Part shown: positions 1-42,999 of the stretch, in pieces | How the letters are laid out: each line of letters starts with the position of its first letter | How positions within the stretch are numbered: position 1 is the first letter of the stretch | Sequence record: OZ035738.1 | Source of the DNA: Kagunavirus LM08P2 | Length of the DNA: 42,999 bases | Direction: 5' to 3' (one strand) | Notes under the pieces: generated by a model | The model's input: the letters and a program-made list of their open reading frames with translations, nothing else | Database searches by the model: none | Told to the model about the DNA's origin: nothing | Position numbers and translations under genes: made by a program

Positions 1-29
1 GTAACAACGAACATGGGCGAGGTGGAGGA

Positions 30-1280
30 ATGAGCATTCAGCTATCCGCACCACAGGCGTTGTTCCTGAACTGCGATAACAAATACAAAGCCTACGTCGG
101 CGGCTTCGGCAGTGGCAAGACATTTGTTGGCTGTCTCGACCTGCTCACATTTATGCTCAAGCACCCCGGTACGCGCCTTGGCTACTTCGGCCCGACATAC
201 CCCGCTATTCGTGACATCTTCTACCCGACATTTGAGGAAGCGGCTAACCTGCTCGGCCTTGATGTGCTGGTTAAATCCGGCGACAAAGAAGTCGTGGTTA
301 CTCGCGGTAAGACGGCGATCGGGACAGTTATCTGCCGTTCGATGGATAACCCTGGTTCGATAGTCGGCTTCAAAATCGCCGCGGCGGTCGTGGATGAACT
401 GGACGTATTGAGCCGCGAGAAAGCTGAGCTGGCGTGGAACAAAATTGTCGCCCGTATGCGTCTGGTTATCCCGGGCGTAACCAACCACATCTCCGTCACC
501 ACGACGCCGGAAGGGTTCAAGTTCGTCTATGCCAAGTTCAAAGATAACCCGACGCCGAGTTACTCAATGGTGCAGGCATCAACTCACGAGAACGCGCGAT
601 TCCTGCCGCCTGACTACATTAGCTCGCTGACCGAGACTTACCCGGCGCAACTGATTAACGCGTACCTGAATGGTGAGTTCGTCAACCTGACCTCCGGCAG
701 CGTCTACTACGCCTACGACCGCCGTAAGCACCGCAGCAAAGAGACAATTCAACCTGGCGACACGCTGTACATCGGGCAGGACTTCAACGTTACGAAGAAC
801 GCCAGCGCCGTTTATGTGCAGCGTAAAGACGGCTGGCACGCGGTAGCAGAGCTGAAAGGTCTGTTCGATACGCCGGATACTGTGCGCGTAATTACTGAGA
901 AGTGGAAGTCACATGGGCACCGCATCGTCGTTTACCCTGACGCCAGCGGCAAGAACCGCAAGACCAACTCGGCATCAATCTCAGATATTGCGTTACTCCA
1001 GCAGGCTGGGTTCGATGTTCGCGCTAAATCCGCCAACCCCCCGGTTAAAGACCGTGTTTTAGCGGTGAATACCGCGCTGGAAAAAGGTAAGCTGTGGGTC
1101 AACGACCACTTATGCCCTGAGATAGCCAAGACGCTTGAGCAGCAGGCGTACGACGATAACGGCGAGCCCGCTAAAGACGGCATCATCGACCATATGGCGG
1201 ATGCTCTCGGCTATCCGGTAGTTTACGAGATGCCGGTGGTTAAACCAGTAATCAACATCCCGGTGACTTTTGCACTTTAA
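30..1280 (+). CDS. terL: Terminase large subunit
   Basis: 416-aa ORF with Walker A P-loop VGGFGSGKT near the N-terminus; ATG at 30 overlaps (ATGA) the stop of the small-terminase frame that continues from the window end; followed by portal gene. Confidence 0.8.
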   Translation: MSIQLSAPQALFLNCDNKYKAYVGGFGSGKTFVGCLDLLTFMLKHPGTRLGYFGPTYPAIRDIFYPTFEEAANLLGLDVLVKSGDKEVVVTRGKTAIGTVICRSMDNPGSIVGFKIAAAVVDELDVLSREKAELAWNKIVARMRLVIPGVTNHISVTTTPEGFKFVYAKFKDNPTPSYSMVQASTHENARFLPPDYISSLTETYPAQLINAYLNGEFVNLTSGSVYYAYDRRKHRSKETIQPGDTLYIGQDFNVTKNASAVYVQRKDGWHAVAELKGLFDTPDTVRVITEKWKSHGHRIVVYPDASGKNRKTNSASISDIALLQQAGFDVRAKSANPPVKDRVLAVNTALEKGKLWVNDHLCPEIAKTLEQQAYDDNGEPAKDGIIDHMADALGYPVVYEMPVVKPVINIPVTFAL

Positions 1281-1292
1281 GAGGATTATTCA

Positions 1293-2774
1293 ATGTTAAC
1301 TATGAACGGTCAGAATCAGGGTGTTAAGACAAAACACCGGGAATGGCTGCATCACTTCGATAAATGGCAGAAGGTGCGCCACGCACTGGAAGGCGACCTT
1401 ATCCGTTACCTGCGCAACGTCGGGAAGAACGAGCCGGACCCTAAATATGCAGCACAGCGCCAGGAAGAATACGAGAACGGTGCTATCTGCTACAACTTCA
1501 CAAAACGTACCCTGGCGGGGATGGTGGGGTCGGTGATGCGCAAAGACCCGGAACAGATTATTCCGCCCGAGCTTGAGTACCTGTTACACAATGCCGACGG
1601 TTCAGGTGTCGGGCTGTGGCAGCACGCACAGGATACGCTGATGGAGATTGACTCAGTAGGCCGTGGTGGGTTGCTGGTGGACGCGCCGGAGACAGCCGCA
1701 GCAACGGCAGCCGAACAGAACGCAGGATTATTAAACCCGGTCATCGCATTCTACACCGCAGAGAACATCATAAACTGGCGACTGACTCGCGTCGGTTCTG
1801 TTAACCGCGTGACGATGGTCGTGTTGCGTGAGGTGTGGGAATACTCAGAACCGGGCGCTGAGTTCGAAACAAAGTTCGGTGAGCAATACCGCGTTCTCGA
1901 TTTGATTGACGGGCGCTATCGCCAGCGCATTTACCGCTTCGATGCAGAAGGTGGTGCACAGGGTGAAGTAAAAGTAATATTCCCGGAACTCGGCGGACAG
2001 TTGCGCGGAAAAATCCCGTTCACGTTCATTGGCGCAAGCAACAACGACGCCACCATCGACGACGCGCCTTTGCTGCCGTTAGCTGAGCTTAATATCGGGC
2101 ACTTCCGCAACAGCGCGGACAATGAGGAGTCCAGCTTCGTTGTAGGCCAGCCTACTTTGTTCATCGCCCCTGGTGAGAACATGAGTATGGAGCAGTGGAA
2201 AGAAGCAAACCCTCACGGCGTGCGCATGGGGTCGCGTTCTGGCCATAACATTGGTTACGGCGGCAATGCGTTTCTGGTTCAGGCGGGAGAGAACAACCTC
2301 GCCAAGCAGAACATGCTGGATAAAGAGAATCAGGCAATCCAGATTGGCGCACAGCTTATCACCCCGACGCAGCAAATCACCGCTGAATCGGCACGCCTGC
2401 AACGCGGCGCCGACACGTCAGTTATGGCGACAATCGCACGGAACGTAAGCATGGCGTACACCGATGCGTTGCGCTGGGTGGCCGCGATGCTCGGATTGCG
2501 TGAAGGCACAGAGATTGAGTTCAAACTGAATATGGAGTTCTTCCTGCAACCGATGACCGCTCAGGACCGTGCTCAGTGGATGGCAGATATTAACGCGGGC
2601 CTGTTACCGGCTACTGCTTATTACGCAGCATTGCGTAAGGCCGGTGTAACTGACTGGACTGACGAAGACATTCAGAACGCTATCGAAGACGCGCCGCTGC
2701 CGTTAGGTGCTGTTACTCAGGTAGCGGGAGAGATTCCGCAGTCGTCGCAGCAACAGGACACCACCCAGCAGTAA
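1293..2774 (+). CDS. Portal protein (by position and size)
   Basis: 493-aa ORF directly downstream of terL with GAGGA Shine-Dalgarno; no motif I can verify by eye. Confidence 0.6.
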   Translation: MLTMNGQNQGVKTKHREWLHHFDKWQKVRHALEGDLIRYLRNVGKNEPDPKYAAQRQEEYENGAICYNFTKRTLAGMVGSVMRKDPEQIIPPELEYLLHNADGSGVGLWQHAQDTLMEIDSVGRGGLLVDAPETAAATAAEQNAGLLNPVIAFYTAENIINWRLTRVGSVNRVTMVVLREVWEYSEPGAEFETKFGEQYRVLDLIDGRYRQRIYRFDAEGGAQGEVKVIFPELGGQLRGKIPFTFIGASNNDATIDDAPLLPLAELNIGHFRNSADNEESSFVVGQPTLFIAPGENMSMEQWKEANPHGVRMGSRSGHNIGYGGNAFLVQAGENNLAKQNMLDKENQAIQIGAQLITPTQQITAESARLQRGADTSVMATIARNVSMAYTDALRWVAAMLGLREGTEIEFKLNMEFFLQPMTAQDRAQWMADINAGLLPATAYYAALRKAGVTDWTDEDIQNAIEDAPLPLGAVTQVAGEIPQSSQQQDTTQQ

Positions 2775-2810
2775 GTTAACATATAGCCCCGAAAGGGGCT
2801 TTCCTATAGT

Positions 2811-3887
2811 ATGCTATTAACTTTAGCGTCACAGGGTTTATCTATGAGCTTACTTACATCCCTAATCAGCCACCAGATATGGCTGCAACGCGCCGCATCC
2901 GGTGAAGTGAAAGACCTCGCGCCGTTCATTCAGGAAATGCGGGACGAAATCAAACGGCAGGTGCTGTTATTCGGTGACGACGGTCGCAGCACCGAGCGGC
3001 TGAATAAACTGTTACGCGACCTCGAAGAAGCACTGGCAGGGCTTACAGGCGACTGGCAAACAAAGCTGACAGAAGACCTTAAGGAACTGGCGGCGTATGA
3101 GGCTGAGTGGAACGTAAAAACGCTGACGGCTAACGTTAACGCGGAATTTGTTACACCTACCGCTGAGCAGGTGTGGGCCGCTGCTGAGTTTCAACCATTA
3201 TCGTTAAGCGACAAGCCCGTCGATTTCACTAAGCTGATGGATGGCTGGGGTGAAACGGAAGTCGCGCGCCTGGTAACCGGCGTTAAGATGGGCTTTGTCC
3301 AAGGCCAGACGACACGGCAGATTGTTAAGAATGTTGTTGGCGCTGGTGGGCTGGCGGACATCTCCGAGCGTAACGCAGCTACGGTAATCCGCACCGCGCT
3401 GTCGCACGTGTCCAACGAAGCACGTAACGAGACGTACCGTCAGAACGACGACATCATCGAGAAGTACGAGTGGGTGTCAACGCTGGACAGCCGTACCAGT
3501 ACGATTTGCAGAGCCAGGGACGGAATGACGTGGGAAATTGGTAAAGGGCCAATGCCGCCAGCCCATCCGAATTGTCGGTCGTGCACGGCTCCGGTAATCA
3601 GTTCAGAGTTCGACTTCCTCGATAAAGGCGCAAAACGGGCGGCTAAGGGTGCAGATGGCGGTACTCAGGTAAACGCAGACACCACTTATTACGAGTTTCT
3701 GAAACAACAACCGGCGTGGTTTCAGGACCAGGCGCTCGGCCCGGTGCGAGGTAAGATTTTCCGTAACAGCGGTATATCGCCGGAAGAGTTTCGCGTAATA
3801 TCTGTAGATGGTTTCGGGAATCCGCTCACGCTTAAGCAGATGGCGGAACTCGATAAACGTGTTGCTGATTATCTGAAAGGGGATTAA
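2811..3887 (+). CDS. Head morphogenesis protein, Mu F / SPP1 gp7-like
   Basis: 358 aa; C-terminal region LDSRTSTICRARDG...HPNCRSC resembles the conserved Mu-F family core; position after portal. No clear SD; start could be ATG at 2844. Confidence 0.55.
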   Translation: MLLTLASQGLSMSLLTSLISHQIWLQRAASGEVKDLAPFIQEMRDEIKRQVLLFGDDGRSTERLNKLLRDLEEALAGLTGDWQTKLTEDLKELAAYEAEWNVKTLTANVNAEFVTPTAEQVWAAAEFQPLSLSDKPVDFTKLMDGWGETEVARLVTGVKMGFVQGQTTRQIVKNVVGAGGLADISERNAATVIRTALSHVSNEARNETYRQNDDIIEKYEWVSTLDSRTSTICRARDGMTWEIGKGPMPPAHPNCRSCTAPVISSEFDFLDKGAKRAAKGADGGTQVNADTTYYEFLKQQPAWFQDQALGPVRGKIFRNSGISPEEFRVISVDGFGNPLTLKQMAELDKRVADYLKGD

Positions 3888-4348
3888 TGATGGGCTTTTT
3901 CAAAGTAACTGATGTACCTTCACGTCGTGTAGTCCAGTACGCCCGAGTGTCTGGCTCTGGCGAGAACGTGGTATTTATTGAAGACGAAAGTGTACTGGGT
4001 GCGCCAGTGGACGATATGCCGTTTGCAGATAAAACCGGTATTGCGTTACCCGCTGCCGGCATGCTTTACGAGATTCCGTATCTGGCGGACGCTGGTGACG
4101 TGTACTTCTCTGTGCAACCGCAGGACGTTGAACTGGCAGACGGCAGCGCGACTCTCACTGTCGAAGTTAAGGCGGGCAAAGCACCACACGCGCTGACCTG
4201 GTACAAAGACGGTAAGGAAGTGGTAAACGCCCCGGAAGAGGCTTTGTCTCTTACGGTTAACGCGGCAGGCGAATACTTCGTTAAAGTTACTGATGCCGAT
4301 GGAGTAGAGGCCGTGAGTAAAGCGGCGAAGGTTACTAAGCCTGAATGA
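3887..4348 (+). CDS. Ig-like domain protein (possible head decoration)
   Basis: 153 aa; C-terminal LTWYKDGKEV...GEYFVKVTDADG pattern typical of bacterial Ig-like domains; TAATG overlap with upstream gene. Confidence 0.45.
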   Translation: MMGFFKVTDVPSRRVVQYARVSGSGENVVFIEDESVLGAPVDDMPFADKTGIALPAAGMLYEIPYLADAGDVYFSVQPQDVELADGSATLTVEVKAGKAPHALTWYKDGKEVVNAPEEALSLTVNAAGEYFVKVTDADGVEAVSKAAKVTKPE

Positions 4349-4350
4349 TA

Positions 4351-4378
4351 AAAGGCCCCATTACGGGGCCTTAGTTTT
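4351..4378. terminator. Bidirectional intrinsic terminator between convergent genes
   Basis: AAGGCCCC-ATTAC-GGGGCCTT hairpin flanked by A-run upstream and T-run downstream, between + gene ending 4348 and - gene ending 4377. Confidence 0.6.
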
Positions 4379-4622
4379 ATCGCACTCTCATAAATAGCTT
4401 ACCTTTGCGCTGTAACAAATCCATGCCAACTGCACCTTCACCAGATTTGTTCGGACGGCGCATTAAACTAAAGTTCCATACTCTAGCTTTTGAAGCATCT
4501 TTCGCATTGCACACCCAAAGTCTGCCGCTTTCTCTTAGGTCAAATAAGTCCGATATACTGAAATTATTAACCGGTATGAACCCGCTAATGAACTCACGTT
4601 CGCAACTAGGTAATTCCTGCAT
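4377..4622 (-). CDS. Hypothetical protein, opposite-strand insert in head module
   Basis: 81-aa ORF on minus strand with strong SD (GAGGAGGG) upstream of ATG at 4622 and its own promoter at 4649-4677. Confidence 0.5.
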   Translation of the reverse strand: MQELPSCEREFISGFIPVNNFSISDLFDLRESGRLWVCNAKDASKARVWNFSLMRRPNKSGEGAVGMDLLQRKGKLFMRVR

Positions 4623-4648
4623 ACACCCTCCTCGTTTCGATGTAATGA

Positions 4649-4677
4649 ATAGTACCCTATTATATTGGTGTGTGCAA
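4649..4677 (-). promoter_or_regulatory. Sigma70-like promoter, family 2 (TTGCAC-N17-TACTAT)
   Basis: Read on minus strand: TTGCACACACCAATATAATAGGGTACTAT; near-identical copies at 13790-13818(-), 36393-36421(+), 37829-37857(+). Confidence 0.5.
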
Positions 4678-4690
4678 ACTATTTATTTAC

Positions 4691-4743
4691 GTATTCCAGT
4701 TATTCCACTCAATTGTAAATGTTGGAATAAACTATTCGAATAG
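4691..4743. promoter_or_regulatory. Cluster of TGGAATA/TATTCCA repeats upstream of promoter at 4744
   Basis: TATTCCA at 4692-4698 and 4701-4707 with inverted partner TGGAATA at 4723-4729; similar TGGAATA pair at 5485-5512. Confidence 0.4.
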
Positions 4744-4772
4744 TTGACTTTTCACTAAAAATGTGCTAAGCT
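4744..4772 (+). promoter_or_regulatory. Promoter TTGACT-N17-TAAGCT (TG-extended), copy 1
   Basis: TTGACTTTTCACTAAAAATGTGCTAAGCT; nearly identical sequence at 36084-36112. Confidence 0.5.
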
Positions 4773-4779
4773 CCACCTG

Positions 4780-4978
4780 AGCTTGTGAAGTATGAACAAG
4801 CGACCGCGGCGCGGGCAGGTAACGGAGCGGGACGTAAGTCCTGAGTGTAGTTACGCTGACGCGTTCGGAAGGGCCATACTCTATTGCTTGTGTAAAAAGT
4901 AACTGGTTTACTGAGATTACGCCGTTTCTATGTTTAAATGATAAGGACTAGCGCCCCGCTTTATGGCGGGGCTTTACT
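4780..4978 (+). ncRNA. Candidate structured noncoding RNA / leader element, copy 1
   Basis: About 110 nt downstream of the promoter is conserved with the copy at 36119-36230; contains hairpins with compensatory differences between copies; no ORF conserved between copies; ends at a GC-rich hairpin plus T-run at 4951-4978. Confidence 0.45.
4951..4978 (+). terminator. Intrinsic terminator
   Basis: GCGCCCCGC-TTTATG-GCGGGGC followed by TTTACTT, immediately upstream of the spanin RBS. Confidence 0.55.
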
Positions 4979-4996
4979 TATCGAGAAAGGAGAAAC

Positions 4997-5383
4997 ATGA
5001 ATCTTAAAGCAACTGTCGTAGCAGGAGCATGTTTCATCATCCTGTTATACACGCACGGCTACTATCAATACCGCAGCGGCTGGAACGGAGGCAGGGCTAA
5101 TCTAGTTTCGCAGCAACAGCAGAAAGCACAGGCTGAGTTAGCGAAGAAAACACAACGGCAGCAGCAGGACGAATCAAAGGCCGCCGCCGCTGACAACGAA
5201 GGCAAGACGAAATCAGAGGTGATTACCCGTGAAGTCGTTAAGTACATTAAAACGCCTGGCCGCAGCGTGTGCACTTTCGACGATGCTCGCGTCCTGCTCA
5301 AGTCCCGCGCCGTCGCAAACGCCAATTCCATCCCCGGATACGACGATGATGCAGCCGCCATGCAAACTGGCCGCGCCAAGTAG
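4997..5383 (+). CDS. i-spanin (Rz-like inner membrane spanin)
   Basis: 128 aa; N-terminal hydrophobic TMD (ATVVAGACFIILLY) then Q/A/K/E-rich predicted coiled coil; overlapped by a lipoprotein ORF in another frame; strong SD AAAGGAGAAA. Confidence 0.55.
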   Translation: MNLKATVVAGACFIILLYTHGYYQYRSGWNGGRANLVSQQQQKAQAELAKKTQRQQQDESKAAAADNEGKTKSEVITREVVKYIKTPGRSVCTFDDARVLLKSRAVANANSIPGYDDDAAAMQTGRAK

Positions 5384-5492
5384 CGATGCCGATGAGGATT
5401 TAGCCATTGACGTTCAGAACACAGAATGTGTACGGCAACTGCGTCTGAAAGTGTTCATGTTGCAGGATTACGTGAGGAATATTCTGGAATAG
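5229..5492 (+). CDS. o-spanin (Rz1-like outer membrane lipoprotein)
   Basis: 87 aa from GTG start with SD GAGGTGA; signal peptide ending in lipobox LASC; proline-rich mature region; begins inside the i-spanin gene in the +1 frame and extends past its stop. Confidence 0.55.
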   Translation: MKSLSTLKRLAAACALSTMLASCSSPAPSQTPIPSPDTTMMQPPCKLAAPSSDADEDLAIDVQNTECVRQLRLKVFMLQDYVRNILE

Positions 5493-5526
5493 TTGCCTTG
5501 CATGTTGGAATAATTTATTCTTGACA
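5475..5526. promoter_or_regulatory. TGGAATA repeat cluster and promoter-like region upstream of scaffold/capsid genes
   Basis: GAATATTC palindrome 5477-5484, TGGAATA at 5485-5491 and 5506-5512, TTGACA at 5521-5526; shares TGTTGGAATAA...TATTC...TTGAC with 4720-4749. Confidence 0.35.
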
Positions 5527-5574
5527 TGTAAATCCGGGTGGCCCGGGTTCCAACGTCCAGGGGACATACTGACT

Positions 5575-6276
5575 ATGAATCGTTTTTTACGTTATCCGTT
5601 CCAGGAAGAAGCTGGGGCAGAAGATAAAGCTGGTGGCGGTGACGCGCCGAAAATGTTCACCGCTGAAGAAGTTCAGGCGCTGATTGAGAAAGAAGTTGCC
5701 GGGCTTAAGGCCAATCAGGAAGCATTGCTGGCGGAGAAGAAAGAAGCCGCTCGTAAAGCAAAAGAGGCCGAAGAAGAACGGCAGCGCGCGCACCAGGAGG
5801 CGTTAAAAGCCGCTGGTAAGATGGACGAGTTCGAAAAGACGATTCGTAGCCAGTATGACCCGGTGTTAGCCGAGAAAGATGGTCGCATCTCCAAAATGGC
5901 AGAGCGTATCCTCGGCAGTGAACGTAAAGCGGTGTTAGGCTCTTTCGCGGGCGACTTTATTACCCCGGAAGCAGTAGACATTCTTGCTCCGTTCGTTAAG
6001 ACTGAGTTCGAAGGCGATGACGTGGTTACTAAGTTTGTTGGTGCGGATGGCAACGTAATCACGACTGACCCGGAACAGTTCCGCAAATACCTGCGTGAAC
6101 ACAAAGCATTTTCGCATTTGATTAAAGCAAATGCAGCTTCCGGCGGCGGGGCTTCCGGTAGCAAAGGCGGCGGGGCCGCACCAGCGTTTAAAGACATGAG
6201 TGAAGCGGAGCGTTTAGCTCTGTATAAATCGAACCCTGCCGAATTTGAACGGCAACTTAAAGCCCTGAGGAAATAA
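5575..6276 (+). CDS. Scaffolding protein (putative)
   Basis: ORF track start 5521 is TTG; first ATG at 5575. Ala/Glu/Lys-rich, predicted coiled coil (EKKEAARKAKEAEEERQRAHQEALKAAGK), immediately upstream of major capsid gene. Confidence 0.5.
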   Translation: MNRFLRYPFQEEAGAEDKAGGGDAPKMFTAEEVQALIEKEVAGLKANQEALLAEKKEAARKAKEAEEERQRAHQEALKAAGKMDEFEKTIRSQYDPVLAEKDGRISKMAERILGSERKAVLGSFAGDFITPEAVDILAPFVKTEFEGDDVVTKFVGADGNVITTDPEQFRKYLREHKAFSHLIKANAASGGGASGSKGGGAAPAFKDMSEAERLALYKSNPAEFERQLKALRK

Positions 6277-6278
6277 TA

Positions 6279-7328
6279 ATGGCAATTACCACTATCGGCG
6301 ATATCGTAACTGGCAACATCCCGGTCCTGGCGTCTTATATGACCGAGGACCCGGTAGAAAAAACCGCGTTCTTTCAGTCAGGTATTTTGACCCCGACTCC
6401 GTACGCTGCCGAGATTGCTCGCGGCCCGTCCAACGTCGCTAACATTCCTTTCTGGAAAGCGATTGATACCTCTATCGAGCCTAACTACTCGAACGACGTA
6501 TACCAGGACATCGCCACCCCGCGTAACGTGCAGACCGGTGAGATGATGGCCCGCGTTGCATACCTGAACGAAGGTTTCGGTCAGGCGGACCTGACTGTCG
6601 AACTGACCAGCCAGAACCCGCTGCAATCTGTGGCTTCTCGCCTGGATAACTTCTGGCAGCGCCAGGCACAACGCCGTCTTATTGCTACCGCGCTCGGTCT
6701 GTACAATGACAACGTAGCCGCTACCGACGCATACCACGAGCAGAACGACATGGTAATCGACGTGTCTGCTACTCTGGGCTTCGATGCGGGCGCGTTCATC
6801 GACGCTACCCAGACTATGGGTGATGCGCTGATTGGCAACGGCGGTGAAGTGCTGGGTGCTATCGCGATGCACAGCTTCGTATATGCGCAGGCCCGTAAGC
6901 AGCAGCTTATTGACTTCATCAAAGACGCTGACAACGACACCATGTTTGCCACCTACCAGGGCTACCGCGTGATTGTTGACGACAGCATGACCGTAGTCGG
7001 TACCGGCCCTAGCCGTAAGTTCATCTCCATCATCTTCGGCAACGGCGCTATCGGTTACGGTGAAGGTAATCCGTCCAACCCGCTGGAATACGAACGTGAA
7101 GCGTCTCGCGGTAACGGCGGCGGCGTAGAAACCCTGTGGACCCGTAAGACCTGGTTGCTGCACCCACTGGGCTACAGCTTCACCAGCGCAGTAATCACCG
7201 GCAATGGCACCGAGACTACACCGCGCTCCGCTTCCTGGCAGGACCTGGCGAACGCCTCCAACTGGAACCGTGTTGTTGAACGTAAGCATGTACCGATTGC
7301 CTTCCTGGTAACTGGTGTCGGGGCTTAA
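6279..7328 (+). CDS. Major capsid protein
   Basis: 349-aa ORF after scaffold gene with SD GAGGAAA; followed by a strong intrinsic terminator, typical of a highly expressed capsid gene. Confidence 0.7.
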   Translation: MAITTIGDIVTGNIPVLASYMTEDPVEKTAFFQSGILTPTPYAAEIARGPSNVANIPFWKAIDTSIEPNYSNDVYQDIATPRNVQTGEMMARVAYLNEGFGQADLTVELTSQNPLQSVASRLDNFWQRQAQRRLIATALGLYNDNVAATDAYHEQNDMVIDVSATLGFDAGAFIDATQTMGDALIGNGGEVLGAIAMHSFVYAQARKQQLIDFIKDADNDTMFATYQGYRVIVDDSMTVVGTGPSRKFISIIFGNGAIGYGEGNPSNPLEYEREASRGNGGGVETLWTRKTWLLHPLGYSFTSAVITGNGTETTPRSASWQDLANASNWNRVVERKHVPIAFLVTGVGA

Positions 7329-7342
7329 GGTTAAGCTATAAT

Positions 7343-7372
7343 CGAGAGGGACTTCGGTCCCTCTTTTCATTT
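7343..7372 (+). terminator. Intrinsic terminator after major capsid gene
   Basis: GAGAGGGAC-TTCG-GTCCCTCTTTTCATTT. Confidence 0.7.
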
Positions 7373-7387
7373 ACTAAGAGGTAAATT

Positions 7388-7687
7388 ATGGCTAAGACCG
7401 GAAAAGGCTTGCCCCGCAGCCTTAAGAACGTTGACTTTGGCGACCTGGATATTCCCGTTACGCCTGCTACTACCAGCGTAGTTGGCGGGGTTAAAAAGTC
7501 GGCTACTGTAGCTGCTCCCGCGGCCATTACCGCTGCTGCCGGAGTTCAGGCCGCCGCAGACCCGACTAAGGCAGAGTTTGATGCGCTTGTAGCGGAGTAC
7601 AATAAACTCCGAACCGATGTTACCGCGCTGCGCGCTACCGTAGCGAACCTGTTAACCGCGCTTAAAAACGCAGGAACTGTAAGCTAA
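7388..7687 (+). CDS. Hypothetical Ala-rich structural protein
   Basis: 99-aa ORF with SD; position in head module. Confidence 0.4.
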   Translation: MAKTGKGLPRSLKNVDFGDLDIPVTPATTSVVGGVKKSATVAAPAAITAAAGVQAAADPTKAEFDALVAEYNKLRTDVTALRATVANLLTALKNAGTVS

Positions 7688-7699
7688 AGGAGCTTAAAA

Positions 7700-8053
7700 A
7701 TGGTTGATGTAATTAAACGTCGCATTACTGGTGTCTCCGACGACTCCCCGGCCGATGGTCAGGTAGAAATCGACATGGCAAATATCTCACCGGCATCTTT
7801 TTCTACCGCGCTTGCGGCTACCACCGCTGTTACCGCACCCGCGGCATTGACTCTTACCGTAGTTGTTACCGGCGGGCTGGCTCCTTATTCCTATCAGTGG
7901 TTCAAGGATAACAACGCCATCGCAGGCGCTACCGCGGCTACGTACACCAAAGCCACCACTGTCGCATCTACCGATTCTGGTACGTATAAAGTGGTTGTCC
8001 AGGATGTATATGGTAATATTATCTCCAGTAGCTCCGTAGTAACGGTATCTTAA
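7700..8053 (+). CDS. Ig-like domain protein
   Basis: 117 aa; YSYQWFKDNNAIAGA...GTYKVVVQD pattern similar to the Ig-like C-terminus of the 3887-4348 product. Confidence 0.45.
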   Translation: MVDVIKRRITGVSDDSPADGQVEIDMANISPASFSTALAATTAVTAPAALTLTVVVTGGLAPYSYQWFKDNNAIAGATAATYTKATTVASTDSGTYKVVVQDVYGNIISSSSVVTVS

Positions 8054-8089
8054 TACAACGGCCCTTCGGGGCCGTAATAAGGAAAGGTC

Positions 8090-8269
8090 ATGGCAGATAA
8101 TTATGTAATCCGCGAAAAGTACACCCACGTTGGTGTTGTTGACGGTCAGGTAATGCCTGTTCGCGGTGTTGTAGAACCGGATGAGCTTGTGGCAACGCAA
8201 CCAGATAACGAAGAAGCGCACAACAACGGCGGTGGTACTAAACGTCGTCGCCGTAAGTCAGAGGAATAA
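8090..8269 (+). CDS. Small hypothetical protein (59 aa) with basic C-terminus
   Basis: Hand-translated ORF below the 60-aa track cutoff; SD AAGGAAAGG upstream of ATG 8090; ends GGGTKRRRRKSEE. Confidence 0.35.
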   Translation: MADNYVIREKYTHVGVVDGQVMPVRGVVEPDELVATQPDNEEAHNNGGGTKRRRRKSEE

Positions 8270-8272
8270 TTT

Positions 8273-8785
8273 ATGCCTCTAATCGTGGAAACGGGTGAAA
8301 TCGTCCCTAATGCTGACAGTTACGTTAGTCTGGCTGACGCCCGCGCGTTAGCGGCTAATTATGGCCTGGAGTTGCCCGCGGATGATACCGCCGCAGAGGT
8401 GGCCTTGCGTAATGGTGCAACGTATGTTGGGTTAGCAGAACCCCAGATGTACGGTCGTCGTGTATCTGCCGAACAGTCACTGGCATATCCTCGCACTGGT
8501 GTAACGTTGAATGGTTTCCCAGTAGCTAACAATGTCATCCCGAAGCAGGTGATTCTTGCGCAGGTAATCGCCGCCGTTACCTATGGCGCGGGTACTGAGG
8601 TGCGGGCTAACTCTGACGGACGTTTGGTACAGACCGAGCGCGTAGAGGCCACAGTAACCGTCACCTACTTCAACAACGGCAACAGCGGTGCCACGACCGC
8701 GATTACCGCTGCGGATGACGCCTTACGCCCGTTACTGTGCGGCGGTCTTAACAATGGCTTCTCGTTTAATGTGCGCCGGGGGTAA
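8273..8785 (+). CDS. Hypothetical head/neck protein
   Basis: 170-aa ORF in head-to-tail joining region; function by position only. Confidence 0.4.
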   Translation: MPLIVETGEIVPNADSYVSLADARALAANYGLELPADDTAAEVALRNGATYVGLAEPQMYGRRVSAEQSLAYPRTGVTLNGFPVANNVIPKQVILAQVIAAVTYGAGTEVRANSDGRLVQTERVEATVTVTYFNNGNSGATTAITAADDALRPLLCGGLNNGFSFNVRRG

Positions 8786-8787
8786 AA

Positions 8788-9402
8788 ATGGCGAAGACTA
8801 AAACAGAGATGTTTACTCTTATCGGTGCAAATCTCCCCGATAATACCACTGGACTTATTACCCCCGCAGCGTTGCGCGAGGTAATGACACAGATGGCTGA
8901 CTCGCCTATCTATGCCACTCCGGGGGTTAAAGAGGTTGAAGTTCTCCGTGCCGCGTCGACAGTAGCACAAGCACCATCCGCAGTGGACACAGCATTGCAA
9001 ATAACTTTCGGTGCTGCCCAGGGAAGCGCGTCTAACCCGGTAATGATTAATGCTGCAGGGCTGGTTACATTCAACGCCGCGGGTAACTACGCCGTTCGCA
9101 TCAAGTTACAGGCGGGGCGTACGGGTGCTAGTGGGACATCAATCCTTTTATCACGCATTCTTCTTAACGGCGCTCAGTACGGCTCACCCGCGGCCACGAA
9201 ACTGGTAAGCGCGGATATTACAATCCCGATTGAATCCCGCGTCGTTATTAACCCCACCGCAGGCCAGACGTTTGCCGTTCAGATTATGCGGGATAGCGCC
9301 GGAAGCAACTACGGTGGCGTATACCCGCAAGCGGCTACTGTAACCGCATGGGGTACAGCACCATCCGCATTACTGGTTATCTCGAGACTGGAGGCAGCGT
9401 AA
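8788..9402 (+). CDS. Hypothetical structural protein
   Basis: 204-aa ORF tightly packed with neighbours. Confidence 0.4.
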   Translation: MAKTKTEMFTLIGANLPDNTTGLITPAALREVMTQMADSPIYATPGVKEVEVLRAASTVAQAPSAVDTALQITFGAAQGSASNPVMINAAGLVTFNAAGNYAVRIKLQAGRTGASGTSILLSRILLNGAQYGSPAATKLVSADITIPIESRVVINPTAGQTFAVQIMRDSAGSNYGGVYPQAATVTAWGTAPSALLVISRLEAA

Positions 9403-9761
9403 TGAGCACCGCTTTCAGTAAACGTATGCAAGGCGTTGGTACACGCCTTCTAACCAAATTCGGTAGCACGGTATCTCTGATTCGCGCCGGCTCGAAAGTG
9501 TGGGATGAAGTTCTCGGCGAGTACGTCTGGTCCGACGATGAAGTGTTGCCGTTGAAAGCTGTTCCGGTTCCGGTAAACGCGGGCCTGGTGAACGGTACGA
9601 CGATTCAGGCTGGCGACATGATTGTTAAAGCCGATTACAGCGTCGTTCCTAAGATGGAAGACAAGGTACAATTCGGCGGCGAGCAATGGTCGGTTGTGGC
9701 TATCGAGAAGAAGATGGTTAACGATGATGTCGTGGCATACTTTATTCAGGTGAGAAAATGA
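9402..9761 (+). CDS. Hypothetical neck protein
   Basis: ATG at 9402 overlaps upstream stop (TAATG); ORF track start 9348 is an upstream extension. Confidence 0.4.
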   Translation: MSTAFSKRMQGVGTRLLTKFGSTVSLIRAGSKVWDEVLGEYVWSDDEVLPLKAVPVPVNAGLVNGTTIQAGDMIVKADYSVVPKMEDKVQFGGEQWSVVAIEKKMVNDDVVAYFIQVRK

Positions 9762-10153
9762 GTTTCGCGCTTGATGTCTCTAAGTTCGTGGAAAAAGCGA
9801 AGAAGAACCCCGAGAAGGTGATGCGTCAGGTGTCTATCAAGCTGTTTTCCGCTATTATAAAGGCGACGCCAGTTGATACCGGTCGTGCGAGAAATAATTG
9901 GTTTGCGTCTGGCAGTACTCCGTCACAGGAAACTACCACCTACGGTGCACCGCAAGGAACGGCTACCATACAGCGTGTTACTGCGGTTATAAACACCGCT
10001 ACAGACTGGAGTGAGTTCACGCTGACAAATAACCTGCCGTATATACAGCGGCTGGAGTATGGCTGGTCACAACAGGCGCCAGCTGGGGTTGTCAGGACTA
10101 ATGTGTCTCGCTTCCAGCAACTCATTAACGAAGAAGCCAACAAGGTGAAATGA
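9758..10153 (+). CDS. HK97 gp10-like neck/tail completion protein
   Basis: 131 aa; ATPVDTGRARNNWF motif resembles the DTGxLRNS signature of the HK97 gp10 family. Confidence 0.5.
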   Translation: MSFALDVSKFVEKAKKNPEKVMRQVSIKLFSAIIKATPVDTGRARNNWFASGSTPSQETTTYGAPQGTATIQRVTAVINTATDWSEFTLTNNLPYIQRLEYGWSQQAPAGVVRTNVSRFQQLINEEANKVK

Positions 10154-10566
10154 TGGGCTACTTTGAGGACTTAACCAAAGCGTTCGATGTGCCGCTGGTA
10201 GCCTTCGGAACCGCCAACGGCATCAAGGTTGCGCTTGAAAACATCGACGCGCCGACATCAACCGATACGCCGTATCTGGCGAGTTACATGTTGCTGGCGG
10301 ATACGGAACAGGCTGATTTGTTCTTCACGGAACAACGCGCCGGTGTTTATCAGGTCGACATTAACTACGCATCGGTGAAAGGTAGCGCGCCAATCAATAA
10401 AATGGCAGACTTACTTAACACGGCGTTTAAAGCAGGTAAGTCATTTTCACGTAACGACATCTGCGCCGAGGTTCAATCGGTAAGCCTGGGGCCGCTGATT
10501 GTAGAAAACGGATGGGCCAAAAGACCATTGTCAATTAACTTTATTGCATTCACCAAGAGGCTGTGA
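10150..10566 (+). CDS. Hypothetical tail completion protein
   Basis: 138-aa ORF overlapping neighbours, between neck and major tail genes. Confidence 0.4.
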   Translation: MMGYFEDLTKAFDVPLVAFGTANGIKVALENIDAPTSTDTPYLASYMLLADTEQADLFFTEQRAGVYQVDINYASVKGSAPINKMADLLNTAFKAGKSFSRNDICAEVQSVSLGPLIVENGWAKRPLSINFIAFTKRL

Positions 10567-10568
10567 AT

Positions 10569-11735
10569 ATGGCTACAACTCCTTTTAAGGGCGCGAATAC
10601 CGCGCAATTCTATGTGGCGGAAGTCACCCCGGGCGTAACACCGACTAACCCGGTATGGTCGCCGTTGCGTAACACAGGTGGCGTTCCCGCTATCACCCGC
10701 GACACGCTGACATCCAACGAACTGGACGGCAGCCGTGAAACTACATCCATCCGCACCGGTAACAAACAGGTTAGCGGTGAATACGCGATCGAGCTTAGCT
10801 CTAAAAGCCAGGACGACTGGCTGGCGGGCGCTTTAGGTTCCACGTGGCAATCAGGTGTCTCTCTGTCAGGGCTGTCGATTACCGTCGCGCCTGCAGGTAA
10901 GACATTTACACGCTCCACCGGTAGCTTTATTTCTGACGGCGTTGAAGTAGGCGACCTGATTGCGTTTACCGACTTAACCGGCGACAACGCAAAACCATTT
11001 ATCGTCACTGCGGTAGAGGCACTGGTAGTGACCGGTGCAGGCATCCAGCACACTCTCACCACAGAGACCGCTACTACTGCTGCTAAGACAGGCGACAAAC
11101 TGGAAACCGGTAGCCAGTGTAAGACGTTCTCTATTCTCACCTGGTACAAAGGCCAGTGCGGCGGGACTGACGCATACACGTTAACCAAAGGCGTGGAAGT
11201 TTCTGGTTTTACCGTTGAGCAGGCCGTTAACGCGATGGTAACGGGCAGCTTCCCGTTCATCGGGCGCAGCCAGGAGATTCTCACTACGCCACCGTCTGGT
11301 TCTGACTTCTCCTCTGTTACGTTTGGTGACGAGCCGTTCTCCTCGGTCGACGTTTCCGTGTTCGATGGCTCTACGCCGTTGCGTTGCGACAGCCTGACCA
11401 TCACCAACGATAACAGCGCGTCCGCACAGTTCGAACTCGGCAACTCTAACGTTGCGTTTGTGGAGCGTAGCCGCGCGGCTAACACCTTCTCCATCTCAGG
11501 CAAGCTGTATGACATGGCTATGATTCAGAAGTTTATCAACGAGCAGCAGGTAGAGATTAACTCTATTCTGGCGGGGGTAAACGGAGCTATGTCTTTCAGC
11601 CTGAAACGCGCAGAGCTCACGGCGGTTACACCAGAAATATCCGGCCCGGAATCAATTACCCAAAGTATAGAAGGGCAGTCCACAGGCAACCAATACCAGT
11701 CGTCTATCGTAATTCAACGTATTAGTTACGCATAA
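10569..11735 (+). CDS. Major tail protein (putative)
   Basis: ORF track start 10563 is GTG; ATG at 10569 with SD AAGAGG; about 390 aa; followed by strong terminator; precedes chaperones and tape measure. Confidence 0.5.
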   Translation: MATTPFKGANTAQFYVAEVTPGVTPTNPVWSPLRNTGGVPAITRDTLTSNELDGSRETTSIRTGNKQVSGEYAIELSSKSQDDWLAGALGSTWQSGVSLSGLSITVAPAGKTFTRSTGSFISDGVEVGDLIAFTDLTGDNAKPFIVTAVEALVVTGAGIQHTLTTETATTAAKTGDKLETGSQCKTFSILTWYKGQCGGTDAYTLTKGVEVSGFTVEQAVNAMVTGSFPFIGRSQEILTTPPSGSDFSSVTFGDEPFSSVDVSVFDGSTPLRCDSLTITNDNSASAQFELGNSNVAFVERSRAANTFSISGKLYDMAMIQKFINEQQVEINSILAGVNGAMSFSLKRAELTAVTPEISGPESITQSIEGQSTGNQYQSSIVIQRISYA

Positions 11736-11737
11736 AA

Positions 11738-11768
11738 CTAAGGCCCCTTTCGGGGCCTTTTTCTTACT
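11738..11768. terminator. Bidirectional intrinsic terminator
   Basis: AAGGCCCC-TTTC-GGGGCCTTTTTCTT with A-rich 5' flank; sits between + major tail gene and - cassette. Confidence 0.7.
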
Positions 11769-11994
11769 CATCAATATTGCTTCGGTATTCCCGTAACTTC
11801 TCCAGACTTTCAATTGCTTCCGCTAAGTCGGTTCCGGTGTCCTTGTGTCCGCGCAAGCCCATGCACAATAGCTTCTTCAATGCGTGCTGTAGCGCCGGGT
11901 CGCGTATATCGAAGGCGCGGAGCACATCATAAACGTCTACTGTCATAGTGCTGCCGTGAGTGTTTGTCATTGTGCGGTTGTATTTTGAAGTCAT
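11764..11994 (-). CDS. Hypothetical protein (76 aa)
   Basis: Last gene of minus-strand cassette; ATGA overlap with upstream gene. Confidence 0.45.
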   Translation of the reverse strand: MTSKYNRTMTNTHGSTMTVDVYDVLRAFDIRDPALQHALKKLLCMGLRGHKDTGTDLAEAIESLEKLREYRSNIDE

Positions 11995-12242
11995 AAATGG
12001 CTCTCATCTATAAGAACGATAACTGCCGAAATCGAAACGGCACCTACATATAAAAGACGCATCTCGGTCGGCGCTATAGCGGTAACAGCTTCGTACAGGC
12101 CCGAGAACACGGACAAATCCATAGAGATAAATGTTAAGACCGCCGCCATTCCTAGTACCGCGGTGGATAAAACCAGTAAAACCAGTAAAACCAGTAAAAC
12201 CACAACAGGCATTATGGCGAAAATCCACAAGGCTTTAATCAT
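11991..12242 (-). CDS. Small membrane protein with VLL repeat
   Basis: 83 aa, two hydrophobic segments; N-terminal (VLL)n tract encoded by a 9-bp tandem repeat; ATGA overlap with upstream gene. Confidence 0.5.
   Translation of the reverse strand: MIKALWIFAIMPVVVLLVLLVLLVLSTAVLGMAAVLTFISMDLSVFSGLYEAVTAIAPTEMRLLYVGAVSISAVIVLIDESHL
12173..12199. repeat. 9-bp tandem repeat CCAGTAAAA x3 perfect (plus partial flanking copies)
   Basis: Read directly; in frame within the 11991-12242 gene, encoding repeated Val-Leu-Leu. Confidence 0.85.
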
Positions 12243-13369
12243 CCCAGCATCTCCGGTGAAATAGTTAAACGTGCGACCTCGCCATATTCGGCGCTATAAG
12301 TAATTACATTTGCGCTACGACCCGACATCCAGCCGCCTCTGGAGGCGTAGGCGTCTTTAGCCGCTAAGGTTCGATGTTGCTCGACAACCATGTTACGGCT
12401 TTCTACAATCTTTTGATGGTGCAGGTGGCCTACGTGGGCGTAGCTGTAAACACTCTCGCCGAACGCTTTGCGGAACTTAGCTATCATAATTGGTTCGATA
12501 GCGTCGAAGCGTGCTTTATGTCCGTGGTGAAAGAACAGCGTCGTTTTGCCGTGTTGGACCATCTTGTAAACATCCGGCGACGTATCGACGAACACACGCG
12601 GCTCATTGTCGTACAGCGTACTGAACATCTCAGCTAACCAAATCATTCCGCTCTCGTCGTGGTTCCCTTGCACAATAAGCAAGCGAACATTTTTATGTTT
12701 AACCAGCGCCATATCGATAACACGGCGGACCATACGAATCATGTAGCGGACCAGTTTCTGATAGCGCGTGTCAGCGTCAAGAACATGACCACTCGCCGGT
12801 GTAACCGCATCCAGACTATCAAAGTGTGCGAAGTCCCCCAGCAGGTTAATAACTCCTGTTCCTGCATCTGGTGCTTTCTGAAACGCAGCATCGAACCACC
12901 GAGAGAACAGGTCTTCCGCAATCTTCATGTCCCAGTCGTCGCCGCTCTCGTCGGCCCAGGCAAGCATACCGAGATGGAAATCAGATACCGTGTAAAGATT
13001 GAGTAGCTTGTCGTCGCGTTTGGCTCGAGTCGCTTTAGCCGGCGCAACTGGCGTAATCTCTGACTTCATGCCTTCAATCACGGCTTTCATCAACTCGACC
13101 TGACGTTCAGCGTCGGTGTCTGTCTTAACCCATTGCAACTTAGTATTGCCGAACTCGTCTACCAGAGACGACGTCCCTTTAATCTTGTAGCCGTCTGGGA
13201 CAAGGTGGCTAACGTCGCGCCCGTGGCCCACGCCTTTCTTAGCCAGCTTCGCTTTACGGATACGAATAACGCGGTCTGAGATGCCGTATTTACGGGCTAT
13301 ATCGATATTCTTCATTCCGGCGTTCAATTCTTCCTGTAACTGTTCGTCGGTTATTTTCTTCCGGGCCAT
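12239..13369 (-). CDS. HTH-fused calcineurin-like metallophosphoesterase (SbcD/Mre11- or CpdA-like fold)
   Basis: Motifs in order DFHLG, GDFAHFD, GNHD, HHGH, GHLHH match the metallophosphoesterase signature; N-terminal ITDEQLQEELNAGMKNIDIARKYGISDRVI looks like a helix-turn-helix; likely start ATG 13369 with SD GAGGAAG (track start 13420 lacks an SD). Confidence 0.6.
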   Translation of the reverse strand: MARKKITDEQLQEELNAGMKNIDIARKYGISDRVIRIRKAKLAKKGVGHGRDVSHLVPDGYKIKGTSSLVDEFGNTKLQWVKTDTDAERQVELMKAVIEGMKSEITPVAPAKATRAKRDDKLLNLYTVSDFHLGMLAWADESGDDWDMKIAEDLFSRWFDAAFQKAPDAGTGVINLLGDFAHFDSLDAVTPASGHVLDADTRYQKLVRYMIRMVRRVIDMALVKHKNVRLLIVQGNHDESGMIWLAEMFSTLYDNEPRVFVDTSPDVYKMVQHGKTTLFFHHGHKARFDAIEPIMIAKFRKAFGESVYSYAHVGHLHHQKIVESRNMVVEQHRTLAAKDAYASRGGWMSGRSANVITYSAEYGEVARLTISPEMLG

Positions 13370-13434
13370 GCTTACTTCCTCGTGTTTAGGATTTGTCCTA
13401 TTTAACCACAGTGCATTCATTTAAATAAAGGCGA

Positions 13435-13761
13435 CTATTTACTTTCCACGCCTATCGCCCACCCAGTCATTACCATTTGCAGACGGGTAGCTGTTAGTAG
13501 GCTGTAGAACGCGTCCCCGTTTTTCTCTACTGAACGTATCACCGTGTATGTTACGGCTTGCGGGGGTAGACCCGATTTACCAACCTCTACGGCGGCCTCA
13601 CACTCACGAACTGTAGAGTCCTTGAATGCCTTTACAATAGTAGGGTCAGCTTTCTTAAGCACGCCAGAAGTCATAAGAACAGATTCGCTAAATACCTGTT
13701 CGCACGGAGATCCAAAAGTAGCAAAAGACATAAACCCCAGAGCTAATACTAATTTACGCAT
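13435..13761 (-). CDS. Secreted/periplasmic small protein
   Basis: 108 aa; N-terminal signal-peptide-like MRKLVLALGFMSFATFGS; SD GAGGA; first gene downstream of promoter 13790-13818. Confidence 0.5.
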   Translation of the reverse strand: MRKLVLALGFMSFATFGSPCEQVFSESVLMTSGVLKKADPTIVKAFKDSTVRECEAAVEVGKSGLPPQAVTYTVIRSVEKNGDAFYSLLTATRLQMVMTGWAIGVESK

Positions 13762-13789
13762 AATTATTTCCTCAGTAAGTTACAAGTGA

Positions 13790-13818
13790 ATAGTACCCTA
13801 TTATATTGGGGTGTGCAA
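13790..13818 (-). promoter_or_regulatory. Sigma70-like promoter, family 2
   Basis: On minus strand TTGCACACCCCAATATAATAGGGTACTAT; drives the 13761-to-11764 cassette. Confidence 0.5.
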
Positions 13819-13925
13819 GTAGTGTGCTAGAATAAGTTTGCGCCTAGTGTCGCACACGAAAAGCGGGTGGTTCCCGTCTGGCGCGTCAACCTTAACCTGT
13901 AACCTCTTAACCAAAGGATTAAAGA

Positions 13926-14342
13926 ATGAAACTTTCTGATTTTTATTTTGCGGACCGCCACGCTGCTGGCACTAAAATGCCTATCCTTCTGCCGAGTGGT
14001 AAAGACTCCGGTGAATGGTTGCAGGTCATTGGCCCAGATTGTGATGCTGGTGTTCGTGCAGGCCGCGCCTACACAACGGCAATTCGACGCCTTACGGAAG
14101 AACTTGCACCATTAGATAAAGAGTGCGAGGCGCTGAATAACTGGGCGCGCTATAACGATGAGAAGGGCTGGCGGGTTATGGACCTGAACAAGCAGCTCGC
14201 CGTGGAAATCGTCACCGGTTGGTCATTCGACGAACCGTTCAGCAAAGAGGCGCTGGCTAACCTGTTTGACCAGTACAGTGGGCTGGCAGAGGCCGTAGTT
14301 AAGCACCATACGGATAGCCGTGAGAAACTCTCGGAAAAGTAA
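13926..14342 (+). CDS. Tail assembly chaperone (putative)
   Basis: 138-aa ORF immediately upstream of tape measure gene with SD AAGGA; followed by a -1-frame ORF. Confidence 0.5.
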   Translation: MKLSDFYFADRHAAGTKMPILLPSGKDSGEWLQVIGPDCDAGVRAGRAYTTAIRRLTEELAPLDKECEALNNWARYNDEKGWRVMDLNKQLAVEIVTGWSFDEPFSKEALANLFDQYSGLAEAVVKHHTDSREKLSEK

Positions 14343-14431
14343 AAGCGCTGTATGAATTTGCGCAATGGTGCTTTGTCGACCGCCAGAAACGTAAGCAATT
14401 CGACGACATCGCGGCAGGGCATCAAGCAGCT

Positions 14432-14704
14432 TTGATCGCAATGGGTGTGATTAAAGAACCGCAGATGAAAGAAGCGACGGGGCCAGAATGCCCCGTTTCT
14501 CTTATCGACGTGTTCGAGAAATACCGTGCCATTAAATTCCTACAGCGCGAAACAGATGATACTATCGTTATAATCCCGCGCGATGCGCTCAAATGGCAAG
14601 ATTTGGTAGCGTTTCGTGATGTCGCCGGTTACGGCATAAGTTTGTTCGAAGCCGAGGTTATCATGGGCTTAGACGGAATATTTGAGGGCAGAGAAGATGG
14701 CTGA
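14432..14704 (+). CDS. Tail assembly chaperone second frame (possible frameshift extension)
   Basis: Frame is -1 relative to 13926-14342 and open from 14324; no ATG with SD until 14441; track start 14432 is TTG. Confidence 0.35.
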   Translation: MIAMGVIKEPQMKEATGPECPVSLIDVFEKYRAIKFLQRETDDTIVIIPRDALKWQDLVAFRDVAGYGISLFEAEVIMGLDGIFEGREDG

Positions 14705-17006
14705 TACGGCTTCCCTAATTGCCAGAGTAAAAACAGAAGGCGCTGATGTAGCCGCTAAACAGCTTGACGCTATGGCGGCATCCGCAGACCGTGCGGACAC
14801 ATCCGTAAACAAACTAACGCCGGATGTTAATAAAGTAAACTCCGCTACGTCTAAAGCGGCTTCTGACGGTTTCGCTAAATTCCGTAACGCCGCCGGGCAG
14901 GTAGGCTTCCAGGTGCAGGACATGGTCGTCCAGTTGCAGTCCGGCACGTCTGCATTCGTAGCAATCGGGCAACAAGGCTCTCAGCTTGCGGGTGCTTTCG
15001 GCCCTGGTGGCGCGGTGCTTGGGGCTGTAATTGCTCTCGCATCAGCAATTGGCGGTGTCCTGTATAAATCACTAACGGAGGCCGAAGGTAGCTCAAAAGA
15101 CCTCGAGGCCGCGCAAAAGCAGTTAAAAGACACCTTCCAACAAACGGCATCCGGCTCTCTCGAACTGACAGACGGCCTTATCCAGCTTACCCAAATAAGC
15201 CGAGAAGCGGCGGAGACTCAACTTGCTTTGGCTAAGGCTAACGCAGACCTTATCGCGCAGCAAACAGCTAAAGCCGTTCGTGAGGACGCAGAGTCGTGGG
15301 AGACGTGGAAAGCCTCCACGGCATCAGCTATCAGCCAGTACGATGCATTGGTCTCTAAAGGTGCGGATGTAGGCGACACGTTAGAAAAACTCGGTGGCAC
15401 TTACGAGGGTAACATCGTAGGCGTCAACATGCTGGCGCAGAATATCGCAGAGCTTAGCAGTAAGTTTGGGGTTAACCGTGACCAGGCGCTGGAGATGATA
15501 GCGGCGCAGAGTGCGTTTAACAAAGAGCCAACCGCCGAGAATGCCCGTCGCATCGCCGATGTGTTTACCGACTGGCTCGGTAATACAAAACAGTTGAACC
15601 CGGAACTTATCCGCCTGACCGACAATGCCAACAAGAACGCCACGGCACTGGAGAACGCGGAGAAGTCCGCAAACGCGGCGGCGGAGGCCCAAAAGAATCT
15701 TGGTCGTAACGTCAACTCAACAACGCAGAGATTCCAGGAACAGAACGAAGCTATCGTCAAAAACCAGCAAATCGCTATCTTAAGTGACCGCGAGCGTATC
15801 CGTGCGCAAGCTGAACTGGATAAGCAGGCGTTCGCTAAACGTGAAGCTGTCACCAAAGAACAGATCGCCGCGTATAATGCTGCGCGTGACACGGAAGCAC
15901 AACAAGACATCGCTCGCATCGACGCTACCGAAAAAGCGAAGGCCGACCGCGAGGCCAAATCGAACGAGAAACGGCTGGCGGCACAAGCCAAACGCGAAGA
16001 AACGGCGGCTGAACGACAGAAAAAAGCGGCGGAAGATTTCCTGGCTACTGTCGACCGCACAACCGGAGATGAGATTTCGCGCATTACCGCTGCGGAAGAG
16101 CAGAAACTGGCAAAACTGGAAGAGTTTAACAGAGCTGGGACTATAAGCCAGCAGCAATACGAAAACGCCAGGACGCAGATTATGCTCTCGGCCGAACAGG
16201 CCCGCCAGGAAGAACTCGCCAAGCGAGAGAAAGAACGACAGGAGAAGAACCAGAAAGGCGAAGACTTCATGGCTCAGATTATGGGCCAAAACGCCGCTGA
16301 GCTTGAGCTTCTGGAGATTCAGGAGCAACAAAAACTGGACGTTGCTGACAGGTATCGCGAACAGAATCTGATTAACGAAGAACAGTACCAGGCCGCGGTT
16401 AATGCTATAAATGACCAGTACGCGTTAAAACGTGCTAACGCAACGGGTAACGCTTTTGGCATGATGGCGGATAATATTAAATCGTCGCTTGGCGAAGCGT
16501 CTACTGCGTACAAAGCTTTCGCTATTGCGCAGGCCACTATTGCCACATACACCTCCGCTATAGAGGCTTATAAATCTGCATCGGCTATCCCTATTGTTGG
16601 ATGGGTGCTCGGGCCTGTAGCCGCCGCCGCCGCCGTAGCCGCGGGGCTCGCAAACATTGGCAAAATTCGTTCGGCCCGTGAGCAGGGCGGTAACTTAGCT
16701 GCAGGTCAGTTATCTACTATCGCGGAACGTAACAAGCCAGAAGTTATTATGCCTGCAGGGGCGTCACGCGTCCGTACCGCAGAACAGATGCGCCAGATTA
16801 TGGGCGAGAACGGCAACAAGTCAGGCGGTGACAGCGTTACAATCGTCAACAACACCACCGGACGTGTTGATTCCGCCGTTACAGAGCGTGACGACGAAGG
16901 GCGGTTACGTGTTATCATCAGCGAAACAGTATCGGCGGCGTTACAAGACAGCAACAGTGCAATCTCTAAGTCACGCCGTGCTACACGAAACCAGCCGGGG
17001 TATTAA
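14697..17006 (+). CDS. Tail tape measure protein
   Basis: About 770 aa, long Ala/Gln/Glu-rich predicted coiled coils, hydrophobic Gly/Ala segment near C-terminus; ATG 14697 with SD; follows chaperone pair. Confidence 0.75.
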   Translation: MADTASLIARVKTEGADVAAKQLDAMAASADRADTSVNKLTPDVNKVNSATSKAASDGFAKFRNAAGQVGFQVQDMVVQLQSGTSAFVAIGQQGSQLAGAFGPGGAVLGAVIALASAIGGVLYKSLTEAEGSSKDLEAAQKQLKDTFQQTASGSLELTDGLIQLTQISREAAETQLALAKANADLIAQQTAKAVREDAESWETWKASTASAISQYDALVSKGADVGDTLEKLGGTYEGNIVGVNMLAQNIAELSSKFGVNRDQALEMIAAQSAFNKEPTAENARRIADVFTDWLGNTKQLNPELIRLTDNANKNATALENAEKSANAAAEAQKNLGRNVNSTTQRFQEQNEAIVKNQQIAILSDRERIRAQAELDKQAFAKREAVTKEQIAAYNAARDTEAQQDIARIDATEKAKADREAKSNEKRLAAQAKREETAAERQKKAAEDFLATVDRTTGDEISRITAAEEQKLAKLEEFNRAGTISQQQYENARTQIMLSAEQARQEELAKREKERQEKNQKGEDFMAQIMGQNAAELELLEIQEQQKLDVADRYREQNLINEEQYQAAVNAINDQYALKRANATGNAFGMMADNIKSSLGEASTAYKAFAIAQATIATYTSAIEAYKSASAIPIVGWVLGPVAAAAAVAAGLANIGKIRSAREQGGNLAAGQLSTIAERNKPEVIMPAGASRVRTAEQMRQIMGENGNKSGGDSVTIVNNTTGRVDSAVTERDDEGRLRVIISETVSAALQDSNSAISKSRRATRNQPGY

Positions 17007-17009
17007 CCA

Positions 17010-18401
17010 ATGAGTGATTTGAGATTCCCTATGTCCCTTCGACCTATAGTGTCGAAGGGGTACTCCCAGACCAGGGGGAGTAATATCTGGCGCACCGAGG
17101 TTCAGGGTGGCTTACCCCGCCAGGGGCGAGACACGTACTTCGAACCGGTGCCGATTAGCGTGACGCTCGTCGTATCGTCTCTCGGTCGTCAGGCGTTTTA
17201 TAGCTTCCTGAACAACATCGACGGCGGGGCGTCCTCGTTTATCATGCCCCATGATACGGGTATGGGCATCGAGGACCACCAGGTGCTCATCACCTCTACG
17301 ATTAGTGACAGCACCGACGACGGTAAGAACTGGGTAATCTCGTTCACAGCAACAGCAGAACGCACAGCAATTCAGGAAGACACTTGCCTTACTAAGAATC
17401 TGCCAGATTTGTATGGTTGTTTTGGGGATTGTCTGGGTAGTTTCCTGAAAATATACGCGAACTATCAGACGACGTTCCCGCGCATCTGGAGCAATGAAGG
17501 ACCTGCAGGTTACCCACCGATTAACCTTCTGGCGTCGACTCTTGATAGCCGCATTGTTTACGATGGTCCGCAGGTTTATTACATCAACCGAAACGGCAAT
17601 CTTGTGCAGTCCGCCACCAATGAATGGCCTCTTACGTTTATCGATGGGGTTGCTGTTGGGCGTGTGCCGCCGGAGTTGATGGGGGTGAATAGGGTTCTCT
17701 ATTCGAGCGATATCATATCTTCTCCTTGGGTAAAAGTACGGACCGACGTAACGCTTGCTCCGGGTTATCTGACGTCTGACAATACCTTCAAATTAACACC
17801 AACCATCGTAAATGGGGCACATTACATACAACAAAGTATAGAGGGAGAGTTTGGTGAAGATGAATTTTACACGTTCAGTTGTTTTGCCAAATCTGACGGT
17901 TACAAATACGCAAGACTACGTGCGGCTGATGGCGCCGGTTTCATATCTGACGTCGTAGTTAATTTGGAAACTGGAGACATCTATTCCGGGCAACAGAATA
18001 GCCTAGTAACATATATCGGTGGTGGGTGGTTCAGATTTACGGAACTGATTGTCGTGCGTGGAAACGGGGCAAATAAGCTAGATATCACCATTGGGGTTAA
18101 TGATAATTCAACCCAACTAACGTATCCCGGCGACGGTTCAAGTGGGATACTCGTATCATCACCTCAAATAGAAAAATCAGAATTTGCCACTTCGCCAATA
18201 GTAACCGATGCGTCACCGGTAACCCGACACTCGGCATCGGCAAAAGTAACCATGAACGGCGCGACAAGCATCGACATTACCTATTCCGACGGCACTGTGG
18301 TAAACGTTCCATCTGTAGATGATTACGCGACTATCCCCCAAGCGGATTCTGCGTGGGGTAGTAAATATATCACCCGTATTGATTTTAATGTGGACGGTTA
18401 A
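17010..18401 (+). CDS. Minor tail protein
   Basis: 463-aa ORF immediately after tape measure gene. Confidence 0.45.
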   Translation: MSDLRFPMSLRPIVSKGYSQTRGSNIWRTEVQGGLPRQGRDTYFEPVPISVTLVVSSLGRQAFYSFLNNIDGGASSFIMPHDTGMGIEDHQVLITSTISDSTDDGKNWVISFTATAERTAIQEDTCLTKNLPDLYGCFGDCLGSFLKIYANYQTTFPRIWSNEGPAGYPPINLLASTLDSRIVYDGPQVYYINRNGNLVQSATNEWPLTFIDGVAVGRVPPELMGVNRVLYSSDIISSPWVKVRTDVTLAPGYLTSDNTFKLTPTIVNGAHYIQQSIEGEFGEDEFYTFSCFAKSDGYKYARLRAADGAGFISDVVVNLETGDIYSGQQNSLVTYIGGGWFRFTELIVVRGNGANKLDITIGVNDNSTQLTYPGDGSSGILVSSPQIEKSEFATSPIVTDASPVTRHSASAKVTMNGATSIDITYSDGTVVNVPSVDDYATIPQADSAWGSKYITRIDFNVDG

Positions 18402-18404
18402 CTT

Positions 18405-18920
18405 ATGAGCCAGGAATCAGTAGAAGCAGCCTATCGCCGTAAACTGGCCTCCAACCCGGACGGCGAAATTGACTACACGACGCTGGAGATAGTGCATCCG
18501 CTTCTTTCGAAGCGGTATTTACTTGTGCGCGGAACTTCTGACCTGACGGCAACGTTAGAGACCGGAGAAGTAGTTACGTTTGAGGCCACACCAATGGAGG
18601 CTAAAGGGGCCGCCAACAATAATGATATGGACCAGCGGGCATCATTCGCACTACCCGACATCGGCAACCAGTTAGACGATGAGATGGATAGGATACCCCC
18701 CGATAATACCGTGTTGCCTAAGTTTATATTCCGCCGTTTTGTTAGTACCGATTTGTCTTATCCGGCGGATGGGCCAGTTGTATACGAGTTGCAGTCGATA
18801 AACCAGGAAAAGGGGGTATTCACAGCTGACGTCGGCGTCCCTATGTTGAACCAAAGAGCCACCGGTGAACTAATGACCCCTTCGGTAATCCCATTGTTGC
18901 GTGGTGTTTTGTCTACATGA
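18405..18920 (+). CDS. Minor tail protein
   Basis: 171-aa ORF in tail tip region. Confidence 0.4.
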   Translation: MSQESVEAAYRRKLASNPDGEIDYTTLEIVHPLLSKRYLLVRGTSDLTATLETGEVVTFEATPMEAKGAANNNDMDQRASFALPDIGNQLDDEMDRIPPDNTVLPKFIFRRFVSTDLSYPADGPVVYELQSINQEKGVFTADVGVPMLNQRATGELMTPSVIPLLRGVLST

Positions 18921-19282
18921 ATATTAATTCTTATACTGGGTTGCCGTACGATTTTCGCCGTCGTAATTGCTGGCACCACGTGCGTAACGTTCGTACCGAC
19001 GCTGGTCTTTTTACGCCAGAGTTTAACGTCGCTTCACCAACACAGATTAACGACGCCTTCGAAGAAGGCCATAAAGACACTAAAGGCCTCGTACGCGTAG
19101 AAACTCCGCAAAACTTCGATGCCGTGTTGATGGCGACACGGCACAGAAACCGTGTAATCTGGCACGCTGGAGTATACTATGACGGTATGGTAAGCCATTG
19201 CGAGCTGGCGAGTCGCCAGGTACGGTTAGACCGACTGGAAGACTTGCGCGAAACTTATGCGGAGATAGAATTTTGGCGCTGA
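18917..19282 (+). CDS. Tail assembly protein (possible peptidase-like)
   Basis: 121 aa; Cys/His residues (NCWHHV, HAGVYYDG) loosely reminiscent of tail-associated NlpC/P60-type proteins; weak. Confidence 0.3.
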   Translation: MNINSYTGLPYDFRRRNCWHHVRNVRTDAGLFTPEFNVASPTQINDAFEEGHKDTKGLVRVETPQNFDAVLMATRHRNRVIWHAGVYYDGMVSHCELASRQVRLDRLEDLRETYAEIEFWR

Positions 19283-19344
19283 TATTACATTACACCCGTA
19301 ACGAAGACGGTACTTTTGACCGCAAACGGTATAACGTACCTCCG

Positions 19345-21825
19345 ATGGAATACGTCGTTGCTAACATCCCAGACGGGGTGCCTGTGCGTATTTACCGCGG
19401 CGAGATTGGTGATGATACAGACGTAACGGAAAACTTCGAAGCGCTGAAAGAAGATGACGTTTTCCATATCATAGAGGGTGCTGGCGGCGGTGGTGGTTTT
19501 CTTGGTAAACTCCTGGACCCTTTGGGTGTGCTTAAATTTGTTACCAAGTTGATTTCTCCGTCGCAGAAAACGCCTAAAACGAGTTTAGCGAACCAGCAGG
19601 CGGAGTCTCCCAACAACAGCCTGACGGACCGAAACAATAAACCGCGTCCGTATGAACGGTCGTATGATATTTGCGGCAGGGTCCAGACTATCCCTAATGA
19701 CCTCATGACTACGTATAAGGTCTTCAATGACGCAGGTGTGGTAGTTGAATACGGTTACTATGACGCCGGTCGCGGGTATCTTGATATTAAGGCGGAGGAC
19801 ATCACAGACGGCGATACTAAAGTGCAGGAGATTACAGGAACTTCTGTAGCGGTATACGCCCCATTCACATCCCCTAACAATACAAATACGCCTCAGCTTC
19901 TGGTGGGGGACCCTATCAATCAGAATCTGTACATAACTATCGCCTCAAACGAGGTAGACGGCGCTGTTCTGAAAGCGCAGAACGGCATCAGGGTTAATCC
20001 CAGTGATACCGGTGAGATTTCATTGCAGGGGGCAACGGGTGTCGTCCGCGATAACACTGGCGACTCTGCTTTCTCTGAGATTTTATCAGTTGGGGACATA
20101 GCTGTTTTTAACCTTATTCTGGTAAAAGACGTAGCTAACGTCAGTGGTAGCTATACCGTTACATACGTAGATGACTTTGAGGTAAGAGTAGCCGCCGGAG
20201 GGATGTTGTCAGAATGGCAAAAATTGCCATCGGGATTCACTCCTTTAACGCAAGGTACCGAAGCATGGATTTCACCGTCGAACACTTACGATAAGTCGTT
20301 AACGGACTGGACTACTTTAAACCGCCTGGAAGTTGAACGCGTAGTAGCCAACATCGCGGCCGCGAACGGTATGTATAAAGACAACGGCAGTAAATTGCGT
20401 ACATCTGTAACTGTGGAGCTTCAGTATCAACTCCTTGATGAAACTGGCGTGCCGTACGGTGATGTTTACTCAAAACAGTCCGTTATATCAGGTCGTTCTG
20501 CAGATTACACAGGTGTTACTATTTACGCCGACTTGCCCATGCGGTCGAAAGTTAGGGTACGGGCCCGCCGCGTCACTGACCTGGACCTCAGTTTTGAGGG
20601 AACCGTGGTAGATGAGGTTTCCTACATCAATCTTTATGGGCAGGTACGCGACACTACGCCGCATTACGGCAACCGTACTACCGTGCACTCCGCACGTAAG
20701 CAGACGCCGCGGGCCGCGGAGATTAAGCAGCCGCAACTACGTATGGTTGCCACAGAGATGGTGTACAAATACCTCGGCAACGGCGTATTCGACACGGTTA
20801 TGACACCGAATACTCAGGCGATTCAGTCCTTAATCCGTCTTGCCCGCGACCCGGTAGTAGGTAATCTCAACCTAACCACATCCAATATGGACAAGTTGTT
20901 AGCGACTCAGAACGAGATAGAAAACTATTTCGGTAACGCAGAGGCTGGTCAATTCTGCTACACTTTTGACGATTATAAAATGACTATGCAGGACATAATC
21001 AGCACAATAGCCGACGCTATTTTCTGCACACCATATCGTAAAGGGCAGGACATATTACTGGATTTCGAGCGCCCGCGGATTGGCCCGGAGATGGTGTTCA
21101 CCCACCGCAGTAAGACAACGGCTTCGGAAAAGTGGACGCGCACATTCAACGACGCTCAGGTATACGATAGTCTTAAGTTCTCCTATATTGACCCCGACAC
21201 CAACGTAAAAGAGACTATTAGCATCCCGGCAGAAGGAGGTGTTAATACTGAAACGTATGACTCCAAAGGTATACGTAATTATCGTCAGGCGTACTGGGCG
21301 GCGTACCGTCGGTACCAGAAGAACCTGTTGAAGAAAGTCACGGTGTCCTTTACGGCGACAGAAGAAGGAGTTTTTGTGCTGCCGGGTCGCGCAATAAGCG
21401 TCGTTAAAGGTTCACGCGTAGCGCCTCAAGACGGCTATGTTGTTGCCGTTAATGGTCTTACTCTGACTTTATCACAGCCTGTCACATTTACTCCGGGTGA
21501 CGACCACTCTTTAATCCTTAAGAAGCGCGACGGTGGTGTCCAGAGCGTCGCTGTAGTTCCTGGAAGCCACGACCGTGAAGTGGTTATGCTCTCTGCGCCT
21601 CAGGAGGCGATATACACAGGGAATAGCGCACTAAAAACTGAGTTTTCATTCGGCAACGAAGCAAGGCATAATGCTCAGATGATTCTTGTTTCTACAGTTG
21701 ACCCCGGAGATGACAGAACAGTTAAGATTACCGGGATTAACTATGAAGCAGATTTCTATAAATACGACGGCGTCGCGCCTTTCGGCAGCGGTTTCTCCGG
21801 CGGATTCAGCAACGGTTTTAGTTAA
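19345..21825 (+). CDS. Tail tip / central fibre protein (host specificity, gpJ-like by position and size)
   Basis: Long ORF open from 19198; first ATG with any SD at 19345; true start uncertain. Confidence 0.45.
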   Translation: MEYVVANIPDGVPVRIYRGEIGDDTDVTENFEALKEDDVFHIIEGAGGGGGFLGKLLDPLGVLKFVTKLISPSQKTPKTSLANQQAESPNNSLTDRNNKPRPYERSYDICGRVQTIPNDLMTTYKVFNDAGVVVEYGYYDAGRGYLDIKAEDITDGDTKVQEITGTSVAVYAPFTSPNNTNTPQLLVGDPINQNLYITIASNEVDGAVLKAQNGIRVNPSDTGEISLQGATGVVRDNTGDSAFSEILSVGDIAVFNLILVKDVANVSGSYTVTYVDDFEVRVAAGGMLSEWQKLPSGFTPLTQGTEAWISPSNTYDKSLTDWTTLNRLEVERVVANIAAANGMYKDNGSKLRTSVTVELQYQLLDETGVPYGDVYSKQSVISGRSADYTGVTIYADLPMRSKVRVRARRVTDLDLSFEGTVVDEVSYINLYGQVRDTTPHYGNRTTVHSARKQTPRAAEIKQPQLRMVATEMVYKYLGNGVFDTVMTPNTQAIQSLIRLARDPVVGNLNLTTSNMDKLLATQNEIENYFGNAEAGQFCYTFDDYKMTMQDIISTIADAIFCTPYRKGQDILLDFERPRIGPEMVFTHRSKTTASEKWTRTFNDAQVYDSLKFSYIDPDTNVKETISIPAEGGVNTETYDSKGIRNYRQAYWAAYRRYQKNLLKKVTVSFTATEEGVFVLPGRAISVVKGSRVAPQDGYVVAVNGLTLTLSQPVTFTPGDDHSLILKKRDGGVQSVAVVPGSHDREVVMLSAPQEAIYTGNSALKTEFSFGNEARHNAQMILVSTVDPGDDRTVKITGINYEADFYKYDGVAPFGSGFSGGFSNGFS

Positions 21826-21837
21826 AGAGGACTCTAT

Positions 21838-23802
21838 ATGTCAAGCGGATGCGGTGACGTTTTAAGCCTGGCGGATTTACAAACCGCCAAGAAACACCAG
21901 ATTTTTGAGGCTGAAGTAATTACCGGCAAATCCGGCGGAGTTGCTGGCGGCACTAATATCGACTACGCAACTAACCCGGTTACGCTGCAAACGCAGAAGA
22001 CAATGCCTGCTATTCTGCGCGACATCGGCTTTCAGCCAGCATCATTCGACTTCACTTCTGGGGGGACACTCACCACAGACGACCGAAACAAGGCTGTGTT
22101 GTGGCCTTTGGCCGATGGTGGTGATGGGGATTGGTATTACTGGGAGGGCGCGCTGCCGAAGGTTATCCCAGCGGCATCAACTCCGGCGTCTACTGGTGGT
22201 GTTGCCGAAGGTGCCTGGAGGCCTGTGGGGGATATTACGTTACGCAGAGAACTAGCTAGTACTAACGGAGCCCAGGCTATTGGTACCTTATCGGGCGGTA
22301 GCGTACAAGATGAATTAACTAAGCTACCCTTAACGTATATCGCCCAGCAAAAATCACCTATTACCATCACAGTAGGGCCTTCTGGTGATTTTTCAACTAT
22401 CAATGACGCGATAACTAGCGTGGCGAAGTATCAGTATGTCCTCGCTTCGGGTAATACTGGTATCCGTATCACCCTGTTAAGCGGTTTTTTGATGGAAGAA
22501 CAGGTCATTGTCGACTTTTTAAATCTTTCGTTTATAGAAATATACTCAACGTCGGTTGTGCATATATCTCGCGCGGCGCTTACAACCGCGGTTGAGGGGT
22601 ACTACCCTGCCTTTTGCGCAAAAAATTCAGCGGTCCTACCAAAGATAAACGCCTCTTTTGATATGGGTTGGACCTCCGGGGCTCAAGACCAATCTGTGGC
22701 ATTTCTGGCCTACGGAGCTGGGTCCGCAATATCTATTGCAAGCGGTAAAGGATGTATTAGGAGTTACGGGTTCGGCATTCTAGCGTCTAATGGCGCTATG
22801 TTCAGCGCCGACGGTACTGTGTGGGACGATTGCGCCGGTGATGGGGTTTCTGTGTACGCAGGAGGCTCAGGCTCCGCTAAAAACGCAACGGCAAACCGTT
22901 GCTACAATGGGTTCGTTGCGAATGGTGGCGTACTTGATGCCACAAGCTCTGTTGCGAAAGGAACCAGAAGTGCTGGCTTTGCGGCCAGAAAATCTGGGGT
23001 GCTGAACGCTGAATTTGCGGATGCGCAAAACGGGGTAACGTACGGCTTCTATTCCGCGATAAGTTCGATGCTAAACGCTACCCGTGGTAACTGTAGCGGT
23101 TGCCGGTTTGGCATATCTGCGCAGAGAAGCTCAAAAGTCGCAGCGGAAGAGGTTACAGCTGATAATTGCCTGGAAACGAATATATCAGCCCGCAGGTACT
23201 CAGAGATTGAGGCACAAAGCTGTCATGCCGTAAACACCACTACGACTCCGCTCTACTGTATTCGCGCCAACTATTCAGGGTCGGTTATTGTTGAGTCCGG
23301 AACTATAGGCGGGGCTTGCACACATAATATTTGCCGGGCGACCACCAACGCAGAGATACAAGCTACCGATACTAAGATGTCAGGGGCGATAGGTACATCG
23401 ATTGCGGTCTTCGTTGACGAGTCGTCAAACTTTAACGGACGCAGGATGAACCTGAACCATTCAACCTCGGAGGGAACCGCAGTTCATGTTCTCCGGGGGA
23501 GCACTGCGGACATTAGCGATAGTACTATAGTTGCGGGTAATAACTATGGGGTGGTGTCCCAGTATTGCGCTAACGTAGCTGCGGATAACGCGAAAGTGAA
23601 CGGCTCTTCGGATTATAGTGTATACGCTACCGACGGCGGGAAAATATCAGTAACTAACAGTAATGTCAGGCGCGACAACTCGACAGACCAAAATACGGAC
23701 ATTGTAATATCTCGTGGTGGTATTATTTCGGCATTTGGTGCATTAGGCGGCGTAAACACAACAGTTAACGCTGTATCTGAAAAAGGCATAATCTTCAAAT
23801 AA
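21838..23802 (+). CDS. Tailspike / receptor-binding protein
   Basis: 654 aa, last structural gene with strong SD; Gly/Ser/Asn/Thr-rich repetitive body suggestive of beta-helix fold; followed by strong terminator. Confidence 0.55.
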   Translation: MSSGCGDVLSLADLQTAKKHQIFEAEVITGKSGGVAGGTNIDYATNPVTLQTQKTMPAILRDIGFQPASFDFTSGGTLTTDDRNKAVLWPLADGGDGDWYYWEGALPKVIPAASTPASTGGVAEGAWRPVGDITLRRELASTNGAQAIGTLSGGSVQDELTKLPLTYIAQQKSPITITVGPSGDFSTINDAITSVAKYQYVLASGNTGIRITLLSGFLMEEQVIVDFLNLSFIEIYSTSVVHISRAALTTAVEGYYPAFCAKNSAVLPKINASFDMGWTSGAQDQSVAFLAYGAGSAISIASGKGCIRSYGFGILASNGAMFSADGTVWDDCAGDGVSVYAGGSGSAKNATANRCYNGFVANGGVLDATSSVAKGTRSAGFAARKSGVLNAEFADAQNGVTYGFYSAISSMLNATRGNCSGCRFGISAQRSSKVAAEEVTADNCLETNISARRYSEIEAQSCHAVNTTTTPLYCIRANYSGSVIVESGTIGGACTHNICRATTNAEIQATDTKMSGAIGTSIAVFVDESSNFNGRRMNLNHSTSEGTAVHVLRGSTADISDSTIVAGNNYGVVSQYCANVAADNAKVNGSSDYSVYATDGGKISVTNSNVRRDNSTDQNTDIVISRGGIISAFGALGGVNTTVNAVSEKGIIFK

Positions 23803-23805
23803 AAC

Positions 23806-23832
23806 TAAGGCCCCATTTGGGGCCTTTTCTCT
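23806..23832. terminator. Bidirectional intrinsic terminator
   Basis: AAGGCCCC-ATTT-GGGGCCTTTTCTCT with A-run upstream; between convergent modules. Confidence 0.7.
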
Positions 23833-23968
23833 ACTCTTCTGATAACTTCTCAAGTACAAACGCCAGTTGTGCGTTAGCGGCATCTCTTTGCTGCCGTAGG
23901 CGTAGAACCTCCTCCTCAAGTTCCTTGATACGTTTTTGCAATGCCGGAATCGGGGCTATGATGTTCAT
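23831..23968 (-). CDS. Small coiled-coil protein (45 aa)
   Basis: Hand-translated MNIIAPIPALQKRIKELEEEVLRLRQQRDAANAQLAFVLEKLSEE; strong SD AAGGAG; ATGA overlap with helicase stop. Confidence 0.4.
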   Translation of the reverse strand: MNIIAPIPALQKRIKELEEEVLRLRQQRDAANAQLAFVLEKLSEE

Positions 23969-25389
23969 TTCTTACTCCTTCTCTTCATATAATTAAGTAG
24001 TTCATCCTGTACAGACCTTTTCTCGTCTGTACGCGCGGCGACAACTTCATCAAGAGTATCTCTGGCTATTATTTGATAAATGAATACAGACCGTTTGTAT
24101 CCAGATTGCATCTGCCTTACCGGGCCTATACGCTCGATAACCTGCAAATAATGTTCCAGGTTCCACCCCTGACTCATAAAGGCCATGTGGTGCCCGCCGT
24201 GTTGTAACGACAGTCCGTGGCCCGCGGAGGCTGGGTGTATCAAGAGCATTGGTATTTCACCCCGGTTCCACGCTTCCATCTGCTTATTACCCTTAGCACC
24301 TTTTGCAAACTCCTGTGCCTGCGGGAATCGCTTAAGGATGCGCTCCAGTTCGTGCCTAAACTGATAGGCCACCAGTAACGGCGCGCCCTGTAACTCCTCA
24401 ACAATTGACTCTAGCGCATCCAGTTTCGTGTCGTGCACTTTCTCCCAGTCTTTGGTTGCTTCACCATCGGGCCCCGACACATATACGGCACCGGATGCAA
24501 TCTGCAAACACTTCGAAGTCTTCGCAGCAGCGTTAGCCGCTTCAACTTCCCCGCTCTCCAGTTCCGCGAATAACTTCTCCTCCATATCGATGTACGCCTG
24601 ACGTGCTTTCTTCGGCAGGTCGATTTCAACCGGTACAATAATCGGCGCTTCACAACCGAACCACTCGGCAGCGTCAATCGTGAGACTGATGTCTTTCATC
24701 TTCTGGTGAATCTCAGTATCTGCGCCAGGGCGCGCATGATATTCGCGCGCCATAGCCGATTTGCCTTTCTGTACCGAGTTAAACCAGCGGTCGGTGAATG
24801 CTGTGTACGAGGAACCCAAGCGCTCGCCCGCGTCGATAAACCAGTTCTGCCCCCACAAATCCTTTAGGCCGTTCGGCGACGGCGTACCAGTCAGGTTGAT
24901 AAAACGCTTAACCTTACCGAAAGCAACCTTGCTAAGAGCCTTTGCGCGCTTGCTTCCACCTGAACGGCTGCGGAACGATTTAAGCTTCGTGCTCTCATCG
25001 GCGACAATAACGGTAAAAGGCCAGTCGTCTTTGCCGTAGTAGTCAATCAGCCACTCGATAACTTCGTAGTTGGTGCACACCACGTTAGCATCCGACTCCA
25101 GCGCCGCGATGCGGCGCTTTTCTGAACCGGTCGCATCGACGACACTCAGGCATGGGAATCGCCATTTCTCTTGTTCTGCGGGCCATGTGCCGGACGCGAC
25201 ACGTAATGGGGCTAGGATTAACACGCGGTCGTCGTCGTTAAGCTGACCATTACGGAACAGTCTGTTTAATGCCCACAGTACGCTGCCAGTCTTCCCGGCA
25301 CCCATGCTCGCCCATATGTTACAGCGATGGTGCCGCAACATGAACGAGGTCATGAGCTTCTGGTACTCGCGCCTTTGAAACTTAGACAT
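23965..25389 (-). CDS. SNF2/DEAD-box family helicase
   Basis: Walker A GAGKTGS and DEST (motif II) in VIVADESTKLKS; track start 25422 is GTG; ATG at 25389 has SD GAGG. Confidence 0.7.
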   Translation of the reverse strand: MSKFQRREYQKLMTSFMLRHHRCNIWASMGAGKTGSVLWALNRLFRNGQLNDDDRVLILAPLRVASGTWPAEQEKWRFPCLSVVDATGSEKRRIAALESDANVVCTNYEVIEWLIDYYGKDDWPFTVIVADESTKLKSFRSRSGGSKRAKALSKVAFGKVKRFINLTGTPSPNGLKDLWGQNWFIDAGERLGSSYTAFTDRWFNSVQKGKSAMAREYHARPGADTEIHQKMKDISLTIDAAEWFGCEAPIIVPVEIDLPKKARQAYIDMEEKLFAELESGEVEAANAAAKTSKCLQIASGAVYVSGPDGEATKDWEKVHDTKLDALESIVEELQGAPLLVAYQFRHELERILKRFPQAQEFAKGAKGNKQMEAWNRGEIPMLLIHPASAGHGLSLQHGGHHMAFMSQGWNLEHYLQVIERIGPVRQMQSGYKRSVFIYQIIARDTLDEVVAARTDEKRSVQDELLNYMKRRSKK

Positions 25390-26065
25390 GATTGGCCTCA
25401 TGAACTGCTTTTGCGAAACCACGCGGGGTAAGGCTGCGTATTGTTTTTGTCCTCACCGATTTACCGCCTAATTTATTGTGTTGGTCGGAGTACCCATCAA
25501 CCACGGCGACACATGATTTAACGGGCATCACAAAACCGTTACCCGCCCAAATACATGTCTTCTTAGGGTACGCGTCCCGCGGTTTTATGTATTCGGGGAA
25601 CATTGGGTGCGTGTCGTCTTCGGGTAAATAGCCGCCGTATTCGTACGGATTGAACGAATAGTCAGGCTTGCGCCATAAAGACGAAAGAACGCTAACCGGG
25701 TTCTCAATCATATAAGGTACGTTGTACTTTTTAGCCAGACGCGCAGCCACTTTGCATGTAATCACGGCCTCTACCTGAAAAGTTGGATTCTTCTTCCGCT
25801 TCGTTTCGAAATGCGCTGCGCCGCTAACAGCTAAATCTGTGCACGGAGGGAACGCAAAAATAATATCCGGCGCAACCTCGAAGTCGAATTTATTGTCAAT
25901 CCACGCGTTTATATAGTGGATGTTCTCGTGTTCAACTTTTGCGCCCAATCGCGCGTAGTCGCCGTGGTCGGCACCGTCGTAGTTGAAACAATAGCAAGTA
26001 TGGCCCGCTTCCGCCCACGGTTGGGCCATGAGGCCCGAACCGTCGAACAATGACCAGATAATCAT
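25382..26065 (-). CDS. DNA (cytosine-5)-methyltransferase, compact
   Basis: 227 aa with C5-MTase motifs in canonical order: FDGSG (motif I), PPC (motif IV catalytic Cys), ENP (motif VI). Confidence 0.6.
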   Translation of the reverse strand: MIIWSLFDGSGLMAQPWAEAGHTCYCFNYDGADHGDYARLGAKVEHENIHYINAWIDNKFDFEVAPDIIFAFPPCTDLAVSGAAHFETKRKKNPTFQVEAVITCKVAARLAKKYNVPYMIENPVSVLSSLWRKPDYSFNPYEYGGYLPEDDTHPMFPEYIKPRDAYPKKTCIWAGNGFVMPVKSCVAVVDGYSDQHNKLGGKSVRTKTIRSLTPRGFAKAVHEANHV

Positions 26066-26253
26066 TTCGCCACCAGAACTAACTCTTTACGCCCGAACGC
26101 CGTAACGTTACCGGTTACGTCTTCGATAACCAGTTTACCGTTCGACTCTACGTACACCGTATCAACGGCAACAGGGCGACGGGTCTTAACATTGAAAATC
26201 ATGTCGCCCGGTACGATGTCACGTGCTGGTTTGCGGTCGTATTCGTGTTTCAT
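26062..26253 (-). CDS. Hypothetical protein (63 aa)
   Basis: ORF with ATGA coupling to MTase gene. Confidence 0.4.
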   Translation of the reverse strand: MKHEYDRKPARDIVPGDMIFNVKTRRPVAVDTVYVESNGKLVIEDVTGNVTAFGRKELVLVAK

Positions 26254-26292
26254 TTCTCAATTCCTTATAGTTAAGGCCCCGAAGGGCCTGTA

Positions 26293-26547
26293 TTAGTTAG
26301 ATAATTCGGCTTGAACTTGCTTAATAAGTTCTCCAGCCGTTGTGAAGTCTACGGACAGCCGTTTAGCTACGTCTTCCGCAAGCACTTTGCGGCCAACCGA
26401 CCCGAAACCCAGGATACGGTTTACTTCCGAAACCTTCATATACCATGAGTAATTAACTGATGCCCCTGTGTACTTACAGATTCGAACAGATGAATCGATT
26501 GAACCCATAATCATGGTGTTTACTGACAGTTGAAGTTCGATAGCCAT
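26293..26547 (-). CDS. Hypothetical protein (84 aa)
   Basis: ORF with SD AAGGA downstream of promoter 26582-26610. Confidence 0.4.
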   Translation of the reverse strand: MAIELQLSVNTMIMGSIDSSVRICKYTGASVNYSWYMKVSEVNRILGFGSVGRKVLAEDVAKRLSVDFTTAGELIKQVQAELSN

Positions 26548-26548
26548 T

Positions 26549-26863
26549 TTATAATTCCTTATATTGTTGGGGTATGTGCTTACTATAATAGTCTGCTATT
26601 AGGGTGTCAATCTGTTTTATCGAACCAACGACAAAAACATTCGCGCCACGTTTACGCATCCGCTCGTGCTCGCGTAACTGGTGTGGGTCTGGCTTCGTGC
26701 TTTCATCTTTCTTAACCTCAACGAACCAGATGATGCCGCCGGGGAGGATTACCAACAGGTCGGGCGCTCCGTTTCGGCCCTCATACACTATCTTACGAAC
26801 GAGGCCCCCCAGGGCCTCGAATCGGTCTTTCGCGTATTTCTGTACGCGGCCCTCTTTAGTCAT
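26549..26863 (-). CDS. VRR-NUC domain nuclease
   Basis: PD-(D/E)XK-like core GAPDLLVILPGGIIWFVEVKK; start uncertain (ATG 26863 or TTG 26878). Confidence 0.55.
   Translation of the reverse strand: MTKEGRVQKYAKDRFEALGGLVRKIVYEGRNGAPDLLVILPGGIIWFVEVKKDESTKPDPHQLREHERMRKRGANVFVVGSIKQIDTLIADYYSKHIPQQYKEL
26582..26610 (-). promoter_or_regulatory. Sigma70-like promoter, family 1 (TTGACA-N17-TATAGT)
   Basis: On minus strand TTGACACCCTAATAGCAGACTATTATAGT; lies inside the 3' end of the VRR-NUC gene. Confidence 0.5.
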
Positions 26864-27094
26864 GGGCGTAGAACCCAAGTAAGGAAAGCCCCTCCTAGAA
26901 CGGCAACACCGACAAACTTAAAGAACAGGCCATAACAGAACATCGTGGCTATTCCCGCCCCGAGTAACAGTGCAAGCATGGTTACTATTGTCCAAAATAC
27001 AAACATTGTCATAATACGCACCCCTCACGTTTCGTGTGCTCAATCCCGCAGCGCGGACAGATTCGACAGTCTTCTTCATAGAACCAGTAGATTT

Positions 27095-27226
27095 TCATTC
27101 CAGCACCCACAGATAAATTGCGATGAACATACCTAATACGGCTACAATCATGCCGTATTGGCCCTCGTGACAGTAGACACCGGCGGCAAATCCCGCCAGT
27201 ACTGCGATAATCAGTTTACTTAGCAT
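27095..27226 (-). CDS. Small membrane protein (43 aa)
   Basis: Hand-translated MLSKLIIAVLAGFAAGVYCHEGQYGMIVAVLGMFIAIYLWVLE; SD GAGGTG; overlaps DNA polymerase stop. Confidence 0.35.
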   Translation of the reverse strand: MLSKLIIAVLAGFAAGVYCHEGQYGMIVAVLGMFIAIYLWVLE

Positions 27227-29489
27227 AACGGTACACCTCTTCCCCAGCCCATGTTAACGGGAACCCTTCGGCCCACTCAGGTAATGAGCATAGCAGGTCA
27301 CCCATCTCTTTAACCGTGTACTCTGGCGTGTCTGGCGTTTCGGCAACACATTCGTCATGTACGTGGAGTACAATTGGGTAGCCCGCCGCCTCGACCGTCA
27401 GGAGTCCGTTAACCAGTAAATCACGGCACAACGCCTGGATGATGTTTTCACACAATTTTCCGCCGTGGGTGTACAAAGTTGTCCACTGGCGGGTGGTCTG
27501 ATTTTCACCCTGATACTTAATGCGGACGTTAGTAGTAACGCGCCCATCCTCGTCAGTCTCTTTAGTGACGCTTAAGCCTATGCCAGGGTAGGACATGATG
27601 CGCCCAGACGGCAGTTCCACGCACAACCACCAACCCGGAACCGGATTACCGTGGTTGTCTTTTTCTTTGGTACGCCAGATGCGGATGGCTCTGTCGCCGT
27701 TAAGGCGTACTCGGGCCCCCGCCCAAAACTCTCGTCCCGGATTTCTGATGGCGGCTATCACCGAATCCTTAAGGTCATTCCAGAATTTCACTGTTTCCGG
27801 ATGGGCTTCCCGCCACATGCGCTTAATGGCGTCACAGGTGCGCCAGACTTCTTTAGGCAGCACATAAGAGGCCCGTTCATCTTTTTTACCAGGCTTTGGC
27901 GGGCGTTTAGCCTCCTGAATTCTGGCCCATTCGTAGCCACGGGCGGTAGCCGCCCAAATGTGGTCGGGGAACGTGCCCCGCATTGTCTCTGTCATTTTAA
28001 AGAGGTCCAGCCCGTAAGTTTTAGCCATAGTCATAAAAGCCCCTACGCCCCCCTCGTAGCCGAGGCCGAGTTCGCAACATTTCCCGACCTGACGTAGGTC
28101 CTTACGGGTGGCTTTTAGTTCTACGGGGTCCATGCCAAACATCTTGCCCGCGGTGGCGCAATAAATATCAATCCCTGCGCGGAAGGTCTCAAGCGCGGAT
28201 GTCTCCCCCGCGGTCCAGGCCAACCCGCGCCCTTCTACGTTTGAGTAGTCGGCAACGAGCAACTTATTACCCTTTTCAGGGATGATGCAACTGCGAACAG
28301 TCGAGGCTGTCAGCTTGGATACGTCGAAACGACGGTGCGCCCGACCCTTTAGCAGCAGATTGATGCCGAACGATAGGGGGTTGAGACGACGGTTCCAGTC
28401 TTCGTCGGACTCCCACGGCTGGCGTACAAGTTTCTTCTCCTCGTTAGTCGGGTCATCATGATAGTACCCGCGCGACAGGTTCTGCGGCTGGAACCCTTTA
28501 CCCGCAAATCGTAAAGTGCGCTTTGCCCCACCGTACTGGATGCAACCGCGCCGGCGGCCGTCTTTGGACCGTCCTAGCAGGAGCGGTTTGTATTTTGTCG
28601 ACGCCGTGGAGGCCGCGCCGAGGCGCATCTCAATGATTGTGCGCGCATCGTCAGGTAAGTCGTCGTCCTCTAGCAAACCTTCGAGCGTTGCTTTCTGTGC
28701 ATTATAGATATTGTAGGCCGGTGCCAGCTCCCGAAGGATTGGCAGGAAGTCTTTACCCGTTAGCTTGCCGCCAAATTTAGCCCTGGCCTCGTTTTTTAGC
28801 TCTTGCTTGTGGCGTTCAACTGCTGCTACCGCCGCCTCAGCAAGAGCCGCATCAACAAAGAAGCCTCGGTCGTTGATTAACTGGTCAAGTTCAAGTACAC
28901 GGTCCTCGAAATCGGAGTTACCCCAACGTGGCAGCTTATGGAAGACTTCACGCATCGCTGTGATGTCGCTCACGGCATACTTGATGAACAGGGCCCACTC
29001 GTCAGGGTGAGTTTCTGCGGTGTAGCGGCGGATTTTGTAGTTCTTCGGCGTCGGTTTAGAGAAACGCTTAATCAGCGCCTTGCCGCGTTTATCTTTTGCA
29101 TTGTCGGCGGATACGCCCAGCACTTCGCACAATGCGTCAAGTGACCCCGGCAGCGCGTGACGAAACGCCCAAATCATCGTATCAATGGTGTTGCTTACGG
29201 GAATATCAAAACCCCAGCAGTTCTTCATGATGAGCCTATCGAAAAGTCCACCGTTATGCCACACCATCTTAATGCGACTGTTTGGCTTCACCAGACGGCG
29301 TAACGCGCGGTGTAAATCTCCCGGCATGTCGCTGCCGTCAGTGCAGTCCCATACCTGAACAGGCTCGTCATCAAAAGCATAGGTGCAGATGAGCACTTCG
29401 GTAGTCGGGTGTTCGGCGTAAGCATAGGAGCCGACTTTCTTTAAATCGGCTTCAGAGAATGTTTCAAAGTCTAAGAACAGGTAACTCAT
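27216..29489 (-). CDS. Family A DNA polymerase with 3'-5' exonuclease domain
   Basis: 757 aa; N-terminal DFETFS (Exo I motif); C-terminal HVHDECV resembling Pol A motif C. Confidence 0.85.
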   Translation of the reverse strand: MSYLFLDFETFSEADLKKVGSYAYAEHPTTEVLICTYAFDDEPVQVWDCTDGSDMPGDLHRALRRLVKPNSRIKMVWHNGGLFDRLIMKNCWGFDIPVSNTIDTMIWAFRHALPGSLDALCEVLGVSADNAKDKRGKALIKRFSKPTPKNYKIRRYTAETHPDEWALFIKYAVSDITAMREVFHKLPRWGNSDFEDRVLELDQLINDRGFFVDAALAEAAVAAVERHKQELKNEARAKFGGKLTGKDFLPILRELAPAYNIYNAQKATLEGLLEDDDLPDDARTIIEMRLGAASTASTKYKPLLLGRSKDGRRRGCIQYGGAKRTLRFAGKGFQPQNLSRGYYHDDPTNEEKKLVRQPWESDEDWNRRLNPLSFGINLLLKGRAHRRFDVSKLTASTVRSCIIPEKGNKLLVADYSNVEGRGLAWTAGETSALETFRAGIDIYCATAGKMFGMDPVELKATRKDLRQVGKCCELGLGYEGGVGAFMTMAKTYGLDLFKMTETMRGTFPDHIWAATARGYEWARIQEAKRPPKPGKKDERASYVLPKEVWRTCDAIKRMWREAHPETVKFWNDLKDSVIAAIRNPGREFWAGARVRLNGDRAIRIWRTKEKDNHGNPVPGWWLCVELPSGRIMSYPGIGLSVTKETDEDGRVTTNVRIKYQGENQTTRQWTTLYTHGGKLCENIIQALCRDLLVNGLLTVEAAGYPIVLHVHDECVAETPDTPEYTVKEMGDLLCSLPEWAEGFPLTWAGEEVYRYAK

Positions 29490-29504
29490 TATTTTCGACC
29501 CTTA

Positions 29505-29532
29505 GTAAAAAGGCCCAATGAAGGGCCTTAGT
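29505..29532 (-). terminator. Intrinsic terminator (minus strand)
   Basis: On minus strand AAGGCCC-TTCATT-GGGCCTTTTTACT, downstream of SSB-like gene. Confidence 0.55.
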
Positions 29533-29548
29533 TAAATTGATTCAGATA

Positions 29549-30178
29549 TTAGCGGCGGCGACGTTCGCGGCGCGGTGCTTCATCTTCTTCGTCGTCTTCC
29601 AGGTCGTCGGTGCTCGCTACTACACTGGAGCCGCCGAAGCGTTTACCTTCACCCATATACTTGATGCCGAGGATAGTGGCGCACAGGTTTTTCCAATCTT
29701 TGTGCCACCATAACTCTACAGATACGTTTGCGACACATCCGCTGTATACCTGCTCGCCTTCTATTTCCTTTCCGTCGATGTTGAAATCAGGCTCGGTTTG
29801 TTTTTCACCTTTAGCTGATGTCATAATTACCGGTTGGCGGTTGTTAGTAGCACGGAAATACAAACCTTCTTCAAAATCCTCAATCGGATTGTCACGCATT
29901 GCCAGGTCGCGTACGCAGCATTTATCCGCATGGTGGTCTACGCCGTAGTTGGCCTTCATCCATTTTTCAGCAGCAGCTGACCCGATTGCCTCTGTTACAA
30001 CTTCCAGCGCTGTATCGTAAAGCGCATCAATTTGAGGATGGTCAGGCTGCATAAGAACCGTAACCTGATATTTGCCCTTAATCAGTTTACCGGTTTTCTT
30101 GTCCTCAGAATCAGCAGCACGTTCAAATACGTTAACCCAGGCGGTGTTTACTTTACGCAGATTCAGTTTAATACCCAT
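29549..30178 (-). CDS. Single-stranded DNA-binding protein (phage SSB-like, acidic C-tail)
   Basis: 209 aa ending in acidic tail DDLEDDEEDE then basic RRERRRR; position between exonuclease and polymerase. Confidence 0.5.
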   Translation of the reverse strand: MGIKLNLRKVNTAWVNVFERAADSEDKKTGKLIKGKYQVTVLMQPDHPQIDALYDTALEVVTEAIGSAAAEKWMKANYGVDHHADKCCVRDLAMRDNPIEDFEEGLYFRATNNRQPVIMTSAKGEKQTEPDFNIDGKEIEGEQVYSGCVANVSVELWWHKDWKNLCATILGIKYMGEGKRFGGSSVVASTDDLEDDEEDEAPRRERRRR

Positions 30179-30245
30179 CTTGATTTCTCGCTTTTCAGTT
30201 TATATTTCAAAGTTTACTCCGGGAGCTGCCCGGCCAGTGATTAGA

Positions 30246-30274
30246 ACTATAATAGCTAACTATTCAGGTGTCAA
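30246..30274 (-). promoter_or_regulatory. Sigma70-like promoter, family 1
   Basis: On minus strand TTGACACCTGAATAGTTAGCTATTATAGT upstream of SSB-like gene. Confidence 0.5.
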
Positions 30275-30522
30275 ACCTTCCAGCCAGTTATTTTCTCAAC
30301 TATCTCGATATATTTGCTAGGCCATTTCATGCTGTTTATGAATCGAATCGCCCGTGTCTTCCACGATTTATCACTCAGGATGGCTTCGATGTCGCGTGTT
30401 CGCATTAGGCATATCGTAAGGCACGCTAAGATAAATGTCGGCATCATTAGCGGCAACATAAGAACCCAGAAAATAGTACACGCTACAAATCCGCCAAGCA
30501 CCCTGAACATTTTACGAATCAT
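30271..30522 (-). CDS. Small membrane protein (83 aa)
   Basis: ATG at 30522 with SD GAGGAGG; two hydrophobic helices; track start 30552 is an upstream extension. Confidence 0.45.
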   Translation of the reverse strand: MIRKMFRVLGGFVACTIFWVLMLPLMMPTFILACLTICLMRTRDIEAILSDKSWKTRAIRFINSMKWPSKYIEIVEKITGWKV

Positions 30523-31823
30523 TCTAAATCCTCCTCTGTCACCTGATTCCACTCAGGCCGTTTATCATCTGCCGTTGCGACACAAGGCGCTCCCGGCTTG
30601 CGTGTGATTAGTTTTTCGAGAATAGGCCACGCATCAGTATTTTTGAACGCTGCTTCTGCCTCTTTCGGAGACACAAGAGACGCCTTAAACAGCATTTTCC
30701 GGTCTATTTCATAAAATTCTGCGGCGTCTATTACCTCCTTCACATCCTTCCACGCACGATTACCCGGGCGGCCTTCTACCAGTTTGTACCCCGGCACTTT
30801 CTTACCGGAATGCAAAGCGGCGGCCATCGCTTTCTCAACCTTGTCGATGTGCTGGCGCAACAACGGCAACTTCTCATACTCAACTACGAGTTGCTCCGGC
30901 GTCAGTTCCAGCGCAAAGTCGTCTTCCAGTTCTTCCGCCCGCACCGCGTTAACTGTCTTTGTACGCGCGGCGCACTGTTCGGAGAACCGACACCACTGAC
31001 AACCATCGACCGACGGCCTGAAGTCCGACGCTTTCAGATTCTTCTTGCCACGGAAATAGGCATCAAGAGCTAACAGTGCACGTTTCTGAGCAAACTTAGC
31101 GAACAGTTCCAGGCCTTCAACCGAGATGTCCCACTCTGACGCGCCACCAGCGTACGGCTGGAAGATTACCAGACGAATAACGGTGATGTTATAGCGTCTC
31201 TTGAGCCTGCGATAAACACCGAGAGCGTAAAGCATAAGCTGCTTGTTTTCTTTCGCTTCGACACGATGCCGCCCAGTTTTCAGGTCTCCGATAATTAGCA
31301 TGTGCTCGTCGGTGTTAGCCAGTTCCTGAACGGCAACAAGGTCAGCGGTTCCGAATGTCTCTAAACCATCCTCCTTACCTTCTTCACTCTCAGCAGGTAC
31401 TTTGTATCCCGGATGCAATACTTCAGTAAGATTGACACGCATCTCGGGCTTGGCGTAAGTCGCTACATCAATAATCGCTTTGCAGTAGTCGGTGTACTTG
31501 CGCACCTGCTCAATCATATCCGCCGTAATCAGTACCGCGCCTTTCACCTGGCTGATTAGTGCCTTAATCGGGCCCTTACCCTCATCCAGAACATAGGCCC
31601 CGACTTCACGCTCTAACGGCAACGCAGTTCCGCGGATATAGGCGTTGAGATGTACCTCAGCTATGGTGTGCATAGCCGTACCTGATACCGCGGCTTTACC
31701 CGACGTGTTAGGGATATCTTTCTCACAGACCAGCGATGCACTGCACGTCAGCCACTTTTTAGCCCCCGACGGCGACAGTAAGGCGTGTACATCGTTATTG
31801 CCGCCACGTTCCTTTAAAATCAT
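30519..31823 (-). CDS. PD-(D/E)XK exonuclease, Cas4/RecB-like with C-terminal Cys cluster
   Basis: N-terminal LSPSGAKKWLTC and C-terminal CQWCRFSEQC (Fe-S-type cysteines); likely start ATG 31823 with SD GGGAGA (track start 31838 is GTG). Confidence 0.65.
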   Translation of the reverse strand: MILKERGGNNDVHALLSPSGAKKWLTCSASLVCEKDIPNTSGKAAVSGTAMHTIAEVHLNAYIRGTALPLEREVGAYVLDEGKGPIKALISQVKGAVLITADMIEQVRKYTDYCKAIIDVATYAKPEMRVNLTEVLHPGYKVPAESEEGKEDGLETFGTADLVAVQELANTDEHMLIIGDLKTGRHRVEAKENKQLMLYALGVYRRLKRRYNITVIRLVIFQPYAGGASEWDISVEGLELFAKFAQKRALLALDAYFRGKKNLKASDFRPSVDGCQWCRFSEQCAARTKTVNAVRAEELEDDFALELTPEQLVVEYEKLPLLRQHIDKVEKAMAAALHSGKKVPGYKLVEGRPGNRAWKDVKEVIDAAEFYEIDRKMLFKASLVSPKEAEAAFKNTDAWPILEKLITRKPGAPCVATADDKRPEWNQVTEEDLE

Positions 31824-32092
31824 GCTCTGTTCTCCCACTGGTCAATTAAATGCCGTGTCTTATGGTCGCAGTGCATGGCCCATCCATACATCGACTCAAA
31901 GACATAAAAGTCTGGCTTGGCGAAAGTTGTGCGCTTAATCTGCGACACGTGGCGGCCTATATCTTTAGGCCGTGGCACTTTGCCTAAGTACGCCATCTCT
32001 TCCATCAGGTGCGCACCGGACGGCGCACGTAACAGCCATAACACCTCTGTGTTGTCCCGCCTGTCTACGGCTCGGTAGAGTTGGTAAATCAT
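31820..32092 (-). CDS. Hypothetical protein
   Basis: Likely start ATG 32092 with SD GAGGG and ATGA coupling (track start 32119 is GTG). Confidence 0.4.
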   Translation of the reverse strand: MIYQLYRAVDRRDNTEVLWLLRAPSGAHLMEEMAYLGKVPRPKDIGRHVSQIKRTTFAKPDFYVFESMYGWAMHCDHKTRHLIDQWENRA

Positions 32093-32292
32093 TTCTTTAC
32101 CCTCACAGAATCCATCCACGCGAAAACGTCATCCATAGAAAAATCACCGTCGAAAACTTTTTGTGTTTTATCCGACTTTTGTACATACGTAGGGCGTTTA
32201 TTATCTACCGCGTGGAAGCATACGAAGTTATCCGTTTCTTCTATAACCCGCCCTGAAATCATAAGACCACTTTTCTTAGCTAAAATAGCCAT
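32089..32292 (-). CDS. Hypothetical protein (67 aa)
   Basis: ORF with SD GAGGG. Confidence 0.4.
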   Translation of the reverse strand: MAILAKKSGLMISGRVIEETDNFVCFHAVDNKRPTYVQKSDKTQKVFDGDFSMDDVFAWMDSVRVKK

Positions 32293-32347
32293 ATTTCCGA
32301 CCCTCAGTTTGGTGCCCTCACGTATGAGGGCACCATAAGTTAAGTAG

Positions 32348-32836
32348 TTATTCTTCTTCGAAATACTTGTTCTTGATTGCCGTCAGGCGTTCCAGGTATT
32401 CGGCCAGGTCTTCGTCTTTAATCGCGGCAATCTTCATCTTCTTACCGGTGAACTCTTCCAGCAGTTCATCGGAATCATCGCACGCGGCATCGCTCGGACC
32501 TTCATTAATCGCATCGTCGATAGCCTGAATCTGATCACGAAGAGACTGGTAATCGACTTCTTCTTTCTCTTCTTGCGGCTCTGGCGTTGGCTCCTCTACT
32601 TTAGGTTTACGCGGCTTGCGTTTCGGCTTCTCTTCTTCTGCCGGTTTAGTGTCGACGAGGTCTTCACCTTCTACCGTGATTTCTTTTGTCGCTTCTTTCG
32701 CAACAACATCACGAACACTATCTGCGATGTTTGCATCTGCCTTAAGTTCATACACAGGTTTTTTCGCGCTATTCGCAGCAATCAGTTCATGCGCAACTAC
32801 GAAACGTTCCAGTAATTTTAAGAATTGGTCTAACAT
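32348..32836 (-). CDS. Highly acidic protein with central basic/Pro-rich linker
   Basis: 162 aa; D/E-rich termini with KPKRKPRKPK segment; first gene downstream of promoter 32868-32897; SD GAGGAG. Confidence 0.45.
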   Translation of the reverse strand: MLDQFLKLLERFVVAHELIAANSAKKPVYELKADANIADSVRDVVAKEATKEITVEGEDLVDTKPAEEEKPKRKPRKPKVEEPTPEPQEEKEEVDYQSLRDQIQAIDDAINEGPSDAACDDSDELLEEFTGKKMKIAAIKDEDLAEYLERLTAIKNKYFEEE

Positions 32837-32867
32837 TTGTTTCTCTCCTCTCGTTTGGTATGGGCTA

Positions 32868-32897
32868 ACTATAATAGCGAACTATTCATGTTGTCAA
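32868..32897 (-). promoter_or_regulatory. Sigma70-like promoter, family 1
   Basis: On minus strand TTGACAACATGAATAGTTCGCTATTATAGT (18-bp spacer). Confidence 0.5.
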
Positions 32898-32961
32898 TGG
32901 GCTTTCCTAAAATAATTAATATGGTACTATTCACATATAAACTGACTAAGGAGTAATTGAC

Positions 32962-33177
32962 ATGCAACCATCTGAACTAGGCATCCGTGTAGAACAACGC
33001 CGTAAAGAACTCGGCATCTCCCAGCGCCGTCTGGCTGTCCTGGCCGGTGTTTCCCAGGGCGCAATTAACCAGCTTGCGCTCGGGGTAACTCAGGACGTCC
33101 GCCCGGCAACGCTGTTTAAACTGGCGGAAGTGCTGGAAGTAGACGCCAAGTGGCTGGCGTTCGGTGAAGGGGCTTAA
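32962..33177 (+). CDS. XRE-family HTH transcriptional regulator (Cro/CI-like)
   Basis: 71 aa; ELGISQRRLAVLAGVSQGAINQL is a canonical XRE helix-turn-helix; strong SD AAGGAG; opposite strand to surrounding operon. Confidence 0.7.
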   Translation: MQPSELGIRVEQRRKELGISQRRLAVLAGVSQGAINQLALGVTQDVRPATLFKLAEVLEVDAKWLAFGEGA

Positions 33178-33194
33178 CGCCCCTTTCTTTTTCC

Positions 33195-35462
33195 CTATTC
33201 CAAATCTTCCTCAGTAACCACCAGCATTTCATTCGGCTCGTATATCGTCTTCGGAATCTTGTTATCCGTTATCCTGGTGTTAAGTCTGTAACGGCCAGGG
33301 ATTATCTGATTGTTTTCGTCGGTACCAGGCACAAGATACCCGGCCTCAACCATTTTCTTAATCTTCCCACGCTCTATGGCTTCTTTGGAGTTGAACGCCT
33401 TTGCGTTGGGGTCGGACTGAGCGAGCTTATTCGCTGCGGCCACCGTGATACCTTCATTGCCGTTGTAGGTTCCTTCTGCCAGTTCAAACGCTGCCAGTAT
33501 CGTGGCTTCCGAACTGTTGACGGCGTTCTCTACGGTTTTACGTACGTTTTCTTTACCTTCCTTTGTCAGCCCTTCTTCCCGCTCTTTCTCCTCGTCAGTT
33601 TTGAACGGCTCGAAGCCCCACGGCATCAGTACAAGCGCCTTGTGCGGTTCAGGCAGGTCGAGGTTTACGATTGTGCCGTATTCCTCTGTGCTACCCAGGA
33701 ACTCAACCGCGCGATACTCTTTCGGCGGCGGGGCTTCACGGAACTGTACTGACTCCAACACCATACCAACCGTCTTCTGTTGAGGCCCGTGCTTAAATTT
33801 AGAGTGGTATACGTTTATCTGGCGGTCGGTAGCGCGTTCGATTGTCAGCTCCACGTCGACGCCCGCATACAGCGCCCCACTGCCACGGGCCTTCTTTCCA
33901 CCCTTCGGCGTATGGTGGACAACGCCTACCGCAGCTTTAGTCGCATCACGTACTTCTTTCAGGATGGCAATGACTTTACCCATGCCGATTGCCGTCGATG
34001 AACTGTTCTCGTCGAACTTATCAATCGTCAGGGCCAGCGTCTGGTTAAGGGTGTCGAATGCGACCATGCCAATTGGCTCGTCACCCGCAGTTTCACGCAT
34101 TAACTTAATCAGGTTTTTCAGTTTTCCGACTTCGCCCATGTCGATAACATGTACATAATCTTTACCTTCCTCGCCATATTTAGCCGCGAGTGCATCTATA
34201 CGTGTGCGTGTAGCTGCGCCTCCCTCACCGTCGATATAGAAATGGTGGCAACGCTGGGTATCCGCCCCGGCAAACCGGTATCCGGCGGCGCTCAGGTACA
34301 TCATCCCCAGCGTATAGAACGATTTGTACGTGCCGGATTCCCCAACAATATCCCAGATACAATCTGACGGCATGTACCCCTCAACGACGAAATCAGCCTT
34401 TACCGGTTCCAGTAACTCGTCCTCCTCTGAGCCATCATCGTCTTCCAGGTCGTCGAGGCTGCATGAGACAGATTCACGCGCGCCCCAGCCGATAGCCTCG
34501 GCCACTTCACTGAACGGCAACCCGGTCGCATCACACGCGTATTTCCACACCTCTTTCGGTGACATGCCTTCGGTTGCCGTAATGTCGGTGTCGTGAATCA
34601 TGGTTACGTTCGGCGCTTCGTATCCCTCGCGCGGGAAACATAACAGGAAGTCGTCCGGGCGTGGTGTCGGGTCGCTGTAGTTTTCTGCGTGTTCTGGCGT
34701 AGCTGGCATCTTAAGGCCACGCGGCGTCATGATGCCGCCGTACTCGAATGCCAGTGCTTCAAACGCATCCGTAAACGCGGTGCGTAGTTCTTCCGGTATC
34801 TGGTAATCCGATGCACTGCTAACGTCAACGGCTGGTACACCTTCCAGTAACTCTTCCGGGTCAATCAGGTCGTTACGGCGCGACCAGATAACGGTAGAGC
34901 CAACCGGCGGCAGGTACATCGGTTGCGACAGAGTGAACCCGCTGCGGTCAGCGCCCATACCTTTGAAGAAGTGCTCCAGCAATCCGAGACGAACGCGGAT
35001 GATGTCACCACCTTCAACCGGACGCCCCAGCGGCATGACGACGCGAAAGCGCGGGGACTCATCGGCATGTGATGCTGTGGTGTAGAGGCACATCGCCTGG
35101 CGGCTGCGTTTAACCAGTTGCACCGCTTCCTGATACTCTTCCGTCGTTGCGCTGTCGAAGTCCAGATACGCCAGTGACGATTTGCTTACAGACGCGTCAC
35201 AGCGATAGAAGAAGCCTTTACGCGCTTGCTTAAAGTCACCGGTTTCCGGGTCTTTTACGGTGCTGTGCGTCGAGTCGCACGCGGCAGTGATATAGCCCGG
35301 TGCGGTCTTCGGATTAATTCCGTCTCGAACGGCATCGAGCGGCTGGAGTAGCTCTTTCAGGTCGCCCAGTGTCGCCGTGTGTGTTGTTCTGACGTTTATA
35401 TCCTTTTTCTCCGCCCGCGCGTTGCGACGTGACCACGAGTAGGATAAAATTACATCGGACAT
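33195..35462 (-). CDS. Primase-polymerase (AEP-like) fused to RecA-fold helicase
   Basis: 755 aa; N-terminal LAYLDFD and SHAD motifs resemble AEP prim-pol catalytic motifs; central GESGTYKS (Walker A) and VHHTPK. Confidence 0.7.
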   Translation of the reverse strand: MSDVILSYSWSRRNARAEKKDINVRTTHTATLGDLKELLQPLDAVRDGINPKTAPGYITAACDSTHSTVKDPETGDFKQARKGFFYRCDASVSKSSLAYLDFDSATTEEYQEAVQLVKRSRQAMCLYTTASHADESPRFRVVMPLGRPVEGGDIIRVRLGLLEHFFKGMGADRSGFTLSQPMYLPPVGSTVIWSRRNDLIDPEELLEGVPAVDVSSASDYQIPEELRTAFTDAFEALAFEYGGIMTPRGLKMPATPEHAENYSDPTPRPDDFLLCFPREGYEAPNVTMIHDTDITATEGMSPKEVWKYACDATGLPFSEVAEAIGWGARESVSCSLDDLEDDDGSEEDELLEPVKADFVVEGYMPSDCIWDIVGESGTYKSFYTLGMMYLSAAGYRFAGADTQRCHHFYIDGEGGAATRTRIDALAAKYGEEGKDYVHVIDMGEVGKLKNLIKLMRETAGDEPIGMVAFDTLNQTLALTIDKFDENSSSTAIGMGKVIAILKEVRDATKAAVGVVHHTPKGGKKARGSGALYAGVDVELTIERATDRQINVYHSKFKHGPQQKTVGMVLESVQFREAPPPKEYRAVEFLGSTEEYGTIVNLDLPEPHKALVLMPWGFEPFKTDEEKEREEGLTKEGKENVRKTVENAVNSSEATILAAFELAEGTYNGNEGITVAAANKLAQSDPNAKAFNSKEAIERGKIKKMVEAGYLVPGTDENNQIIPGRYRLNTRITDNKIPKTIYEPNEMLVVTEEDLE

Positions 35463-35520
35463 GTTGTATTTCCTTCAGCAAGTAATTTGGCCTCGGCGTT
35501 CACCGCGTCGGGGCTTTCTT

Positions 35521-35811
35521 TTATCTATTAGCCAGACATTCCATCAAATGCGCGTACTTACGATAATAATCTACGACAATCTCATCACCGAAATACTGAT
35601 AAACGTACGCTAAGTGGTCAGAGACATCGATGGAAGCCGACATTGTGCTGAGTCTTCGGAGACTAATCAACTGTAATTCTTCTGTAACGCAAAACGGTGA
35701 ATAAGAGTCCAGCTTACAAGAAACGTTAAAGCACAACGCATATTCGCCTTGCACTAAATAAACCATATAAGCACTGTCATTTTCTTTATCGTGGAAAATT
35801 ACACCTTTCAT
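35521..35811 (-). CDS. Hypothetical protein (96 aa)
   Basis: ORF with ATGA coupling to upstream HTH gene. Confidence 0.4.
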   Translation of the reverse strand: MKGVIFHDKENDSAYMVYLVQGEYALCFNVSCKLDSYSPFCVTEELQLISLRRLSTMSASIDVSDHLAYVYQYFGDEIVVDYYRKYAHLMECLANR

Positions 35812-35976
35812 TTCACGTTCTCCTTAATCCACGCCTCAACTTTATTACGGTCAAATGTACCAGGTAAACGGCGACCCATTACTTTAACGCTGCAATCAGG
35901 AAACTTTCCACTCTTAATCCAGTTATTGATTGTCTGGCGGGTGACTCCGATTAATTCTGCAACTTCATTGATAGTC
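35808..35976 (-). CDS. Small HTH DNA-binding protein (AlpA/excisionase-like fold)
   Basis: ATG at 35976 with SD AGGAGAG; MTINEVAELIGVTRQTINNWIKSGKFP is a typical phage HTH; first gene of leftward early operon; track start 36068 is an upstream extension. Confidence 0.55.
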
Positions 35977-36005
35977 ATTTCGCGCTCTCCTGTGTAAGAT
36001 GTATC

Positions 36006-36034
36006 GAAGTATAAGGCGGTAACTTTGTAAAAGC
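36006..36034 (-). promoter_or_regulatory. Leftward early promoter TTGCTT-N17-TATACT
   Basis: Minus-strand reading TTGCTTTTACAAAGTTACCGCCTTATACT; about 30 nt upstream of HTH gene. Confidence 0.45.
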
Positions 36035-36056
36035 AACCAAAACTGAACACAAAGTT
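36017..36056. promoter_or_regulatory. Operator-like perfect inverted repeat GTAACTTTGT-N20-ACAAAGTTAC
   Basis: 10-bp perfect inverted repeat arms at 36017-36026 and 36047-36056 bracketing the -35 of the leftward promoter, between divergent promoters. Confidence 0.5.
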
Positions 36057-36083
36057 ACTAAGATACAAAAGATGCTACTGGTA

Positions 36084-36112
36084 TTGACTTTTACTTAAAA
36101 ATATGCTAAGCT
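36084..36112 (+). promoter_or_regulatory. Promoter TTGACT-N17-TAAGCT (TG-extended), copy 2
   Basis: TTGACTTTTACTTAAAAATATGCTAAGCT, nearly identical to 4744-4772. Confidence 0.5.
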
Positions 36113-36118
36113 TCACTG

Positions 36119-36353
36119 AGCTTGTGAGATATCGCAAGCGACCGCGGAGCGGCAGGGAACGCAACGCGTGCCATTAGGCACTTGAGTGTAGTTCCGCTGG
36201 CGCTTTCGGAAGGGCCAAAGTCTATTGTTAATCCCGCCTAAATACCCAAGTCACTGATAATTAAAAGTTTCTATAGTTGCCGTAAGCAAGGTGGAGAGTA
36301 CTTCACTCCGCTGGGGTGGGCTAACGCCCACCCACTGCGTTGCGTACTCTTTT
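36119..36353 (+). ncRNA. Candidate structured noncoding RNA / leader element, copy 2
   Basis: Conserved with 4780-4886 over about 110 nt; no ORF; GC-rich hairpin GGGTGGGC-TAAC-GCCCACCC at 36313-36333 enclosed by GAGAGTAC/GTACTCT and followed by TTTT. Confidence 0.45.
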
Positions 36354-36392
36354 AAGAAACGAAAGAATCACAACGGCAACGTAACTTTTCTC

Positions 36393-36421
36393 TTGCACAC
36401 ACCAACATAATAGGATACTAT
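36393..36421 (+). promoter_or_regulatory. Sigma70-like promoter, family 2
   Basis: TTGCACACACCAACATAATAGGATACTAT upstream of 36456 gene. Confidence 0.5.
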
Positions 36422-36455
36422 TCACTTATAGAAACGAGACAGAGGAGTGAGGGTT

Positions 36456-36644
36456 ATGTTTAAACGTGGTCAGTTGGTTAAAGCTGTAAATAGCAATTAT
36501 TTCATTGTTGAAAGCGAGTCTGCAGTTTTTCCGGGGGCTTATAGGGTAAGTTTTCTCGGGGAAAGATTAGGAGCAATAACCTGGTTCCGTGGAGATGAGC
36601 TAACACTCATCGGCAACAATTTTAAATTCAAAGGGGCGAAGTGA
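36456..36644 (+). CDS. Hypothetical early protein
   Basis: ATG with SD GAGGAG (track start 36447 is GTG). Confidence 0.4.
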   Translation: MFKRGQLVKAVNSNYFIVESESAVFPGAYRVSFLGERLGAITWFRGDELTLIGNNFKFKGAK

Positions 36645-36898
36645 TGGAAGAATTAATTTGTATTGAATCCAGCCAGGATGTGCAGGATTGGTTTGTTAAA
36701 GGTAACAGATATTCGTCCGGAGTATATTCCGACGGCCGTCGATATGTTTTAGACGAAGACGGTGATGAATGGGATTTAAATGACGATGTAAGAGAAACTT
36801 TAACCGTTAGCAGGGTCAATGCTGTTTCTGCCTCATTCACAACGGCATCGAATCATGATGCTCGTGCCGACGACTCTGAGGGAGGTTGCCGTGAATAA
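36644..36898 (+). CDS. Acidic hypothetical protein
   Basis: 84 aa, Asp/Glu-rich; TGATG overlap coupling. Confidence 0.4.
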   Translation: MEELICIESSQDVQDWFVKGNRYSSGVYSDGRRYVLDEDGDEWDLNDDVRETLTVSRVNAVSASFTTASNHDARADDSEGGCRE

Positions 36899-36946
36899 TT
36901 ACCCGTTTATTTTAATAGTCAGCGCCGTTTATGTGGTGCATGCGTT

Positions 36947-37180
36947 ATGGGGGCTGGTATGAGAAAACACATAATAAAGGTAGACCATCTGGACGGAGTT
37001 AAATTGCCGACGAATAAAGTAGAAACGTGGTGTGGGGCCACTCCATCGTACGGTGAATGGCTGTTCCAGGATGCTCAACACGCCTTAATTGCTGTAGAAA
37101 ACGGATTCAGGCAAGAGCCTTGCGCACAGTGTTTATCCGCTATCGCCCAGATCGCAACTCAGGCGTTAAGTGAGGACTAA
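36947..37180 (+). CDS. Hypothetical protein
   Basis: 77-aa ORF; alternative start ATG 36959. Confidence 0.35.
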   Translation: MGAGMRKHIIKVDHLDGVKLPTNKVETWCGATPSYGEWLFQDAQHALIAVENGFRQEPCAQCLSAIAQIATQALSED

Positions 37181-37183
37181 GTT

Positions 37184-37327
37184 ATGAGAGAAGCATTCGA
37201 ACGGTGGGCCGTCGTCGAGGGTCTGCCGGTTAACAAGGGTTCGAAGAAAGAGTACCTGAACGTTAAGACGCGTCTCGCGTGGCGGGCGTGGAAAGCTGGT
37301 GTGTTGTTTATCGCGAATCGGAGGTGA
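37184..37327 (+). CDS. Small hypothetical protein (47 aa)
   Basis: Hand-translated MREAFERWAVVEGLPVNKGSKKEYLNVKTRLAWRAWKAGVLFIANRR; SD GAGGAC. Confidence 0.35.
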   Translation: MREAFERWAVVEGLPVNKGSKKEYLNVKTRLAWRAWKAGVLFIANRR

Positions 37328-37330
37328 TTT

Positions 37331-37516
37331 ATGGGTGAGTGGATTAAGTGTAGTGAGCGGATGCCTGAGCCTTATGAATACGTTCTTGTAACTGATTGTT
37401 TTGTTGGCTGTGAGGTTATGCGTGTTAATTCAGATGGCTACTGGGGGCCTGCAAAGAGTTTATATCACGGTGATATAACGCACTGGATGCCGTTACCTGA
37501 GCCGCCGGAGGTGTGA
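37331..37516 (+). CDS. DUF551-like protein
   Basis: 61 aa; EWIKCSERMPE...VLV...ITHWMPLPEPP matches the DUF551 pattern common in enterobacterial phages. Confidence 0.6.
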   Translation: MGEWIKCSERMPEPYEYVLVTDCFVGCEVMRVNSDGYWGPAKSLYHGDITHWMPLPEPPEV

Positions 37517-37650
37517 TGTTCAATAGTTTGGGATTTTACTGAGTGACTTACGCTGCTACACAGCAGCGTACAACTTTAGATTAGTGTCGTCAAAAAGCGA
37601 CACTTCCACCAAACGAAACAATAGGAGCGACTATTGCAGGAGACGCAACA

Positions 37651-37821
37651 ATGAAACTGAATGACATCGTAACCTGGACTGGTAGAAACGGAGAAAAGCG
37701 ATTCGGGCTTATTGTTGCGTCAGACGGCAACAAGTACCGTGTTATGCGATGGCGTCAGTGGGCACGACGCCCGAGGTACTACTGGATTCGTGGCGAACGA
37801 TTATCTTTAAAACACCAATAA
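37651..37821 (+). CDS. Small hypothetical protein (56 aa)
   Basis: Hand-translated ORF with SD GCAGGAG. Confidence 0.35.
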   Translation: MKLNDIVTWTGRNGEKRFGLIVASDGNKYRVMRWRQWARRPRYYWIRGERLSLKHQ

Positions 37822-37828
37822 AATTTAC

Positions 37829-37857
37829 TTGCACACACAGATATAATAGACTACTAT
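37829..37857 (+). promoter_or_regulatory. Sigma70-like promoter, family 2
   Basis: TTGCACACACAGATATAATAGACTACTAT upstream of 37887 gene. Confidence 0.5.
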
Positions 37858-37886
37858 TCAGTTATCGAAACGAGAGGAGAGAGAAG

Positions 37887-38024
37887 ATGGGCTGGTACGG
37901 TAGCTGGGCATTAGGTGAACTGGTAGACGCTTACGAAATAATGGGTAGCACTTCGGTATGCGACGGTGACACTAAATCGCTGCTAGTCGGGGTCGATGAG
38001 AAAAGGGGTGAAGACGATGAATAA
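37887..38024 (+). CDS. Small hypothetical protein (45 aa)
   Basis: ATG with strong SD AGAGGAGAGAGAAG; the track ORF 37749-38024 is the same frame with an unlikely upstream extension. Confidence 0.4.
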   Translation: MGWYGSWALGELVDAYEIMGSTSVCDGDTKSLLVGVDEKRGEDDE

Positions 38025-38172
38025 TTTCGTGGTGCAAGCAATGTACGCTGAGGAAATGGCAAAAAGTATGTTAGAGCAAACATTACATTTCGCTAAGCTG
38101 CAAGGGTTCGACGTACAGACAGTAGGCGACGAAATAGTATTGACCGAGAAGTCGGAGAACGGTGATGAGTAA
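38017..38172 (+). CDS. Small hypothetical protein (51 aa)
   Basis: Hand-translated ORF overlapping neighbours. Confidence 0.3.
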   Translation: MNNFVVQAMYAEEMAKSMLEQTLHFAKLQGFDVQTVGDEIVLTEKSENGDE

Positions 38173-38638
38173 CAACGACGCAGTAATCGAGTTCCTGCTT
38201 AACCAACTACGGCAGCAGTTAACTAACAACCCATACAAGCAACAGTGCGAAGACCTGGCCCATGAGGTGCAGTCACTTAAGAATCAGTTACGTGATATGT
38301 CGGAGCTGGTGGACGAGCTACTCGGGACAATAACGCTAATGAACGGGGATGTAGAGGCGTACAAAGTTCTACGCAAAGGTGGGTACGTTAATGGGGGTCA
38401 GCGATACGTAGTAGGAGAACACGGACCTGAGCAATCTGGTTGCCGTAAGGAAGACGTTCAGGAATGCGTGCACGAGTGGGCGCTTGATGAAAAAGGTGAC
38501 TACTTCGTTTGCACTAAATGCGGTAAGCAAGAGGCGGAATTGAACGATTGCCAACACACTAATACCGTTGGTTTGCGTAAGGGTTTTGCGCCGGGGTTTA
38601 CTATAAAGTGCCTGGATTGCGGGGCTAAACTGAGATGA
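38165..38638 (+). CDS. Zinc-ribbon protein with N-terminal coiled coil
   Basis: Cys pairs CTKCG and CLDCG plus CVHEW/CQH in C-terminal half; ATG 38165 (track start 38162 is GTG). Confidence 0.45.
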   Translation: MSNNDAVIEFLLNQLRQQLTNNPYKQQCEDLAHEVQSLKNQLRDMSELVDELLGTITLMNGDVEAYKVLRKGGYVNGGQRYVVGEHGPEQSGCRKEDVQECVHEWALDEKGDYFVCTKCGKQEAELNDCQHTNTVGLRKGFAPGFTIKCLDCGAKLR

Positions 38639-38838
38639 CCAGCATCCTCTTTATCTGGGTATTGTCCGCAGGCCAGATGCACCTGGCGGCCTCAGAAACG
38701 TTTTACTCGATGGAGGCGTGCCAGTCAGCGGCACGCGCCGCAGAGAACGCGCACTTCCTGTTTCAGGGCGACAAGCCAAACGATTCGGAGGTACGTGCTA
38801 TCTGCTCACCTAAGCGACTTGGTAAACAGGAGAAATAA
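38635..38838 (+). CDS. Small protein with signal-peptide-like N-terminus
   Basis: 67 aa; MTSILFIWVLSAGQMHLAAS hydrophobic N-terminus. Confidence 0.4.
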   Translation: MTSILFIWVLSAGQMHLAASETFYSMEACQSAARAAENAHFLFQGDKPNDSEVRAICSPKRLGKQEK

Positions 38839-39131
38839 TGTCTCTGGCAACTGACATCCTGAAACGAAGCGGCCTTGCGCCGCTGTCGCCGAGAGCGAAC
38901 ACCCGGATGCACAAGCGCCGAGGTAACGCGCTGTACCCCGAGATTCAGGCCAGACGCAAAGCTGTCCGCGCCTGCGGATTCCAGAACGGGAAGGCCGTGA
39001 ATCTCGGTGAGTTTAAAACACAGGAACGCGCAGCTATCGCTAATCGGCTATTTAATTACTGGAAATCGCTGGGGTACGATGATATTCCGACGAAACCGCA
39101 GAGACGGCAATACATCTGGAGACACAAATAA
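38838..39131 (+). CDS. Hypothetical basic protein
   Basis: 97-aa ORF with SD CAGGAGA. Confidence 0.4.
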   Translation: MSLATDILKRSGLAPLSPRANTRMHKRRGNALYPEIQARRKAVRACGFQNGKAVNLGEFKTQERAAIANRLFNYWKSLGYDDIPTKPQRRQYIWRHK

Positions 39132-39206
39132 ACCGTTATTAGGATAATTCCTACCCGTGGTATCCTCCAGTTACTGCATACTTAATACGCACCTGGAGGA
39201 TTCATC

Positions 39207-39515
39207 TTGGATAAATTTACTGAAACAGTGACGGGCTGGCTTCTCGCTGCCGCACTCGCCGGAGGGGTCATCGGACTACGACAACATAAGTCCGTTATTT
39301 CTGGCCCTATCGACGGCTTCTGCTTCATCGCTACTGGTTTCGCCTGCGCCGTATTTGGCGCCCCTCTTGCAGCTCAATGGTTCGGTATCACGGGCGACCG
39401 TGAAATCGCTGGCCTGGGCTTTATCATCGCTATTCTCTGGATGCCTATCTATTCCCGCCTCTCCGGTATCGTCGCCGGGGAATACATCTCACGTCGAGGA
39501 GGCCCGGATGAATGA
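39207..39515 (+). CDS. Holin (three predicted TMDs)
   Basis: 102 aa with three hydrophobic segments; TTG start 6 nt after SD GGAGGA; immediately upstream of endolysin. Confidence 0.5.
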   Translation: MDKFTETVTGWLLAAALAGGVIGLRQHKSVISGPIDGFCFIATGFACAVFGAPLAAQWFGITGDREIAGLGFIIAILWMPIYSRLSGIVAGEYISRRGGPDE

Positions 39516-39780
39516 GCTATTCTGGTTCGCCGTAATGTTGGCAATCGGGGGCGCATCGCTGTTTAATGTGTATCACCCCTGCGTGGACGACGGATTATTT
39601 GGTCGGGTGCTCTATATCCTGACTGCTATCGTCTGCGCTGCCGGATGCATCCACCTGTTACATGGCAGCATGTCGCCAACGCTGCCTGAGACATTAATCA
39701 CATTAGTCGCGCTGCGCCAGATTCGTCAGGCGTGGCTGTCATACGGAGGGCATAAGCGTGTCTCGAAACATTTCAGATAA
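39508..39780 (+). CDS. Second small membrane protein of lysis cassette (holin/antiholin-like)
   Basis: ATG 39508 with SD GGAGG; two hydrophobic helices; between holin and endolysin. Confidence 0.4.
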   Translation: MNELFWFAVMLAIGGASLFNVYHPCVDDGLFGRVLYILTAIVCAAGCIHLLHGSMSPTLPETLITLVALRQIRQAWLSYGGHKRVSKHFR

Positions 39781-40243
39781 TGGATTGCATTTCACCGCTG
39801 CGTTCGAGGGATTCCGCGGAACTGCGTACCGCGCTACACCGAATGAGAAGTACCTGACTATTGGGTACGGAAGCTATGGCCCGCATGTTAAGGCTGGACA
39901 GACCATCACACCAGGACAGGGCTTGCTGTTACTGAATCGCGATATGGCTAAGGCTGTAGCTGCGGTTGATGCAGCGGCACACCATTCATTAACACAGGCG
40001 CAGTTCGATGCAGTGTGTGACCTGGTGTATAACGCGGGCGCCGGCGTGATTGCGGCTACTACAGGCACGGGTAAGGCCCTGCGTTCCGGTGATATTCCGA
40101 CGCTGCGGGCTAAGCTGACGCTGTTCATCAACCAGAACGGCAAACCGTTACTCGGCCTGCGTCGCCGTACCGCAGGCCGCCTGGCGCTGTTCGATGGTAA
40201 GCCGTGGCAAGAGGCTGAGGCTATCGGGAGGGCTGTTAAATGA
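39758..40243 (+). CDS. Endolysin, GH24 lysozyme (T4/lambda R-like)
   Basis: 161 aa; N-terminal LHFTAAFEGFRGTAYRATPNEKYLTIGYG matches the phage lysozyme catalytic region; probable GTG start. Confidence 0.75.
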   Translation: MSRNISDNGLHFTAAFEGFRGTAYRATPNEKYLTIGYGSYGPHVKAGQTITPGQGLLLLNRDMAKAVAAVDAAAHHSLTQAQFDAVCDLVYNAGAGVIAATTGTGKALRSGDIPTLRAKLTLFINQNGKPLLGLRRRTAGRLALFDGKPWQEAEAIGRAVK

Positions 40244-40371
40244 TGGACGAATATGAAGGCGTTTAGTAAACTTATCCCTACGCTGTTTGTGCTTGCATAC
40301 TAAGCCCCGGTAAACCCGAAGCAGCAGCCCAAGCGGTGGAGACTGCGTAGGGTTCAGGGGCTTATGACCGA

Positions 40372-40401
40372 AACCCGGACCGCGAATCCGGGTTTTATTT
40401 T
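40372..40401 (+). terminator. Intrinsic terminator after lysis cassette
   Basis: CCCGGA-CCGCGAA-TCCGGG followed by TTTTATTTT. Confidence 0.6.
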
Positions 40402-40476
40402 ACCAATTGACACCTAAGACTAATCCGACGATACTTAAATCACCTCCTGTTCCATCCCTCTGCTCTCCAGTTTTAT

Positions 40477-40506
40477 CCCGGCCCTGGCCCAGCCGGGATT
40501 TTTTTA
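40477..40506 (+). terminator. Second intrinsic terminator
   Basis: CCCGGC-CCTGGCCCA-GCCGGG followed by ATTTTTTTAT. Confidence 0.6.
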
Positions 40507-40527
40507 TCTGTTTTCCACAATGACTAG

Positions 40528-40556
40528 TTGACTATTACCATCGACCCTATTATATT
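40528..40556 (+). promoter_or_regulatory. Sigma70-like promoter TTGACT-N17-TATATT
   Basis: TTGACTATTACCATCGACCCTATTATATT, 30 nt upstream of the 40590 gene. Confidence 0.45.
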
Positions 40557-40589
40557 TACTCCATCGACAACGAGAACGGAGTATAGAAG

Positions 40590-40739
40590 ATGAAAATCAC
40601 AGATATCGAAGCATTCAAAGACGCACAACTGATGGCACGTATCGCCGTTAGTAACCTTAGTAGCAGTATCCCCGCTGACGCGTTCTGGTTCGCAGCGATG
40701 CAGACCCTGAAAGCAGCTTATGCAGGAGAGAAGAAATGA
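40590..40739 (+). CDS. Small hypothetical protein (49 aa)
   Basis: Hand-translated; SD GGAGTATAGAAG upstream. Confidence 0.35.
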   Translation: MKITDIEAFKDAQLMARIAVSNLSSSIPADAFWFAAMQTLKAAYAGEKK

Positions 40740-40894
40740 GCGAACAAGGTCAGGTAAGCCAACCGTTACGAGTAGGCCGTAAAGTCAGTCACACCCCGTT
40801 CCCTACACGCGAGGAACTGATAAAACGTAACAGTTTCCCTGGGCCGGACAAGAACAAGTATCTCAATCGCATGTGGGGAGAGCGTAAAGAATGA
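40736..40894 (+). CDS. Small hypothetical protein (52 aa)
   Basis: Hand-translated; ATGA coupling. Confidence 0.35.
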   Translation: MSEQGQVSQPLRVGRKVSHTPFPTREELIKRNSFPGPDKNKYLNRMWGERKE

Positions 40895-41064
40895 CTAACA
40901 ACGAATACGAGAAACTTAGCGTAGAAGCGGCGACCGGTGAATCTGAAATAGCGTGGATTGACGCCAACATCGAGCACTACCTACGGCAAGTAGACATCCT
41001 TATGGAACGCCGCCGCGAACTGATTAACCGCTTCAACCTGAACAAAGGTGACGCCAATGCCTAA
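40891..41064 (+). CDS. Small hypothetical protein (57 aa)
   Basis: Hand-translated; ATGA coupling. Confidence 0.35.
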   Translation: MTNNEYEKLSVEAATGESEIAWIDANIEHYLRQVDILMERRRELINRFNLNKGDANA

Positions 41065-41296
41065 AATCACAATCGCATCACCCGAGCGTCGTATTCTGGT
41101 GCTTGAGTCAGGGAAACAGACGTTAGGCGGGCAACTGTCAATTAATGGTGAGTTTCAACTGGAGGCGTTTAAGTTGTTGCTTGATAAGTTGAAAGCGGAC
41201 GAAAAGCCTTGCGAGCACGATTACTACCTACATGTGGTTGGTGGATTACATCGGGCCACGTGCATCAAATGCGGTAAAGCGTATGGAGTCGCCTAA
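41057..41296 (+). CDS. Hypothetical protein with Cys/His cluster
   Basis: ATG 41057 (track start 41048 is GTG); C-terminal CEHDYYLHVVGGLHRATCIKCG suggests metal binding. Confidence 0.4.
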   Translation: MPKITIASPERRILVLESGKQTLGGQLSINGEFQLEAFKLLLDKLKADEKPCEHDYYLHVVGGLHRATCIKCGKAYGVA

Positions 41297-41465
41297 GCCG
41301 GTAGTTATTGAGGGCGTCCTGTGGAAACCTTACTCGGTTAACCACATCGACGCCGACGGGAAGAAGTTCAGCTTCTACATTTTTGCAATTAGCCGGGAGC
41401 ACGCCGCTTGTGTGGTTGACGATATACGAGAAACGGCGTGGCTCGGTGATGAGATAGTGGGGTGA
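41283..41465 (+). CDS. Hypothetical protein
   Basis: ATG 41283 within track ORF 41232-41465. Confidence 0.35.
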   Translation: MESPKPVVIEGVLWKPYSVNHIDADGKKFSFYIFAISREHAACVVDDIRETAWLGDEIVG

Positions 41466-41469
41466 GAGT

Positions 41470-41553
41470 ATGAGTCTAGAGGTGGTTATCAGTCTGGTTG
41501 GTCTTAGTTACTTCATTGGGCTGTTAGTCGGGTTTCTGTGGGGTAGATACTAA
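41470..41553 (+). CDS. Hydrophobic micro-protein (27 aa)
   Basis: Hand-translated MSLEVVISLVGLSYFIGLLVGFLWGRY; SD GGTGAGAG; overlaps next gene start. Confidence 0.3.
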   Translation: MSLEVVISLVGLSYFIGLLVGFLWGRY

Positions 41554-41834
41554 TGGCGCGTACCGTTGCCGCAAGATTCACAGATATTGAGTCTGCGATA
41601 GAAGAAGCTGTTTATAGCAAATTCTGTAACCCCTCTGCGACACATAACTACGGGGTTATCATTAAATACGGCAAGTTTGAAATCAGGAGAGTGCGTGCCG
41701 GCCGTCCGCACGAGTTTTTATGGACAACAGAAAGCCTCATCCCGCGGTGCCACATTTACACAAGCGGTGCACATACGATTTTTGTGGACATCACTAAGAA
41801 AGACATTACTGTCACTAAAGGAGAGACAAATTGA
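41553..41834 (+). CDS. Hypothetical protein
   Basis: 93-aa ORF. Confidence 0.4.
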   Translation: MARTVAARFTDIESAIEEAVYSKFCNPSATHNYGVIIKYGKFEIRRVRAGRPHEFLWTTESLIPRCHIYTSGAHTIFVDITKKDITVTKGETN

Positions 41835-42067
41835 TTACCAGCATCCCTAAACTGATTGAAGAGTACGGAAGTATGTCGGAGACTTGCCGACAAACCGGTA
41901 TCTGCGAGATGACGATTGCCAAGTACAGCAAAGACGTGAACTGCGAGCGCCACGTAATTTATAACAATCGTCTGATGACGCATGTTAAGACAAGCCCGGT
42001 ATTATTCACGCGCCGTGGTATCACTAAAACAGAGCAACGCGTTGCTAGAGAGGAGAGTGGGGGATGA
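41831..42067 (+). CDS. Putative DNA-binding protein
   Basis: TTG start after SD AAAGGAGAG; SETCRQTGICEMTIAKYSKD resembles an HTH. Confidence 0.4.
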   Translation: MITSIPKLIEEYGSMSETCRQTGICEMTIAKYSKDVNCERHVIYNNRLMTHVKTSPVLFTRRGITKTEQRVAREESGG

Positions 42068-42264
42068 GCGAAAAACTATTGTTACTTATGCTGCATACGC
42101 TTCTTGACGACAACGGGCAGGTGGTATTCCAGTTTATCGGGCGCGATGACCTCCTAATCGACGTCTCTGATGGAACATTTGCTATTGGCGACGAGTTTGT
42201 AGAAAGAGGGGATGCGTTCCAGTATCTAAGCGATAATTACGACGTACTGGTAGATATTTGCTGA
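42064..42264 (+). CDS. Highly acidic small protein
   Basis: 66 aa with many Asp/Glu and no basic cluster. Confidence 0.4.
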   Translation: MSEKLLLLMLHTLLDDNGQVVFQFIGRDDLLIDVSDGTFAIGDEFVERGDAFQYLSDNYDVLVDIC

Positions 42265-42369
42265 TGAGACTACTAATCATCCCTAACGCCTGGACCATTC
42301 CCGTAGCTAACGACCATTACGGCGGTGATGGTAAAAGAGCACCACGACACGGCCTATACAACTGATACA

Positions 42370-42393
42370 AGCCCTCTACGGAGGGCTTTTCTG
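42370..42393 (+). terminator. Intrinsic terminator
   Basis: AGCCCTC-TACG-GAGGGCT followed by TTTTCTG. Confidence 0.6.
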
Positions 42394-42486
42394 TACATCC
42401 CTCCCAATCCCCCTATATAATCCCTTTAGACGCGTAGGGCGCGTCTGGTGCGCTCTGATGGTCAGACGCATATGCAAGGGGATTCT

Positions 42487-42999
42487 ATGAAGCTGAAACT
42501 CAAGCGGCCATCGCCAGAGGTGGTGCAAGCTGCACATGAAGAAGCTGTTAGCGCAAACCGTCGCCGTAAACGACCGCGCGGTAAACAGAGCCTTTATCAA
42601 TCATCCCGTAATTCCGCTGCGTTGTGGGACCCGGACTATTGCGACGAGTTAATCGAGTTCTTCGACCGCACGTCGTGGGAGCTTGTGCCAACGTCTAAGG
42701 GTGATGAACGTCCTCTTATTCAGGATAAGCCCCCGTCACTGGCTCGCTTCGCCTTACACATCGGCGTTACTATCCCGATTATTAAGCTGTGGCTGCGCGA
42801 GATTCCCGCATTTGCAGAAGCCTGGGAGACCGCCCAGGCACTGGAAGAGGCATACTTCACTGAGACGGGAGCGGCTGGCATCTCCGCTACGTTTGCTGCC
42901 GCGAAACTTGGACTTGGCAAAGAGAAACCGGTTGAGTCCACCGAAGAAACGGCACCGACCGAGATTATTTTCAGTGTCGCAGAGCCTGTAGGTAAAATC
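42487..42999 (+). CDS. Terminase small subunit (putative), 3' end beyond window
   Basis: ATG 42487 with SD AAGGGGA; open to the last base with no stop; contains HTH-like SLARFALHIGVTIPIIKLWLREIP; if the window is circularly joined the frame stops at positions 31-33, overlapping terL ATG. Confidence 0.5.
   Translation, partial: MKLKLKRPSPEVVQAAHEEAVSANRRRKRPRGKQSLYQSSRNSAALWDPDYCDELIEFFDRTSWELVPTSKGDERPLIQDKPPSLARFALHIGVTIPIIKLWLREIPAFAEAWETAQALEEAYFTETGAAGISATFAAAKLGLGKEKPVESTEETAPTEIIFSVAEPVGKI

Follow-up and report, generated by a model that had tools for sequence, protein, structure and literature searches.

What does a phosphoesterase that carries a helix-turn-helix (HTH) at its N terminus do for a siphophage? 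The window analysed here, the whole 42,999-nucleotide stretch of Kagunavirus LM08P2 (OZ035738.1), is a Kagunavirus-type siphophage genome, and a leftward island inside its tail genes includes the gene for such a protein. A preliminary description of this DNA had wavered between a nuclease and a cyclic-nucleotide phosphodiesterase and had called the fusion unusual. Our analysis describes a metallophosphoesterase that is most similar to DNA nucleases and is probably a nuclease itself. The gene and its ribosome-binding site are located as follows:

12239..13369, minus strand: coding sequence of the HTH-metallophosphoesterase, 376 aa plus the stop codon at 12239-12241 (open reading frame list, ribosome-binding site and start codon, full-length match to PHROG 704, homologs 97-98% identical)
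13375..13380, minus strand: ribosome-binding site AGGAAG, 5 nt upstream of the ATG at 13369 (read from the sequence)

The longest open reading frame in this frame spans 12239..13420 (393 aa), but its start at 13420 was rejected, as the ribosome-binding site sits at the 13369 start, which is also the one in annotated relatives. Together, the AGGAAG site and this start usage therefore confirm the 376-aa gene at 12239-13369, in agreement with the preliminary description. Relatives share about 91-93% identity in DNA compared with 97-98% in protein, so the gene is under purifying selection. The phosphoesterase gene is real and well conserved among phages.

The protein matches the PHROG 704 profile from end to end (E 2.7e-167, aa 4-375 against profile positions 2-389 of 390). 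The combination of HTH and phosphoesterase is the standard PHROG 704 architecture, so the supposedly unusual fusion is in fact the norm in a very large phage family. By tblastn, 2,050 of 50,697 phage records (about 4%) contain the protein, with at least 80% of its length covered in 1,958, and the family comprises 4,669 representatives at 50% clustering. Phage T1 gp16 (ST16) is an ortholog with 45% identity over 377 aa, the full length, and the same architecture, genomic position being the sole difference: in T1-like phages the ortholog closes the helicase/methylase operon directly before the lysis cassette, whereas the window phage has the gene in the leftward island, flanked by the tail-tube gene and the tail-chaperone genes. 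In the Drexlerviridae pangenome, the module of the ortholog occurs in 508 of 522 genomes and the gene is persistent (PMC13164509). The family labels "DNA repair exonuclease" and "metallophosphoesterase" come from annotation, not from assays; a search of the literature on the function of the family returned genome-description papers only, and the gene is unmentioned in a phage Tn-seq preprint and in the HIDEN-SEQ preprint. The family is catalogued but uncharacterised, and its member in this window is no oddity, being an ordinary conserved gene of this phage group.

To assess conservation, we aligned 103 diverse representatives of the family (33-50% identity to the query), which were drawn from a 50%-clustered representative library, since a plain homolog search gave near-identical sequences only. 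The catalytic core and its motifs, all five of the latter read from the sequence, are:

12242..13015, minus strand: metallophosphoesterase catalytic core, aa 119-376
12974-12982 (codons), minus strand: motif I, D130-F-H132
12818-12838 (codons), minus strand: motif II, G178-D179-F-A-H182-F-D184
12656-12667 (codons), minus strand: motif III, G235-N236-H237-D238
12518-12529 (codons), minus strand: motif IV, H281-H282-G283-H284
12419-12430 (codons), minus strand: motif V, G314-H315-L-H317

All five motifs of the calcineurin-like superfamily (DxH, GDxx(D/H), GNH(D/E), H and GHxH) are present, and the structural model contains the beta-sandwich metallophosphoesterase fold. The core is complete with the DxH, GNHD and GHxH of the preliminary description; its GDxxD, however, has to be amended, as motif II reads GDxxH followed by xD. 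The same description had suggested superimposing the active site on known enzymes, and the scaffold does superimpose on known metallophosphoesterases. D130, H132, G178, D179, N236, H237, H282, G314 and H317 are invariant in all 103 representatives, while H182, D184, D238, H284 and H315 are at least 90% conserved; such retention of catalytic residues in divergent members indicates that enzyme activity is under selection. The protein scores below the gathering thresholds of the Pfam models Metallophos (22.0 bits against 27) and Metallophos_2 (18.7 against 21.5), which only 27 and 16 of the 103 members, respectively, match even at E <= 0.01; the family is too divergent for these models. The enzyme is probably a phosphodiesterase with a binuclear metal centre, the metal probably being Mn2+.

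The preliminary description held that the substrate could not be decided from sequence, and indeed sequence alone gives no proof of it; of the two activities that it considered, the nuclease is the better supported. Across the family, motif II is GDF(A/L)H with a near-invariant H182, i.e., the nuclease-type GDxxH shared with Mre11 and SbcD, and GDFAH182 aligns with GDLLH of Thermotoga maritima Mre11. The equivalent residue in Pyrococcus furiosus Mre11, His52, is needed for exonuclease activity. Against a nuclease stands the lack of a significant profile link: neither the single protein nor the family profile found a significant match among PDB sequences, the family profile reaching E 0.14 with T. 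maritima Mre11/SbcD and E 0.59 with the Pseudomonas putida nuclease MPE (PDB 6NVO), for which no similarity in sequence or structure was supported. A phmmer match to the STIV B204 ATPase (E 0.1) is weak and was dismissed as chance. NCBIfam yielded no usable match, and the anti-phage defence models of PADLOC gave none at E <= 1. A BFVD fold search returned mainly unnamed or uncharacterised phage homologs and was of no use for ranking T5 A1, T4 gp47 or lambda phosphatase.

The other activity considered, and the novel reading favoured by the preliminary description, is a counter-defence phosphodiesterase resembling CpdA or Rv0805 that would destroy CBASS, Pycsar or type III CRISPR signals. These class III cyclic-nucleotide phosphodiesterases belong to the same superfamily and carry the same metal-binding signature, Rv0805 is among the top Foldseek matches (E 4.3e-8), and the island looks accessory, with a superinfection-immunity gene also found there in one relative. 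Neither CpdA nor Rv0805 is the closest metallophosphoesterase in structure or sequence, however. As indirect evidence, a screen of 57 phages that included lysates of the homolog-carrying SECphi18 and SECphi27 reports activity in its text for T-even and SBSphiJ phages only. The anti-CBASS reading is disfavoured, and we consider a counter-defence role of this kind very improbable. Lambda and other phages also encode PPP-type phosphatases of this superfamily, and the protein could be a Ser/Thr/Tyr phosphatase like lambda phosphatase (NinI), acting on host or phage phosphoproteins; the PPP signatures GDxHG, GDxVDRG and GNHE are absent from it, and this we regard as extremely unlikely.

Two modules precede the catalytic core:

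13235..13369, minus strand: HTH of the LuxR/GerE/sigma-region-4 type, aa 1-45, followed by a flexible linker, aa 46-60 (model helices, HTH-family matches, pI)
13058..13189, minus strand: basic beta-hairpin and helix module, aa 61-104 (model, conservation, homolog alignments, pI)

In the model, the HTH consists of helices at aa 8-16, 21-28 and 32-44, and pLDDT is low at aa 51-54. The query protein itself matches GerE and FixJ weakly, while other family members match Pfam HTH models at 1.5e-9 (Sigma70_r4_2), 2.4e-8 (GerE) and 2.6e-7 (HTH_8). The pattern KIT.EQL..E...G.....IA.KYG...R.V..R.A.LAK.G is kept in Kagunavirus, Dhillonvirus and T1-like proteins, and aa 1-60 are basic (pI 10.1). The model helices, the Pfam matches in family members and the pI thus bear out the N-terminal HTH reported at the outset. 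The second module comprises two strands (aa 61-70 and 76-85) followed by a helix (aa 87-104), with G74 and W80 near-invariant in the family alignment. Campylobacter and Flavobacterium phage homologs align only from aa 65-76 onwards, which places the hairpin module in the conserved core that is kept even in homologs lacking the HTH. The pI of aa 61-118 is 9.5, and the catalytic core is mildly acidic (pI 6.2); two basic modules in front of such a core argue for DNA as the substrate.

How the gene is expressed can be judged from the island in which it lies. Its further elements are:

13781..13819, minus strand: island promoter/operator TTGCAC-N17-TACTAT, in which a TATAAT is embedded, plus the palindrome AATAGGGTACTATT (site alignment; repeat families D9, I1 and I2)
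13435..13761, minus strand: island gene 1, 108 aa, PHROG 14165, with a hydrophobic N-terminus that by eye resembles a signal peptide
11991..12242, minus strand: hydrophobic 83-aa open reading frame that overlaps the phosphoesterase stop codon (ATGA) (open reading frame list)
11764..11994, minus strand: 76-aa open reading frame, the last gene of the island (open reading frame list)
11740..11759, bidirectional: intrinsic terminator AAGGCCCC-N4-GGGGCCTT that closes the tail-tube gene and the island (sequence; conserved in fTaEco01)

The 83-aa reading frame contains a 9-nt tandem repeat, and its stretch is covered to at least 80% in just two phage records, so it is rare, variable cargo. The DNA of the 76-aa frame is found in 321 phage records, and its product aligns to positions 150-220 alone of the 235-position PHROG 2452 profile. 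Terminator-like copies occur at other places in the window. The genome has seven related sites, the island promoter among them, and this promoter element is kept ahead of the island in Bas76, G AB-2017 and fTaEco01. Its palindrome AATAG-N4-CTATT, shared with two early-region promoters and three replication-module promoters, occurs seven times with the 4-nt spacer, compared with 0.09 matches expected for the broader N3-6 pattern, and an extended motif was found four times against none expected. As the island promoter is of the early/replication class, the protein would be made together with the DNA-metabolism genes rather than with the surrounding tail genes, and from this promoter similarity we infer early or middle expression.

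The same palindrome raises the question of whether the HTH is a regulator. In this explanation the protein would be bifunctional, with the HTH binding AATAG-N4-CTATT in the seven early-type promoters, thereby autoregulating and shutting off early transcription, and with a separate phosphoesterase reaction, making it a one-chain counterpart of phage T5 A1 (metallophosphatase, early shutoff) and A2 (DNA-binding). All copies of the palindrome fall within promoter-like elements, one of them directly upstream of the island, and the LuxR/sigma-region-4 type of HTH is typical of transcription factors. The protein also has a weak match to a PHROG of late transcriptional activators, one depositor annotated an ortholog as a transcriptional regulator, and T5 A1 is described as needed for pre-early gene shutoff and as interacting with RNA polymerase. 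However, the palindrome is absent from SECphi18 and T1, whose orthologs have a similar HTH framework, and Kagunaviruses have at least two further small HTH proteins; one regulator gene of 71 aa adjoins a palindrome-like site and would therefore be the more conventional operator binder. Furthermore, the HTH has no similarity to T5 A2, and the invariant catalytic residues indicate that the enzyme, not the HTH alone, is the selected function. We consider the regulator unlikely.

Gene neighbours, read from annotated phage records, connect the enzyme with nucleic-acid metabolism. In two unrelated lineages, polynucleotide-kinase/phosphatase and dNMP-kinase genes come after the phosphoesterase gene. 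In K1G-type Kagunaviruses, what follows is a gene for a Pnkp-type HAD 3'-phosphatase (PDB Pnkp1 at E 1.7e-6 and T4 Pnk at E 1.8e-4) and one for a P-loop kinase, a dNMP kinase according to the depositors; in Drexlerviridae, polynucleotide kinase and dNMP kinase are the commonest genes directly after the ortholog (PMC13164509). This repeated adjacency also fits the healing of nucleic-acid ends, in which a 2',3'-cyclic phosphodiesterase or 3'-phosphatase would work with the Pnkp-type phosphatase and the kinase on RNA (e.g., tRNA cut by host anticodon nucleases) or on DNA ends, comparable with the metallophosphoesterase module of bacterial Pnkp. T1 too carries a T4-like Pnk, and there are precedents for 2',3'-cyclic phosphodiesterase activity in the metallophosphoesterase modules of Clostridium thermocellum Pnkp and lambda phosphatase (PMC2190708). 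We find end healing improbable as the function of this family. The window phage itself has no kinase or phosphatase neighbours, a point that weighs against a nuclease. A PHROG scan of ten large open reading frames in the replication and early/lysis regions identified a helicase, methyltransferase, polymerase, SSB, exonuclease, helicase-primase and resolvase. Since another exonuclease, an SSB/annealing protein and a Holliday-junction resolvase are already encoded, a recombination role for the phosphoesterase could be redundant, which again counts against the nuclease.

On balance, we lean towards an HTH-tethered, Mn-dependent DNA nuclease for DNA breakdown or processing, inferring both the substrate and the biological role from motif II, the basic modules, the conserved catalytic residues, the promoter class, the recurrent neighbours and the analogy with T5 A1 and mycobacteriophage gp48. 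Transcribed leftward from its own promoter, of the class shared with early and replication operons, the protein would act as a stand-alone binuclear-metal (probably Mn2+) phosphodiesterase on DNA, with a nuclease domain resembling Mre11 and DP1 that is kept on DNA by the flexibly linked LuxR-type HTH and the basic hairpin module. Its job would be DNA cutting or resection in infection: it may break down host DNA and feed nucleotide salvage, or it may process DNA ends when the phage replicates and recombines. Where the polynucleotide-kinase/3'-phosphatase and dNMP-kinase genes lie next to it in related phages, their products could turn the cleaved DNA into usable nucleotides.

Among the uncharacterised enzymes that virulent enterobacterial siphophages encode, the family is one of the commoner, and many of the phages considered for therapy against E. 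coli K1, Salmonella and Klebsiella carry it. The risk of generalized transduction depends on host DNA surviving infection, and a nuclease would affect this risk for therapeutic phages. It would also help to explain nucleotide supply and host takeover in these phages, and would bear on which of them set off defence systems responding to the products of DNA breakdown; of such systems, the m6-dAMP sensors Metis and PUA-Cal-HAD restrict the T1-like phage Bas12.

Compared with Mre11 and SbcD, the phosphoesterase has its HTH at the N-terminus and lacks the C-terminal capping domain and the Rad50-binding helices, as nothing follows the catalytic core. No SMC/Rad50/SbcC-like ATPase was found in the ten scanned large reading frames of the window, nor is Rad50 or SbcC found next to the gene in the T1-like, Dhillonvirus, Jedunavirus, Vibrio and Kagunavirus contexts examined. 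The archaeal DP1, a 3'-5' proofreading exonuclease with 12% sequence identity, is the small subunit of PolD, whereas the hits of the window polymerase were to general phage DNA-polymerase PHROGs, with no PolD partner identified; in T1, the ortholog is present although no polymerase gene is annotated. A further comparison is with gp48 of the cluster A mycobacteriophage A10ZJ24, described in the available portion of its report as an early-expressed metallophosphoesterase with five motifs and phosphodiesterase activity that disrupts host genomic DNA and serves counter-defence (PMC12287305). The likeness is one of description, and that portion describes no HTH fusion.

T5 A1, a predicted metallophosphatase reported to be both necessary and sufficient for degrading the host chromosome (bioRxiv 10.64898/2026.04.02.716235), is likewise a stand-alone phage metallophosphoesterase, and Mre11 and DP1 are structural neighbours of both proteins. 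They share the motif extensions ExNHDxxxSxWL (motif III) and HGH (motif IV) and a C-terminal ITY, and both have nucleotide-metabolism genes associated with them (Dmp in T5); in the T5-like Vibrio phage D232, a polynucleotide kinase gene follows the A1 gene. Both are also paired with a DNA-binding function, which T5 assigns to a separate protein, A2, and which is a fused domain in the phosphoesterase. A greedy alignment with A1 homologs is collinear across all motifs. Aligning the 103-member family with eight A1 homologs in hhalign gave probabilities of 25.6% over the full length and 52% for the catalytic domains only (E 1.4e-4 to 7e-4), with only about 28 columns, around motif III, aligned confidently. 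BLASTP against T5 A1 and A2 and hhalign of the HTH against A2 gave no match, T5 A1 is unrecognisable in the 50 best BFVD matches, many of them unnamed, and A1, at 556 aa, has a long unrelated N-terminal region. Direct homology to A1 or A2 is thus not established, and the unproven link to A1 weakens the case for a nuclease. A full one-chain counterpart of A1 and A2, whose HTH shuts off early transcription at the seven AATAG-N4-CTATT promoters (its own included), whose Mre11-like domain destroys host DNA and whose neighbours in some relatives recycle 3'-phosphorylated products (Np -> pNp -> pN -> ppN), is in our view distinctly unlikely. Were this true of all carriers of the family, which number more than 2,000 phages, T1-like, Dhillonvirus and Guernseyvirinae phages would share a widespread module for host takeover that has so far gone unrecognised.

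The window comes from a siphophage of Kagunavirus type (Guernseyvirinae); around the phosphoesterase gene its DNA is ~92% identical to Kagunavirus LM08P1, BASEL Bas70-76 and K1G-like phages, with values of 91-93% across relatives. The longest frame in the ORF listing spans 12239..13420 on the minus strand; the coding sequence of 376 aa occupies 12239-13369, since the ATG at 13369 is preceded at 5 nt by a ribosome-binding site (AGGAAG) and relatives are annotated with the same start, which bears out the coordinates first proposed. In these relatives the protein is 97-98% identical, exceeding the DNA identity, which indicates a real gene under purifying selection.

The protein was modelled with AlphaFold2 from an alignment of 103 diverse homologs, giving a confident model (pLDDT 92.7, pTM 0.80) with the following parts:

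aa 8-44, three-helix helix-turn-helix (HTH)
~aa 45-58, linker, low confidence
aa 61-104, beta-hairpin and helix
aa 119-376, metallophosphoesterase core, reaching the C-terminus

The core carries a complete catalytic signature (D130-x-H132, G178-D179-x-x-H182, G235-N236-H237-D238, H282-G-H284 and G314-H315-x-H317), whose residues are either invariant or conserved at 90% or more among representatives only 33-50% identical to the query. On its own, the query protein scores under the Pfam threshold for both the phosphoesterase and the GerE model; other family members give significant HTH matches (Sigma70_r4_2 1.5e-9, GerE 2.4e-8, Fis-type HTH_8 2.6e-7). The model, the signature and these matches confirm the two domains named in the preliminary description, which had misread motif II as GDxxD; it is GDxxH, as in Mre11, and lines up with the GDLLH of Mre11 from T. 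maritima. Charge differs along the chain, the two N-terminal modules being basic (pI 10.1 and 9.5) and the core mildly acidic (6.2), and the HTH is diverging faster, with a mean pairwise identity of 24% versus 40% for the core.

The fusion of these domains, previously thought unusual, is commonplace: the match to PHROG 704 ('DNA repair exonuclease') runs the whole length of the protein (E 2.7e-167), and by tblastn 2,050 of 50,697 phage records carry a homolog, with 80% or more of the query covered in 1,958 of them and the N-terminus included in the alignment. Carriers comprise Guernseyvirinae, Dhillonvirus, Drexlerviridae, Jedunavirus, Erwinia phage Era103, and Vibrio and Aeromonas phages, and the same search found homologs without the HTH in Campylobacter and Flavobacterium phages. 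A 50%-clustered library yielded 4,669 representatives at E <= 0.001. The ortholog in phage T1, gp16 (ST16), aligns over the full length (45% identity, E 3e-115), and a Drexlerviridae pangenome analysis from 2026 describes the gene as persistent and an exonuclease-holin-endolysin-spanin module in 508 of 522 genomes (PMC13164509). The phage family to which the gene belongs is catalogued and widespread, and its function is a predicted one. Depositors disagree on what to call the gene (DNA repair exonuclease, metallophosphoesterase, phosphatase, DNA polymerase II small subunit, transcriptional regulator, winged-HTH protein), and we found no experimental work on any family member in the literature; the gene, of modest interest in itself, would be a sensible choice for initial characterisation.

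Structural comparison of the model gave values of 13.7 for LpxH, 13.5 for MJ0936, ~13.3 for further Mre11 and SbcD structures and 12.5 for GpdQ, with lower values for Rv0805, a class III cyclic-nucleotide phosphodiesterase (11.9), the P. putida nuclease MPE (9.5) and PP1/PP5 (~9). A protein phosphatase is hardly credible, and PPP-type signatures are absent from the sequence. Because Foldseek hardly discriminates Mre11, Rv0805 and DP1 (E ~4e-8 to 6e-8), the modelled preference for nucleases is real but moderate. We rejected an Mre11/SbcD ortholog, since the capping domain and Rad50-binding region of those proteins are absent from the AlphaFold2 model, neither the large replication-module ORFs of the window nor the surroundings of homologs in other lineages yielded a Rad50/SbcC-like gene, and the profile match to Mre11 falls short of significance (E 0.14).

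Two functions had been offered initially, an SbcD/Mre11-type nuclease or a CpdA-like enzyme acting against CBASS or Pycsar. SECphi18 (Dhillonvirus) and SECphi27 (Warwickvirus), which encode full-length homologs (74% and 47% identical), were among 57 phages in an infected-cell lysate screen with 11 cyclic nucleotide signals and 1 mM MnCl2 in the buffer, yet the text of that report, as distinct from its per-phage figure, credits degradation only to T-even and SBSphiJ-family phages. This evidence is indirect; taken together with the DNA-binding domain and with Rv0805 ranking lower in the structural comparison, it makes a cyclic-nucleotide phosphodiesterase, and with it the anti-CBASS role, very unlikely. 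The nuclease option is plausible in view of the Mre11-type motif II and the moderate structural preference.

The gene lies in a leftward-transcribed island among tail genes:

10563-11735, plus strand, tail-tube gene (Pfam Phage_tube_2), rightward gene flanking the island
11740-11759, bidirectional terminator closing the island
11764-13761, minus strand, island holding the phosphoesterase gene
13781-13819, minus strand, putative promoter/operator of 39 nt upstream of the island (TTGCAC-N17-TACTAT, TATAAT embedded, palindrome AATAGGGTACTATT)
13926-14342, tail-assembly chaperone gene, other flank

The palindrome AATAG-N4-CTATT occurs at seven promoter-like sites in the window, against a chance expectation of 0.09 for the broader N3-6 pattern searched. 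Four sites have an extended form (TTGCACAC.CCAA.ATAATAG..TACTATTCA...GAAACGAG, then a ribosome-binding site), and three, in the leftward replication module, have the palindrome within the spacer of a promoter-like TTGACA-N17-TATAGT:

4646-4677, minus strand, extended form, upstream of an 81-aa leftward ORF (4377-4622)
13781-13819, minus strand, extended form, upstream of the island
26581-26608, 30245-30272 and 32867-32894, replication-module class
36392-36439, plus strand, extended form, upstream of a rightward early-gene cluster (~36.4 kb)
37828-37875, plus strand, extended form, upstream of a rightward early-gene cluster (~37.8 kb)

A weaker copy lies at 32918-32931. The island's upstream element is kept in Bas76, G AB-2017 and fTaEco01. 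Judged from sequence, the seven elements look like the early/middle promoter-operator set of the phage, and we infer that the phosphoesterase gene belongs to the early/replication regulon, not with the late structural genes surrounding it. A bifunctional regulator binding this operator through its HTH is unlikely, as SECphi18 and T1, both with phosphoesterase orthologs, lack the palindrome, and Kagunaviruses encode other candidates, namely a Xis-like HTH protein of 60 aa and a 71-aa regulator beside a palindrome-like site.

The 81-aa ORF (minus strand, MQELPSCEREF...), with its own extended-form promoter and a terminator at ~4345-4385, forms a second leftward single-gene island within the rightward structural module. 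Near-identical GC-rich hairpins (AAGGCCCC-N4-GGGGCCTT, bordered on either side by runs of A or T) are repeated at transcription-unit boundaries (4351-4376, 11740-11759, 23805-23824 and 29508-29530) and look like bidirectional intrinsic terminators reused genome-wide. A 45-nt direct repeat, 89% identical (TGAGTGTAGTT.CGCTG.CGC.TTCGGAAGGGCCA...), occurs at 4842-4886 and 36183-36227, 31 kb apart, both copies intergenic-looking and near extended-form promoters.

The cargo of the slot directly downstream of the phosphoesterase gene varies; in the window it consists of two ORFs:

11991-12242, minus strand, 83-aa hydrophobic ORF
11764-11994, minus strand, 76-aa ORF, matching only positions 150-220 of 235 (C-terminal part) of PHROG 2452

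Within the 83-aa ORF, 3.9 copies of the 9-nt unit TAAAACCAG in perfect tandem (12168-12202) encode VLLVLLVLLVL; LM08P1, otherwise identical, is apparently 18 nt (two units) shorter here, which suggests a variable copy number. This ORF is rare, with only two phage records spanning at least 80% of 11764-12238. The 76-aa ORF likewise matches the C-terminal part of several ATPase-annotated PHROGs and could be what is left of a longer protein, or the C-terminal domain of one standing alone. The same slot in 57 phage records, mostly K1G-type Kagunaviruses, holds a HAD phosphatase whose homologs include the 3'-phosphatase domain of polynucleotide kinase-phosphatases (Pnkp1 E 1.7e-6, T4 Pnk E 1.8e-4), and a P-loop kinase annotated by depositors as dNMP kinase. 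When window 11764-12242 is aligned with 5128-6167 of fTaEco01 (L005), the flanks (phosphoesterase 3' end and terminator) are conserved; by this sequence comparison the slot is a cargo-exchange site. In some Kagunaviruses a superinfection-immunity (Imm-type) gene (L005, 3772-3963) replaces the first island gene of the window, which encodes a 108-aa protein with a hydrophobic N-terminus resembling a signal peptide, so the upstream slot is variable too.

Polynucleotide kinase and dNMP kinase are also the commonest genes immediately after the ortholog in Drexlerviridae (PMC13164509). The recurrence of this kinase/phosphatase association in unrelated lineages ties the enzyme to nucleic-acid/nucleotide chemistry. 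With such neighbours the protein might be an end-healing enzyme, which we consider improbable. On balance we lean towards a predicted Mn-dependent DNA nuclease of the early/middle class, tethered through its HTH, that would break down or process DNA in connection with nucleotide supply. Cleavage products carrying a 3'-phosphate could pass from Np to pNp to pN, a route that leans on the established biochemistry of T4 Pnk, and then to dNDP through the dNMP kinase.

Among characterised phage enzymes, A1 of T5, predicted to be a metallophosphatase, has the same structural neighbours; it is reported as both required and sufficient for breakdown of the host chromosome, and works alongside the DNA-binding protein A2 (bioRxiv 10.64898/2026.04.02.716235). 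In an alignment of eight A1 homologs against the phosphoesterase family only ~28 columns, around motif III, align confidently (probability 25-52%), and a comparison of A2 with the HTH revealed no resemblance. A greedy alignment is collinear across all motifs, with ExNHDxxxSxWL, HGH and a C-terminal ITY in common, and the relation may best be described as analogy and possible distant kinship, not membership. In the T5-like Vibrio phage D232 (L011) the A1 metallophosphatase (271-1920) is followed directly downstream by a polynucleotide kinase from 2000, and in T5 (L008) the 5'-dNMP phosphatase Dmp (124-858) lies near A1, an arrangement that parallels the neighbours of the phosphoesterase family. 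A second functional analogue is mycobacteriophage gp48, a metallophosphoesterase that disrupts host DNA and counters defence (PMC12287305).

Follow-up and report, generated by a model that had tools for sequence, protein, structure and literature searches.

In the genome of Kagunavirus LM08P2, a 9-bp unit is repeated in tandem inside a small open reading frame. An initial annotation, made from the sequence alone, noted that copy-number change would lengthen or shorten a membrane helix and proposed a possible phase-variable membrane protein. How did this tract arise, and can it act as a switch? The stretch analysed (hereafter the window; 42,999 nt) is essentially the whole genome of a Kagunavirus-like siphophage (Guernseyvirinae).

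The 9-bp tandem repeat

Read directly, the + strand at 12168–12202 is TAAAA-CCAGTAAAA-CCAGTAAAA-CCAGTAAAA-CCA. This comprises three complete units (12173–12181, 12182–12190 and 12191–12199) and two partial flanking copies (TAAAA, 12168–12172; CCA, 12200–12202). Tandem Repeats Finder recovered the same interval (period 9, 3.9 copies, 100% matches, score 70) as the top-scoring array of the whole window, the runner-up scoring 46. The three perfect copies with partial flanks that were first described are therefore confirmed, as is their reading frame: on the minus strand the unit is GTT TTA CTG (Val-Leu-Leu), in frame in the 83-aa ORF 11991–12242(-).

The tract contains 26 consecutive self-matches at period 9, compared to 10 in the longest run elsewhere in the window and at most 12 in 100 shuffles (analytic expectation for a 26-match run, ~9e−11). 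Likewise, a 26-nt probe spanning three units had a match in 0/100 dinucleotide shuffles. Two different Leu codons (TTA, CTG) alternate in constant order in all units, and the Leu codons of the gene outside the repeat are of five different kinds. The same TTA, CTG order in each unit points to duplication at the DNA level and not to a merely Leu/Val-rich protein. The periodicity of 12168–12202 is thus the product of DNA duplication, not of hydrophobic composition.

A small accessory membrane-protein gene

Homologues of the small gene formed 48 clusters among 5.8 billion proteins, and their alignments were free of gaps. dN/dS was 0.24–0.33 for divergent pairs (close pairs were noisy), and both the position of the gene and its stop/start overlaps were kept in every locus inspected (L002, L004, L091–L110). 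Together, these lines of evidence show that 11991–12242(-) is a genuine gene (Table 1). The family is alignable over its full length, with conserved M1, P12, M-D, Y, E-x-R and L-Y-x-G, and sits between metallophosphoesterase and phrog_2452 genes, which it overlaps at stop/start codons; the window protein and its gene conform in both respects. Across 1.84 billion representatives, an exhaustive HMM search recovered only 6 clusters of this tiny family at 50% identity.

The 83-aa protein had no match in Pfam at E ≤ 0.1. Scans of Pfam and PHROG with the window protein, the 77-aa form carried by relatives, the most divergent Kagunavirus form and the homologue from SETP13 returned no meaningful family (best PHROG match phrog_1374, E = 0.024). 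No relatives of the small protein turned up in GTDB species genomes, and the window had no match among complete E. coli genomes; neither search thus points to a prophage or bacterial origin.

AF2 models of both length forms (mean pLDDT values of 83.6 and 86.3) gave a two-helix hairpin, in which a very long apolar helix 1 is joined to helix 2 by a short amphipathic connector. For the 83-aa protein, helix 1 was predicted at residues 4–41 and helix 2 at residues 63–78, with the repeat inside a continuous helix 1 (pLDDT >90). Hydropathy gave an uncharged stretch at residues 4–41 (38 aa) in the window protein, versus residues 4–35 (32 aa) in the 77-aa form. Both analyses agree with the earlier placement of the repeat in the first hydrophobic, transmembrane segment, and the product is predicted to be an inner-membrane protein. 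A Foldseek search of BFVD with the AF2 model found no structural neighbour (best E = 9.9).

The gene was encoded by 7/417 related phage records matching its flanks (~2%). In phages without it, such as Bas75, the neighbouring genes are joined at a single ATGA (L003, 1532–1535), corresponding to the positions of the two ATGA overlaps in the window. Given this low occurrence and the clean ATGA junction where the gene is absent, we regard it as dispensable and accessory. This presence/absence polymorphism, bounded by the two overlaps, also has the appearance of a cleanly excisable, translationally coupled cassette.

Table 1 Position of the repeat, the small gene and the surrounding operon features in the window
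Feature	Position	Strand	Details
Bidirectional intrinsic-terminator hairpin	11740–11759	both	AAGGCCCC-N4-GGGGCCTT
Last gene of operon, 76 aa	11764–11994	-	phrog_2452; DUF3310 or JK_43P in some records
Small accessory membrane-protein gene	11991–12242	-	83 aa here; no Pfam/PHROG family
ATGA overlap, small-gene stop / 76-aa gene start	11991–11994	-	downstream presence/absence boundary
Perfect tandem repeat, 3.9 x 9 bp	12168–12202	-	gene strand TGGTTTTAC x3 + TGGTTTTA
ATGA overlap, metallophosphoesterase stop / small-gene start	12239–12242	-	translational coupling; upstream presence/absence boundary
Metallophosphoesterase ('DNA repair exonuclease' in some records), 376 aa	12239–13369	-	phrog_704; length counted from gene-caller start in relatives, open frame reaches 13420
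First gene of operon, 108 aa, signal-peptide-like N-terminus	13435–13761	-	phrog_14165
Promoter-like element heading operon, 39 nt	13781–13819	-	core CTTGCACAC.CCAATATAATAGGGTACTATTCA

Copy number in relatives and the origin of the four-unit tract

The window matched Kagunavirus phages, which are virulent siphophages of E. coli. The best match was Kagunavirus LM08P1, collinear from 1 to 42999 at ~95.7% identity. Over 311 bp around the small gene the two genomes are identical save for a clean 18-bp gap in the tract, and the same 18-bp gap was found in the more divergent GZMU_E2010. Overall identity to LM08P1 is uneven, at ~97.4% over the structural and early blocks (4646–25406, 31817–40913) and 85–93% with gaps at 1–4400, 25400–31800 and 41000–42999. 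This mosaic pattern, in which the small gene is 100% identical apart from the repeat, indicates recombination between lineages.

A length of exactly 77 aa, with two units, was observed in 45/48 homologue clusters and ~119/123 contigs (the latter being a sum over cluster contig counts). The 77-aa protein that equals the window product minus six residues was present in 39 index blocks and at least 19 contigs, from many unrelated samples. Ten independent 77-aa loci were read at the nucleotide level. Nine were identical to the window gene save for the 18 bp, the remaining one had four synonymous changes, and all ten carried TGGTTTTAC-TGGTTTTA, i.e., 1.9 units (17 nt). The Jerseyvirus homologues (SETP13, ZCSE7 and SGP007; 39% identity) aligned without gaps at 77 aa, a length read from their overlapping GTG/ATG starts.

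By exact-sequence look-up, the 83-aa product occurred in one contig only, that of this genome. Equivalent look-ups of the 74-, 80-, 86- and 89-aa alleles (1, 3, 5 and 6 units) found none on record. In IMG/VR and JGI metagenome contigs, the 26-nt probe detected no small-gene allele of at least three units. The 83 loci it returned were all unrelated, mostly giant-virus/freshwater, and matched in the repeat alone; tblastn with the protein returned nothing. The change in helix length without a frameshift that had been envisaged has thus happened here, with four units against two in every relative. The comparison of copy number across isolates, suggested at the same time, found the window to be the sole four-unit outlier to an otherwise invariant two-unit state.

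The gap-free alignment of Jerseyvirus homologues at 77 aa and only 39% identity identifies two units as the ancestral state. Four units are therefore derived, private to this genome and, as zero substitutions have accumulated since the expansion, very recent. Both alleles yield full-length products (77 and 83 aa), differing by whole units (two units, 18 bp) with the frame kept. On this basis, the tract is very probably a recent, lineage-private expansion of a pre-existing two-unit repeat in an accessory gene, and not an on/off switch.

In most relatives, Ile at codon 15 (ATT) leaves an imperfect two-unit repeat, TGATTTTAC-TGGTTTTA. In the nearest sub-lineage (Val/Met, codon 14-15), GTT or ATG-GTT makes the two-unit repeat perfect over 17 nt, and perfect repeats of this kind are classic substrates of slipped-strand mispairing. 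From the ancestral TGGTTTTAC-TGGTTTTA, we infer that the nascent strand slipped back by one unit during replication. As a two-unit tract gains only one unit per slip, the additional 18 bp would most likely reflect two slips in succession, from 2 units to 3 and then to 4. A three-unit intermediate, sought by exact look-up, was not on record, which counts against this two-step path.

The insertion adds six residues (Leu-Val-Leu-Leu-Val-Leu) and extends the apolar helix from 32 to 38 residues, or ~9 Å, with the frame kept. It would also change the register by 240 degrees for everything N-terminal of the insertion, including the conserved Trp6 and Pro12. The resulting 83-aa protein would be made from a four-gene leftward operon driven by a putative early-type, repeated promoter element (described below).

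The effect of the six additional residues on phage fitness, judged from conservation, is probably neutral to mildly deleterious in a dispensable gene. Length is strict across two genera and yet the gene is often absent, for which a neutral-to-mildly-deleterious mutation, caught before its loss or fixation, is the simplest reading. The expansion may have arisen during isolation or propagation. The strict 77 aa across genera also suggests that length matters, in which case the longer allele might be adaptive or, alternatively, deleterious and transient.

Other lesions of the small gene were found in metagenomic relatives. These included an independent, slightly diverged 12-bp tandem duplication in helix 1 (P0051; GTGTTAATTATG|GTGTTAGTTATG, +4 aa), the loss of 24 bp between two 7-bp GATTTTA repeats (P0047; −8 aa, 550-bp contig) and a frameshift null allele that lacks 1 nt of the T run in GGTTTTA (P0039; 1.9-kb contig). 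Lesions were located at L110 1501–1740, L111 240–449 and L112 496–727. Two further products were a 96-aa fusion of a phosphoesterase fragment to the membrane protein and a 32-aa internal-deletion product (P0053, P0054). All metagenomic lesions of the small gene were singletons, in keeping with the easy decay of a dispensable gene. The rare singleton indels in helix 1 show that its T-rich, codon-repetitive segment is mildly indel-prone and that helix 1 tolerates some length change. They also hint at an above-average instability that a pure one-off view of the expansion would understate.

Alternatives to a recent one-off expansion

The proposal of a phase-variable gene is not supported. Gain or loss of 9-bp units keeps the reading frame and so cannot switch expression of the gene on and off, the two-unit state is near-invariant in relatives, and a single outlier points to a one-off mutation more readily than to a recurrent, reversible switch. 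Nothing suggested a promoter or spacing effect of the repeat. SSR contingency loci of Haemophilus, Neisseria and Campylobacter are phase-variable genes that change by slipped-strand mispairing. The tract resembles these in being an in-ORF tandem repeat whose unit number has changed, presumably by slippage, but differs in its 9-bp unit, its four units only and its invariant copy number in ~119/123 contigs. Its classification as an SSR contingency locus is therefore not supported: the tract does lie within an ORF, and neither on/off switching nor polymorphism among isolates was found.

A second possibility is a hypermutable, in-frame contingency locus that tunes the hydrophobic length of an envelope-acting protein, e.g. 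a superinfection-exclusion factor. The gain of two units with zero substitutions and no intermediate is compatible with rapid successive slippage, the same helix carries +12 bp, −24 bp and −1 nt indels in metagenomic relatives, and a bona fide T4 Imm-type gene in the operon of relatives makes an envelope or exclusion role plausible. However, ~119/123 contigs and 45/48 clusters are exactly 77 aa, and more than 20 contigs hold the perfect two-unit precursor unchanged. The variants are all singletons, three of them on short metagenome contigs, the 9-bp unit gives no on/off switching, four units make a short tract, and the small protein matches no Pfam/PHROG family. We consider this explanation unlikely. 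There is only a slim chance that the expanded tract is genuinely unstable and tunes function. The chance is similarly slim for the full form of the idea, with helix 1 as a recurrent target of in-frame length mutation and the four-unit tract as an unstable, reversible length tuner of an envelope-acting protein; this would be a phage contingency locus that works by changing the length of a transmembrane helix and not by turning a gene on and off. If an unstable tract did alter an exclusion or envelope phenotype through helix length, this would be an unusual form of phenotypic tuning in a phage. No result here requires such a reading.

Alternatively, the extra 18 bp could have been introduced in sequencing or assembly, with only two units in the actual genome, as the allele was found in one genome only and tandem repeats can be mis-assembled. 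Against this, at 35 nt the entire tract would fit within any modern read, which gives an assembler no cause for inflation. Platform errors do not typically insert perfect copies in an exact multiple of the unit, as seen here, and the 83-aa product is present under both NCBI and Logan, suggesting two assemblies, although probably of the same reads. An artefact is accordingly very improbable.

Least credible is a repeat acting as a DNA or RNA element (protein-binding sites, structured RNA), or a spurious ORF: in principle a protein could bind to four phased 9-bp units, and short ORFs in other frames overlap the tract (12131–12238(+), 12163–12264(+), 12004–12228(-)), but relatives have two units, usually imperfect, with no relative sharing the four-unit array, and the alternative frame is a product in one frameshifted contig only. 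The non-coding and DNA-motif readings were rejected on the coding-type substitutions (dN/dS ~0.3), the conserved length and the translational coupling at both ends.

The favoured expansion can also be set beside proteins with in-frame VNTRs, such as the staphylococcal SD-repeat proteins, the streptococcal alpha C protein and the yeast FLO/ALS adhesins. In these proteins, long arrays form part of extracellular spacer domains and vary among isolates. As in these proteins, in-frame units alter the length of a segment without destroying the protein; in contrast, the array here is tiny, lies in a transmembrane helix of a 77-aa protein and varied in one genome. A literature search on in-frame repeats in phages found no comparable case and no mention of the small gene, nor was the gene mentioned in the BASEL completion paper (PMC11990801) or the K1B4 transcriptomics study (PMC12645636). 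The expansion is a new instance of a well-known mutation type in a minor phage gene. As it stands its importance is limited; it provides a clean and datable case of slipped-strand expansion in the genome of a lytic phage, and the 18 bp by which the alleles differ can serve as a convenient strain marker. It also draws attention to an unannotated, dispensable family of 77-aa membrane proteins, confined to Guernseyvirinae, whose operon often carries a T4 Imm-type superinfection immunity gene.

Operon context and possible role

The small gene belongs to a leftward block of four genes, with the tail tube gene on one side and the tail assembly chaperone genes on the other. A hairpin (Table 1) separates the end of this operon from the end of the rightward tail tube gene. 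The ATG of the first operon gene lies 20 nt downstream of the promoter-like element, which occurs in four genome copies (13781–13819(-), 4646–4677(-), 36392–36439(+) and 37828–37875(+)). The shared element is ~33 bp, CTTGCACAC(A/C)CCAATATAATAGGGTACTATTCA, with a perfect TATAAT or, in an alternative reading, TTGCAC-N17-TACTAT. Downstream of every copy come a short leader, an RBS and a start codon, and the copies at 36.4 kb and 37.8 kb head small-ORF clusters of early-region type. These elements were overlooked by a simple sigma-70 scan and were detected through a repeat search. Their arrangement suggests that the element is a putative early promoter and that the four-gene block would be transcribed with the early genes. 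The four copies probably define one early-like transcript class, the operon of the small gene included.

The first slot of the operon varied among relatives (L002, L004, L098, L103, L105–L107, L110), holding the 108-aa signal-peptide protein, a 97-aa protein or a 63-aa T4 Imm-type protein (PF14373). The last was found in SETP13, GZMU_E2010 and several metagenomic relatives, with the SETP13 and GZMU proteins scoring 57 and 49 bits against PF14373 (cut-off 27.9). This slot looks like a hotspot within the tail module at which envelope-acting accessory genes can be exchanged.

Given this operon context, the early-type promoter element and a phage-only distribution, the small protein might have an envelope-directed accessory role, e.g. 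superinfection exclusion or protection of the infected cell, which we propose tentatively. It resembles T4 Imm in being a small phage-encoded protein, predicted here to reside in the inner membrane, and a PF14373 gene occurs in the same operon. However, the small gene co-occurs with Imm in relatives and does not replace it, and its membership of PF14373 was rejected since the 83-aa protein had no Pfam match at E ≤ 0.1. Like holins, in which helix properties can matter for function, it is a small phage protein of hydrophobic helices. It differs from these in its location, between nuclease-like and phrog_2452 genes, and in having no holin family match. A holin role was rejected, as the lysis cassette (two holin-family genes and an endolysin) is at 39207–40243, 27 kb away.

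Other repeated elements were apparent in the window. Related GC-rich terminator hairpins occur at module boundaries (4345–4385, 11732–11772, 23799–23839 and 29503–29538), forming a bidirectional family with the core AAGGCCCC-N4-GGGGCCTT and flanking A/T runs. An 81-aa ORF with no PHROG match (4377–4622(-)) appears as a stand-alone transcription unit between the 4677–4646 promoter-like element and the 4345–4385 hairpin. Finally, a direct duplicate of ~145 bp (4744–4886 and 36084–36227; ~80–89% identity, core 4842–4886 and 36183–36227) was detected, and this segment cross-matches LM08P1 and GZMU_E2010.

Follow-up and report, generated by a model that had tools for sequence, protein, structure and literature searches.

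A compact Dcm-like PHROG 757 protein in an accessory cassette of Kagunavirus LM08P2 is a probable DNA cytosine-C5 methyltransferase

The sequence record of Kagunavirus LM08P2 (Guernseyvirinae; OZ035738.1), analyzed here as a single window of 42,999 nucleotides, carries on its minus strand, in this order, genes for PolA, a VRR-NUC resolvase, an 84-aa ORF, a 63-aa ORF, a methyltransferase and an SNF2 helicase (Table 1). The methyltransferase gene overlaps both adjoining genes: its start shares 4 nt (ATGA) with the stop of the 63-aa ORF, and its stop overlaps the helicase start codon by 8 nt (ATGTCTAA). The helicase start was adopted from the annotation of its homologue in phage hz69 together with the sequence (the mechanical ORF list begins this gene at GTG 25422), and the VRR-NUC start was taken from the annotation of the 100%-identical hz69 gene. 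The promoter-like match falls within the 3'-terminal part of the VRR-NUC gene, with the two small ORFs, the methyltransferase and the helicase lying downstream of it.

Table 1. Features of the methyltransferase locus, with positions in the window
Feature	Position	Strand	Details
SNF2-type helicase	23965..25389	minus	474 aa from ATG 25389; phrog_62 (E 8e-169), PF00176
Predicted DNA cytosine-C5 methyltransferase, compact, Dcm-like	25382..26065	minus	227 aa, ATG start
63-aa ORF, no assigned function	26062..26253	minus	phrog_4879 (E 3e-46)
84-aa ORF, no assigned function	26293..26547	minus	phrog_11050 (E 1e-19)
VRR-NUC family nuclease	26549..26863	minus	104 aa from ATG 26863; longest ORF 26549..26878 from TTG 26878
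Sigma-70-like promoter match, near-consensus, pattern only	26582..26610	minus	TTGACA-17-TATAGT, 11/12

An earlier note on this DNA, made from the sequence alone, had described a methyltransferase coupled to small ORFs and flanked by a VRR-NUC nuclease on one side and an SNF2-type helicase on the other. The ATGA overlap supports the coupling, and profile and structure-database searches confirmed both flanks. The helicase scored 48.5 bits against PF00176 (cut-off 24.9). The nuclease reached 16 bits against PF08774, under the cut-off of 23.8, and matched the solved nuclease chain 4QBN_A over residues 2-93 (E 9e-51), with further PDB matches to 4QBO_A (E 5.5e-8) and to 4QBL_A, a “VRR-NUC” entry (E 0.58). 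It also matches phrog_93 and phrog_5702, and its relatives are annotated as Holliday-junction resolvases.

The methyltransferase matched phrog_757 across residues 1-226 (E 6e-86). Its homologues fall into 7,105 clusters at 90% identity and 1,208 at 50% identity, mostly matching end to end, and the ORF is therefore a real gene. Homologues occur in 1,518 phage records, and nearly all of the 50%-identity clusters measure 200-260 aa; the small size is thus common to the whole PHROG 757 family. The protein itself is already known, an identical one having been deposited in phage hz69 as “DNA cytosine methyltransferase”, and the family has a tested member. Curated models did not recognize the protein: it scored 16.2 bits with Pfam PF00145, where 22 are required, and the match was confined to residues 3-101; PF00145 matched just 3 of 79 family members at E < 0.01, while NCBIfam, including its dcm models, returned no family at E values up to 0.1. 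PDB sequence searches with the single sequence and with a 79-sequence profile, as well as a PADLOC search, yielded nothing significant, so that the placement came only from structure comparison and PHROGs. For annotation, this means that a family found in about 1,500 phage genomes goes unrecognized by the curated models of Pfam and NCBIfam.

AlphaFold2 modeled the protein as a single domain with high confidence (pLDDT 94.7, pTM 0.91) and with the fold of a C5-methyltransferase catalytic domain. The top 35 Foldseek matches of the model were all DNMT3A, DNMT3B or DNMT3C chains (best E ~1e-6). Like the catalytic domain of DNMT3A and DNMT3B, the phage protein has a compact Rossmann-type C5 core that offers just a short loop for recognition and lacks a separate small domain. 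However, identity amounts to just 12-18%, and the phage enzyme is about 50 residues shorter and lacks the regulatory domains; the two probably look alike because both are compact, not because they are closely related.

Read from the sequence, motif I is F7-D-G-S-G11, motif IV is F72-P-P-C75, containing the Pro-Cys pair, and motif VI is E121-N-P123, of the Glu-Asn-x form. Motifs I to VI span about 117 aa, less than the approximately 136 aa given in the earlier note. These motifs and their order are shared with canonical bacterial C5 methyltransferases (PF00145; M.HhaI, M.HaeIII, E. coli Dcm), as presumably is the chemistry of covalent catalysis. In contrast to those enzymes, the motif VIII-like strand at residues 166-173 (Y166-P-K168-K169-T170-C-I-W173) is free of arginine, with Y-x-K-(K)-T in place of QxRxR, and the protein, which has a motif IX/X-like segment R210-S-L-T-P-R-G-F, lacks the motif X signature GN(x)VP. 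In an alignment of 79 family members, E121, P123, Y166 and W173 were conserved at 100%, C75 and K168 at 99% and R210 at 97%. In the motif II column the protein has Asn28 where the family keeps Asp, a change that is evidently tolerated, since the enzyme of phage KarlJaspers carries the same FNYD.

The usual position of a target-recognition domain is occupied by the approximately 35-40 residues between W173 and R210; in M.HhaI this domain comprises roughly 80 or more residues. Neither the sequence nor the alignment nor the model of the 227-aa protein revealed a sizeable domain between motifs VIII and IX, and residues 181-205, the equivalent of a recognition region, count among the parts of the family that vary most. 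The description of a compact C5 methyltransferase with little room for a conventional target-recognition domain thus stood up, through fold and family membership rather than through a Pfam-level match.

The closest point of comparison with experiment is the Dcm of phages K42 and KarlJaspers, also of PHROG 757, whose activity is known from experiment, whereas the Kagunavirus member is known here from sequence and model. The two are 57% identical over their full length (E 5e-96, against the 711-bp, 236-aa KarlJaspers (Bas06) protein) and share near-equal length, the catalytic Cys, the ENP Glu, the KK pair, the motif II variant and a DNMT3-like predicted fold. They differ in phage (Hanrivervirus, Drexlerviridae, for K42 and KarlJaspers), in gene neighborhood and in the loop at residues 181-199. 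Counted in the pairwise alignment, C82, E128, K175 and K176 of K42 Dcm correspond to C75, E121, K168 and K169 here; the quadruple mutant of K42 Dcm at these positions is inactive, and the Lys pair was treated as substrate-binding (Wang et al., bioRxiv 10.1101/2023.08.16.553469). In the same study, phage K42 escaped retron Ec86 once its 711-bp dcm was disrupted, expression of Dcm raised 5mC in the retron msDNA as detected by LC-MS, alteration of the msDNA CCTGG abolished defence, and Dcm was encoded by 34 of 35 Ec86-sensitive phages. The K42 Dcm and retron Ec86 result has been repeated in later papers.

We infer, with a probability of about 0.78, that the Kagunavirus protein is an active SAM-dependent DNA cytosine-C5 methyltransferase of the compact “Dcm-like” PHROG 757 family, similar to the DNMT3 catalytic domain. 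If the chemistry follows that of other C5 methyltransferases, a flipped-out cytosine would be attacked at C6 by Cys75 (PPC motif) and protonated at N3 by Glu121 (ENP motif), and its C5 would receive the methyl group of SAM; Lys168 and Lys169 would stand in for the arginines of motif VIII. Lacking a distinct target-recognition domain, the protein would have to read DNA with short loops, namely an insert peculiar to the family (approximately residues 139-169) and a variable segment (approximately 176-209).

The target is probably the inner C of CCWGG. The earlier note had held that target specificity could not be deduced, which is too pessimistic: because the K42 enzyme, at 57% identity, sets off a defence that needs CCTGG in msDNA, CCWGG is a reasonable though unproven assignment. 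The site is not avoided in the window (96 observed against 90-116 expected); many 6-bp palindromes and GATC are. Observed/expected ratios for CCWGG were alike, at 0.83-0.99, whether relatives carried the gene (three) or lacked it (three), and no C-containing palindrome separated the two groups. A search of the literature on methylation in Kagunavirus, Jerseyvirus and Guernseyvirinae and on EcoRII tests found no direct methylome data.

If the enzyme acts at CCWGG, progeny DNA would be Dcm-type methylated regardless of the dcm status of the host and would be protected from EcoRII-type enzymes. McrBC recognizes R-5mC, and CCWGG methylation would create no sites for it. An anti-restriction role, as had been suggested earlier, is unlikely in a broad form, since BASEL Kagunavirus isolates are described as showing high sensitivity to the restriction-modification systems used against them (PMC11990801). 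The possible cost is that methyltransferase activity can trigger abortive infection by retron Ec86/Eco1. For annotation, Guernseyvirinae methyltransferases are thereby tied to the Ec86 trigger family, and Ec86-positive hosts, E. coli BL21 for example, may therefore restrict phages that carry the cassette.

The protein could instead methylate DNA cytosine at a site other than CCWGG, one that is shorter, more relaxed or dependent on the subfamily; we regard this as possible but doubtful. A relaxed site might be expected from so minimal a recognition module, and residues 181-205 differ from those of KarlJaspers Dcm; neither the 146-162 insert nor the LGGKS loop is present in distant family members. 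In addition, the CCWGG specificity of K42 Dcm is itself an assumption drawn from host Dcm and msDNA mutagenesis, and the work was done in dcm+ MG1655, whose own Dcm did not activate the retron (Wang et al.), so that the phage enzyme may prefer another site or substrate. On the other hand, the single msDNA changes ACTGG and CATGG each abolish defence against K42, and Ec86 sensitivity follows Dcm across three phage families (Wang et al.), both of which speak for a CCWGG target. A site of the R-5mC type would, moreover, leave the phage open to attack by McrBC in E. coli. Somewhat more speculatively, the very large PHROG 757 family may read DNA with no target-recognition domain at all, through the insert between motifs VII and VIII and a variable loop of 30 residues, perhaps dimerizing as DNMT3 does, with a specificity that differs from CCWGG or varies by subfamily; a specificity unlike that of host Dcm would explain why Ec86 is triggered by the phage enzyme and not by the host one.

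The earlier note had grouped the methyltransferase, the VRR-NUC nuclease and the SNF2 helicase into one modification, anti-restriction and repair block. The genes are indeed adjacent, overlapping and on the same strand, and in Dhillonvirus-type phages the methyltransferase is likewise annotated next to a helicase. Comparison of relatives nevertheless makes a cooperating module improbable. The Jerseyviruses MA12 and f18SE keep the resolvase, orf63 and the helicase and lack the methyltransferase; in f18SE the 63-aa ORF and the helicase start share 4 nt. In Escherichia phage K1H, the slot between orf63 and the SNF2 helicase is filled by ORF29 (274 aa), which is also a short C5 methyltransferase but a canonical PF00145 member (62.8 bits, PPCQPFS); BLASTP found no significant similarity between the two proteins, and a profile comparison aligned motif IV alone, not significantly. 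The Drexlerviridae homologue lies among different neighbors, and plasmid-expressed K42 Dcm acts alone and is sufficient for methylation (Wang et al.). The VRR-NUC protein, for its part, matches a stand-alone nuclease chain of 93 residues, 4QBN_A. The methyltransferase is thus an optional, mobile accessory cassette inside a replication/recombination operon, inserted between the coupled core genes orf63 and SNF2 helicase, and, being absent from some Jerseyviruses and replaced in K1H, it does not make up one functional module together with nuclease and helicase.

Two further readings concern the chemistry. Transfer of a group other than methyl, such as carboxymethyl from Cx-SAM as by phage CmoX, or action on RNA as by DNMT2, is very improbable given the 5mC detected in DNA for the K42 homologue. 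Least probable is a catalytically dead relic or DNA-binding regulator: the sub-threshold scores against curated methyltransferase models and the non-canonical motifs I, II and VIII would fit it, but Cys75, Glu121 and Lys168 are near-invariant among the 79 diverse members, and the active K42/KarlJaspers enzyme has the same non-canonical motifs.

The two small ORFs differ in distribution. The 84-aa ORF is accessory; it had no blastn match in the Jerseyviruses skrot and horsemountain, and no equivalent gene is annotated in MA12 or f18SE. The 63-aa ORF belongs to the core genes of the Guernseyvirinae. Its role as a DNMT3L-like partner of the methyltransferase was considered and rejected, since phages without a methyltransferase still have this ORF, coupled there to the helicase, and since it shows no similarity to the ORF upstream of KarlJaspers dcm.

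The 227-aa methyltransferase-like protein belongs to a phage methyltransferase family that is already known, widely annotated and functionally exemplified; the questions it poses are which site exactly is targeted and how so compact an enzyme can read that site. Motifs I, IV and VI, picked out in an earlier note, were found (F7-D-G-S-G11, P-P-C75 and E121-N-P123), and the motif VIII strand and the R210-S-L-T-P-R-G-F segment lie only ~35-40 residues apart, leaving, as that note remarked, little room for a conventional target-recognition domain. Curated sequence models scarcely recognise the protein: it scored 16.2 bits against Pfam PF00145, under the cut-off of 22 and covering only residues 3-101, and had no match in NCBIfam, but was assigned to phrog_757 "DNA methyltransferase" in PHROGs (E 6e-86).

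The family comprises 7,105 clusters at 90% identity and 1,208 at 50%. Because nearly all members are 200-260 aa long and match end to end, the small size is a trait of the family, not a truncation. Any PF00145 match at E<0.01 was confined to 3 of 79 family members, and PDB sequence searches with the single protein or the 79-member profile returned nothing significant. For a confident AlphaFold2 model computed from 79 diverse family members (pLDDT 94.7, pTM 0.91), the best 35 Foldseek matches were DNMT3A/B/C catalytic domains. Near-invariant throughout the family are catalytic Cys75, Glu121-Asn-Pro123, Tyr166, Lys168, Thr170, Trp173, Arg210, Pro214 and Gly216, while residues 31-70 and 181-205 form the most variable stretches. 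The motif II column (residue 28; 25982-25984) holds Asp in 94% of the family and Asn in both the window protein and the Dcm-like protein of the Drexlerviridae phage KarlJaspers (Bas06); since both read F-N-Y-D at motif II, the SAM ribose may be bound by Asp30 instead.

Function is exemplified by K42, a phage sharing 95.4% identity with KarlJaspers. Wang et al. (bioRxiv 10.1101/2023.08.16.553469) found that K42 escape mutants carry a disrupted 711-bp dcm gene, that expression of K42 Dcm is toxic solely in the presence of retron Ec86 and raises 5mC on msDNA as measured by LC-MS, that a C82A/E128A/K175A/K176A mutant is inert, and that defence is lost when the msDNA CCTGG is changed to AATGG, ACTGG or CATGG; in addition, they built a model of the enzyme and superposed it on DNMT3A. 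The K42/Ec86 finding has been repeated in later retron papers. The KarlJaspers (MZ501090) gene spans 711 bp and encodes a 236-aa protein that aligns end to end with the window protein at 57% identity (E 5e-96); through this alignment, K42 C82, E128, K175 and K176 correspond to C75, E121, K168 and K169. A tblastn search recovered family members from 1,518 phage records (Escherichia 576, Klebsiella 521, Salmonella 109), among them BASEL Drexlerviridae, whose annotation names the gene "Dcm-like C5 cytosine methyltransferase"; a 100% identical protein in Escherichia phage hz69 is annotated "DNA cytosine methyltransferase". Copies 59-76% identical to this gene, which is of enterophage type, occur in three "Campylobacter phage" records (MG065688, MG065648 and MG065654; A110b, A144 and C15) with genome sizes typical of coliphage groups, whose host labels may be wrong or samples contaminated.

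Judged from C5 methyltransferases in general and from the residues mutated in K42 Dcm, Cys75 would form the covalent intermediate, Glu121 would protonate N3, and SAM would supply the methyl group. As there is no separate recognition domain, the bases would be read by an insert (residues 139-169) and a loop (residues 176-209). The target site is likely CCWGG, given the dependence of the K42 homologue on CCTGG in msDNA. A caveat to this assignment is that the experiment used dcm+ MG1655, whose own Dcm evidently left the retron unactivated (bioRxiv 10.1101/2023.08.16.553469). The BASEL work describes Kagunaviruses as highly sensitive to restriction-modification systems (PMC11990801), which a narrow protective role against EcoRII-type enzymes would fit.

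The 3.4-kb stretch around the gene shares 94% identity with Kagunavirus PDP21P8 and hz69 and matches 459 phage records, chiefly Salmonella and Escherichia Guernseyvirinae, which marks the window as a Kagunavirus-type siphophage genome of ~43 kb.

Features in the window; genes in minus-strand order from the DUF2800 nuclease to the SNF2 helicase
Feature	Position	Strand	Remark
DUF2800 PD-(D/E)XK nuclease	30519-31838	-	
Enc34-type single-stranded-DNA-binding protein	29549-30178	-	
Family A DNA polymerase	27216-29489	-	
Three tiny ORFs	between polymerase and VRR-NUC	-	annotated in hz69
VRR-NUC	26549-26863	-	matches solved nuclease chain 4QBN_A
84-aa ORF (orf84)	26293-26547	-	
63-aa ORF (orf63)	26062-26253	-	
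227-aa methyltransferase-like ORF	25382-26065	-	
SNF2 helicase	23965-25389	-	start per hz69 annotation
GATC sites	317, 10787, 13709, 14434, 15863, 32533, 37150		

VRR-NUC and SNF2 genes do stand on either side, with small corrections to both starts, and the proposed coupling to a small ORF is borne out by the ATGA that orf63 and the methyltransferase share; with the helicase start of the hz69 annotation, the methyltransferase and helicase overlap by ATGTCTAA. Residues 2-93 of the VRR-NUC protein, though missed by Pfam, match the 93-residue chain (E 9e-51), so a close experimental structure is available. A sigma-70-like near-consensus promoter match (TTGACA-17-TATAGT, 11/12; 26582-26610, minus strand) lies within the VRR-NUC 3' end, just upstream of the accessory orf84, and may direct transcription of orf84, orf63, the methyltransferase and the helicase. 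The 39-nt orf84-orf63 gap contains a hairpin rich in G+C (AGGCCC-TTCG-GGGCCT on the coding strand, 26274-26289); no T-run follows it on that strand, and it may act in RNA stability or processing instead of termination.

The earlier note's observation is confirmed and its interpretation partly supported: nuclease, methyltransferase and helicase do not hold together as one modification, anti-restriction and repair block. Helicase orthologues of at least 90% identity occur in 437 phage records, and DNA matches from many Jerseyviruses extend over the helicase and orf63 and leave out the methyltransferase. Phages MA12 and f18SE retain polymerase, resolvase, orf63 and helicase and lack the methyltransferase; in f18SE (8096-9708), orf63 and the helicase start overlap by 4 nt. 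In Escherichia phage K1H (1928-2752) the same slot holds a 274-aa methyltransferase that is a canonical PF00145 member (62.8 bits) and has no detected similarity to the window methyltransferase. The orf63-helicase slot is a swap site, holding the compact enzyme, an unrelated one or nothing. The helicase-methyltransferase-orf63 segment (23965-26253) shares 89-93% DNA identity with the Salmonella Jerseyviruses skrot and horsemountain, whereas identity falls to 66-70% in the adjoining polymerase and single-stranded-DNA-binding protein genes, a contrast showing that the segment moves as a mosaic piece and pointing to recent exchange across genera. Together, these comparisons show the methyltransferase to be an accessory cassette placed between coupled core replication genes.

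CCWGG occurs 96 times in the window against 90-116 expected, and its observed/expected ratio is 0.83-0.99 in each of six relatives, three carrying the gene and three lacking it; no C-containing palindrome separated these two groups, and site counts gave no guide to the target. GATC is nearly absent from the window (1-42999), with 7 sites against ~152-168 expected (z ~-11.8), and five other Guernseyvirinae genomes show the same depletion (observed/expected 0.05-0.09); KarlJaspers carries a Dam-like gene. Several 6-bp palindromes are avoided by this E. coli phage and not by its five Salmonella relatives, namely GAATTC (1 vs 7-14), TGGCCA (1 vs 6-9), AGCGCT (4 vs 9-16), TCCGGA (3 vs 11-14) and AGGCCT (3 vs 7-11), which may reflect host-specific restriction pressure.

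Follow-up and report, generated by a model that had tools for sequence, protein, structure and literature searches.

Introduction

Small Cro-type repressors are the closest described counterparts of the regulator studied here. The Cro protein of phage 434 (2cro, 3cro, 1zug) has 71 residues in a single five-helix HTH_3 domain, and its gene lies at a divergent early promoter region beside replication genes. Cro of phage lambda folds differently, as a winged helix/beta arrangement; it is an early small repressor of the leftward and rightward promoters and of its own synthesis, and it acts against CI in a bistable switch. A third group, the C proteins of restriction-modification (R-M) operons such as C.AhdI, C.BclI and C.Esp1396I, consists of small XRE dimers; they bind to dyads that overlie their own promoter, and expression is delayed and limits itself. 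Each acts on one operon through paired C-boxes, as an activator at first and as a repressor afterwards.

When phages are isolated for therapy or biocontrol of E. coli and Salmonella, members of the genera Kagunavirus and Jerseyvirus are among the candidates found most often, and reports on Kagunavirus phages describe them as strictly lytic (PMC9787291; PMC12919940). Papers on these phages conflict on the presence of a 'repressor', some annotating a cro-like gene in this way and others stating that there is none. In public records the gene is named 'transcriptional regulator Cro', 'transcriptional repressor', 'XRE family transcriptional regulator' or 'DNA-binding protein', and since it is annotated already in hundreds of records, the gene itself is ordinary. 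No functional study, operator, regulon or phenotype for the cro-like protein was found in the searchable literature. In a Kagunavirus transcriptome, a 'specific DNA binding' gene next to an AAA-domain gene was assigned to the middle class and an HTH gene to the early class (PMC12645636); these may or may not be the cro-like gene and the HTH_17 gene described below, and no strand information was found. Here we describe the cro-like locus of Kagunavirus LM08P2, a palindrome that recurs in its promoters, and the circuit which the two may form.

Results

Genomic setting of the cro-like gene

The window, that is the whole stretch of DNA that was analysed, is the 42,999-nt sequence of Kagunavirus LM08P2 (OZ035738.1), and the region in focus is 32837-33194. 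By sequence comparison, the segment 32300-33700 is 97.4% identical to Kagunavirus LM08P1 and matches 445 phage records, nearly all of which are Escherichia Kagunavirus and Salmonella Jerseyvirus (subfamily Guernseyvirinae). The genome has the layout typical for virulent siphoviruses of the Kagunavirus/Jerseyvirus kind. A domain scan identified genes for terminase, a Mu-F-like protein, tail tube and lysozyme, and the leftward replication block encodes an SNF2 helicase, a family A polymerase, an Enc34-type ssDNA-binding protein and a DUF2800/PD-(D/E)XK nuclease.

The domain scan covered 27 ORFs out of all those in the genome, taken from the larger ones and the candidates for regulators. No integrase or recombinase domain was found among them, in agreement with an earlier note on this DNA, and no CI-type repressor either; the divergent 162-aa gene encodes no HTH, and the only HTH gene besides the cro-like gene is that of a 56-aa HTH_17 protein. 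Hence the two marks of a lambdoid immunity switch, a divergent CI gene and an integrase or other sign of lysogeny, were both missing from the 27 ORFs scanned. An Rfam search of the whole 42,999-nt stretch returned no RNA family. Serratia phage eta, which forms unstable lysogens, has only the structural module in common with the Jersey phages. The features of the locus are listed in Table 1.

Table 1. Coordinates of the cro-like locus and of related elements in the window
Feature	Position	Strand	Description
Divergent 162-aa gene	32348..32836	-	PHROG 3127, function unassigned; first gene after P_L
P_L	32868..32897	-	TTGACA (32897..32892), 18-nt spacer, TATAGT (32873..32868)
O1, candidate operator	32873..32886	.	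AATAGCGAACTATT, perfect palindrome within P_L spacer
O2, candidate operator	32918..32931	.	AATATGGTACTATT, one mismatch, over cro-like promoter -10
Putative cro-like promoter	32922..32930	+	Extended -10-like TGgTACTAT; hexamer 32925-32930
Shine-Dalgarno sequence	32948..32953	+	AAGGAG, 8 nt before ATG
cro-like gene	32962..33177	+	Including stop; 71 aa, ATG start, single HTH_3 domain
Predicted intrinsic terminator of cro-like gene	33166..33194	+	GAAGGGGC-ttaac-GCCCCTTT then CTTTTTCCC; overlaps stop codon
Primase-helicase gene	33195..35462	-	755 aa, AAA_25; convergent with cro-like gene
HTH_17 gene	35808..35978	-	Xis/AlpA-like, 56 aa, ATG at 35978
Putative HTH_17-primase operon promoter	36008..36036	-	TTGCTT-17-TATACT, no palindrome; below consensus-scan threshold
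Operator-like 17-mer	36408..36424	.	Within rightward TTGCAC-17-TACTAT promoter
Other operator-like 17-mer copies	4646, 13787, 26586, 30250, 37844 (starts)

A conserved gene encodes a single-domain protein of the Cro type

The earlier note had read a 71-aa Cro/CI-like HTH gene on the plus strand, and the ORF, the AAGGAG sequence before it and the domain search all bear this out. The protein matched Pfam HTH_3 (PF01381) over residues 11-65 with 47.2 bits against a cut-off of 23 (E 2.3e-12), and PHROG families of transcription regulators with E about 1e-10. The best solved relative found by phmmer was phage 434 Cro (71 aa; E 5e-7, residues 6-68), at ~38-41% identity. An AF2 single-sequence model (pLDDT 84) contained five helices (5-17, 21-28, 32-39, 48-57, 62-66), with the helix-turn-helix formed by helices 2 and 3, and its top match in a Foldseek search of the PDB was 2cro, which is 434 Cro (TM 0.73-0.79, 40% identity), followed by the 434 repressor N-domain, HipB, SinR and R-M C proteins. 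At 71 aa, the protein carries neither a C-terminal oligomerisation domain nor an S24 peptidase domain, as is usual for single-domain proteins of the Cro type, and it ends three residues past the conserved WLxxGE motif. Three distant IMG/VR relatives (L059, L061, L063) are 150-170 aa longer, a length that would suit CI-type proteins, and are clearly distinct.

A tblastn search found the protein in 562 phage records, in synteny, comprising 116 Kagunavirus records at >=90% identity (94-100%) and several hundred Jerseyvirus records at ~51%; no Kagunavirus-type protein was found outside its usual genomic context. We then compared 32 distinct Kagunavirus alleles from IMG/VR, which served for both the codon and the footprint analysis. 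Among the 71 codons, the first, second and third positions were variable in 20, 7 and 57 cases, respectively, indicating purifying selection on the protein, and this pattern led us to reject the idea of a dead relic. Taken together, these results show that the ORF at 32962-33177 is a real gene, far beyond chance. A foreign origin of the gene was also considered, as its GC content is 58%, compared with 51% for the genome, but this value fits its own amino-acid composition.

A weak similarity to the HipB and HigA antitoxins suits the idea that the protein acts on the host or on a partner protein, either as the antitoxin of a toxin-antitoxin pair or as a DicA/CI mimic that silences cryptic-prophage or defence genes of the host. 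Some records label the cro-like gene 'transcriptional repressor DicA' (cf. PMC9787291), and cryptic prophages of E. coli K-12 block some Kagunavirus isolates (PMC11990801). However, the co-transcribed adjacent toxin gene expected for a type II antitoxin is missing: the cro-like gene is the only one in its unit, which has a terminator of its own, and both of the neighbouring genes lie on the opposite strand. Moreover, the best matches of the protein are the DNA-binding domains of phage Cro proteins and repressors, the enriched dyads described below are located at the phage's own promoters, and no tie between the protein and any host site was found. A host or partner target is thus very improbable.

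Transcription signals around the cro-like gene

As the earlier note had described, the gene is located inside the minus-strand replication module, with minus-strand replication genes on both sides. Its Shine-Dalgarno sequence was unchanged in 32/32 alleles, and was also present in Jerseyvirus and in more distant lineages. The promoter is less evident. No plus-strand promoter upstream of the gene passed the consensus scan, and the -35 position of the putative promoter reads CTTTCC (32902-32907), a poor match. The TGgTACTAT element was nearly invariant in the 32 alleles and has the core GGTACTATTCAC in common with four TTGCAC-17-TACTAT promoters of the genome, and relatives have a better -35 at this position, such as the TTGCGT-17-TACTAT of Jerseyvirus. 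On this one point the earlier note needs correcting.

On the opposite strand, the leftward promoter that had been placed back to back with the gene was readily recovered as P_L, with 11/12 consensus matches. P_L is conserved across the subfamily and is one of a three-member leftward family with centres at 26587, 30251 and 32873. Downstream of it lie the 162-aa gene, which is named '13.88 kDa late protein' in some records, and, further leftward, the genes for the DUF2800/PD-(D/E)XK nuclease, the Enc34-type ssDNA-binding protein and the family A DNA polymerase.

At the other end, the cro-like gene faces the primase-helicase gene, annotated in relatives as a replicative helicase/primase. Between the two stop codons (33175-33177 and 33195-33197) lie 17 nt, which fits the 18 nt given before if these were counted from base to base. 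The consensus scan placed a terminator-like hairpin at 33166-33187 on the plus strand. Its plus-strand RNA reads GAAGGGGC-uuaac-GCCCCUUU, followed by CUUUUUCCC, while UCACCGAACG, without a U-tract, comes after the hairpin on the minus strand. The hairpin of Jerseyvirus Shelanagig, where a terminator is annotated, has the same strand asymmetry. With a U-tract on the plus strand only, the regulator transcript should end before the primase gene. By these signals, the cro-like gene is a predicted monocistronic unit whose promoter is weak, whose ribosome-binding site is good and whose terminator works on the plus strand only. Leftward primase transcripts meet no canonical intrinsic stop here, and may continue in antisense across the regulator gene.

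The convergent arrangement is derived and lineage-wide

The same layout recurs in >440 Kagunavirus/Jerseyvirus records. The primase gene is convergent with the regulator in all the loci that we sampled from the two genera (L007-L049, L064, L002), and the HTH_17 gene, the first of the leftward primase operon, is present in all of them that are long enough; the only exceptions were L007, L026, L027, L029 and L048, and most of these five reach no further than about 2.5 kb from the regulator. The HTH_17 protein was found in Kagunavirus and Jerseyvirus only (442 records). The deeper lineages, represented by Cornellvirus VSiA, PhiSTP2, Serratia phage Tsm2 and the IMG/VR loci L050-L058 and L062, have no HTH_17, and their primase gene follows the regulator in the same orientation; no change is seen in the leftward block (162-aa homologue, nuclease, ssDNA-binding protein, polymerase). 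This co-directional order in the deeper lineages indicates that the embedded, opposite-strand appearance of the regulator is a derived trait of a whole lineage. What had been taken for a peculiarity of this phage is therefore an arrangement fixed in Kagunavirus and Jerseyvirus, in which the gene is already annotated.

In the most parsimonious history of these layouts, the regulator stands at the site of an old divergent early-control region, with leftward recombination and replication genes on one side and the regulator and then the primase on the rightward side, and the primase cassette was probably inverted or replaced in the ancestor of Kagunavirus and Jerseyvirus. In six Kagunavirus loci, a primase of only ~33% identity stands beside a regulator that is 99-100% identical; the cassette is apparently still mobile. 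Opposite-strand embedding is therefore not required for the function of the regulator.

These data bear on the proposal of the earlier note that the convergent arrangement serves transcriptional interference or antisense control and so makes a switch. The two genes do converge at close distance, the arrangement is fixed in two genera, and the hairpin without a U-tract on the minus strand would let primase transcripts run antisense through the regulator into its promoter. However, the canonical plus-strand terminator ends the regulator transcript before the primase gene, so that interference could go one way only. The tight junction is not conserved either, as in many Kagunavirus and Jerseyvirus loci an additional 200-600 bp separate the regulator from the primase, and the co-directional order in the deeper lineages makes the role of the regulator older than, and independent of, the convergence. 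A second regulator, which bistability would call for, was not seen, and without a CI-like partner nothing argues for a bistable switch. One-way interference is thus all that is left of the proposal, and we regard it as improbable that the convergence itself is the regulatory device. A circuit of repression and timing with Cro only fits the data better than a bistable switch.

A palindrome recurs in the promoter cores of the genome

We found that the intergenic region upstream of the cro-like gene contains a direct repeat, TAATAGCGAACTATTCA / TAATATGGTACTATTCA, at a spacing of 45 bp, and that each copy is a 14-bp dyad, AATAG-N4-CTATT (O1 and O2 in Table 1). Perfect copies of this palindrome occur 7 times in the genome against 0.04 expected, which makes it the most over-represented palindrome, and it is also the top palindrome of Jerseyvirus Shelanagig, with 5 copies. 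When one mismatch was allowed, 12 sites were obtained against 1.09 expected, a number reached by 0/100 shuffles. A 17-mer version occurred 8 times against 0.49 expected, and 8/8 of these copies were intergenic and in promoter cores. Four of the 17-mers lie in TTGCAC-17-TACTAT promoters, two leftward (4648, 13789) and two rightward (36409, 37845), in which the -10 itself forms the right half of the dyad; three lie in the leftward TTGACA-17/18-TATAGT promoters (26587, 30251, 32873), where the entire dyad is in the spacer; and the eighth is O2, over the TACTAT that precedes the cro-like gene. At least seven sigma-70-type promoters thus have the palindrome over their core, and both of those that flank the cro-like gene are among them.

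Two promoter families contain the dyad, which occurs in both orientations and in registers that differ by 6 bp relative to the -10; this favours a bound factor over an element for RNA polymerase. The pattern of conservation is in line with this. In the 32 alleles, the half-sites of O1 were variable at 0/10 positions and its centre at 3/4, and those of O2 at 0/10 with the centre at 1/4; the intergenic region overall was more conserved than the third codon positions of the cro-like gene. Across the Kagunavirus loci, perfect sites contained 25 different central tetranucleotides. Part of the conservation can be explained by RNA polymerase, since one half-site in the TACTAT promoters is the -10 hexamer. 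From these results we conclude that the dyad probably is a protein-binding operator, and that its copies are candidate sites. Such a promoter-embedded dyad regulon appears to be undescribed in the literature searched.

The cro-like protein as candidate binder of the palindrome

We tentatively propose, with slightly less than even confidence, that the 71-aa protein is a Cro-type repressor of these palindrome operators, in a phage that has neither a CI partner nor an integrase. O1 and O2 bracket the gene's own divergent promoters, and a 14-bp dyad with a half-site spacing of 9 bp suits a dimer of the XRE type and has the geometry of the 434 operators. In the alignment with 434 Cro, the recognition helix keeps the glutamines at positions 1 and 6 (Gln28 and Gln33 in the numbering of the 434 repressor), while the position of Gln29 is Gly. 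The candidate operator has A at positions 1 and 4, as in the ACAA of 434, and differs at positions 2-3; by the 434 contacts, positions 1 and 4 are those that correspond to the recognition-helix glutamines. No operator could be borrowed from a close homologue outside the Guernseyvirinae, the nearest characterised one being Sf101 Cro, which is the same as 434 Cro and reads ACAA-N6-TTGT.

The main rival binder is the HTH_17 protein. Its distribution covers exactly the two palindrome-rich genera, and it heads an operon whose promoter is free of the palindrome, as would suit an early regulator; in the Kagunavirus RNA-seq data, an HTH gene is among only four early genes (PMC12645636). The same role could fall to an unrecognised phage protein or to a host protein, in which case the cro-like protein would act locally at another site. 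A test of protein-dyad covariation, carried out on 64 IMG/VR loci and four GenBank genomes across Guernseyvirinae, gave results that cut both ways. The dyad is common to Kagunavirus, Jerseyvirus and Tsm2 in spite of differing recognition helices of the cro-like protein; those of Kagunavirus (QGAINQL) and Jerseyvirus (QSLITHL) differ at 4/7 positions, which counts against the cro-like protein and for another factor. The intergenic region of the Tsm2 regulator itself contained no palindrome, which points in the same direction. On the other hand, Tsm2 has the palindrome at four promoters and no HTH_17 homologue, which weakens the HTH_17 protein as binder. Its recognition helix varies as well (TRQTINNW against SPMTLNRW in K1G-type phages), while the palindrome is unchanged. 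Proteins of the Xis/AlpA type typically do not read perfect dyads of 14 bp, which also counts against it, and the bracketing of the cro-like promoters by two palindromes speaks against any other factor. In Cornellvirus-like phages, the promoter repeats are different and less symmetric (TATTA-N6-TAATA, TAATAC-N4-GTATTA, TTAGC-N2-GCTAA), so that the covariation is suggestive but not clean. Overall, we consider it unlikely, but well worth keeping in mind, that a factor other than the cro-like protein occupies the palindrome.

If the cro-like protein is the repressor, the circuit might work as follows. The regulator would accumulate from its own weak promoter and, as a dimer, would bind the 14-16 bp palindrome (T)AATAG-N4-CTATT(c/a). 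The dyads precede the predicted starts by ~12 bp in the TACTAT promoters and by ~18 bp in the TATAGT promoters, and once filled they would turn down the early and middle promoters, the regulator's own promoter being the last through the imperfect O2. Cro of lambda and of 434 acts in this way at the P_L and P_R promoters. Beyond O1 and O2, six further operators are predicted, at 4648, 13789, 26587, 30251, 36409 and 37845. The terminator would shield the primase gene against antisense transcription, and the regulator may be damped by leftward transcripts that read through from the primase operon. Since neither a CI partner nor an integrase was found, such a circuit would be a device for damping and timing in the lytic cycle, and not a lysis-lysogeny switch.

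In its widest form, this proposal would make the 71-aa repressor a global timer that acts by Cro alone, with no CI, and that shuts, in concert, practically every early and middle promoter of the sigma-70 type in Kagunavirus and Jerseyvirus, being itself damped by antisense read-through from the primase operon. At least eight candidate operator sites in LM08P2 are available for this, and we regard the wide form as possible but on the whole somewhat unlikely.

Discussion

As biology, the cro-like gene is an expected kind of element and no surprise. Its interest lies in what would follow if the proposed circuit is true. A Cro-type lytic regulator that comes with no CI and no integrase would settle a safety question that recurs for these phages, and the dyad regulon would make the gene a new Cro-type repressor, so far uncharacterised. 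One protein and one 14-bp operator would also offer a simple handle on gene timing, useful for engineering these small genomes. Should the wide form hold, the temporal programme of widely used therapeutic phages would rest on one small repressor and a 14-bp dyad.

Among the known systems, the R-M C proteins are similar to the Kagunavirus protein in size and fold, with a Foldseek TM of about 0.7, and they share with the proposed circuit the small XRE dimer on a dyad over its own promoter and the delayed, self-limiting expression. They differ in that they activate before they repress and serve an R-M operon outside the phage context, whereas the Kagunavirus dyads all lie over a -10 or a spacer, so that only repression is predicted. 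The resemblance to lambda Cro is one of function only, as proposed here: a small early repressor of leftward and rightward promoters and of its own synthesis during lytic growth. The Kagunavirus protein itself is 434-like, and no CI partner was seen against which it could act.

The closest likeness is to 434 Cro, in length, in the single five-helix domain and in the location of the gene, and it extends to a putative operator, a 14-bp dyad that overlaps the promoter cores. In contrast to phage 434, Kagunavirus has no CI, three-operator O_R array, integrase or lysogeny; its candidate half-site is AATAG instead of ACAA, and its putative sites lie over at least seven promoters throughout the genome instead of at two control regions. 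The ancestral order of the locus, with the regulator followed by the primase, is reminiscent of the cro-O-P order of lambdoid phages.

Promoter families that carry the dyad

The 14-bp palindrome AATAG-N4-CTATT, a candidate operator, is embedded in promoters throughout the genome (see table) and marks out two families of sigma-70-type promoter (TTGCAC-17-TACTAT and TTGACA-17/18-TATAGT). The 5'-UTR motif AAACGAGAGGAG is also common to most of the dyad-bearing promoters. Both Jerseyvirus and Serratia phage Tsm2 conserve the dyad. Separately, we observed that a one-mismatch copy of the dyad (AATAGTTGACTTTT, ACTAGTTGACTATT) lies over the -35 element of each of the two rightward TTGACT-17-TAAGCT/TATATT promoters, although about one match of this kind would arise in the genome by chance, so that these copies may not be meaningful.

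Features located in the window
Feature	Position	Strand or direction	Remarks
Dyad copies, 14 bp	starts 4648, 13789, 26587, 30251, 32873, 32918, 36409, 37845		genome-wide, promoter-embedded
TTGACT-17-TAAGCT/TATATT promoters with one-mismatch dyad copies	4739-4752, 40523-40536	rightward	upstream of late-gene blocks
Paralogous non-coding units	4744-~4975, 36086-~36345	+	~200-230 nt
Primase-helicase gene	33195-35462	-	
Mechanically called ORF	35808-36068	-	86 aa, TTG start

A candidate pair of small RNAs

The two non-coding units share 79% identity across ~210 nt and have the same strong promoter sequence, TTGACTTTT...TGCTAAGCT, and either unit ends in a GC hairpin followed by a T-tract. The segment 36121-36350 has a folding energy of -85.6 kcal/mol (z -2.9), and neither unit matches Rfam. 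We regard the units as a candidate pair of phage small RNAs.

Start of the HTH_17 gene

The 86-aa ORF is probably overlong, and translation would instead begin at position 35978 with an ATG and yield an HTH_17 (Xis/AlpA-like) protein of 56 aa, because both the relatives and a GGAGAG ribosome-binding site indicate this start. The protein is confined to Kagunavirus and Jerseyvirus.

Variation around the cro-like gene

Kagunavirus genomes are mosaic for the primase-helicase cassette. In six of the sampled IMG/VR loci (L011, L012, L013, L016, L021 and L033), the primase is only ~33% identical to that of the window, with its orientation unchanged and the adjoining cro-like gene, which encodes a small HTH regulator, 99-100% identical. 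Many loci also carry 200-600 bp of additional DNA inserted at the cro/primase junction. In one Jerseyvirus-type genome (L064, IMGVR_UViG_638275545_000001, 9950-10177), the cro-like reading frame is disrupted close to its 5' end, owing to a frameshift or else to an error in sequencing, and the surrounding promoter, dyad and terminator are intact.

Published accounts of Kagunavirus are inconsistent over the cro-like gene: one describes a repressor gene as absent and takes this absence as evidence for a strictly lytic lifestyle (PMC12919940), whereas another lists a 'transcriptional repressor DicA' (PMC9787291).

Follow-up and report, generated by a model that had tools for sequence, protein, structure and literature searches.

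Divergent promoters beside a small gene for a helix-turn-helix (HTH) protein are commonplace in phages, and the locus described here adds one more case. The question it raises is whether a perfect 10-bp inverted repeat in its control region is an operator. A sequence-only reading of the DNA had proposed that the protein encoded by the first leftward gene binds this repeat and thereby regulates its own expression.

The whole stretch of DNA that was analysed, 42,999 nucleotides of Kagunavirus LM08P2 (OZ035738.1), is called the window in the following. A 1.3-kb query taken around the repeat region finds matches in 121 phage records, which with few exceptions are Kagunavirus or Guernseyvirinae siphoviruses of E. 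coli, and from these matches the window is judged to be the near-complete genome of a virulent E. coli phage of the genus Kagunavirus. Over the same 1.3 kb, the Kagunavirus LM08P1 is 99.9% identical to the window and Escherichia phage AV104 is 99.2% identical, with 91% of the query aligned. In the annotation of AV104, the structural genes are on the plus strand, a minus-strand replication block ends in a primase-helicase gene, a 96-aa gene and the small HTH gene, and many small plus-strand genes together with the lysis genes extend from about 36450. The repeat region is the point at which the minus-strand and the plus-strand gene blocks diverge. The main features are the following.

35808-35978, minus strand: gene of the 56-aa HTH_17 protein, first leftward gene (ORF with ATG start, PF12728)
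35984-35989, minus strand: GGAGAG, ribosome-binding site of the HTH gene, read from the sequence
36008-36013, minus strand: TATACT, -10 hexamer of the leftward promoter P_left (0.013 differing in 25 distinct relatives; also found in Jersey-like phages)
36019-36028: left arm of the repeat, GTAACTTTGT (repeat pair I5), inside the P_left spacer
36031-36036, minus strand: TTGCTT, -35 hexamer of P_left, invariant in 25 distinct Kagunavirus sequences
36049-36058: right arm of the repeat, ACAAAGTTAC (repeat pair I5), at the distal edge of the block upstream of the rightward promoter P_right
36049-36083: conserved 35-bp block, -36 to -70 from the presumed start of P_right (variability 0.012-0.04)
36084-36112, plus strand: P_right, TTGACT-17-TGcTAAGCT, conserved in relatives, with a second copy at 4744-4772
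36119-36353, plus strand: predicted structured non-coding RNA, with a 5' domain to about 36245 and then a 3' hairpin and U-run
4744-4890, plus strand: second copy of P_right and of the 5' RNA domain (repeat family D5; RNA part 4779-4890)

The Divergent Promoters

The region had been described as a divergent control region, and this description is borne out by promoter hexamers that are invariant or nearly invariant across relatives and by spacers that drift. The rightward promoter was read exactly at the coordinates claimed for it (36084-36112), with the -35 TTGACT at 36084-36089, the -10 TAAGCT at 36107-36112 and a TG at -15/-14 that makes an extended -10. The leftward promoter can also be recognised, as TTGCTT-17-TATACT, but it had been placed at 36006-36034 and the supported position is 2 bp to the right (36008-36036). 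The hexamers of P_left are 17 bp apart and match the consensus at 8 of 12 positions; a strict consensus scanner calls neither P_left nor P_right, one hexamer of each being only 3/6, which in P_left is the -35. Both promoters have the hexamers, the 17-bp spacing and the conservation despite spacer drift that are looked for in sigma-70 promoters, and the variability of the P_left spacer amounts to 0.26-0.34 in 25 distinct sequences. Invariant hexamers with variable spacers are the expected signature of real promoters. The region thereby has the appearance of a genuine back-to-back promoter pair of the host-RNA-polymerase type, and early expression of P_left and P_right would fit this promoter class, the timing being read off the type of promoter. 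P_left would start a leftward operon comprising the HTH_17 gene, the 96-aa gene and then the primase-helicase gene. Relatives do not preserve the -35 of a possible second leftward promoter (TTTTAA-17-TAGCAT, 36100 to 36072). In RNA-seq of Kagunavirus vB_Eco_K1B4, an HTH-domain gene is among four early genes (PMC12645636); it is not equated here with the HTH_17 gene of the window because ST20, a close relative of K1B4, has no HTH_17.

P_right would make a structured non-coding RNA of roughly 235 nt. The RNA (36119-36353) folds with a z-score of -3.95, and the consensus of eight distinct homologues contains 26 pairs, six of which have compensatory changes. No ORF lies between P_right and 36447. 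The earlier view of P_right as the promoter of a duplicated element holds, the element being a structured RNA with covariation that is copied near 4744; the duplicated part is the promoter and the first ~125 nt of the RNA, recurring at 4744-4890. Because the downstream RNA folds, covaries and is duplicated together with the promoter, P_right is supported as the real promoter of a real RNA gene. The 3' domain of the RNA (36246-36353, a long hairpin and then UUUU) is 95% identical in Jersey-like phages, and their 5' domain is different. Rfam gave no family for the whole window at gathering thresholds, and at E <= 10 over 35950-36470 it gave only sub-threshold chance matches.

Different symmetric sequences, unrelated to the repeat at 36019-36058, lie upstream of the other P_right copy (4744). 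These are a perfect 12-bp palindrome, CTATTCGAATAG, at 4732-4743, which abuts the -35 of that copy, and TTATTCCA-N15-TGGAATAA at 4700-4730. In addition, the end of one contig (L016, IMGVR_UViG_3300045988_013548) carries the Nextera adapter CTGTCTCTTATACACATCTCCGAGCCCACGAGAC right after P_right, an assembly artefact.

The Inverted Repeat

The inverted repeat is formed by GTAACTTTGT and ACAAAGTTAC, arms that match perfectly over 10 bp; 20 bp lie between them, and their centres are 30 bp apart. The perfect arms and the 20-bp gap had been recognised correctly, but the repeat had been assigned to 36017-36056 and the true site is 2 bp rightward (36019-36058). As had also been noticed, the arms bracket the leftward -35: the left arm is within the spacer (about -18 to -27 relative to P_left), where it occupies the core region of the HTH gene's own predicted promoter, and the right arm is upstream of the -35 (about -48 to -57).

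When perfect arms of at least 10 bp and spacers of at most 40 bp are counted, the whole window has three inverted repeats against 1.35 +/- 1.2 expected from 200 dinucleotide shuffles, and 17% of the shuffles reach three. After shuffling, such a repeat is contained in 0.6% of 140-bp control regions and in about 9% of 3.5-kb sequences of this non-coding composition. The repeat is locally improbable, yet unexceptional in a scan of the whole genome (43 kb). Perfect repeats with arms of 10 bp or more number only three genome-wide, and another of them is a perfect 11-bp hairpin, TGGTGCCCTCA-N4-TGAGGGCACCA, at 32310-32335. It lies between two leftward genes, in the short interval that separates them, and probably functions as a terminator or in RNA stability.

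No half-site with at most one mismatch exists in the genome beyond the two arms, and with at most two mismatches there are 38 matches against 39 expected. A regulon of half-sites was rejected because of this lack of enrichment. The 8-mer GTAACTTT occurs four times against 1.6 expected, with three of the occurrences inside 36019-36388, a marginal excess.

Comparison of the Two Arms among Relatives

Both arms were compared across about 50 relatives, namely 37 IMG/VR loci encoding HTH relatives and 11 GenBank loci, and these fall into three groups according to the identity of the HTH protein (95-100%, 89% and 79%). Group 1, with 95-100% identity, includes the window, AV104, LM08P1, 536P11, phiEc3, phiEc4, K-01, K-02, EcoPhCCP1, Esher4, NRG857CP3 and the loci L003-L008; LM08P1, K-02 and a second phiEc3 record were assigned to it by 94-100% identity over the full query, with their sequence unread. 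The left arm is present only in this group, that is, in 11 of 40 GenBank records (eight of them read) and in six IMG/VR Kagunavirus contigs. It is unchanged in all 14 group-1 sequences read and the repeat is perfect in eight, in genomes that are closely related to one another. Moreover, the left arm is completely linked to the group-1 HTH allele (I3, L9, I21, K22, S30, V31).

In group 2 (HTH 89% identical), to which phage fFiEco02 belongs, the recognition helix TRQTINNW and the wing KVMGRRLPG are the same as in group 1. The P_left hexamers and their 17-bp spacing are kept, the spacer reads ...GGATAGCGGGAATGTAA and the right arm is intact; the left arm is replaced by GGGAATGT, the group-2 version of the site, or by GGTAATGT, the version of phage Ivi, versus GTAACTTTGT in the window. 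Group 2 and Ivi carry a partial match to the left arm (GTAA..TGT) and differ from GTAACTTTGT in CTT. Groups 1 and 2 are 97.7% similar from 36026 rightwards and their similarity is undetectable leftwards; since it starts at 36026, the junction lies inside the left arm. Group 3 consists of Jersey-like phages, whose HTH protein is 79% identical. Here P_left has the -35 TTGATT, again 17 bp from its -10, the leftward and rightward -35 hexamers lie only 15 bp apart, and the repeat is missing altogether. In the loci L010 and L013, whose HTH protein is identical to that of group 2, the P_right/RNA module is swapped for another promoter and both arms are absent.

A tblastn search across the genome of Kagunavirus ST20 gave no orthologue of HTH_17; the phage nevertheless keeps ACAAAGTTAC and the following block. 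At this locus (L291, 6954-7539), two genes for proteins of 47 aa (cysteine-rich) and 149 aa stand in place of the HTH_17 and 96-aa genes, and P_right, the upstream block and the RNA are retained, so that a module has been exchanged at exactly this junction.

Within group 1, the right arm is mutated in three lineages, all of them without compensation in the left arm, which is unaltered: it has changed to GCAAAGTTAC in phiEc3, phiEc4, K-01, L003 and L004, lost one nucleotide in L005, and changed to ACAAAGTAAC in NRG857CP3. Scans of IMG/VR and of a metagenome collection with AGTATA-N14-TAAAAGCAAC gave no further Kagunavirus variant among the matches listed. Variability per column, defined as the fraction differing from the majority base in 25 distinct sequences, is as follows.

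Promoter hexamers: 0-0.013
Right arm: 0.012 (biased slightly downward, the set having been chosen via the right-arm block)
36059-36083: 0.04
P_right spacer: 0.09
RNA: 0.157
Left arm: 0.264
Leader: 0.268

The 35-bp block is as invariant as the promoter hexamers and more so than the P_right spacer or the RNA. The distance from the right arm to the -35 of P_right is a constant 25 bp in all phages compared, ST20 included; from the right arm to the leftward -35-like hexamer, by contrast, there are 2 bp in ST20 and 12 bp in the window. The two arms thus appear to differ in history and constraint, the right one being positioned by P_right and the left one lying in the drifting spacer of P_left, and the right arm would form the distal end of a conserved 35-bp element of P_right. 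Because of its fixed position and strong conservation, the block at 36049-36083 probably serves P_right, as UP-like contacts or as a factor-binding site, and we infer that it is independent of the HTH_17 protein.

Just inside the right arm, positions 36044-36048 are a 5-nt hypervariable patch among otherwise near-identical relatives (TGAAC, ACCAC, AACAC, CGAAC, GCCAC, ACCGC and ACTAC). Furthermore, the Jersey-like loci L023-L033 contain TATCTTAGTTACTTTG, which is identical at 15 of 16 positions to 36050-36065 of the window in the opposite orientation (blastn-short, E = 0.013) and sits about 7 nt downstream of their P_right -10. This match could be a small inversion, a 5' stem element of the RNA or a coincidence.

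The HTH_17 Protein

The first leftward gene had been read as encoding a small HTH protein. This identification stands, with a match to Pfam PF12728 (HTH_17) at 40.6 bits (cut-off 27, E = 3e-10), but the end of the gene had been given as 35976 and the ORF is 35808-35978. The 56-aa protein also matches PHROG 66, "excisionase and transcriptional regulator". The AlphaFold2 model (pLDDT 85.6) has the topology H-H-wing-H, with helices at residues 3-10, 14-23 and 44-54 and strands at 30-33 and 36-42, and lacks a coiled-coil dimerisation helix or a dimerisation domain; it is based on a shallow alignment because the homologue search with the protein found only nine close relatives. The best structural matches by Foldseek are to DNA-bound BldC (6ama/6amk; probability 0.99-1.0, TM about 0.63), and further ones are the Pukovnik Xis (4j2n), the RacA DNA-binding domain and DNA-binding domains of MerR proteins. 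As modelled, the product is a minimal MerR-like winged helix of the BldC/Xis type.

The protein shares fold and size, the HTH_17 family and the lack of a dimerisation domain with BldC, Pukovnik Xis and D29 Gp36. BldC binds direct repeats as head-to-tail multimers (PMC5859096). The D29 protein Gp36, a related minimal MerR-like protein that is a proven repressor of genes in a lytic phage, also binds as a head-to-tail multimer, and its site is the direct repeat AGGCGGCG-N13-AGGCGGCG (PMC12266134). Unlike these direct-repeat targets, the candidate site here is inverted with centres 30 bp apart; within 35979-36120 there are no direct repeats of at least 9 nt, and the sole symmetric element is the inverted one.

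Is the Repeat an Operator of the HTH_17 Protein?

Autoregulation through the repeat, as originally proposed, finds no support: the left arm is limited to one lineage, the right arm is kept in ST20, the mutations are uncompensated and the relatives of the protein bind direct repeats. Site and regulator are not conserved together either, the left arm being gone in group 2 and both arms in L010 and L013 with the recognition helix and wing identical. On balance, a slight preference goes to the reading that the repeat is not a dedicated conserved operator of the HTH_17 protein and that the region consists of ordinary back-to-back promoters. The left arm would then be a sub-lineage-specific version of an otherwise unconstrained P_left spacer, and it is either neutral or recently gained. 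Its perfect match most likely comes from local sequence turnover in the group-1 lineage, presumably of neutral origin. A template switch, or quasipalindrome correction, against the right arm could perfect the pre-existing partial match, and exchange of the leader module by recombination would be an equally possible source of the left arm. A perfect match is explicable without selection because group 2 and Ivi already resemble GTAACTTTGT apart from CTT. As with template-switch repeats, an imperfect version is found in relatives and the perfect one is limited to one lineage; unlike a clear template-switch case, the whole leader differs between the groups, and template switching is put forward as an evolutionary scenario only.

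An operator confined to one lineage is conceivable but unlikely. In this case, the HTH_17 protein (the most plausible ligand) would bind the right arm and, in group 1, also the inverted site in the P_left spacer, and cooperative occupation of the two sites, whose centres lie about three helical turns (30 bp) apart on either side of the -35, would repress P_left and may modulate P_right. The left arm is placed where a bound protein would block RNA polymerase, but ST20 keeps the right arm in a genome that has no HTH_17 gene. Group 1 shows no variation in the left arm, and because the linkage of this arm to the group-1 HTH allele is complete, a co-evolved lineage-specific site is possible; yet the arm is missing where recognition helix and wing are identical, L010 and L013 have neither arm, and the right-arm mutations have gone uncompensated. 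Perfect 10-bp arms are rare in the shuffled 140-bp region (0.6%, as described above), and Gp36 of D29 is a precedent for such a repressor in a lytic phage (PMC12266134), whereas BldC, Xis and Gp36 all bind direct repeats head to tail (PMC5859096; PMC12266134) and the 56-aa protein has no dimerisation domain.

A bolder proposal, which we regard as distinctly improbable, is that in one sub-lineage a monomeric BldC/Xis-like protein has gained a second, inverted site, so that two protomers clamp the -35 from the same face of the DNA. If true, the clamp would autorepress the early/replication operon and couple it to the promoter of the structured RNA, and it would be a recently evolved operator standing beside sister phages that are still without it.

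Two classical systems are comparable with the locus in part. The lambda OR region (PRM/PR) likewise has back-to-back sigma-70 promoters, a small HTH gene as the first gene and a symmetric sequence that overlaps a promoter. An operator of the lambda type consists of several 17-bp dyads in an array, the half-sites of each dyad being contiguous, and is conserved together with its repressor. The present locus differs from lambda OR in having a single repeat, whose arms are separated by 20 bp and which is neither part of an array nor conserved along with the protein, and in belonging to a virulent phage. With MerR operators it shares the location of one arm in the spacer between -35 and -10 and a MerR-like DNA-binding domain. 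The dyads of MerR proteins lie wholly within an over-long spacer of 19-20 bp and need a coiled-coil dimer, whereas the spacer here is of optimal length (17 bp), the second arm lies beyond the -35 on its upstream side, and no coiled coil is present in the protein.

Other Regulators and the AATAG-N4-CTATT Palindrome

It is very unlikely that the repeat is bound by another dimeric regulator, such as the DicA-like HTH_3 protein encoded at 32962-33177 or a host factor. Proteins of the HTH_3 type typically bind operators as dimers, but a 20-bp gap between half-sites is atypical of dimers of the Cro/CI type; and the conservation of the right-arm block implies constraint by some factor or by contact with RNA polymerase, but the left arm shows no such conservation. 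As an operator for a dimeric HTH protein, the palindrome AATAG-N4-CTATT is a much better candidate, and none of its copies lies within 35979-36120. The genome has seven exact copies and further ones with one mismatch, against about one expected at one mismatch or fewer. The exact copies (14 bp each) are at the following positions.

4648
13789
26587
30251
32873
36409
37845

The palindrome overlaps the -10 of repeated promoters, of which four full copies (TTGCAC-17-TACTAT) are at 4649, 13790, 36393 and 37829. Directly upstream of the HTH_3 gene there are the exact copy at 32873 and a copy with one mismatch at 32918. The palindrome looks like an operator of a dimeric regulator. For Kagunavirus fBC-Eco01 the same consensus has appeared in print under the name "phage promoters" (PMC9825357), although a phage RNA polymerase is missing from the annotations of the relatives AV104 and ST20. 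Because AATAG-N4-CTATT is absent from 35979-36120, P_left and P_right are set apart, by their sequence, as a separate promoter class near the sigma-70 consensus.

A Structural or Origin Role?

A structural role of the repeat, be it in a cruciform or origin beside the primase-helicase gene or in a leader RNA hairpin, is highly improbable: it would suit the most AT-rich 100 bp locally (32% GC), a local minimum of cumulative GC skew (profiled over 34500-37500) and a single strand that folds as a 10-bp stem (-6.4 kcal/mol, z-score -3.1), but the left arm is missing in most relatives, cruciform extrusion is disfavoured by a 20-nt loop, and the skew minimum is uninformative because it coincides with the switch of coding strand. 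An iteron-type replication origin was rejected, since neither iterons nor direct-repeat arrays were found in 35400-36500 and the P4-type TGTTCACC box is not enriched. A leader RNA hairpin was rejected as well: the repeat is upstream of both predicted start sites, near 36001 for the leftward and 36119 for the rightward promoter, and is therefore predicted not to be transcribed, and the second leftward promoter has the non-conserved -35 mentioned above.

Significance of the Locus

If the repeat were a working operator after all, it would be a small natural example of the gain of a regulatory site, with sister phages that differ only in a promoter spacer, and a protein of the BldC/Xis type would be seen to bind in an unusual way, to inverted sites that lie far apart. 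As matters stand, the repeat should not be treated as the site of the regulator. The more promising regulatory features of this genome are the structured RNA and the AATAG-N4-CTATT palindromes. The practical value of the analysis is that it locates, for Kagunavirus, the promoters, probably of the host type, from which the leftward replication operon and the duplicated RNA would be transcribed; phages of this genus are under development for therapy.

Follow-up and report, generated by a model that had tools for sequence, protein, structure and literature searches.

A conserved structured leader RNA at the head of the Guernseyvirinae late operon and its accessory second copy in Kagunavirus LM08P2

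Why does a phage genome carry the same promoter and initial transcribed sequence twice, and what might the RNA made from that sequence do? The question is raised by a 42,999-nucleotide stretch of Kagunavirus LM08P2 DNA (OZ035738.1; the whole stretch is referred to below as the window). In a first-pass annotation, positions 36084 to 36353 had been described as the second copy of a duplicated element, with a conserved 5′ block followed by an unrelated, terminator-like 3′ part, and a modular RNA had been proposed. In the region queried, the 43-kb window was 99.9% identical to Kagunavirus LM08P1. Its close relatives include many phages of Escherichia, Salmonella, and Raoultella that belong to the subfamily Guernseyvirinae, a group of virulent siphophages, and the window itself was assigned to Kagunavirus within this subfamily. 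A gene map transferred from the annotated relative AV104 gave the following layout.

About 36.4 kb through to about 4.3 kb, + strand: rightward unit of small early genes, followed by lysis, terminase, portal, and head genes
From about 5.0 kb, + strand: second rightward unit, with the Rz-like spanin, scaffold, and major capsid genes and onward to the major tail protein
From 13.9 kb: tail unit
35.9 to 23.6 kb, − strand: leftward replication genes

The element at 36084 (copy 2) has the leftward HTH/replication genes on one side and the rightward early promoter on the other. The annotation had placed a family 2 promoter just downstream of it, and such a promoter was indeed found at 36393-36424, as one of three near-identical copies within the window. 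The tail operon apparently has its own promoter, and the late operon contains further terminators on the + strand at 7344, after the capsid gene, and at 11740, at the operon end.

The promoter duplication is real and well above chance. The sequence TTGACTTTTnnnnAAAAATnTGCTAAGCT was found exactly twice in the window, at 4744-4772 and 36084-36112, with 0 occurrences expected in shuffled sequences. Both occurrences match the consensus for a host promoter with an extended −10 element, and the upstream copy adjoins a conserved array of short repeats.

4682 to 4743, no strand assigned: array of TATTCC/GGAATA half-sites, recognized by conservation, which ends in the palindrome ACTATTCGAATAGT and adjoins the copy-1 −35 element
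4744 to 4772, + strand: predicted copy-1 promoter, TTGACT, 17-nt spacer, TAAGCT, with TGn
36084 to 36112, + strand: predicted copy-2 promoter, TTGACT, 17-nt spacer, TAAGCT, with TGn (extended −10)

From the consensus, we infer that both promoters are of the sigma70 type and that they fire; the predicted transcription start of copy 2 falls at about 36117-36119. The two promoters are identical at 30 of 35 positions (86%) and the adjoining regions (4778-4886 and 36117-36227, the core) at 90 of 113 (80%). Beyond the core, identity drops to 51%, as compared to 49 ± 3% for shuffles, and the sole piece shared past this point is a short GTTTCTAT motif. Thus, the element is duplicated and its 3′ part is unrelated between the copies, as had been claimed. 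The copy-2 promoter is kept in every copy-2 locus examined. The half-site array, which is probably a regulator-binding region, is kept in all copy-1 loci, with a diverged form in Jerseyvirus, and is missing upstream of the copy-2 promoter. A second similar array is found at 5477-5526.

To describe the core, homologues were collected from GenBank phages and IMG/VR, which yielded 30 distinct Kagunavirus-like (K-type) variants. Folding of a plain MAFFT alignment of these variants with RNAalifold returned a short 5′ hairpin, P1, and a long stem, P2. Compensatory pairs were already evident in this MAFFT-only alignment, for example, in columns 32/91 (CG in 14, UA in 8, and AU in 3 variants) and 42/80 (UA in 12, AU in 9, and GC in 4). 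A covariance model built on the alignment structure plus the apical hairpin recovered all Guernseyvirinae copies at 86 to 130 bits, and nothing else. In the window, its matches and the fold gave the following features.

4779 to 4886, + strand: copy-1 structured RNA core, the start of the late-operon leader (covariance-model match, 129.6 bits)
36118 to 36227, + strand: copy-2 structured RNA core (covariance-model match, 103.5 bits, E = 4e-25)
36120 to 36139, + strand: copy-2 P1 hairpin, from the fold
36142 to 36209, + strand: copy-2 long stem P2, from the fold
36168 to 36181, + strand: copy-2 apical hairpin, GUGCC-AUUA-GGCAC
36210 to 36227, + strand: copy-2 conserved 3′ tail, GAAGGGCC..GUCUAUUG

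The conserved block had been drawn at 36119-36218, which is the correct location but falls slightly short of the full match. The core begins with P1. The long, irregular P2 comes next; its internal loop is purine-rich and conserved, its apical hairpin variable. A conserved 3′ tail ends the core. The base of P2 and the tail UUCGGAAGGGCC are invariant. Neither the sequence nor the loop of the apical hairpin is conserved, with GUAA, AUUA, UGUAG, and CACA all found as loops. For copy 2, the minimum free energy of the core is −49.3 kcal/mol (z = −3.9), and single-sequence folds agree with the alignment fold.

Covariation within this fold was extensive. When K-type variants were aligned by the model, 97.6% of cells formed pairs and 8 pairs were changed on both sides, as opposed to 28 to 38% pairing in slid controls, in which the 3′ partners were shifted by 1 to 3 columns. 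Most Salmonella Jerseyviruses were unmatched by BLAST and carry a diverged core at the same locus (41 bits in Ent1). In this J-type core, the sequence of P1 is wholly different (UACGCU-UUC-AGCGUA), as are the middle of P2 and the apical hairpin, whereas the stem base (ACCGCGGnGCGG ... CGCnUUCGG) and the tail AAGGGCC are identical in the two types. In the joint K and J alignment, which spans Escherichia and Salmonella phages, 95.3% of cells paired and 14 of the 26 pairs were changed on both sides; slid controls gave 25 to 41%. G-U pairs comprised about 5% of the cells in this alignment, which, together with the promoter orientation, places the RNA on the + strand. In every locus, the core starts within a few nucleotides of the predicted start site. 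Compensatory changes distinguish the two copies from each other and are seen among hundreds of phages; the conserved 5′ block is therefore a structured RNA that is selected at the RNA level, which supports this part of the original suggestion.

No conserved open reading frame was found in the core. A coding reading was rejected because the frames differ by loop indels between copies and because the substitutions are compensatory rather than synonymous. The 38-aa CDS annotated over the core in fBC-Eco01 is probably spurious. Two further structural candidates were discarded. A pseudoknot between the P1 loop (AGUAU) and the tail (AUACU) is at odds with a tail that varies (AUAC, AUAG, AUAU, and AUAA) while the loop remains static, and a small CCGC-GGN-GCGG hairpin is replaced by the long-range pairing of P2, its “loop” nucleotide covarying with the 3′ strand. 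One variant, L039, retains this small hairpin, which could form as a transient alternative fold.

We evaluated how widespread the element is. K-type cores were present in 180 phage records, 42 of which had one at a second location, and J-type leaders in 269 records; a related major capsid gene was found in 466. Copy 1 is therefore near-universal in Guernseyvirinae, being seen in about 449 of the 466 related genomes; copy 2, present in about 42, is accessory. The copy-2 slot is swappable: in phages without copy 2, such as Bas75, it is filled by another promoter together with an unrelated long hairpin RNA and a terminator. Two phages have near-identical core variants at different loci, L025 at that of copy 1 and L051 at that of copy 2, and some copy-2 loci carry promoter spacers like those of copy 1. 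These exchanges suggest that the promoter plus core moves between loci as a cassette, and from the sequences such cassettes appear interchangeable.

Outside this subfamily the element was not encountered. Among 5,426 E. coli genomes, a search limited to long matches returned no homologue of the core. In 185,579 species genomes the sole true match was a 6.2-kb Kagunavirus-like contig binned in a “Bacillota” MAG. Since E. coli yielded no homologue and the lone MAG match is Kagunavirus-like, a host or prophage origin was rejected. Three pattern scans of IMG/VR gave real matches only in Guernseyvirinae-like contigs. In the Pseudomonas phage PMBT14, which has a related capsid gene, the head-morphogenesis, scaffold, and capsid genes abut and the leader is absent. 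Rfam 15 had no gathering-score match over the whole window; at E<=10, both copies and the J-type core produced only sub-threshold chance matches, and no tRNA or tmRNA was found in the window. The element goes unmentioned in genome papers and in one Kagunavirus transcriptome paper. Thus, the Guernseyvirinae late-leader RNA constitutes a genuine family of structured RNAs that is strongly conserved and had not been described before, and copy 2 is a second, accessory copy of a Guernseyvirinae-specific promoter-plus-leader-RNA module. In its general kind, this RNA is a familiar one, a phage promoter-proximal RNA with a presumed regulatory function.

What follows the core differs between the two loci.

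4953 to 4972, + strand: copy-1 leader hairpin/terminator, GCCCCGC-UUUA-(U)GGCGGGGC, then UUUACUU, from the terminator scan
36228 to 36295, + strand: copy-2 AU-rich spacer, locus specific, with 51% identity to the copy-1 spacer, equal to shuffles
36296 to 36353, + strand: copy-2 long interrupted hairpin, GAGUAC...GGGUGGGC-UAAC-GCCCACCC...GUACUC, then UUUU, from the fold

The terminator-like structure reported at the 3′ end of copy 2 was recovered at 36296-36349 (−28.8 kcal/mol, z = −3.6 versus shuffles) and is followed by TTTT at 36350-36353. It was missed by the simple terminator scan because its stem is long and interrupted. This hairpin is kept in the copy-2 loci of the window type; those of the RP180 type have a weaker hairpin instead (GGUGCC-UUCG-GCACC), with a poor tail. 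The 3′ end of the copy-1 hairpin (−17.9 kcal/mol, z = −5.6) is 24 nt upstream of the spanin start codon at 4997. All copy-1 loci have a GC hairpin, and the compensatory variants GCCCTGC/GCAGGGC (L008) and J-type GCCCGAC/GTCGGGC (L116) indicate that the hairpin itself is under selection. The U tracts read UUUACUU in copy 1, UUUU in copy 2, and UUAGCGU in the J-type. The K-type copy-1 hairpin thus looks like a moderate intrinsic terminator, with termination predicted from its UUUACUU tract, and termination at the J-type hairpin, where the tract is poor (UUAGCGUAU), may be doubtful.

In every copy-1 locus examined, the order was the half-site array, the promoter, the core at about +1, an AU-rich spacer of about 65 nt, the GC hairpin, and the Shine-Dalgarno sequence and spanin ATG, which come about 15 nt past the hairpin. 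The interval from the hairpin to the spanin ATG is too short for a promoter, and late-operon transcripts that start at the copy-1 promoter must therefore cross the hairpin. Given the poor U tract of the J-type, most members of the family are probably 5′ untranslated regions rather than discrete small RNAs. This layout bears on the proposal of a modular RNA, which held in part. The promoter plus core does behave as a module, as the L025/L051 pair illustrates, and in the window its 3′ parts differ, each ending in a GC-rich hairpin; a stand-alone RNA with terminator-ending domains is not supported, as copy 1, the universal one, serves as the 5′ leader of late-operon transcripts. Nor could terminator-ending domains be generalized, given the J-type tract and the weaker RP180-type hairpin.

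The best-supported, though still tentative, reading of the late-leader RNA is that of a cis-acting leader that may control elongation or terminator read-through, analogous to known phage systems. The reading was suggested by the position of the core at the very start of the transcripts, with a conserved hairpin to be crossed before the late genes; by the genome map, in which the two copies head the two main rightward units; by the clustering of the invariant nucleotides in the stem base, internal loop, and tail, much as in a binding surface; and by the lack of both an open reading frame and a trans target. Under such a scheme, host RNA polymerase would start at the sigma70-type promoter, and the first 110 nt or so would fold while emerging. 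The folded leader would then act in cis on the transcription complex that produced it, either directly, like the HK022 put RNA, or by loading a phage or host factor, like lambda nut or the PR′ leader/qut. The outcome would be control of pausing and read-through at the GC hairpin/terminator and at later terminators. Copy 1 would gate the late operon (spanin, scaffold, major capsid, and onward), and copy 2 would set the same module before the early-right/lysis/packaging transcription unit. Both termination at the hairpins and the whole antitermination or elongation-control mechanism are inferences.

The hairpins also invite a different interpretation, in which each copy encodes a stand-alone RNA, of about 200 nt for copy 1 and about 235 nt for copy 2, that ends at its hairpin and acts in trans or sequesters a protein. 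The binding partner of the core in such a small RNA or decoy would be a protein or RNA of the host or the phage, such as a host regulator, a nuclease, or a defense component. Both window copies do have a promoter and a terminator-like hairpin; that of copy 2 is long and strong, and a separate promoter insulates the early operon behind it. Elsewhere, the copy-2 slot holds another short promoter-hairpin-terminator unit and so resembles a small-RNA locus, and the invariant nucleotides of the stem base, loop, and tail would suit a protein-binding surface. Still, the universal copy runs directly into the late operon, and no promoter follows its hairpin; the J-type hairpin has no usable U tract, and the terminator of the RP180-type copy 2 is weak. 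Hfq-dependent small RNAs do not typically have such short or interrupted U tails. A convincing phage target was likewise absent, with no complementarity of >=14 nt to other phage regions and only scattered 10- to 13-mers as antisense matches in the phage, none at ribosome-binding sites. We regard a discrete small RNA or decoy, and with it a trans-acting partner for the core, as rather unlikely, yet as the most serious rival to cis-acting control.

The same leader position would fit a post-transcriptional role, with P1/P2 shielding the late mRNA from RNase E or 5′-end-dependent decay, directing its processing, or tuning spanin translation. The structure begins at the extreme 5′ end, forms an mRNA leader in all copy-1 loci, and is followed by a conserved hairpin about 15 nt before the Shine-Dalgarno sequence. 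A simple stabilizer, however, needs neither an invariant loop and tail nor an architecture of about 100 nt maintained across diverged phages. Copy 2 is also left unexplained, as what comes after it is not a coding region but a terminator-like hairpin and then a separate promoter. Such a role seems improbable to us.

A conserved 5′ domain, a variable terminator-ending 3′ part, and a leader position are also what one would expect from a riboswitch or attenuator, with the core as a ligand-binding aptamer and the downstream hairpin as the expression platform. Yet the core is a single irregular hairpin with no multi-helix junction, and it is separated from the hairpin by about 65 nt of non-conserved AU-rich spacer. 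No riboswitch in Rfam matched at permissive E-values. We found no conserved alternative (anti-terminator) pairing: the tail variants GGCC, GGGUC, and GGCCC do not covary with the hairpin, and the hairpins of copy 2 and the J-type differ without a matching change in the core. A riboswitch is thus extremely unlikely.

The start-site region has a peculiarity of its own. The −10 hexamer is nearly repeated by the start site, as TAAGCT..TGAGCT in the K-type (4767-4772/4778-4783 and 36107-36112/36117-36122) and as TACGCT-ACC-TACGCT in the J-type, and the repeat changes along with the −10 between the lineages. The sequence of this near-repeat is suggestive of sigma-dependent pause elements. In addition, CTGAGCTTGTGA is invariant, and the 4 to 5 nt that precede it are variable. 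The locus might therefore be a Q-type late promoter region that operates at the DNA level, its invariant initial transcribed sequence being a sigma70-dependent pause site or a loading site for a DNA-binding antiterminator, with the RNA fold secondary. Both the coordinated change of the repeat with the −10 and the invariance of CTGAGCTTGTGA next to variable positions would agree with this, as would the conserved protein-binding-like array upstream at copy 1 and the succession of a promoter, a leader of about 200 nt, a terminator, and an Rz-like spanin, which parallels the textbook lambda order PR′-6S-tR′-S/R/Rz. However, the K-type repeat has a G at the position of the critical −11 A, and that of the J-type, instead of being situated within the transcribed sequence, overlaps the predicted start. 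In P2 and the apical hairpin, well away from the promoter, covariation is strong and requires a function of the RNA itself. No Q-family protein was detected among the 30 gene products scanned. A primarily DNA-level site is, in our estimation, highly improbable.

Comparison with the lambda late leader, PR′-qut-6S RNA-tR′, extends the likeness. Both systems have a host-type promoter, an untranslated leader of about 200 nt, and a hairpin terminator directly before late genes that start with a lysis gene (here, the Rz-like spanin), as well as a −10-like repeat by the start. In the window, the leader occupies 4778 to 4972 and the ATG is at 4997; the U tract of the J-type is weak. In contrast to lambda, no Q homologue was found among the 30 products, the −10-like repeat is imperfect, and the RNA fold is strongly conserved; the lambda 6S leader is not known to require a covarying RNA fold.

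The closest functional parallel to the cis-acting reading may be put. The put RNA of HK022 mediates factor-independent antitermination and antipausing via the zinc-binding domain of the RNA polymerase β′ subunit (PMC9378689). HK022 putL and putR and the put-like RNAs of HK639 and HK75 are likewise promoter-proximal structured phage RNAs made by host RNA polymerase. Other shared traits are two stem-loops, two diverged copies per genome, each of which heads a major unit upstream of terminators, and the lack of a recognizable dedicated antiterminator protein. The placement in the window is of this type, with promoters at 4744 and 36084, cores at about +1, and hairpins at 4953 and 36296, all on the same strand. 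The differences are equally clear. HK022 put has a conserved fold of about 70 nt with two stems of about 35 nt, whereas the late-leader RNA spans about 100 to 110 nt, in which P1 is short and P2 long. It belongs to virulent phages, the Guernseyvirinae, in which the universal copy heads the late operon instead of the early ones and the second copy is accessory; an activity on RNA polymerase is, by analogy, only proposed. Profile searches in both directions led us to reject homology with put: the late-leader covariance model had no match at E<1 in the HK022 put loci (L005 and L006), and a putL+putR model gave only chance matches (<10 bits) in the window, none of them at the element. As a positive control, the putL+putR model recovered both put sites, at 91 and 84 bits.

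Like lambda/P22 nutL-nutR, which depend on N and Nus factors, the module provides two cis RNA signals past promoters, and GNRA-type loops occur in many variants; unlike nut, it lacks boxA (CGCUCUUA / UGCUCUUUAACAA, no match in either leader at <=3 mismatches), a conserved apical hairpin, and a detectable N-like protein. The ops element of RfaH, GGCGGTAGnnTG, had no match in either leader at <=1 mismatch; its 3 matches elsewhere are at chance level. Copy 2 in particular resembles lambda oop and Hfq-dependent small RNAs in its own promoter, structured body, hairpin 3′ end, and intergenic position. The module differs from them in the continuity of its universal copy with an operon, in its poor U tails, and in that no target complementarity was found in the phage.

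How might a cis-acting late-leader RNA function in these phages? PHROGs and Pfam scans of the 30 gene products detected no N- or Q-type or other antiterminator protein, which leaves room for an RNA-only mechanism or for a novel factor; PDB sequence searches with three proteins of unknown function, as candidate regulators, returned nothing informative. Several observations weigh against cis-acting control. With its poor U tract, the J-type may have little to antiterminate. Copy 2 is missing from most family members, in which an unrelated unit occupies the slot, and it is followed by the early promoter at 36393, so that read-through from copy 2 is unnecessary for the early genes. Long-range antitermination is not obligatory either, given that the tail operon apparently has its own promoter. 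There is no similarity to put in sequence or structure. Lastly, long terminator stems are, according to one report (PMC10325885), resistant to processive antitermination, which hints that copy 2, with its unusually long stem, ends as a discrete RNA.

If the cis-acting reading were carried to its full extent, the late-leader RNA would be a second, independently evolved class of self-sufficient antiterminator or elongation-control RNA, put-like in function and structurally unrelated to put. Present in about 450 sequenced genomes, it would drive late genes through unmodified host RNA polymerase without an N or Q protein, as a portable promoter-plus-RNA cassette that has been copied to other operons. 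We consider this full version doubtful.

Phage therapy and biocontrol of Salmonella and E. coli make wide use of Guernseyvirinae (Jersey-like and K1G-like phages). The late-leader RNA is the most conserved non-coding feature heading their capsid operon, and it is absent from Rfam. Should it modify RNA polymerase, put would be the only earlier family of its kind, and the module would offer a compact promoter-plus-leader part with which read-through could be engineered; should it instead be a free small RNA or decoy, it would point to a host or phage partner. The analysis supplies a defined structure, an alignment, and targets for mutation in the base of P2, the internal loop, and the GGAAGGGCC tail. 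In phage records, the late-leader RNA is sometimes mis-annotated as a small CDS.

Two conserved arrays of TATTCC/GGAATA half-sites lie near the late genes:

4682-4745, half-site array 1, beside the promoter of copy 1 (the copy of the promoter and structured RNA core that heads the late operon)
5477-5526, half-site array 2, directly upstream of the scaffold gene

Array 1 terminates in a perfect palindrome, ACTATTCGAATAGT, which adjoins the -35 element of the copy-1 promoter and is centred at about -41.5 relative to that promoter. Array 2 reads GGAATATTCTGGAATAG...TTGGAATAATTTATTC-TTGACA, with a CCGGG-UGG-CCCGG hairpin after it. The sequence TGGAATAAnnTATTC is common to both arrays, with 8 matches found at two or fewer mismatches as opposed to 0.8 expected. 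The arrays are probably the region bound by a late regulator.

Part of this palindrome recurs in the family 2 promoters, all of which combine TTGCAC, a 17-nt spacer and TACTAT:

4646-4677, minus strand, family 2 promoter
13787-13818, minus strand, family 2 promoter
36393-36424, plus strand, family 2 promoter

The three are near-identical, and in each a near-palindrome, AATAGG(G/A)TACTATT, spans the -10 element. Since the motif ACTATTC/GAATAGT is common to this near-palindrome and to the palindrome upstream of the copy-1 promoter, one regulator might serve both, repressing the early promoters and activating the late one. The fBC-Eco01 paper named the family 2 promoters "phage RNA polymerase promoters"; despite this label, the annotation of the relative AV104 contains no phage RNA polymerase gene. 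Candidate regulators encoded in the window are the following:

35808-35978, minus strand, HTH_17 protein
38162-38638, plus strand, early-right protein of 158 aa; coiled coil at the N terminus, CxxC...CxxC zinc-ribbon motifs in the C-terminal part
38838-39131, plus strand, basic early-right protein of 97 aa with an AP2-like motif, LGEFKTQERAAIANRLF
41831-42064, NinH-like protein

The two early-right proteins look like nucleic-acid binders.

At the leader promoters, a near-copy of the -10 hexamer follows a few nucleotides downstream (4767-4783 and 36107-36122 in the window; about 1503-1517 in L106, a Jerseyvirus-type leader locus). The near-repeat varies with the -10 element between lineages, being TAAGCT..TGAGCT in Kagunavirus-like variants and TACGCT-ACC-TACGCT in the diverged Jerseyvirus ones. 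Possible readings are a sigma70-dependent pause element and a tandem -10.

In phages that lack copy 2, such as Escherichia phage Bas75 (L097, 900-1260), the intergenic slot that copy 2 occupies elsewhere is filled by a different unit. Its promoter (TTGAAA, 18-nt spacer, TATAAT) precedes a long hairpin, GGAGUUGACGAA...UUCGUCAACUCC, which leads to the terminator GGGCAGGC-UUAA-GCCUGCCC; a family 2 promoter comes next. What the slot contains is swappable.

The copy-2 locus of a Kagunavirus is also present in a 6.2-kb contig of a "Bacillota bacterium" metagenome-assembled genome (JAEWLW010000073.1), where the covariance model of the RNA core scores 96 bits; this is almost certainly a mis-binned phage contig. 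Small CDSs have been called across the RNA core, such as fBCEco01_09 of fBC-Eco01 (L003, 1542-1658) and comparable "hypothetical protein" entries of other records. These are probably spurious: the frame varies between copies and variants.

Another short transcription unit resembles an sRNA gene:

40407-40505, plus strand, sRNA-like unit

Its promoter (TTGACA, 17-nt spacer, GATACT) precedes a predicted transcript of about 65 nt, a CCCGGCC...GGCCGGG hairpin and U7. The 5' end of the transcript, UAAAUCACCUCCUGUUCC, includes an anti-Shine-Dalgarno-like sequence, and 12 nt of it are perfectly complementary to the ribosome-binding site and start region GGAGGUGAUUUA-UG (37320-37331) of the ORF at 37331-37516.

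The leftward replication operon has three promoters spaced along it, which are identical and close to consensus (TTGACA, 17/18-nt spacer, TATAGT):

32897-32868, minus strand, near-consensus promoter
30274-30246, minus strand, near-consensus promoter
26610-26582, minus strand, near-consensus promoter

Convergent transcription units meet at bidirectional terminator repeats of the form AAGGCCCC-nnnn-GGGGCCUU:

4352-4372, bidirectional terminator repeat
11740-11759, bidirectional terminator repeat
23807-23826, bidirectional terminator repeat
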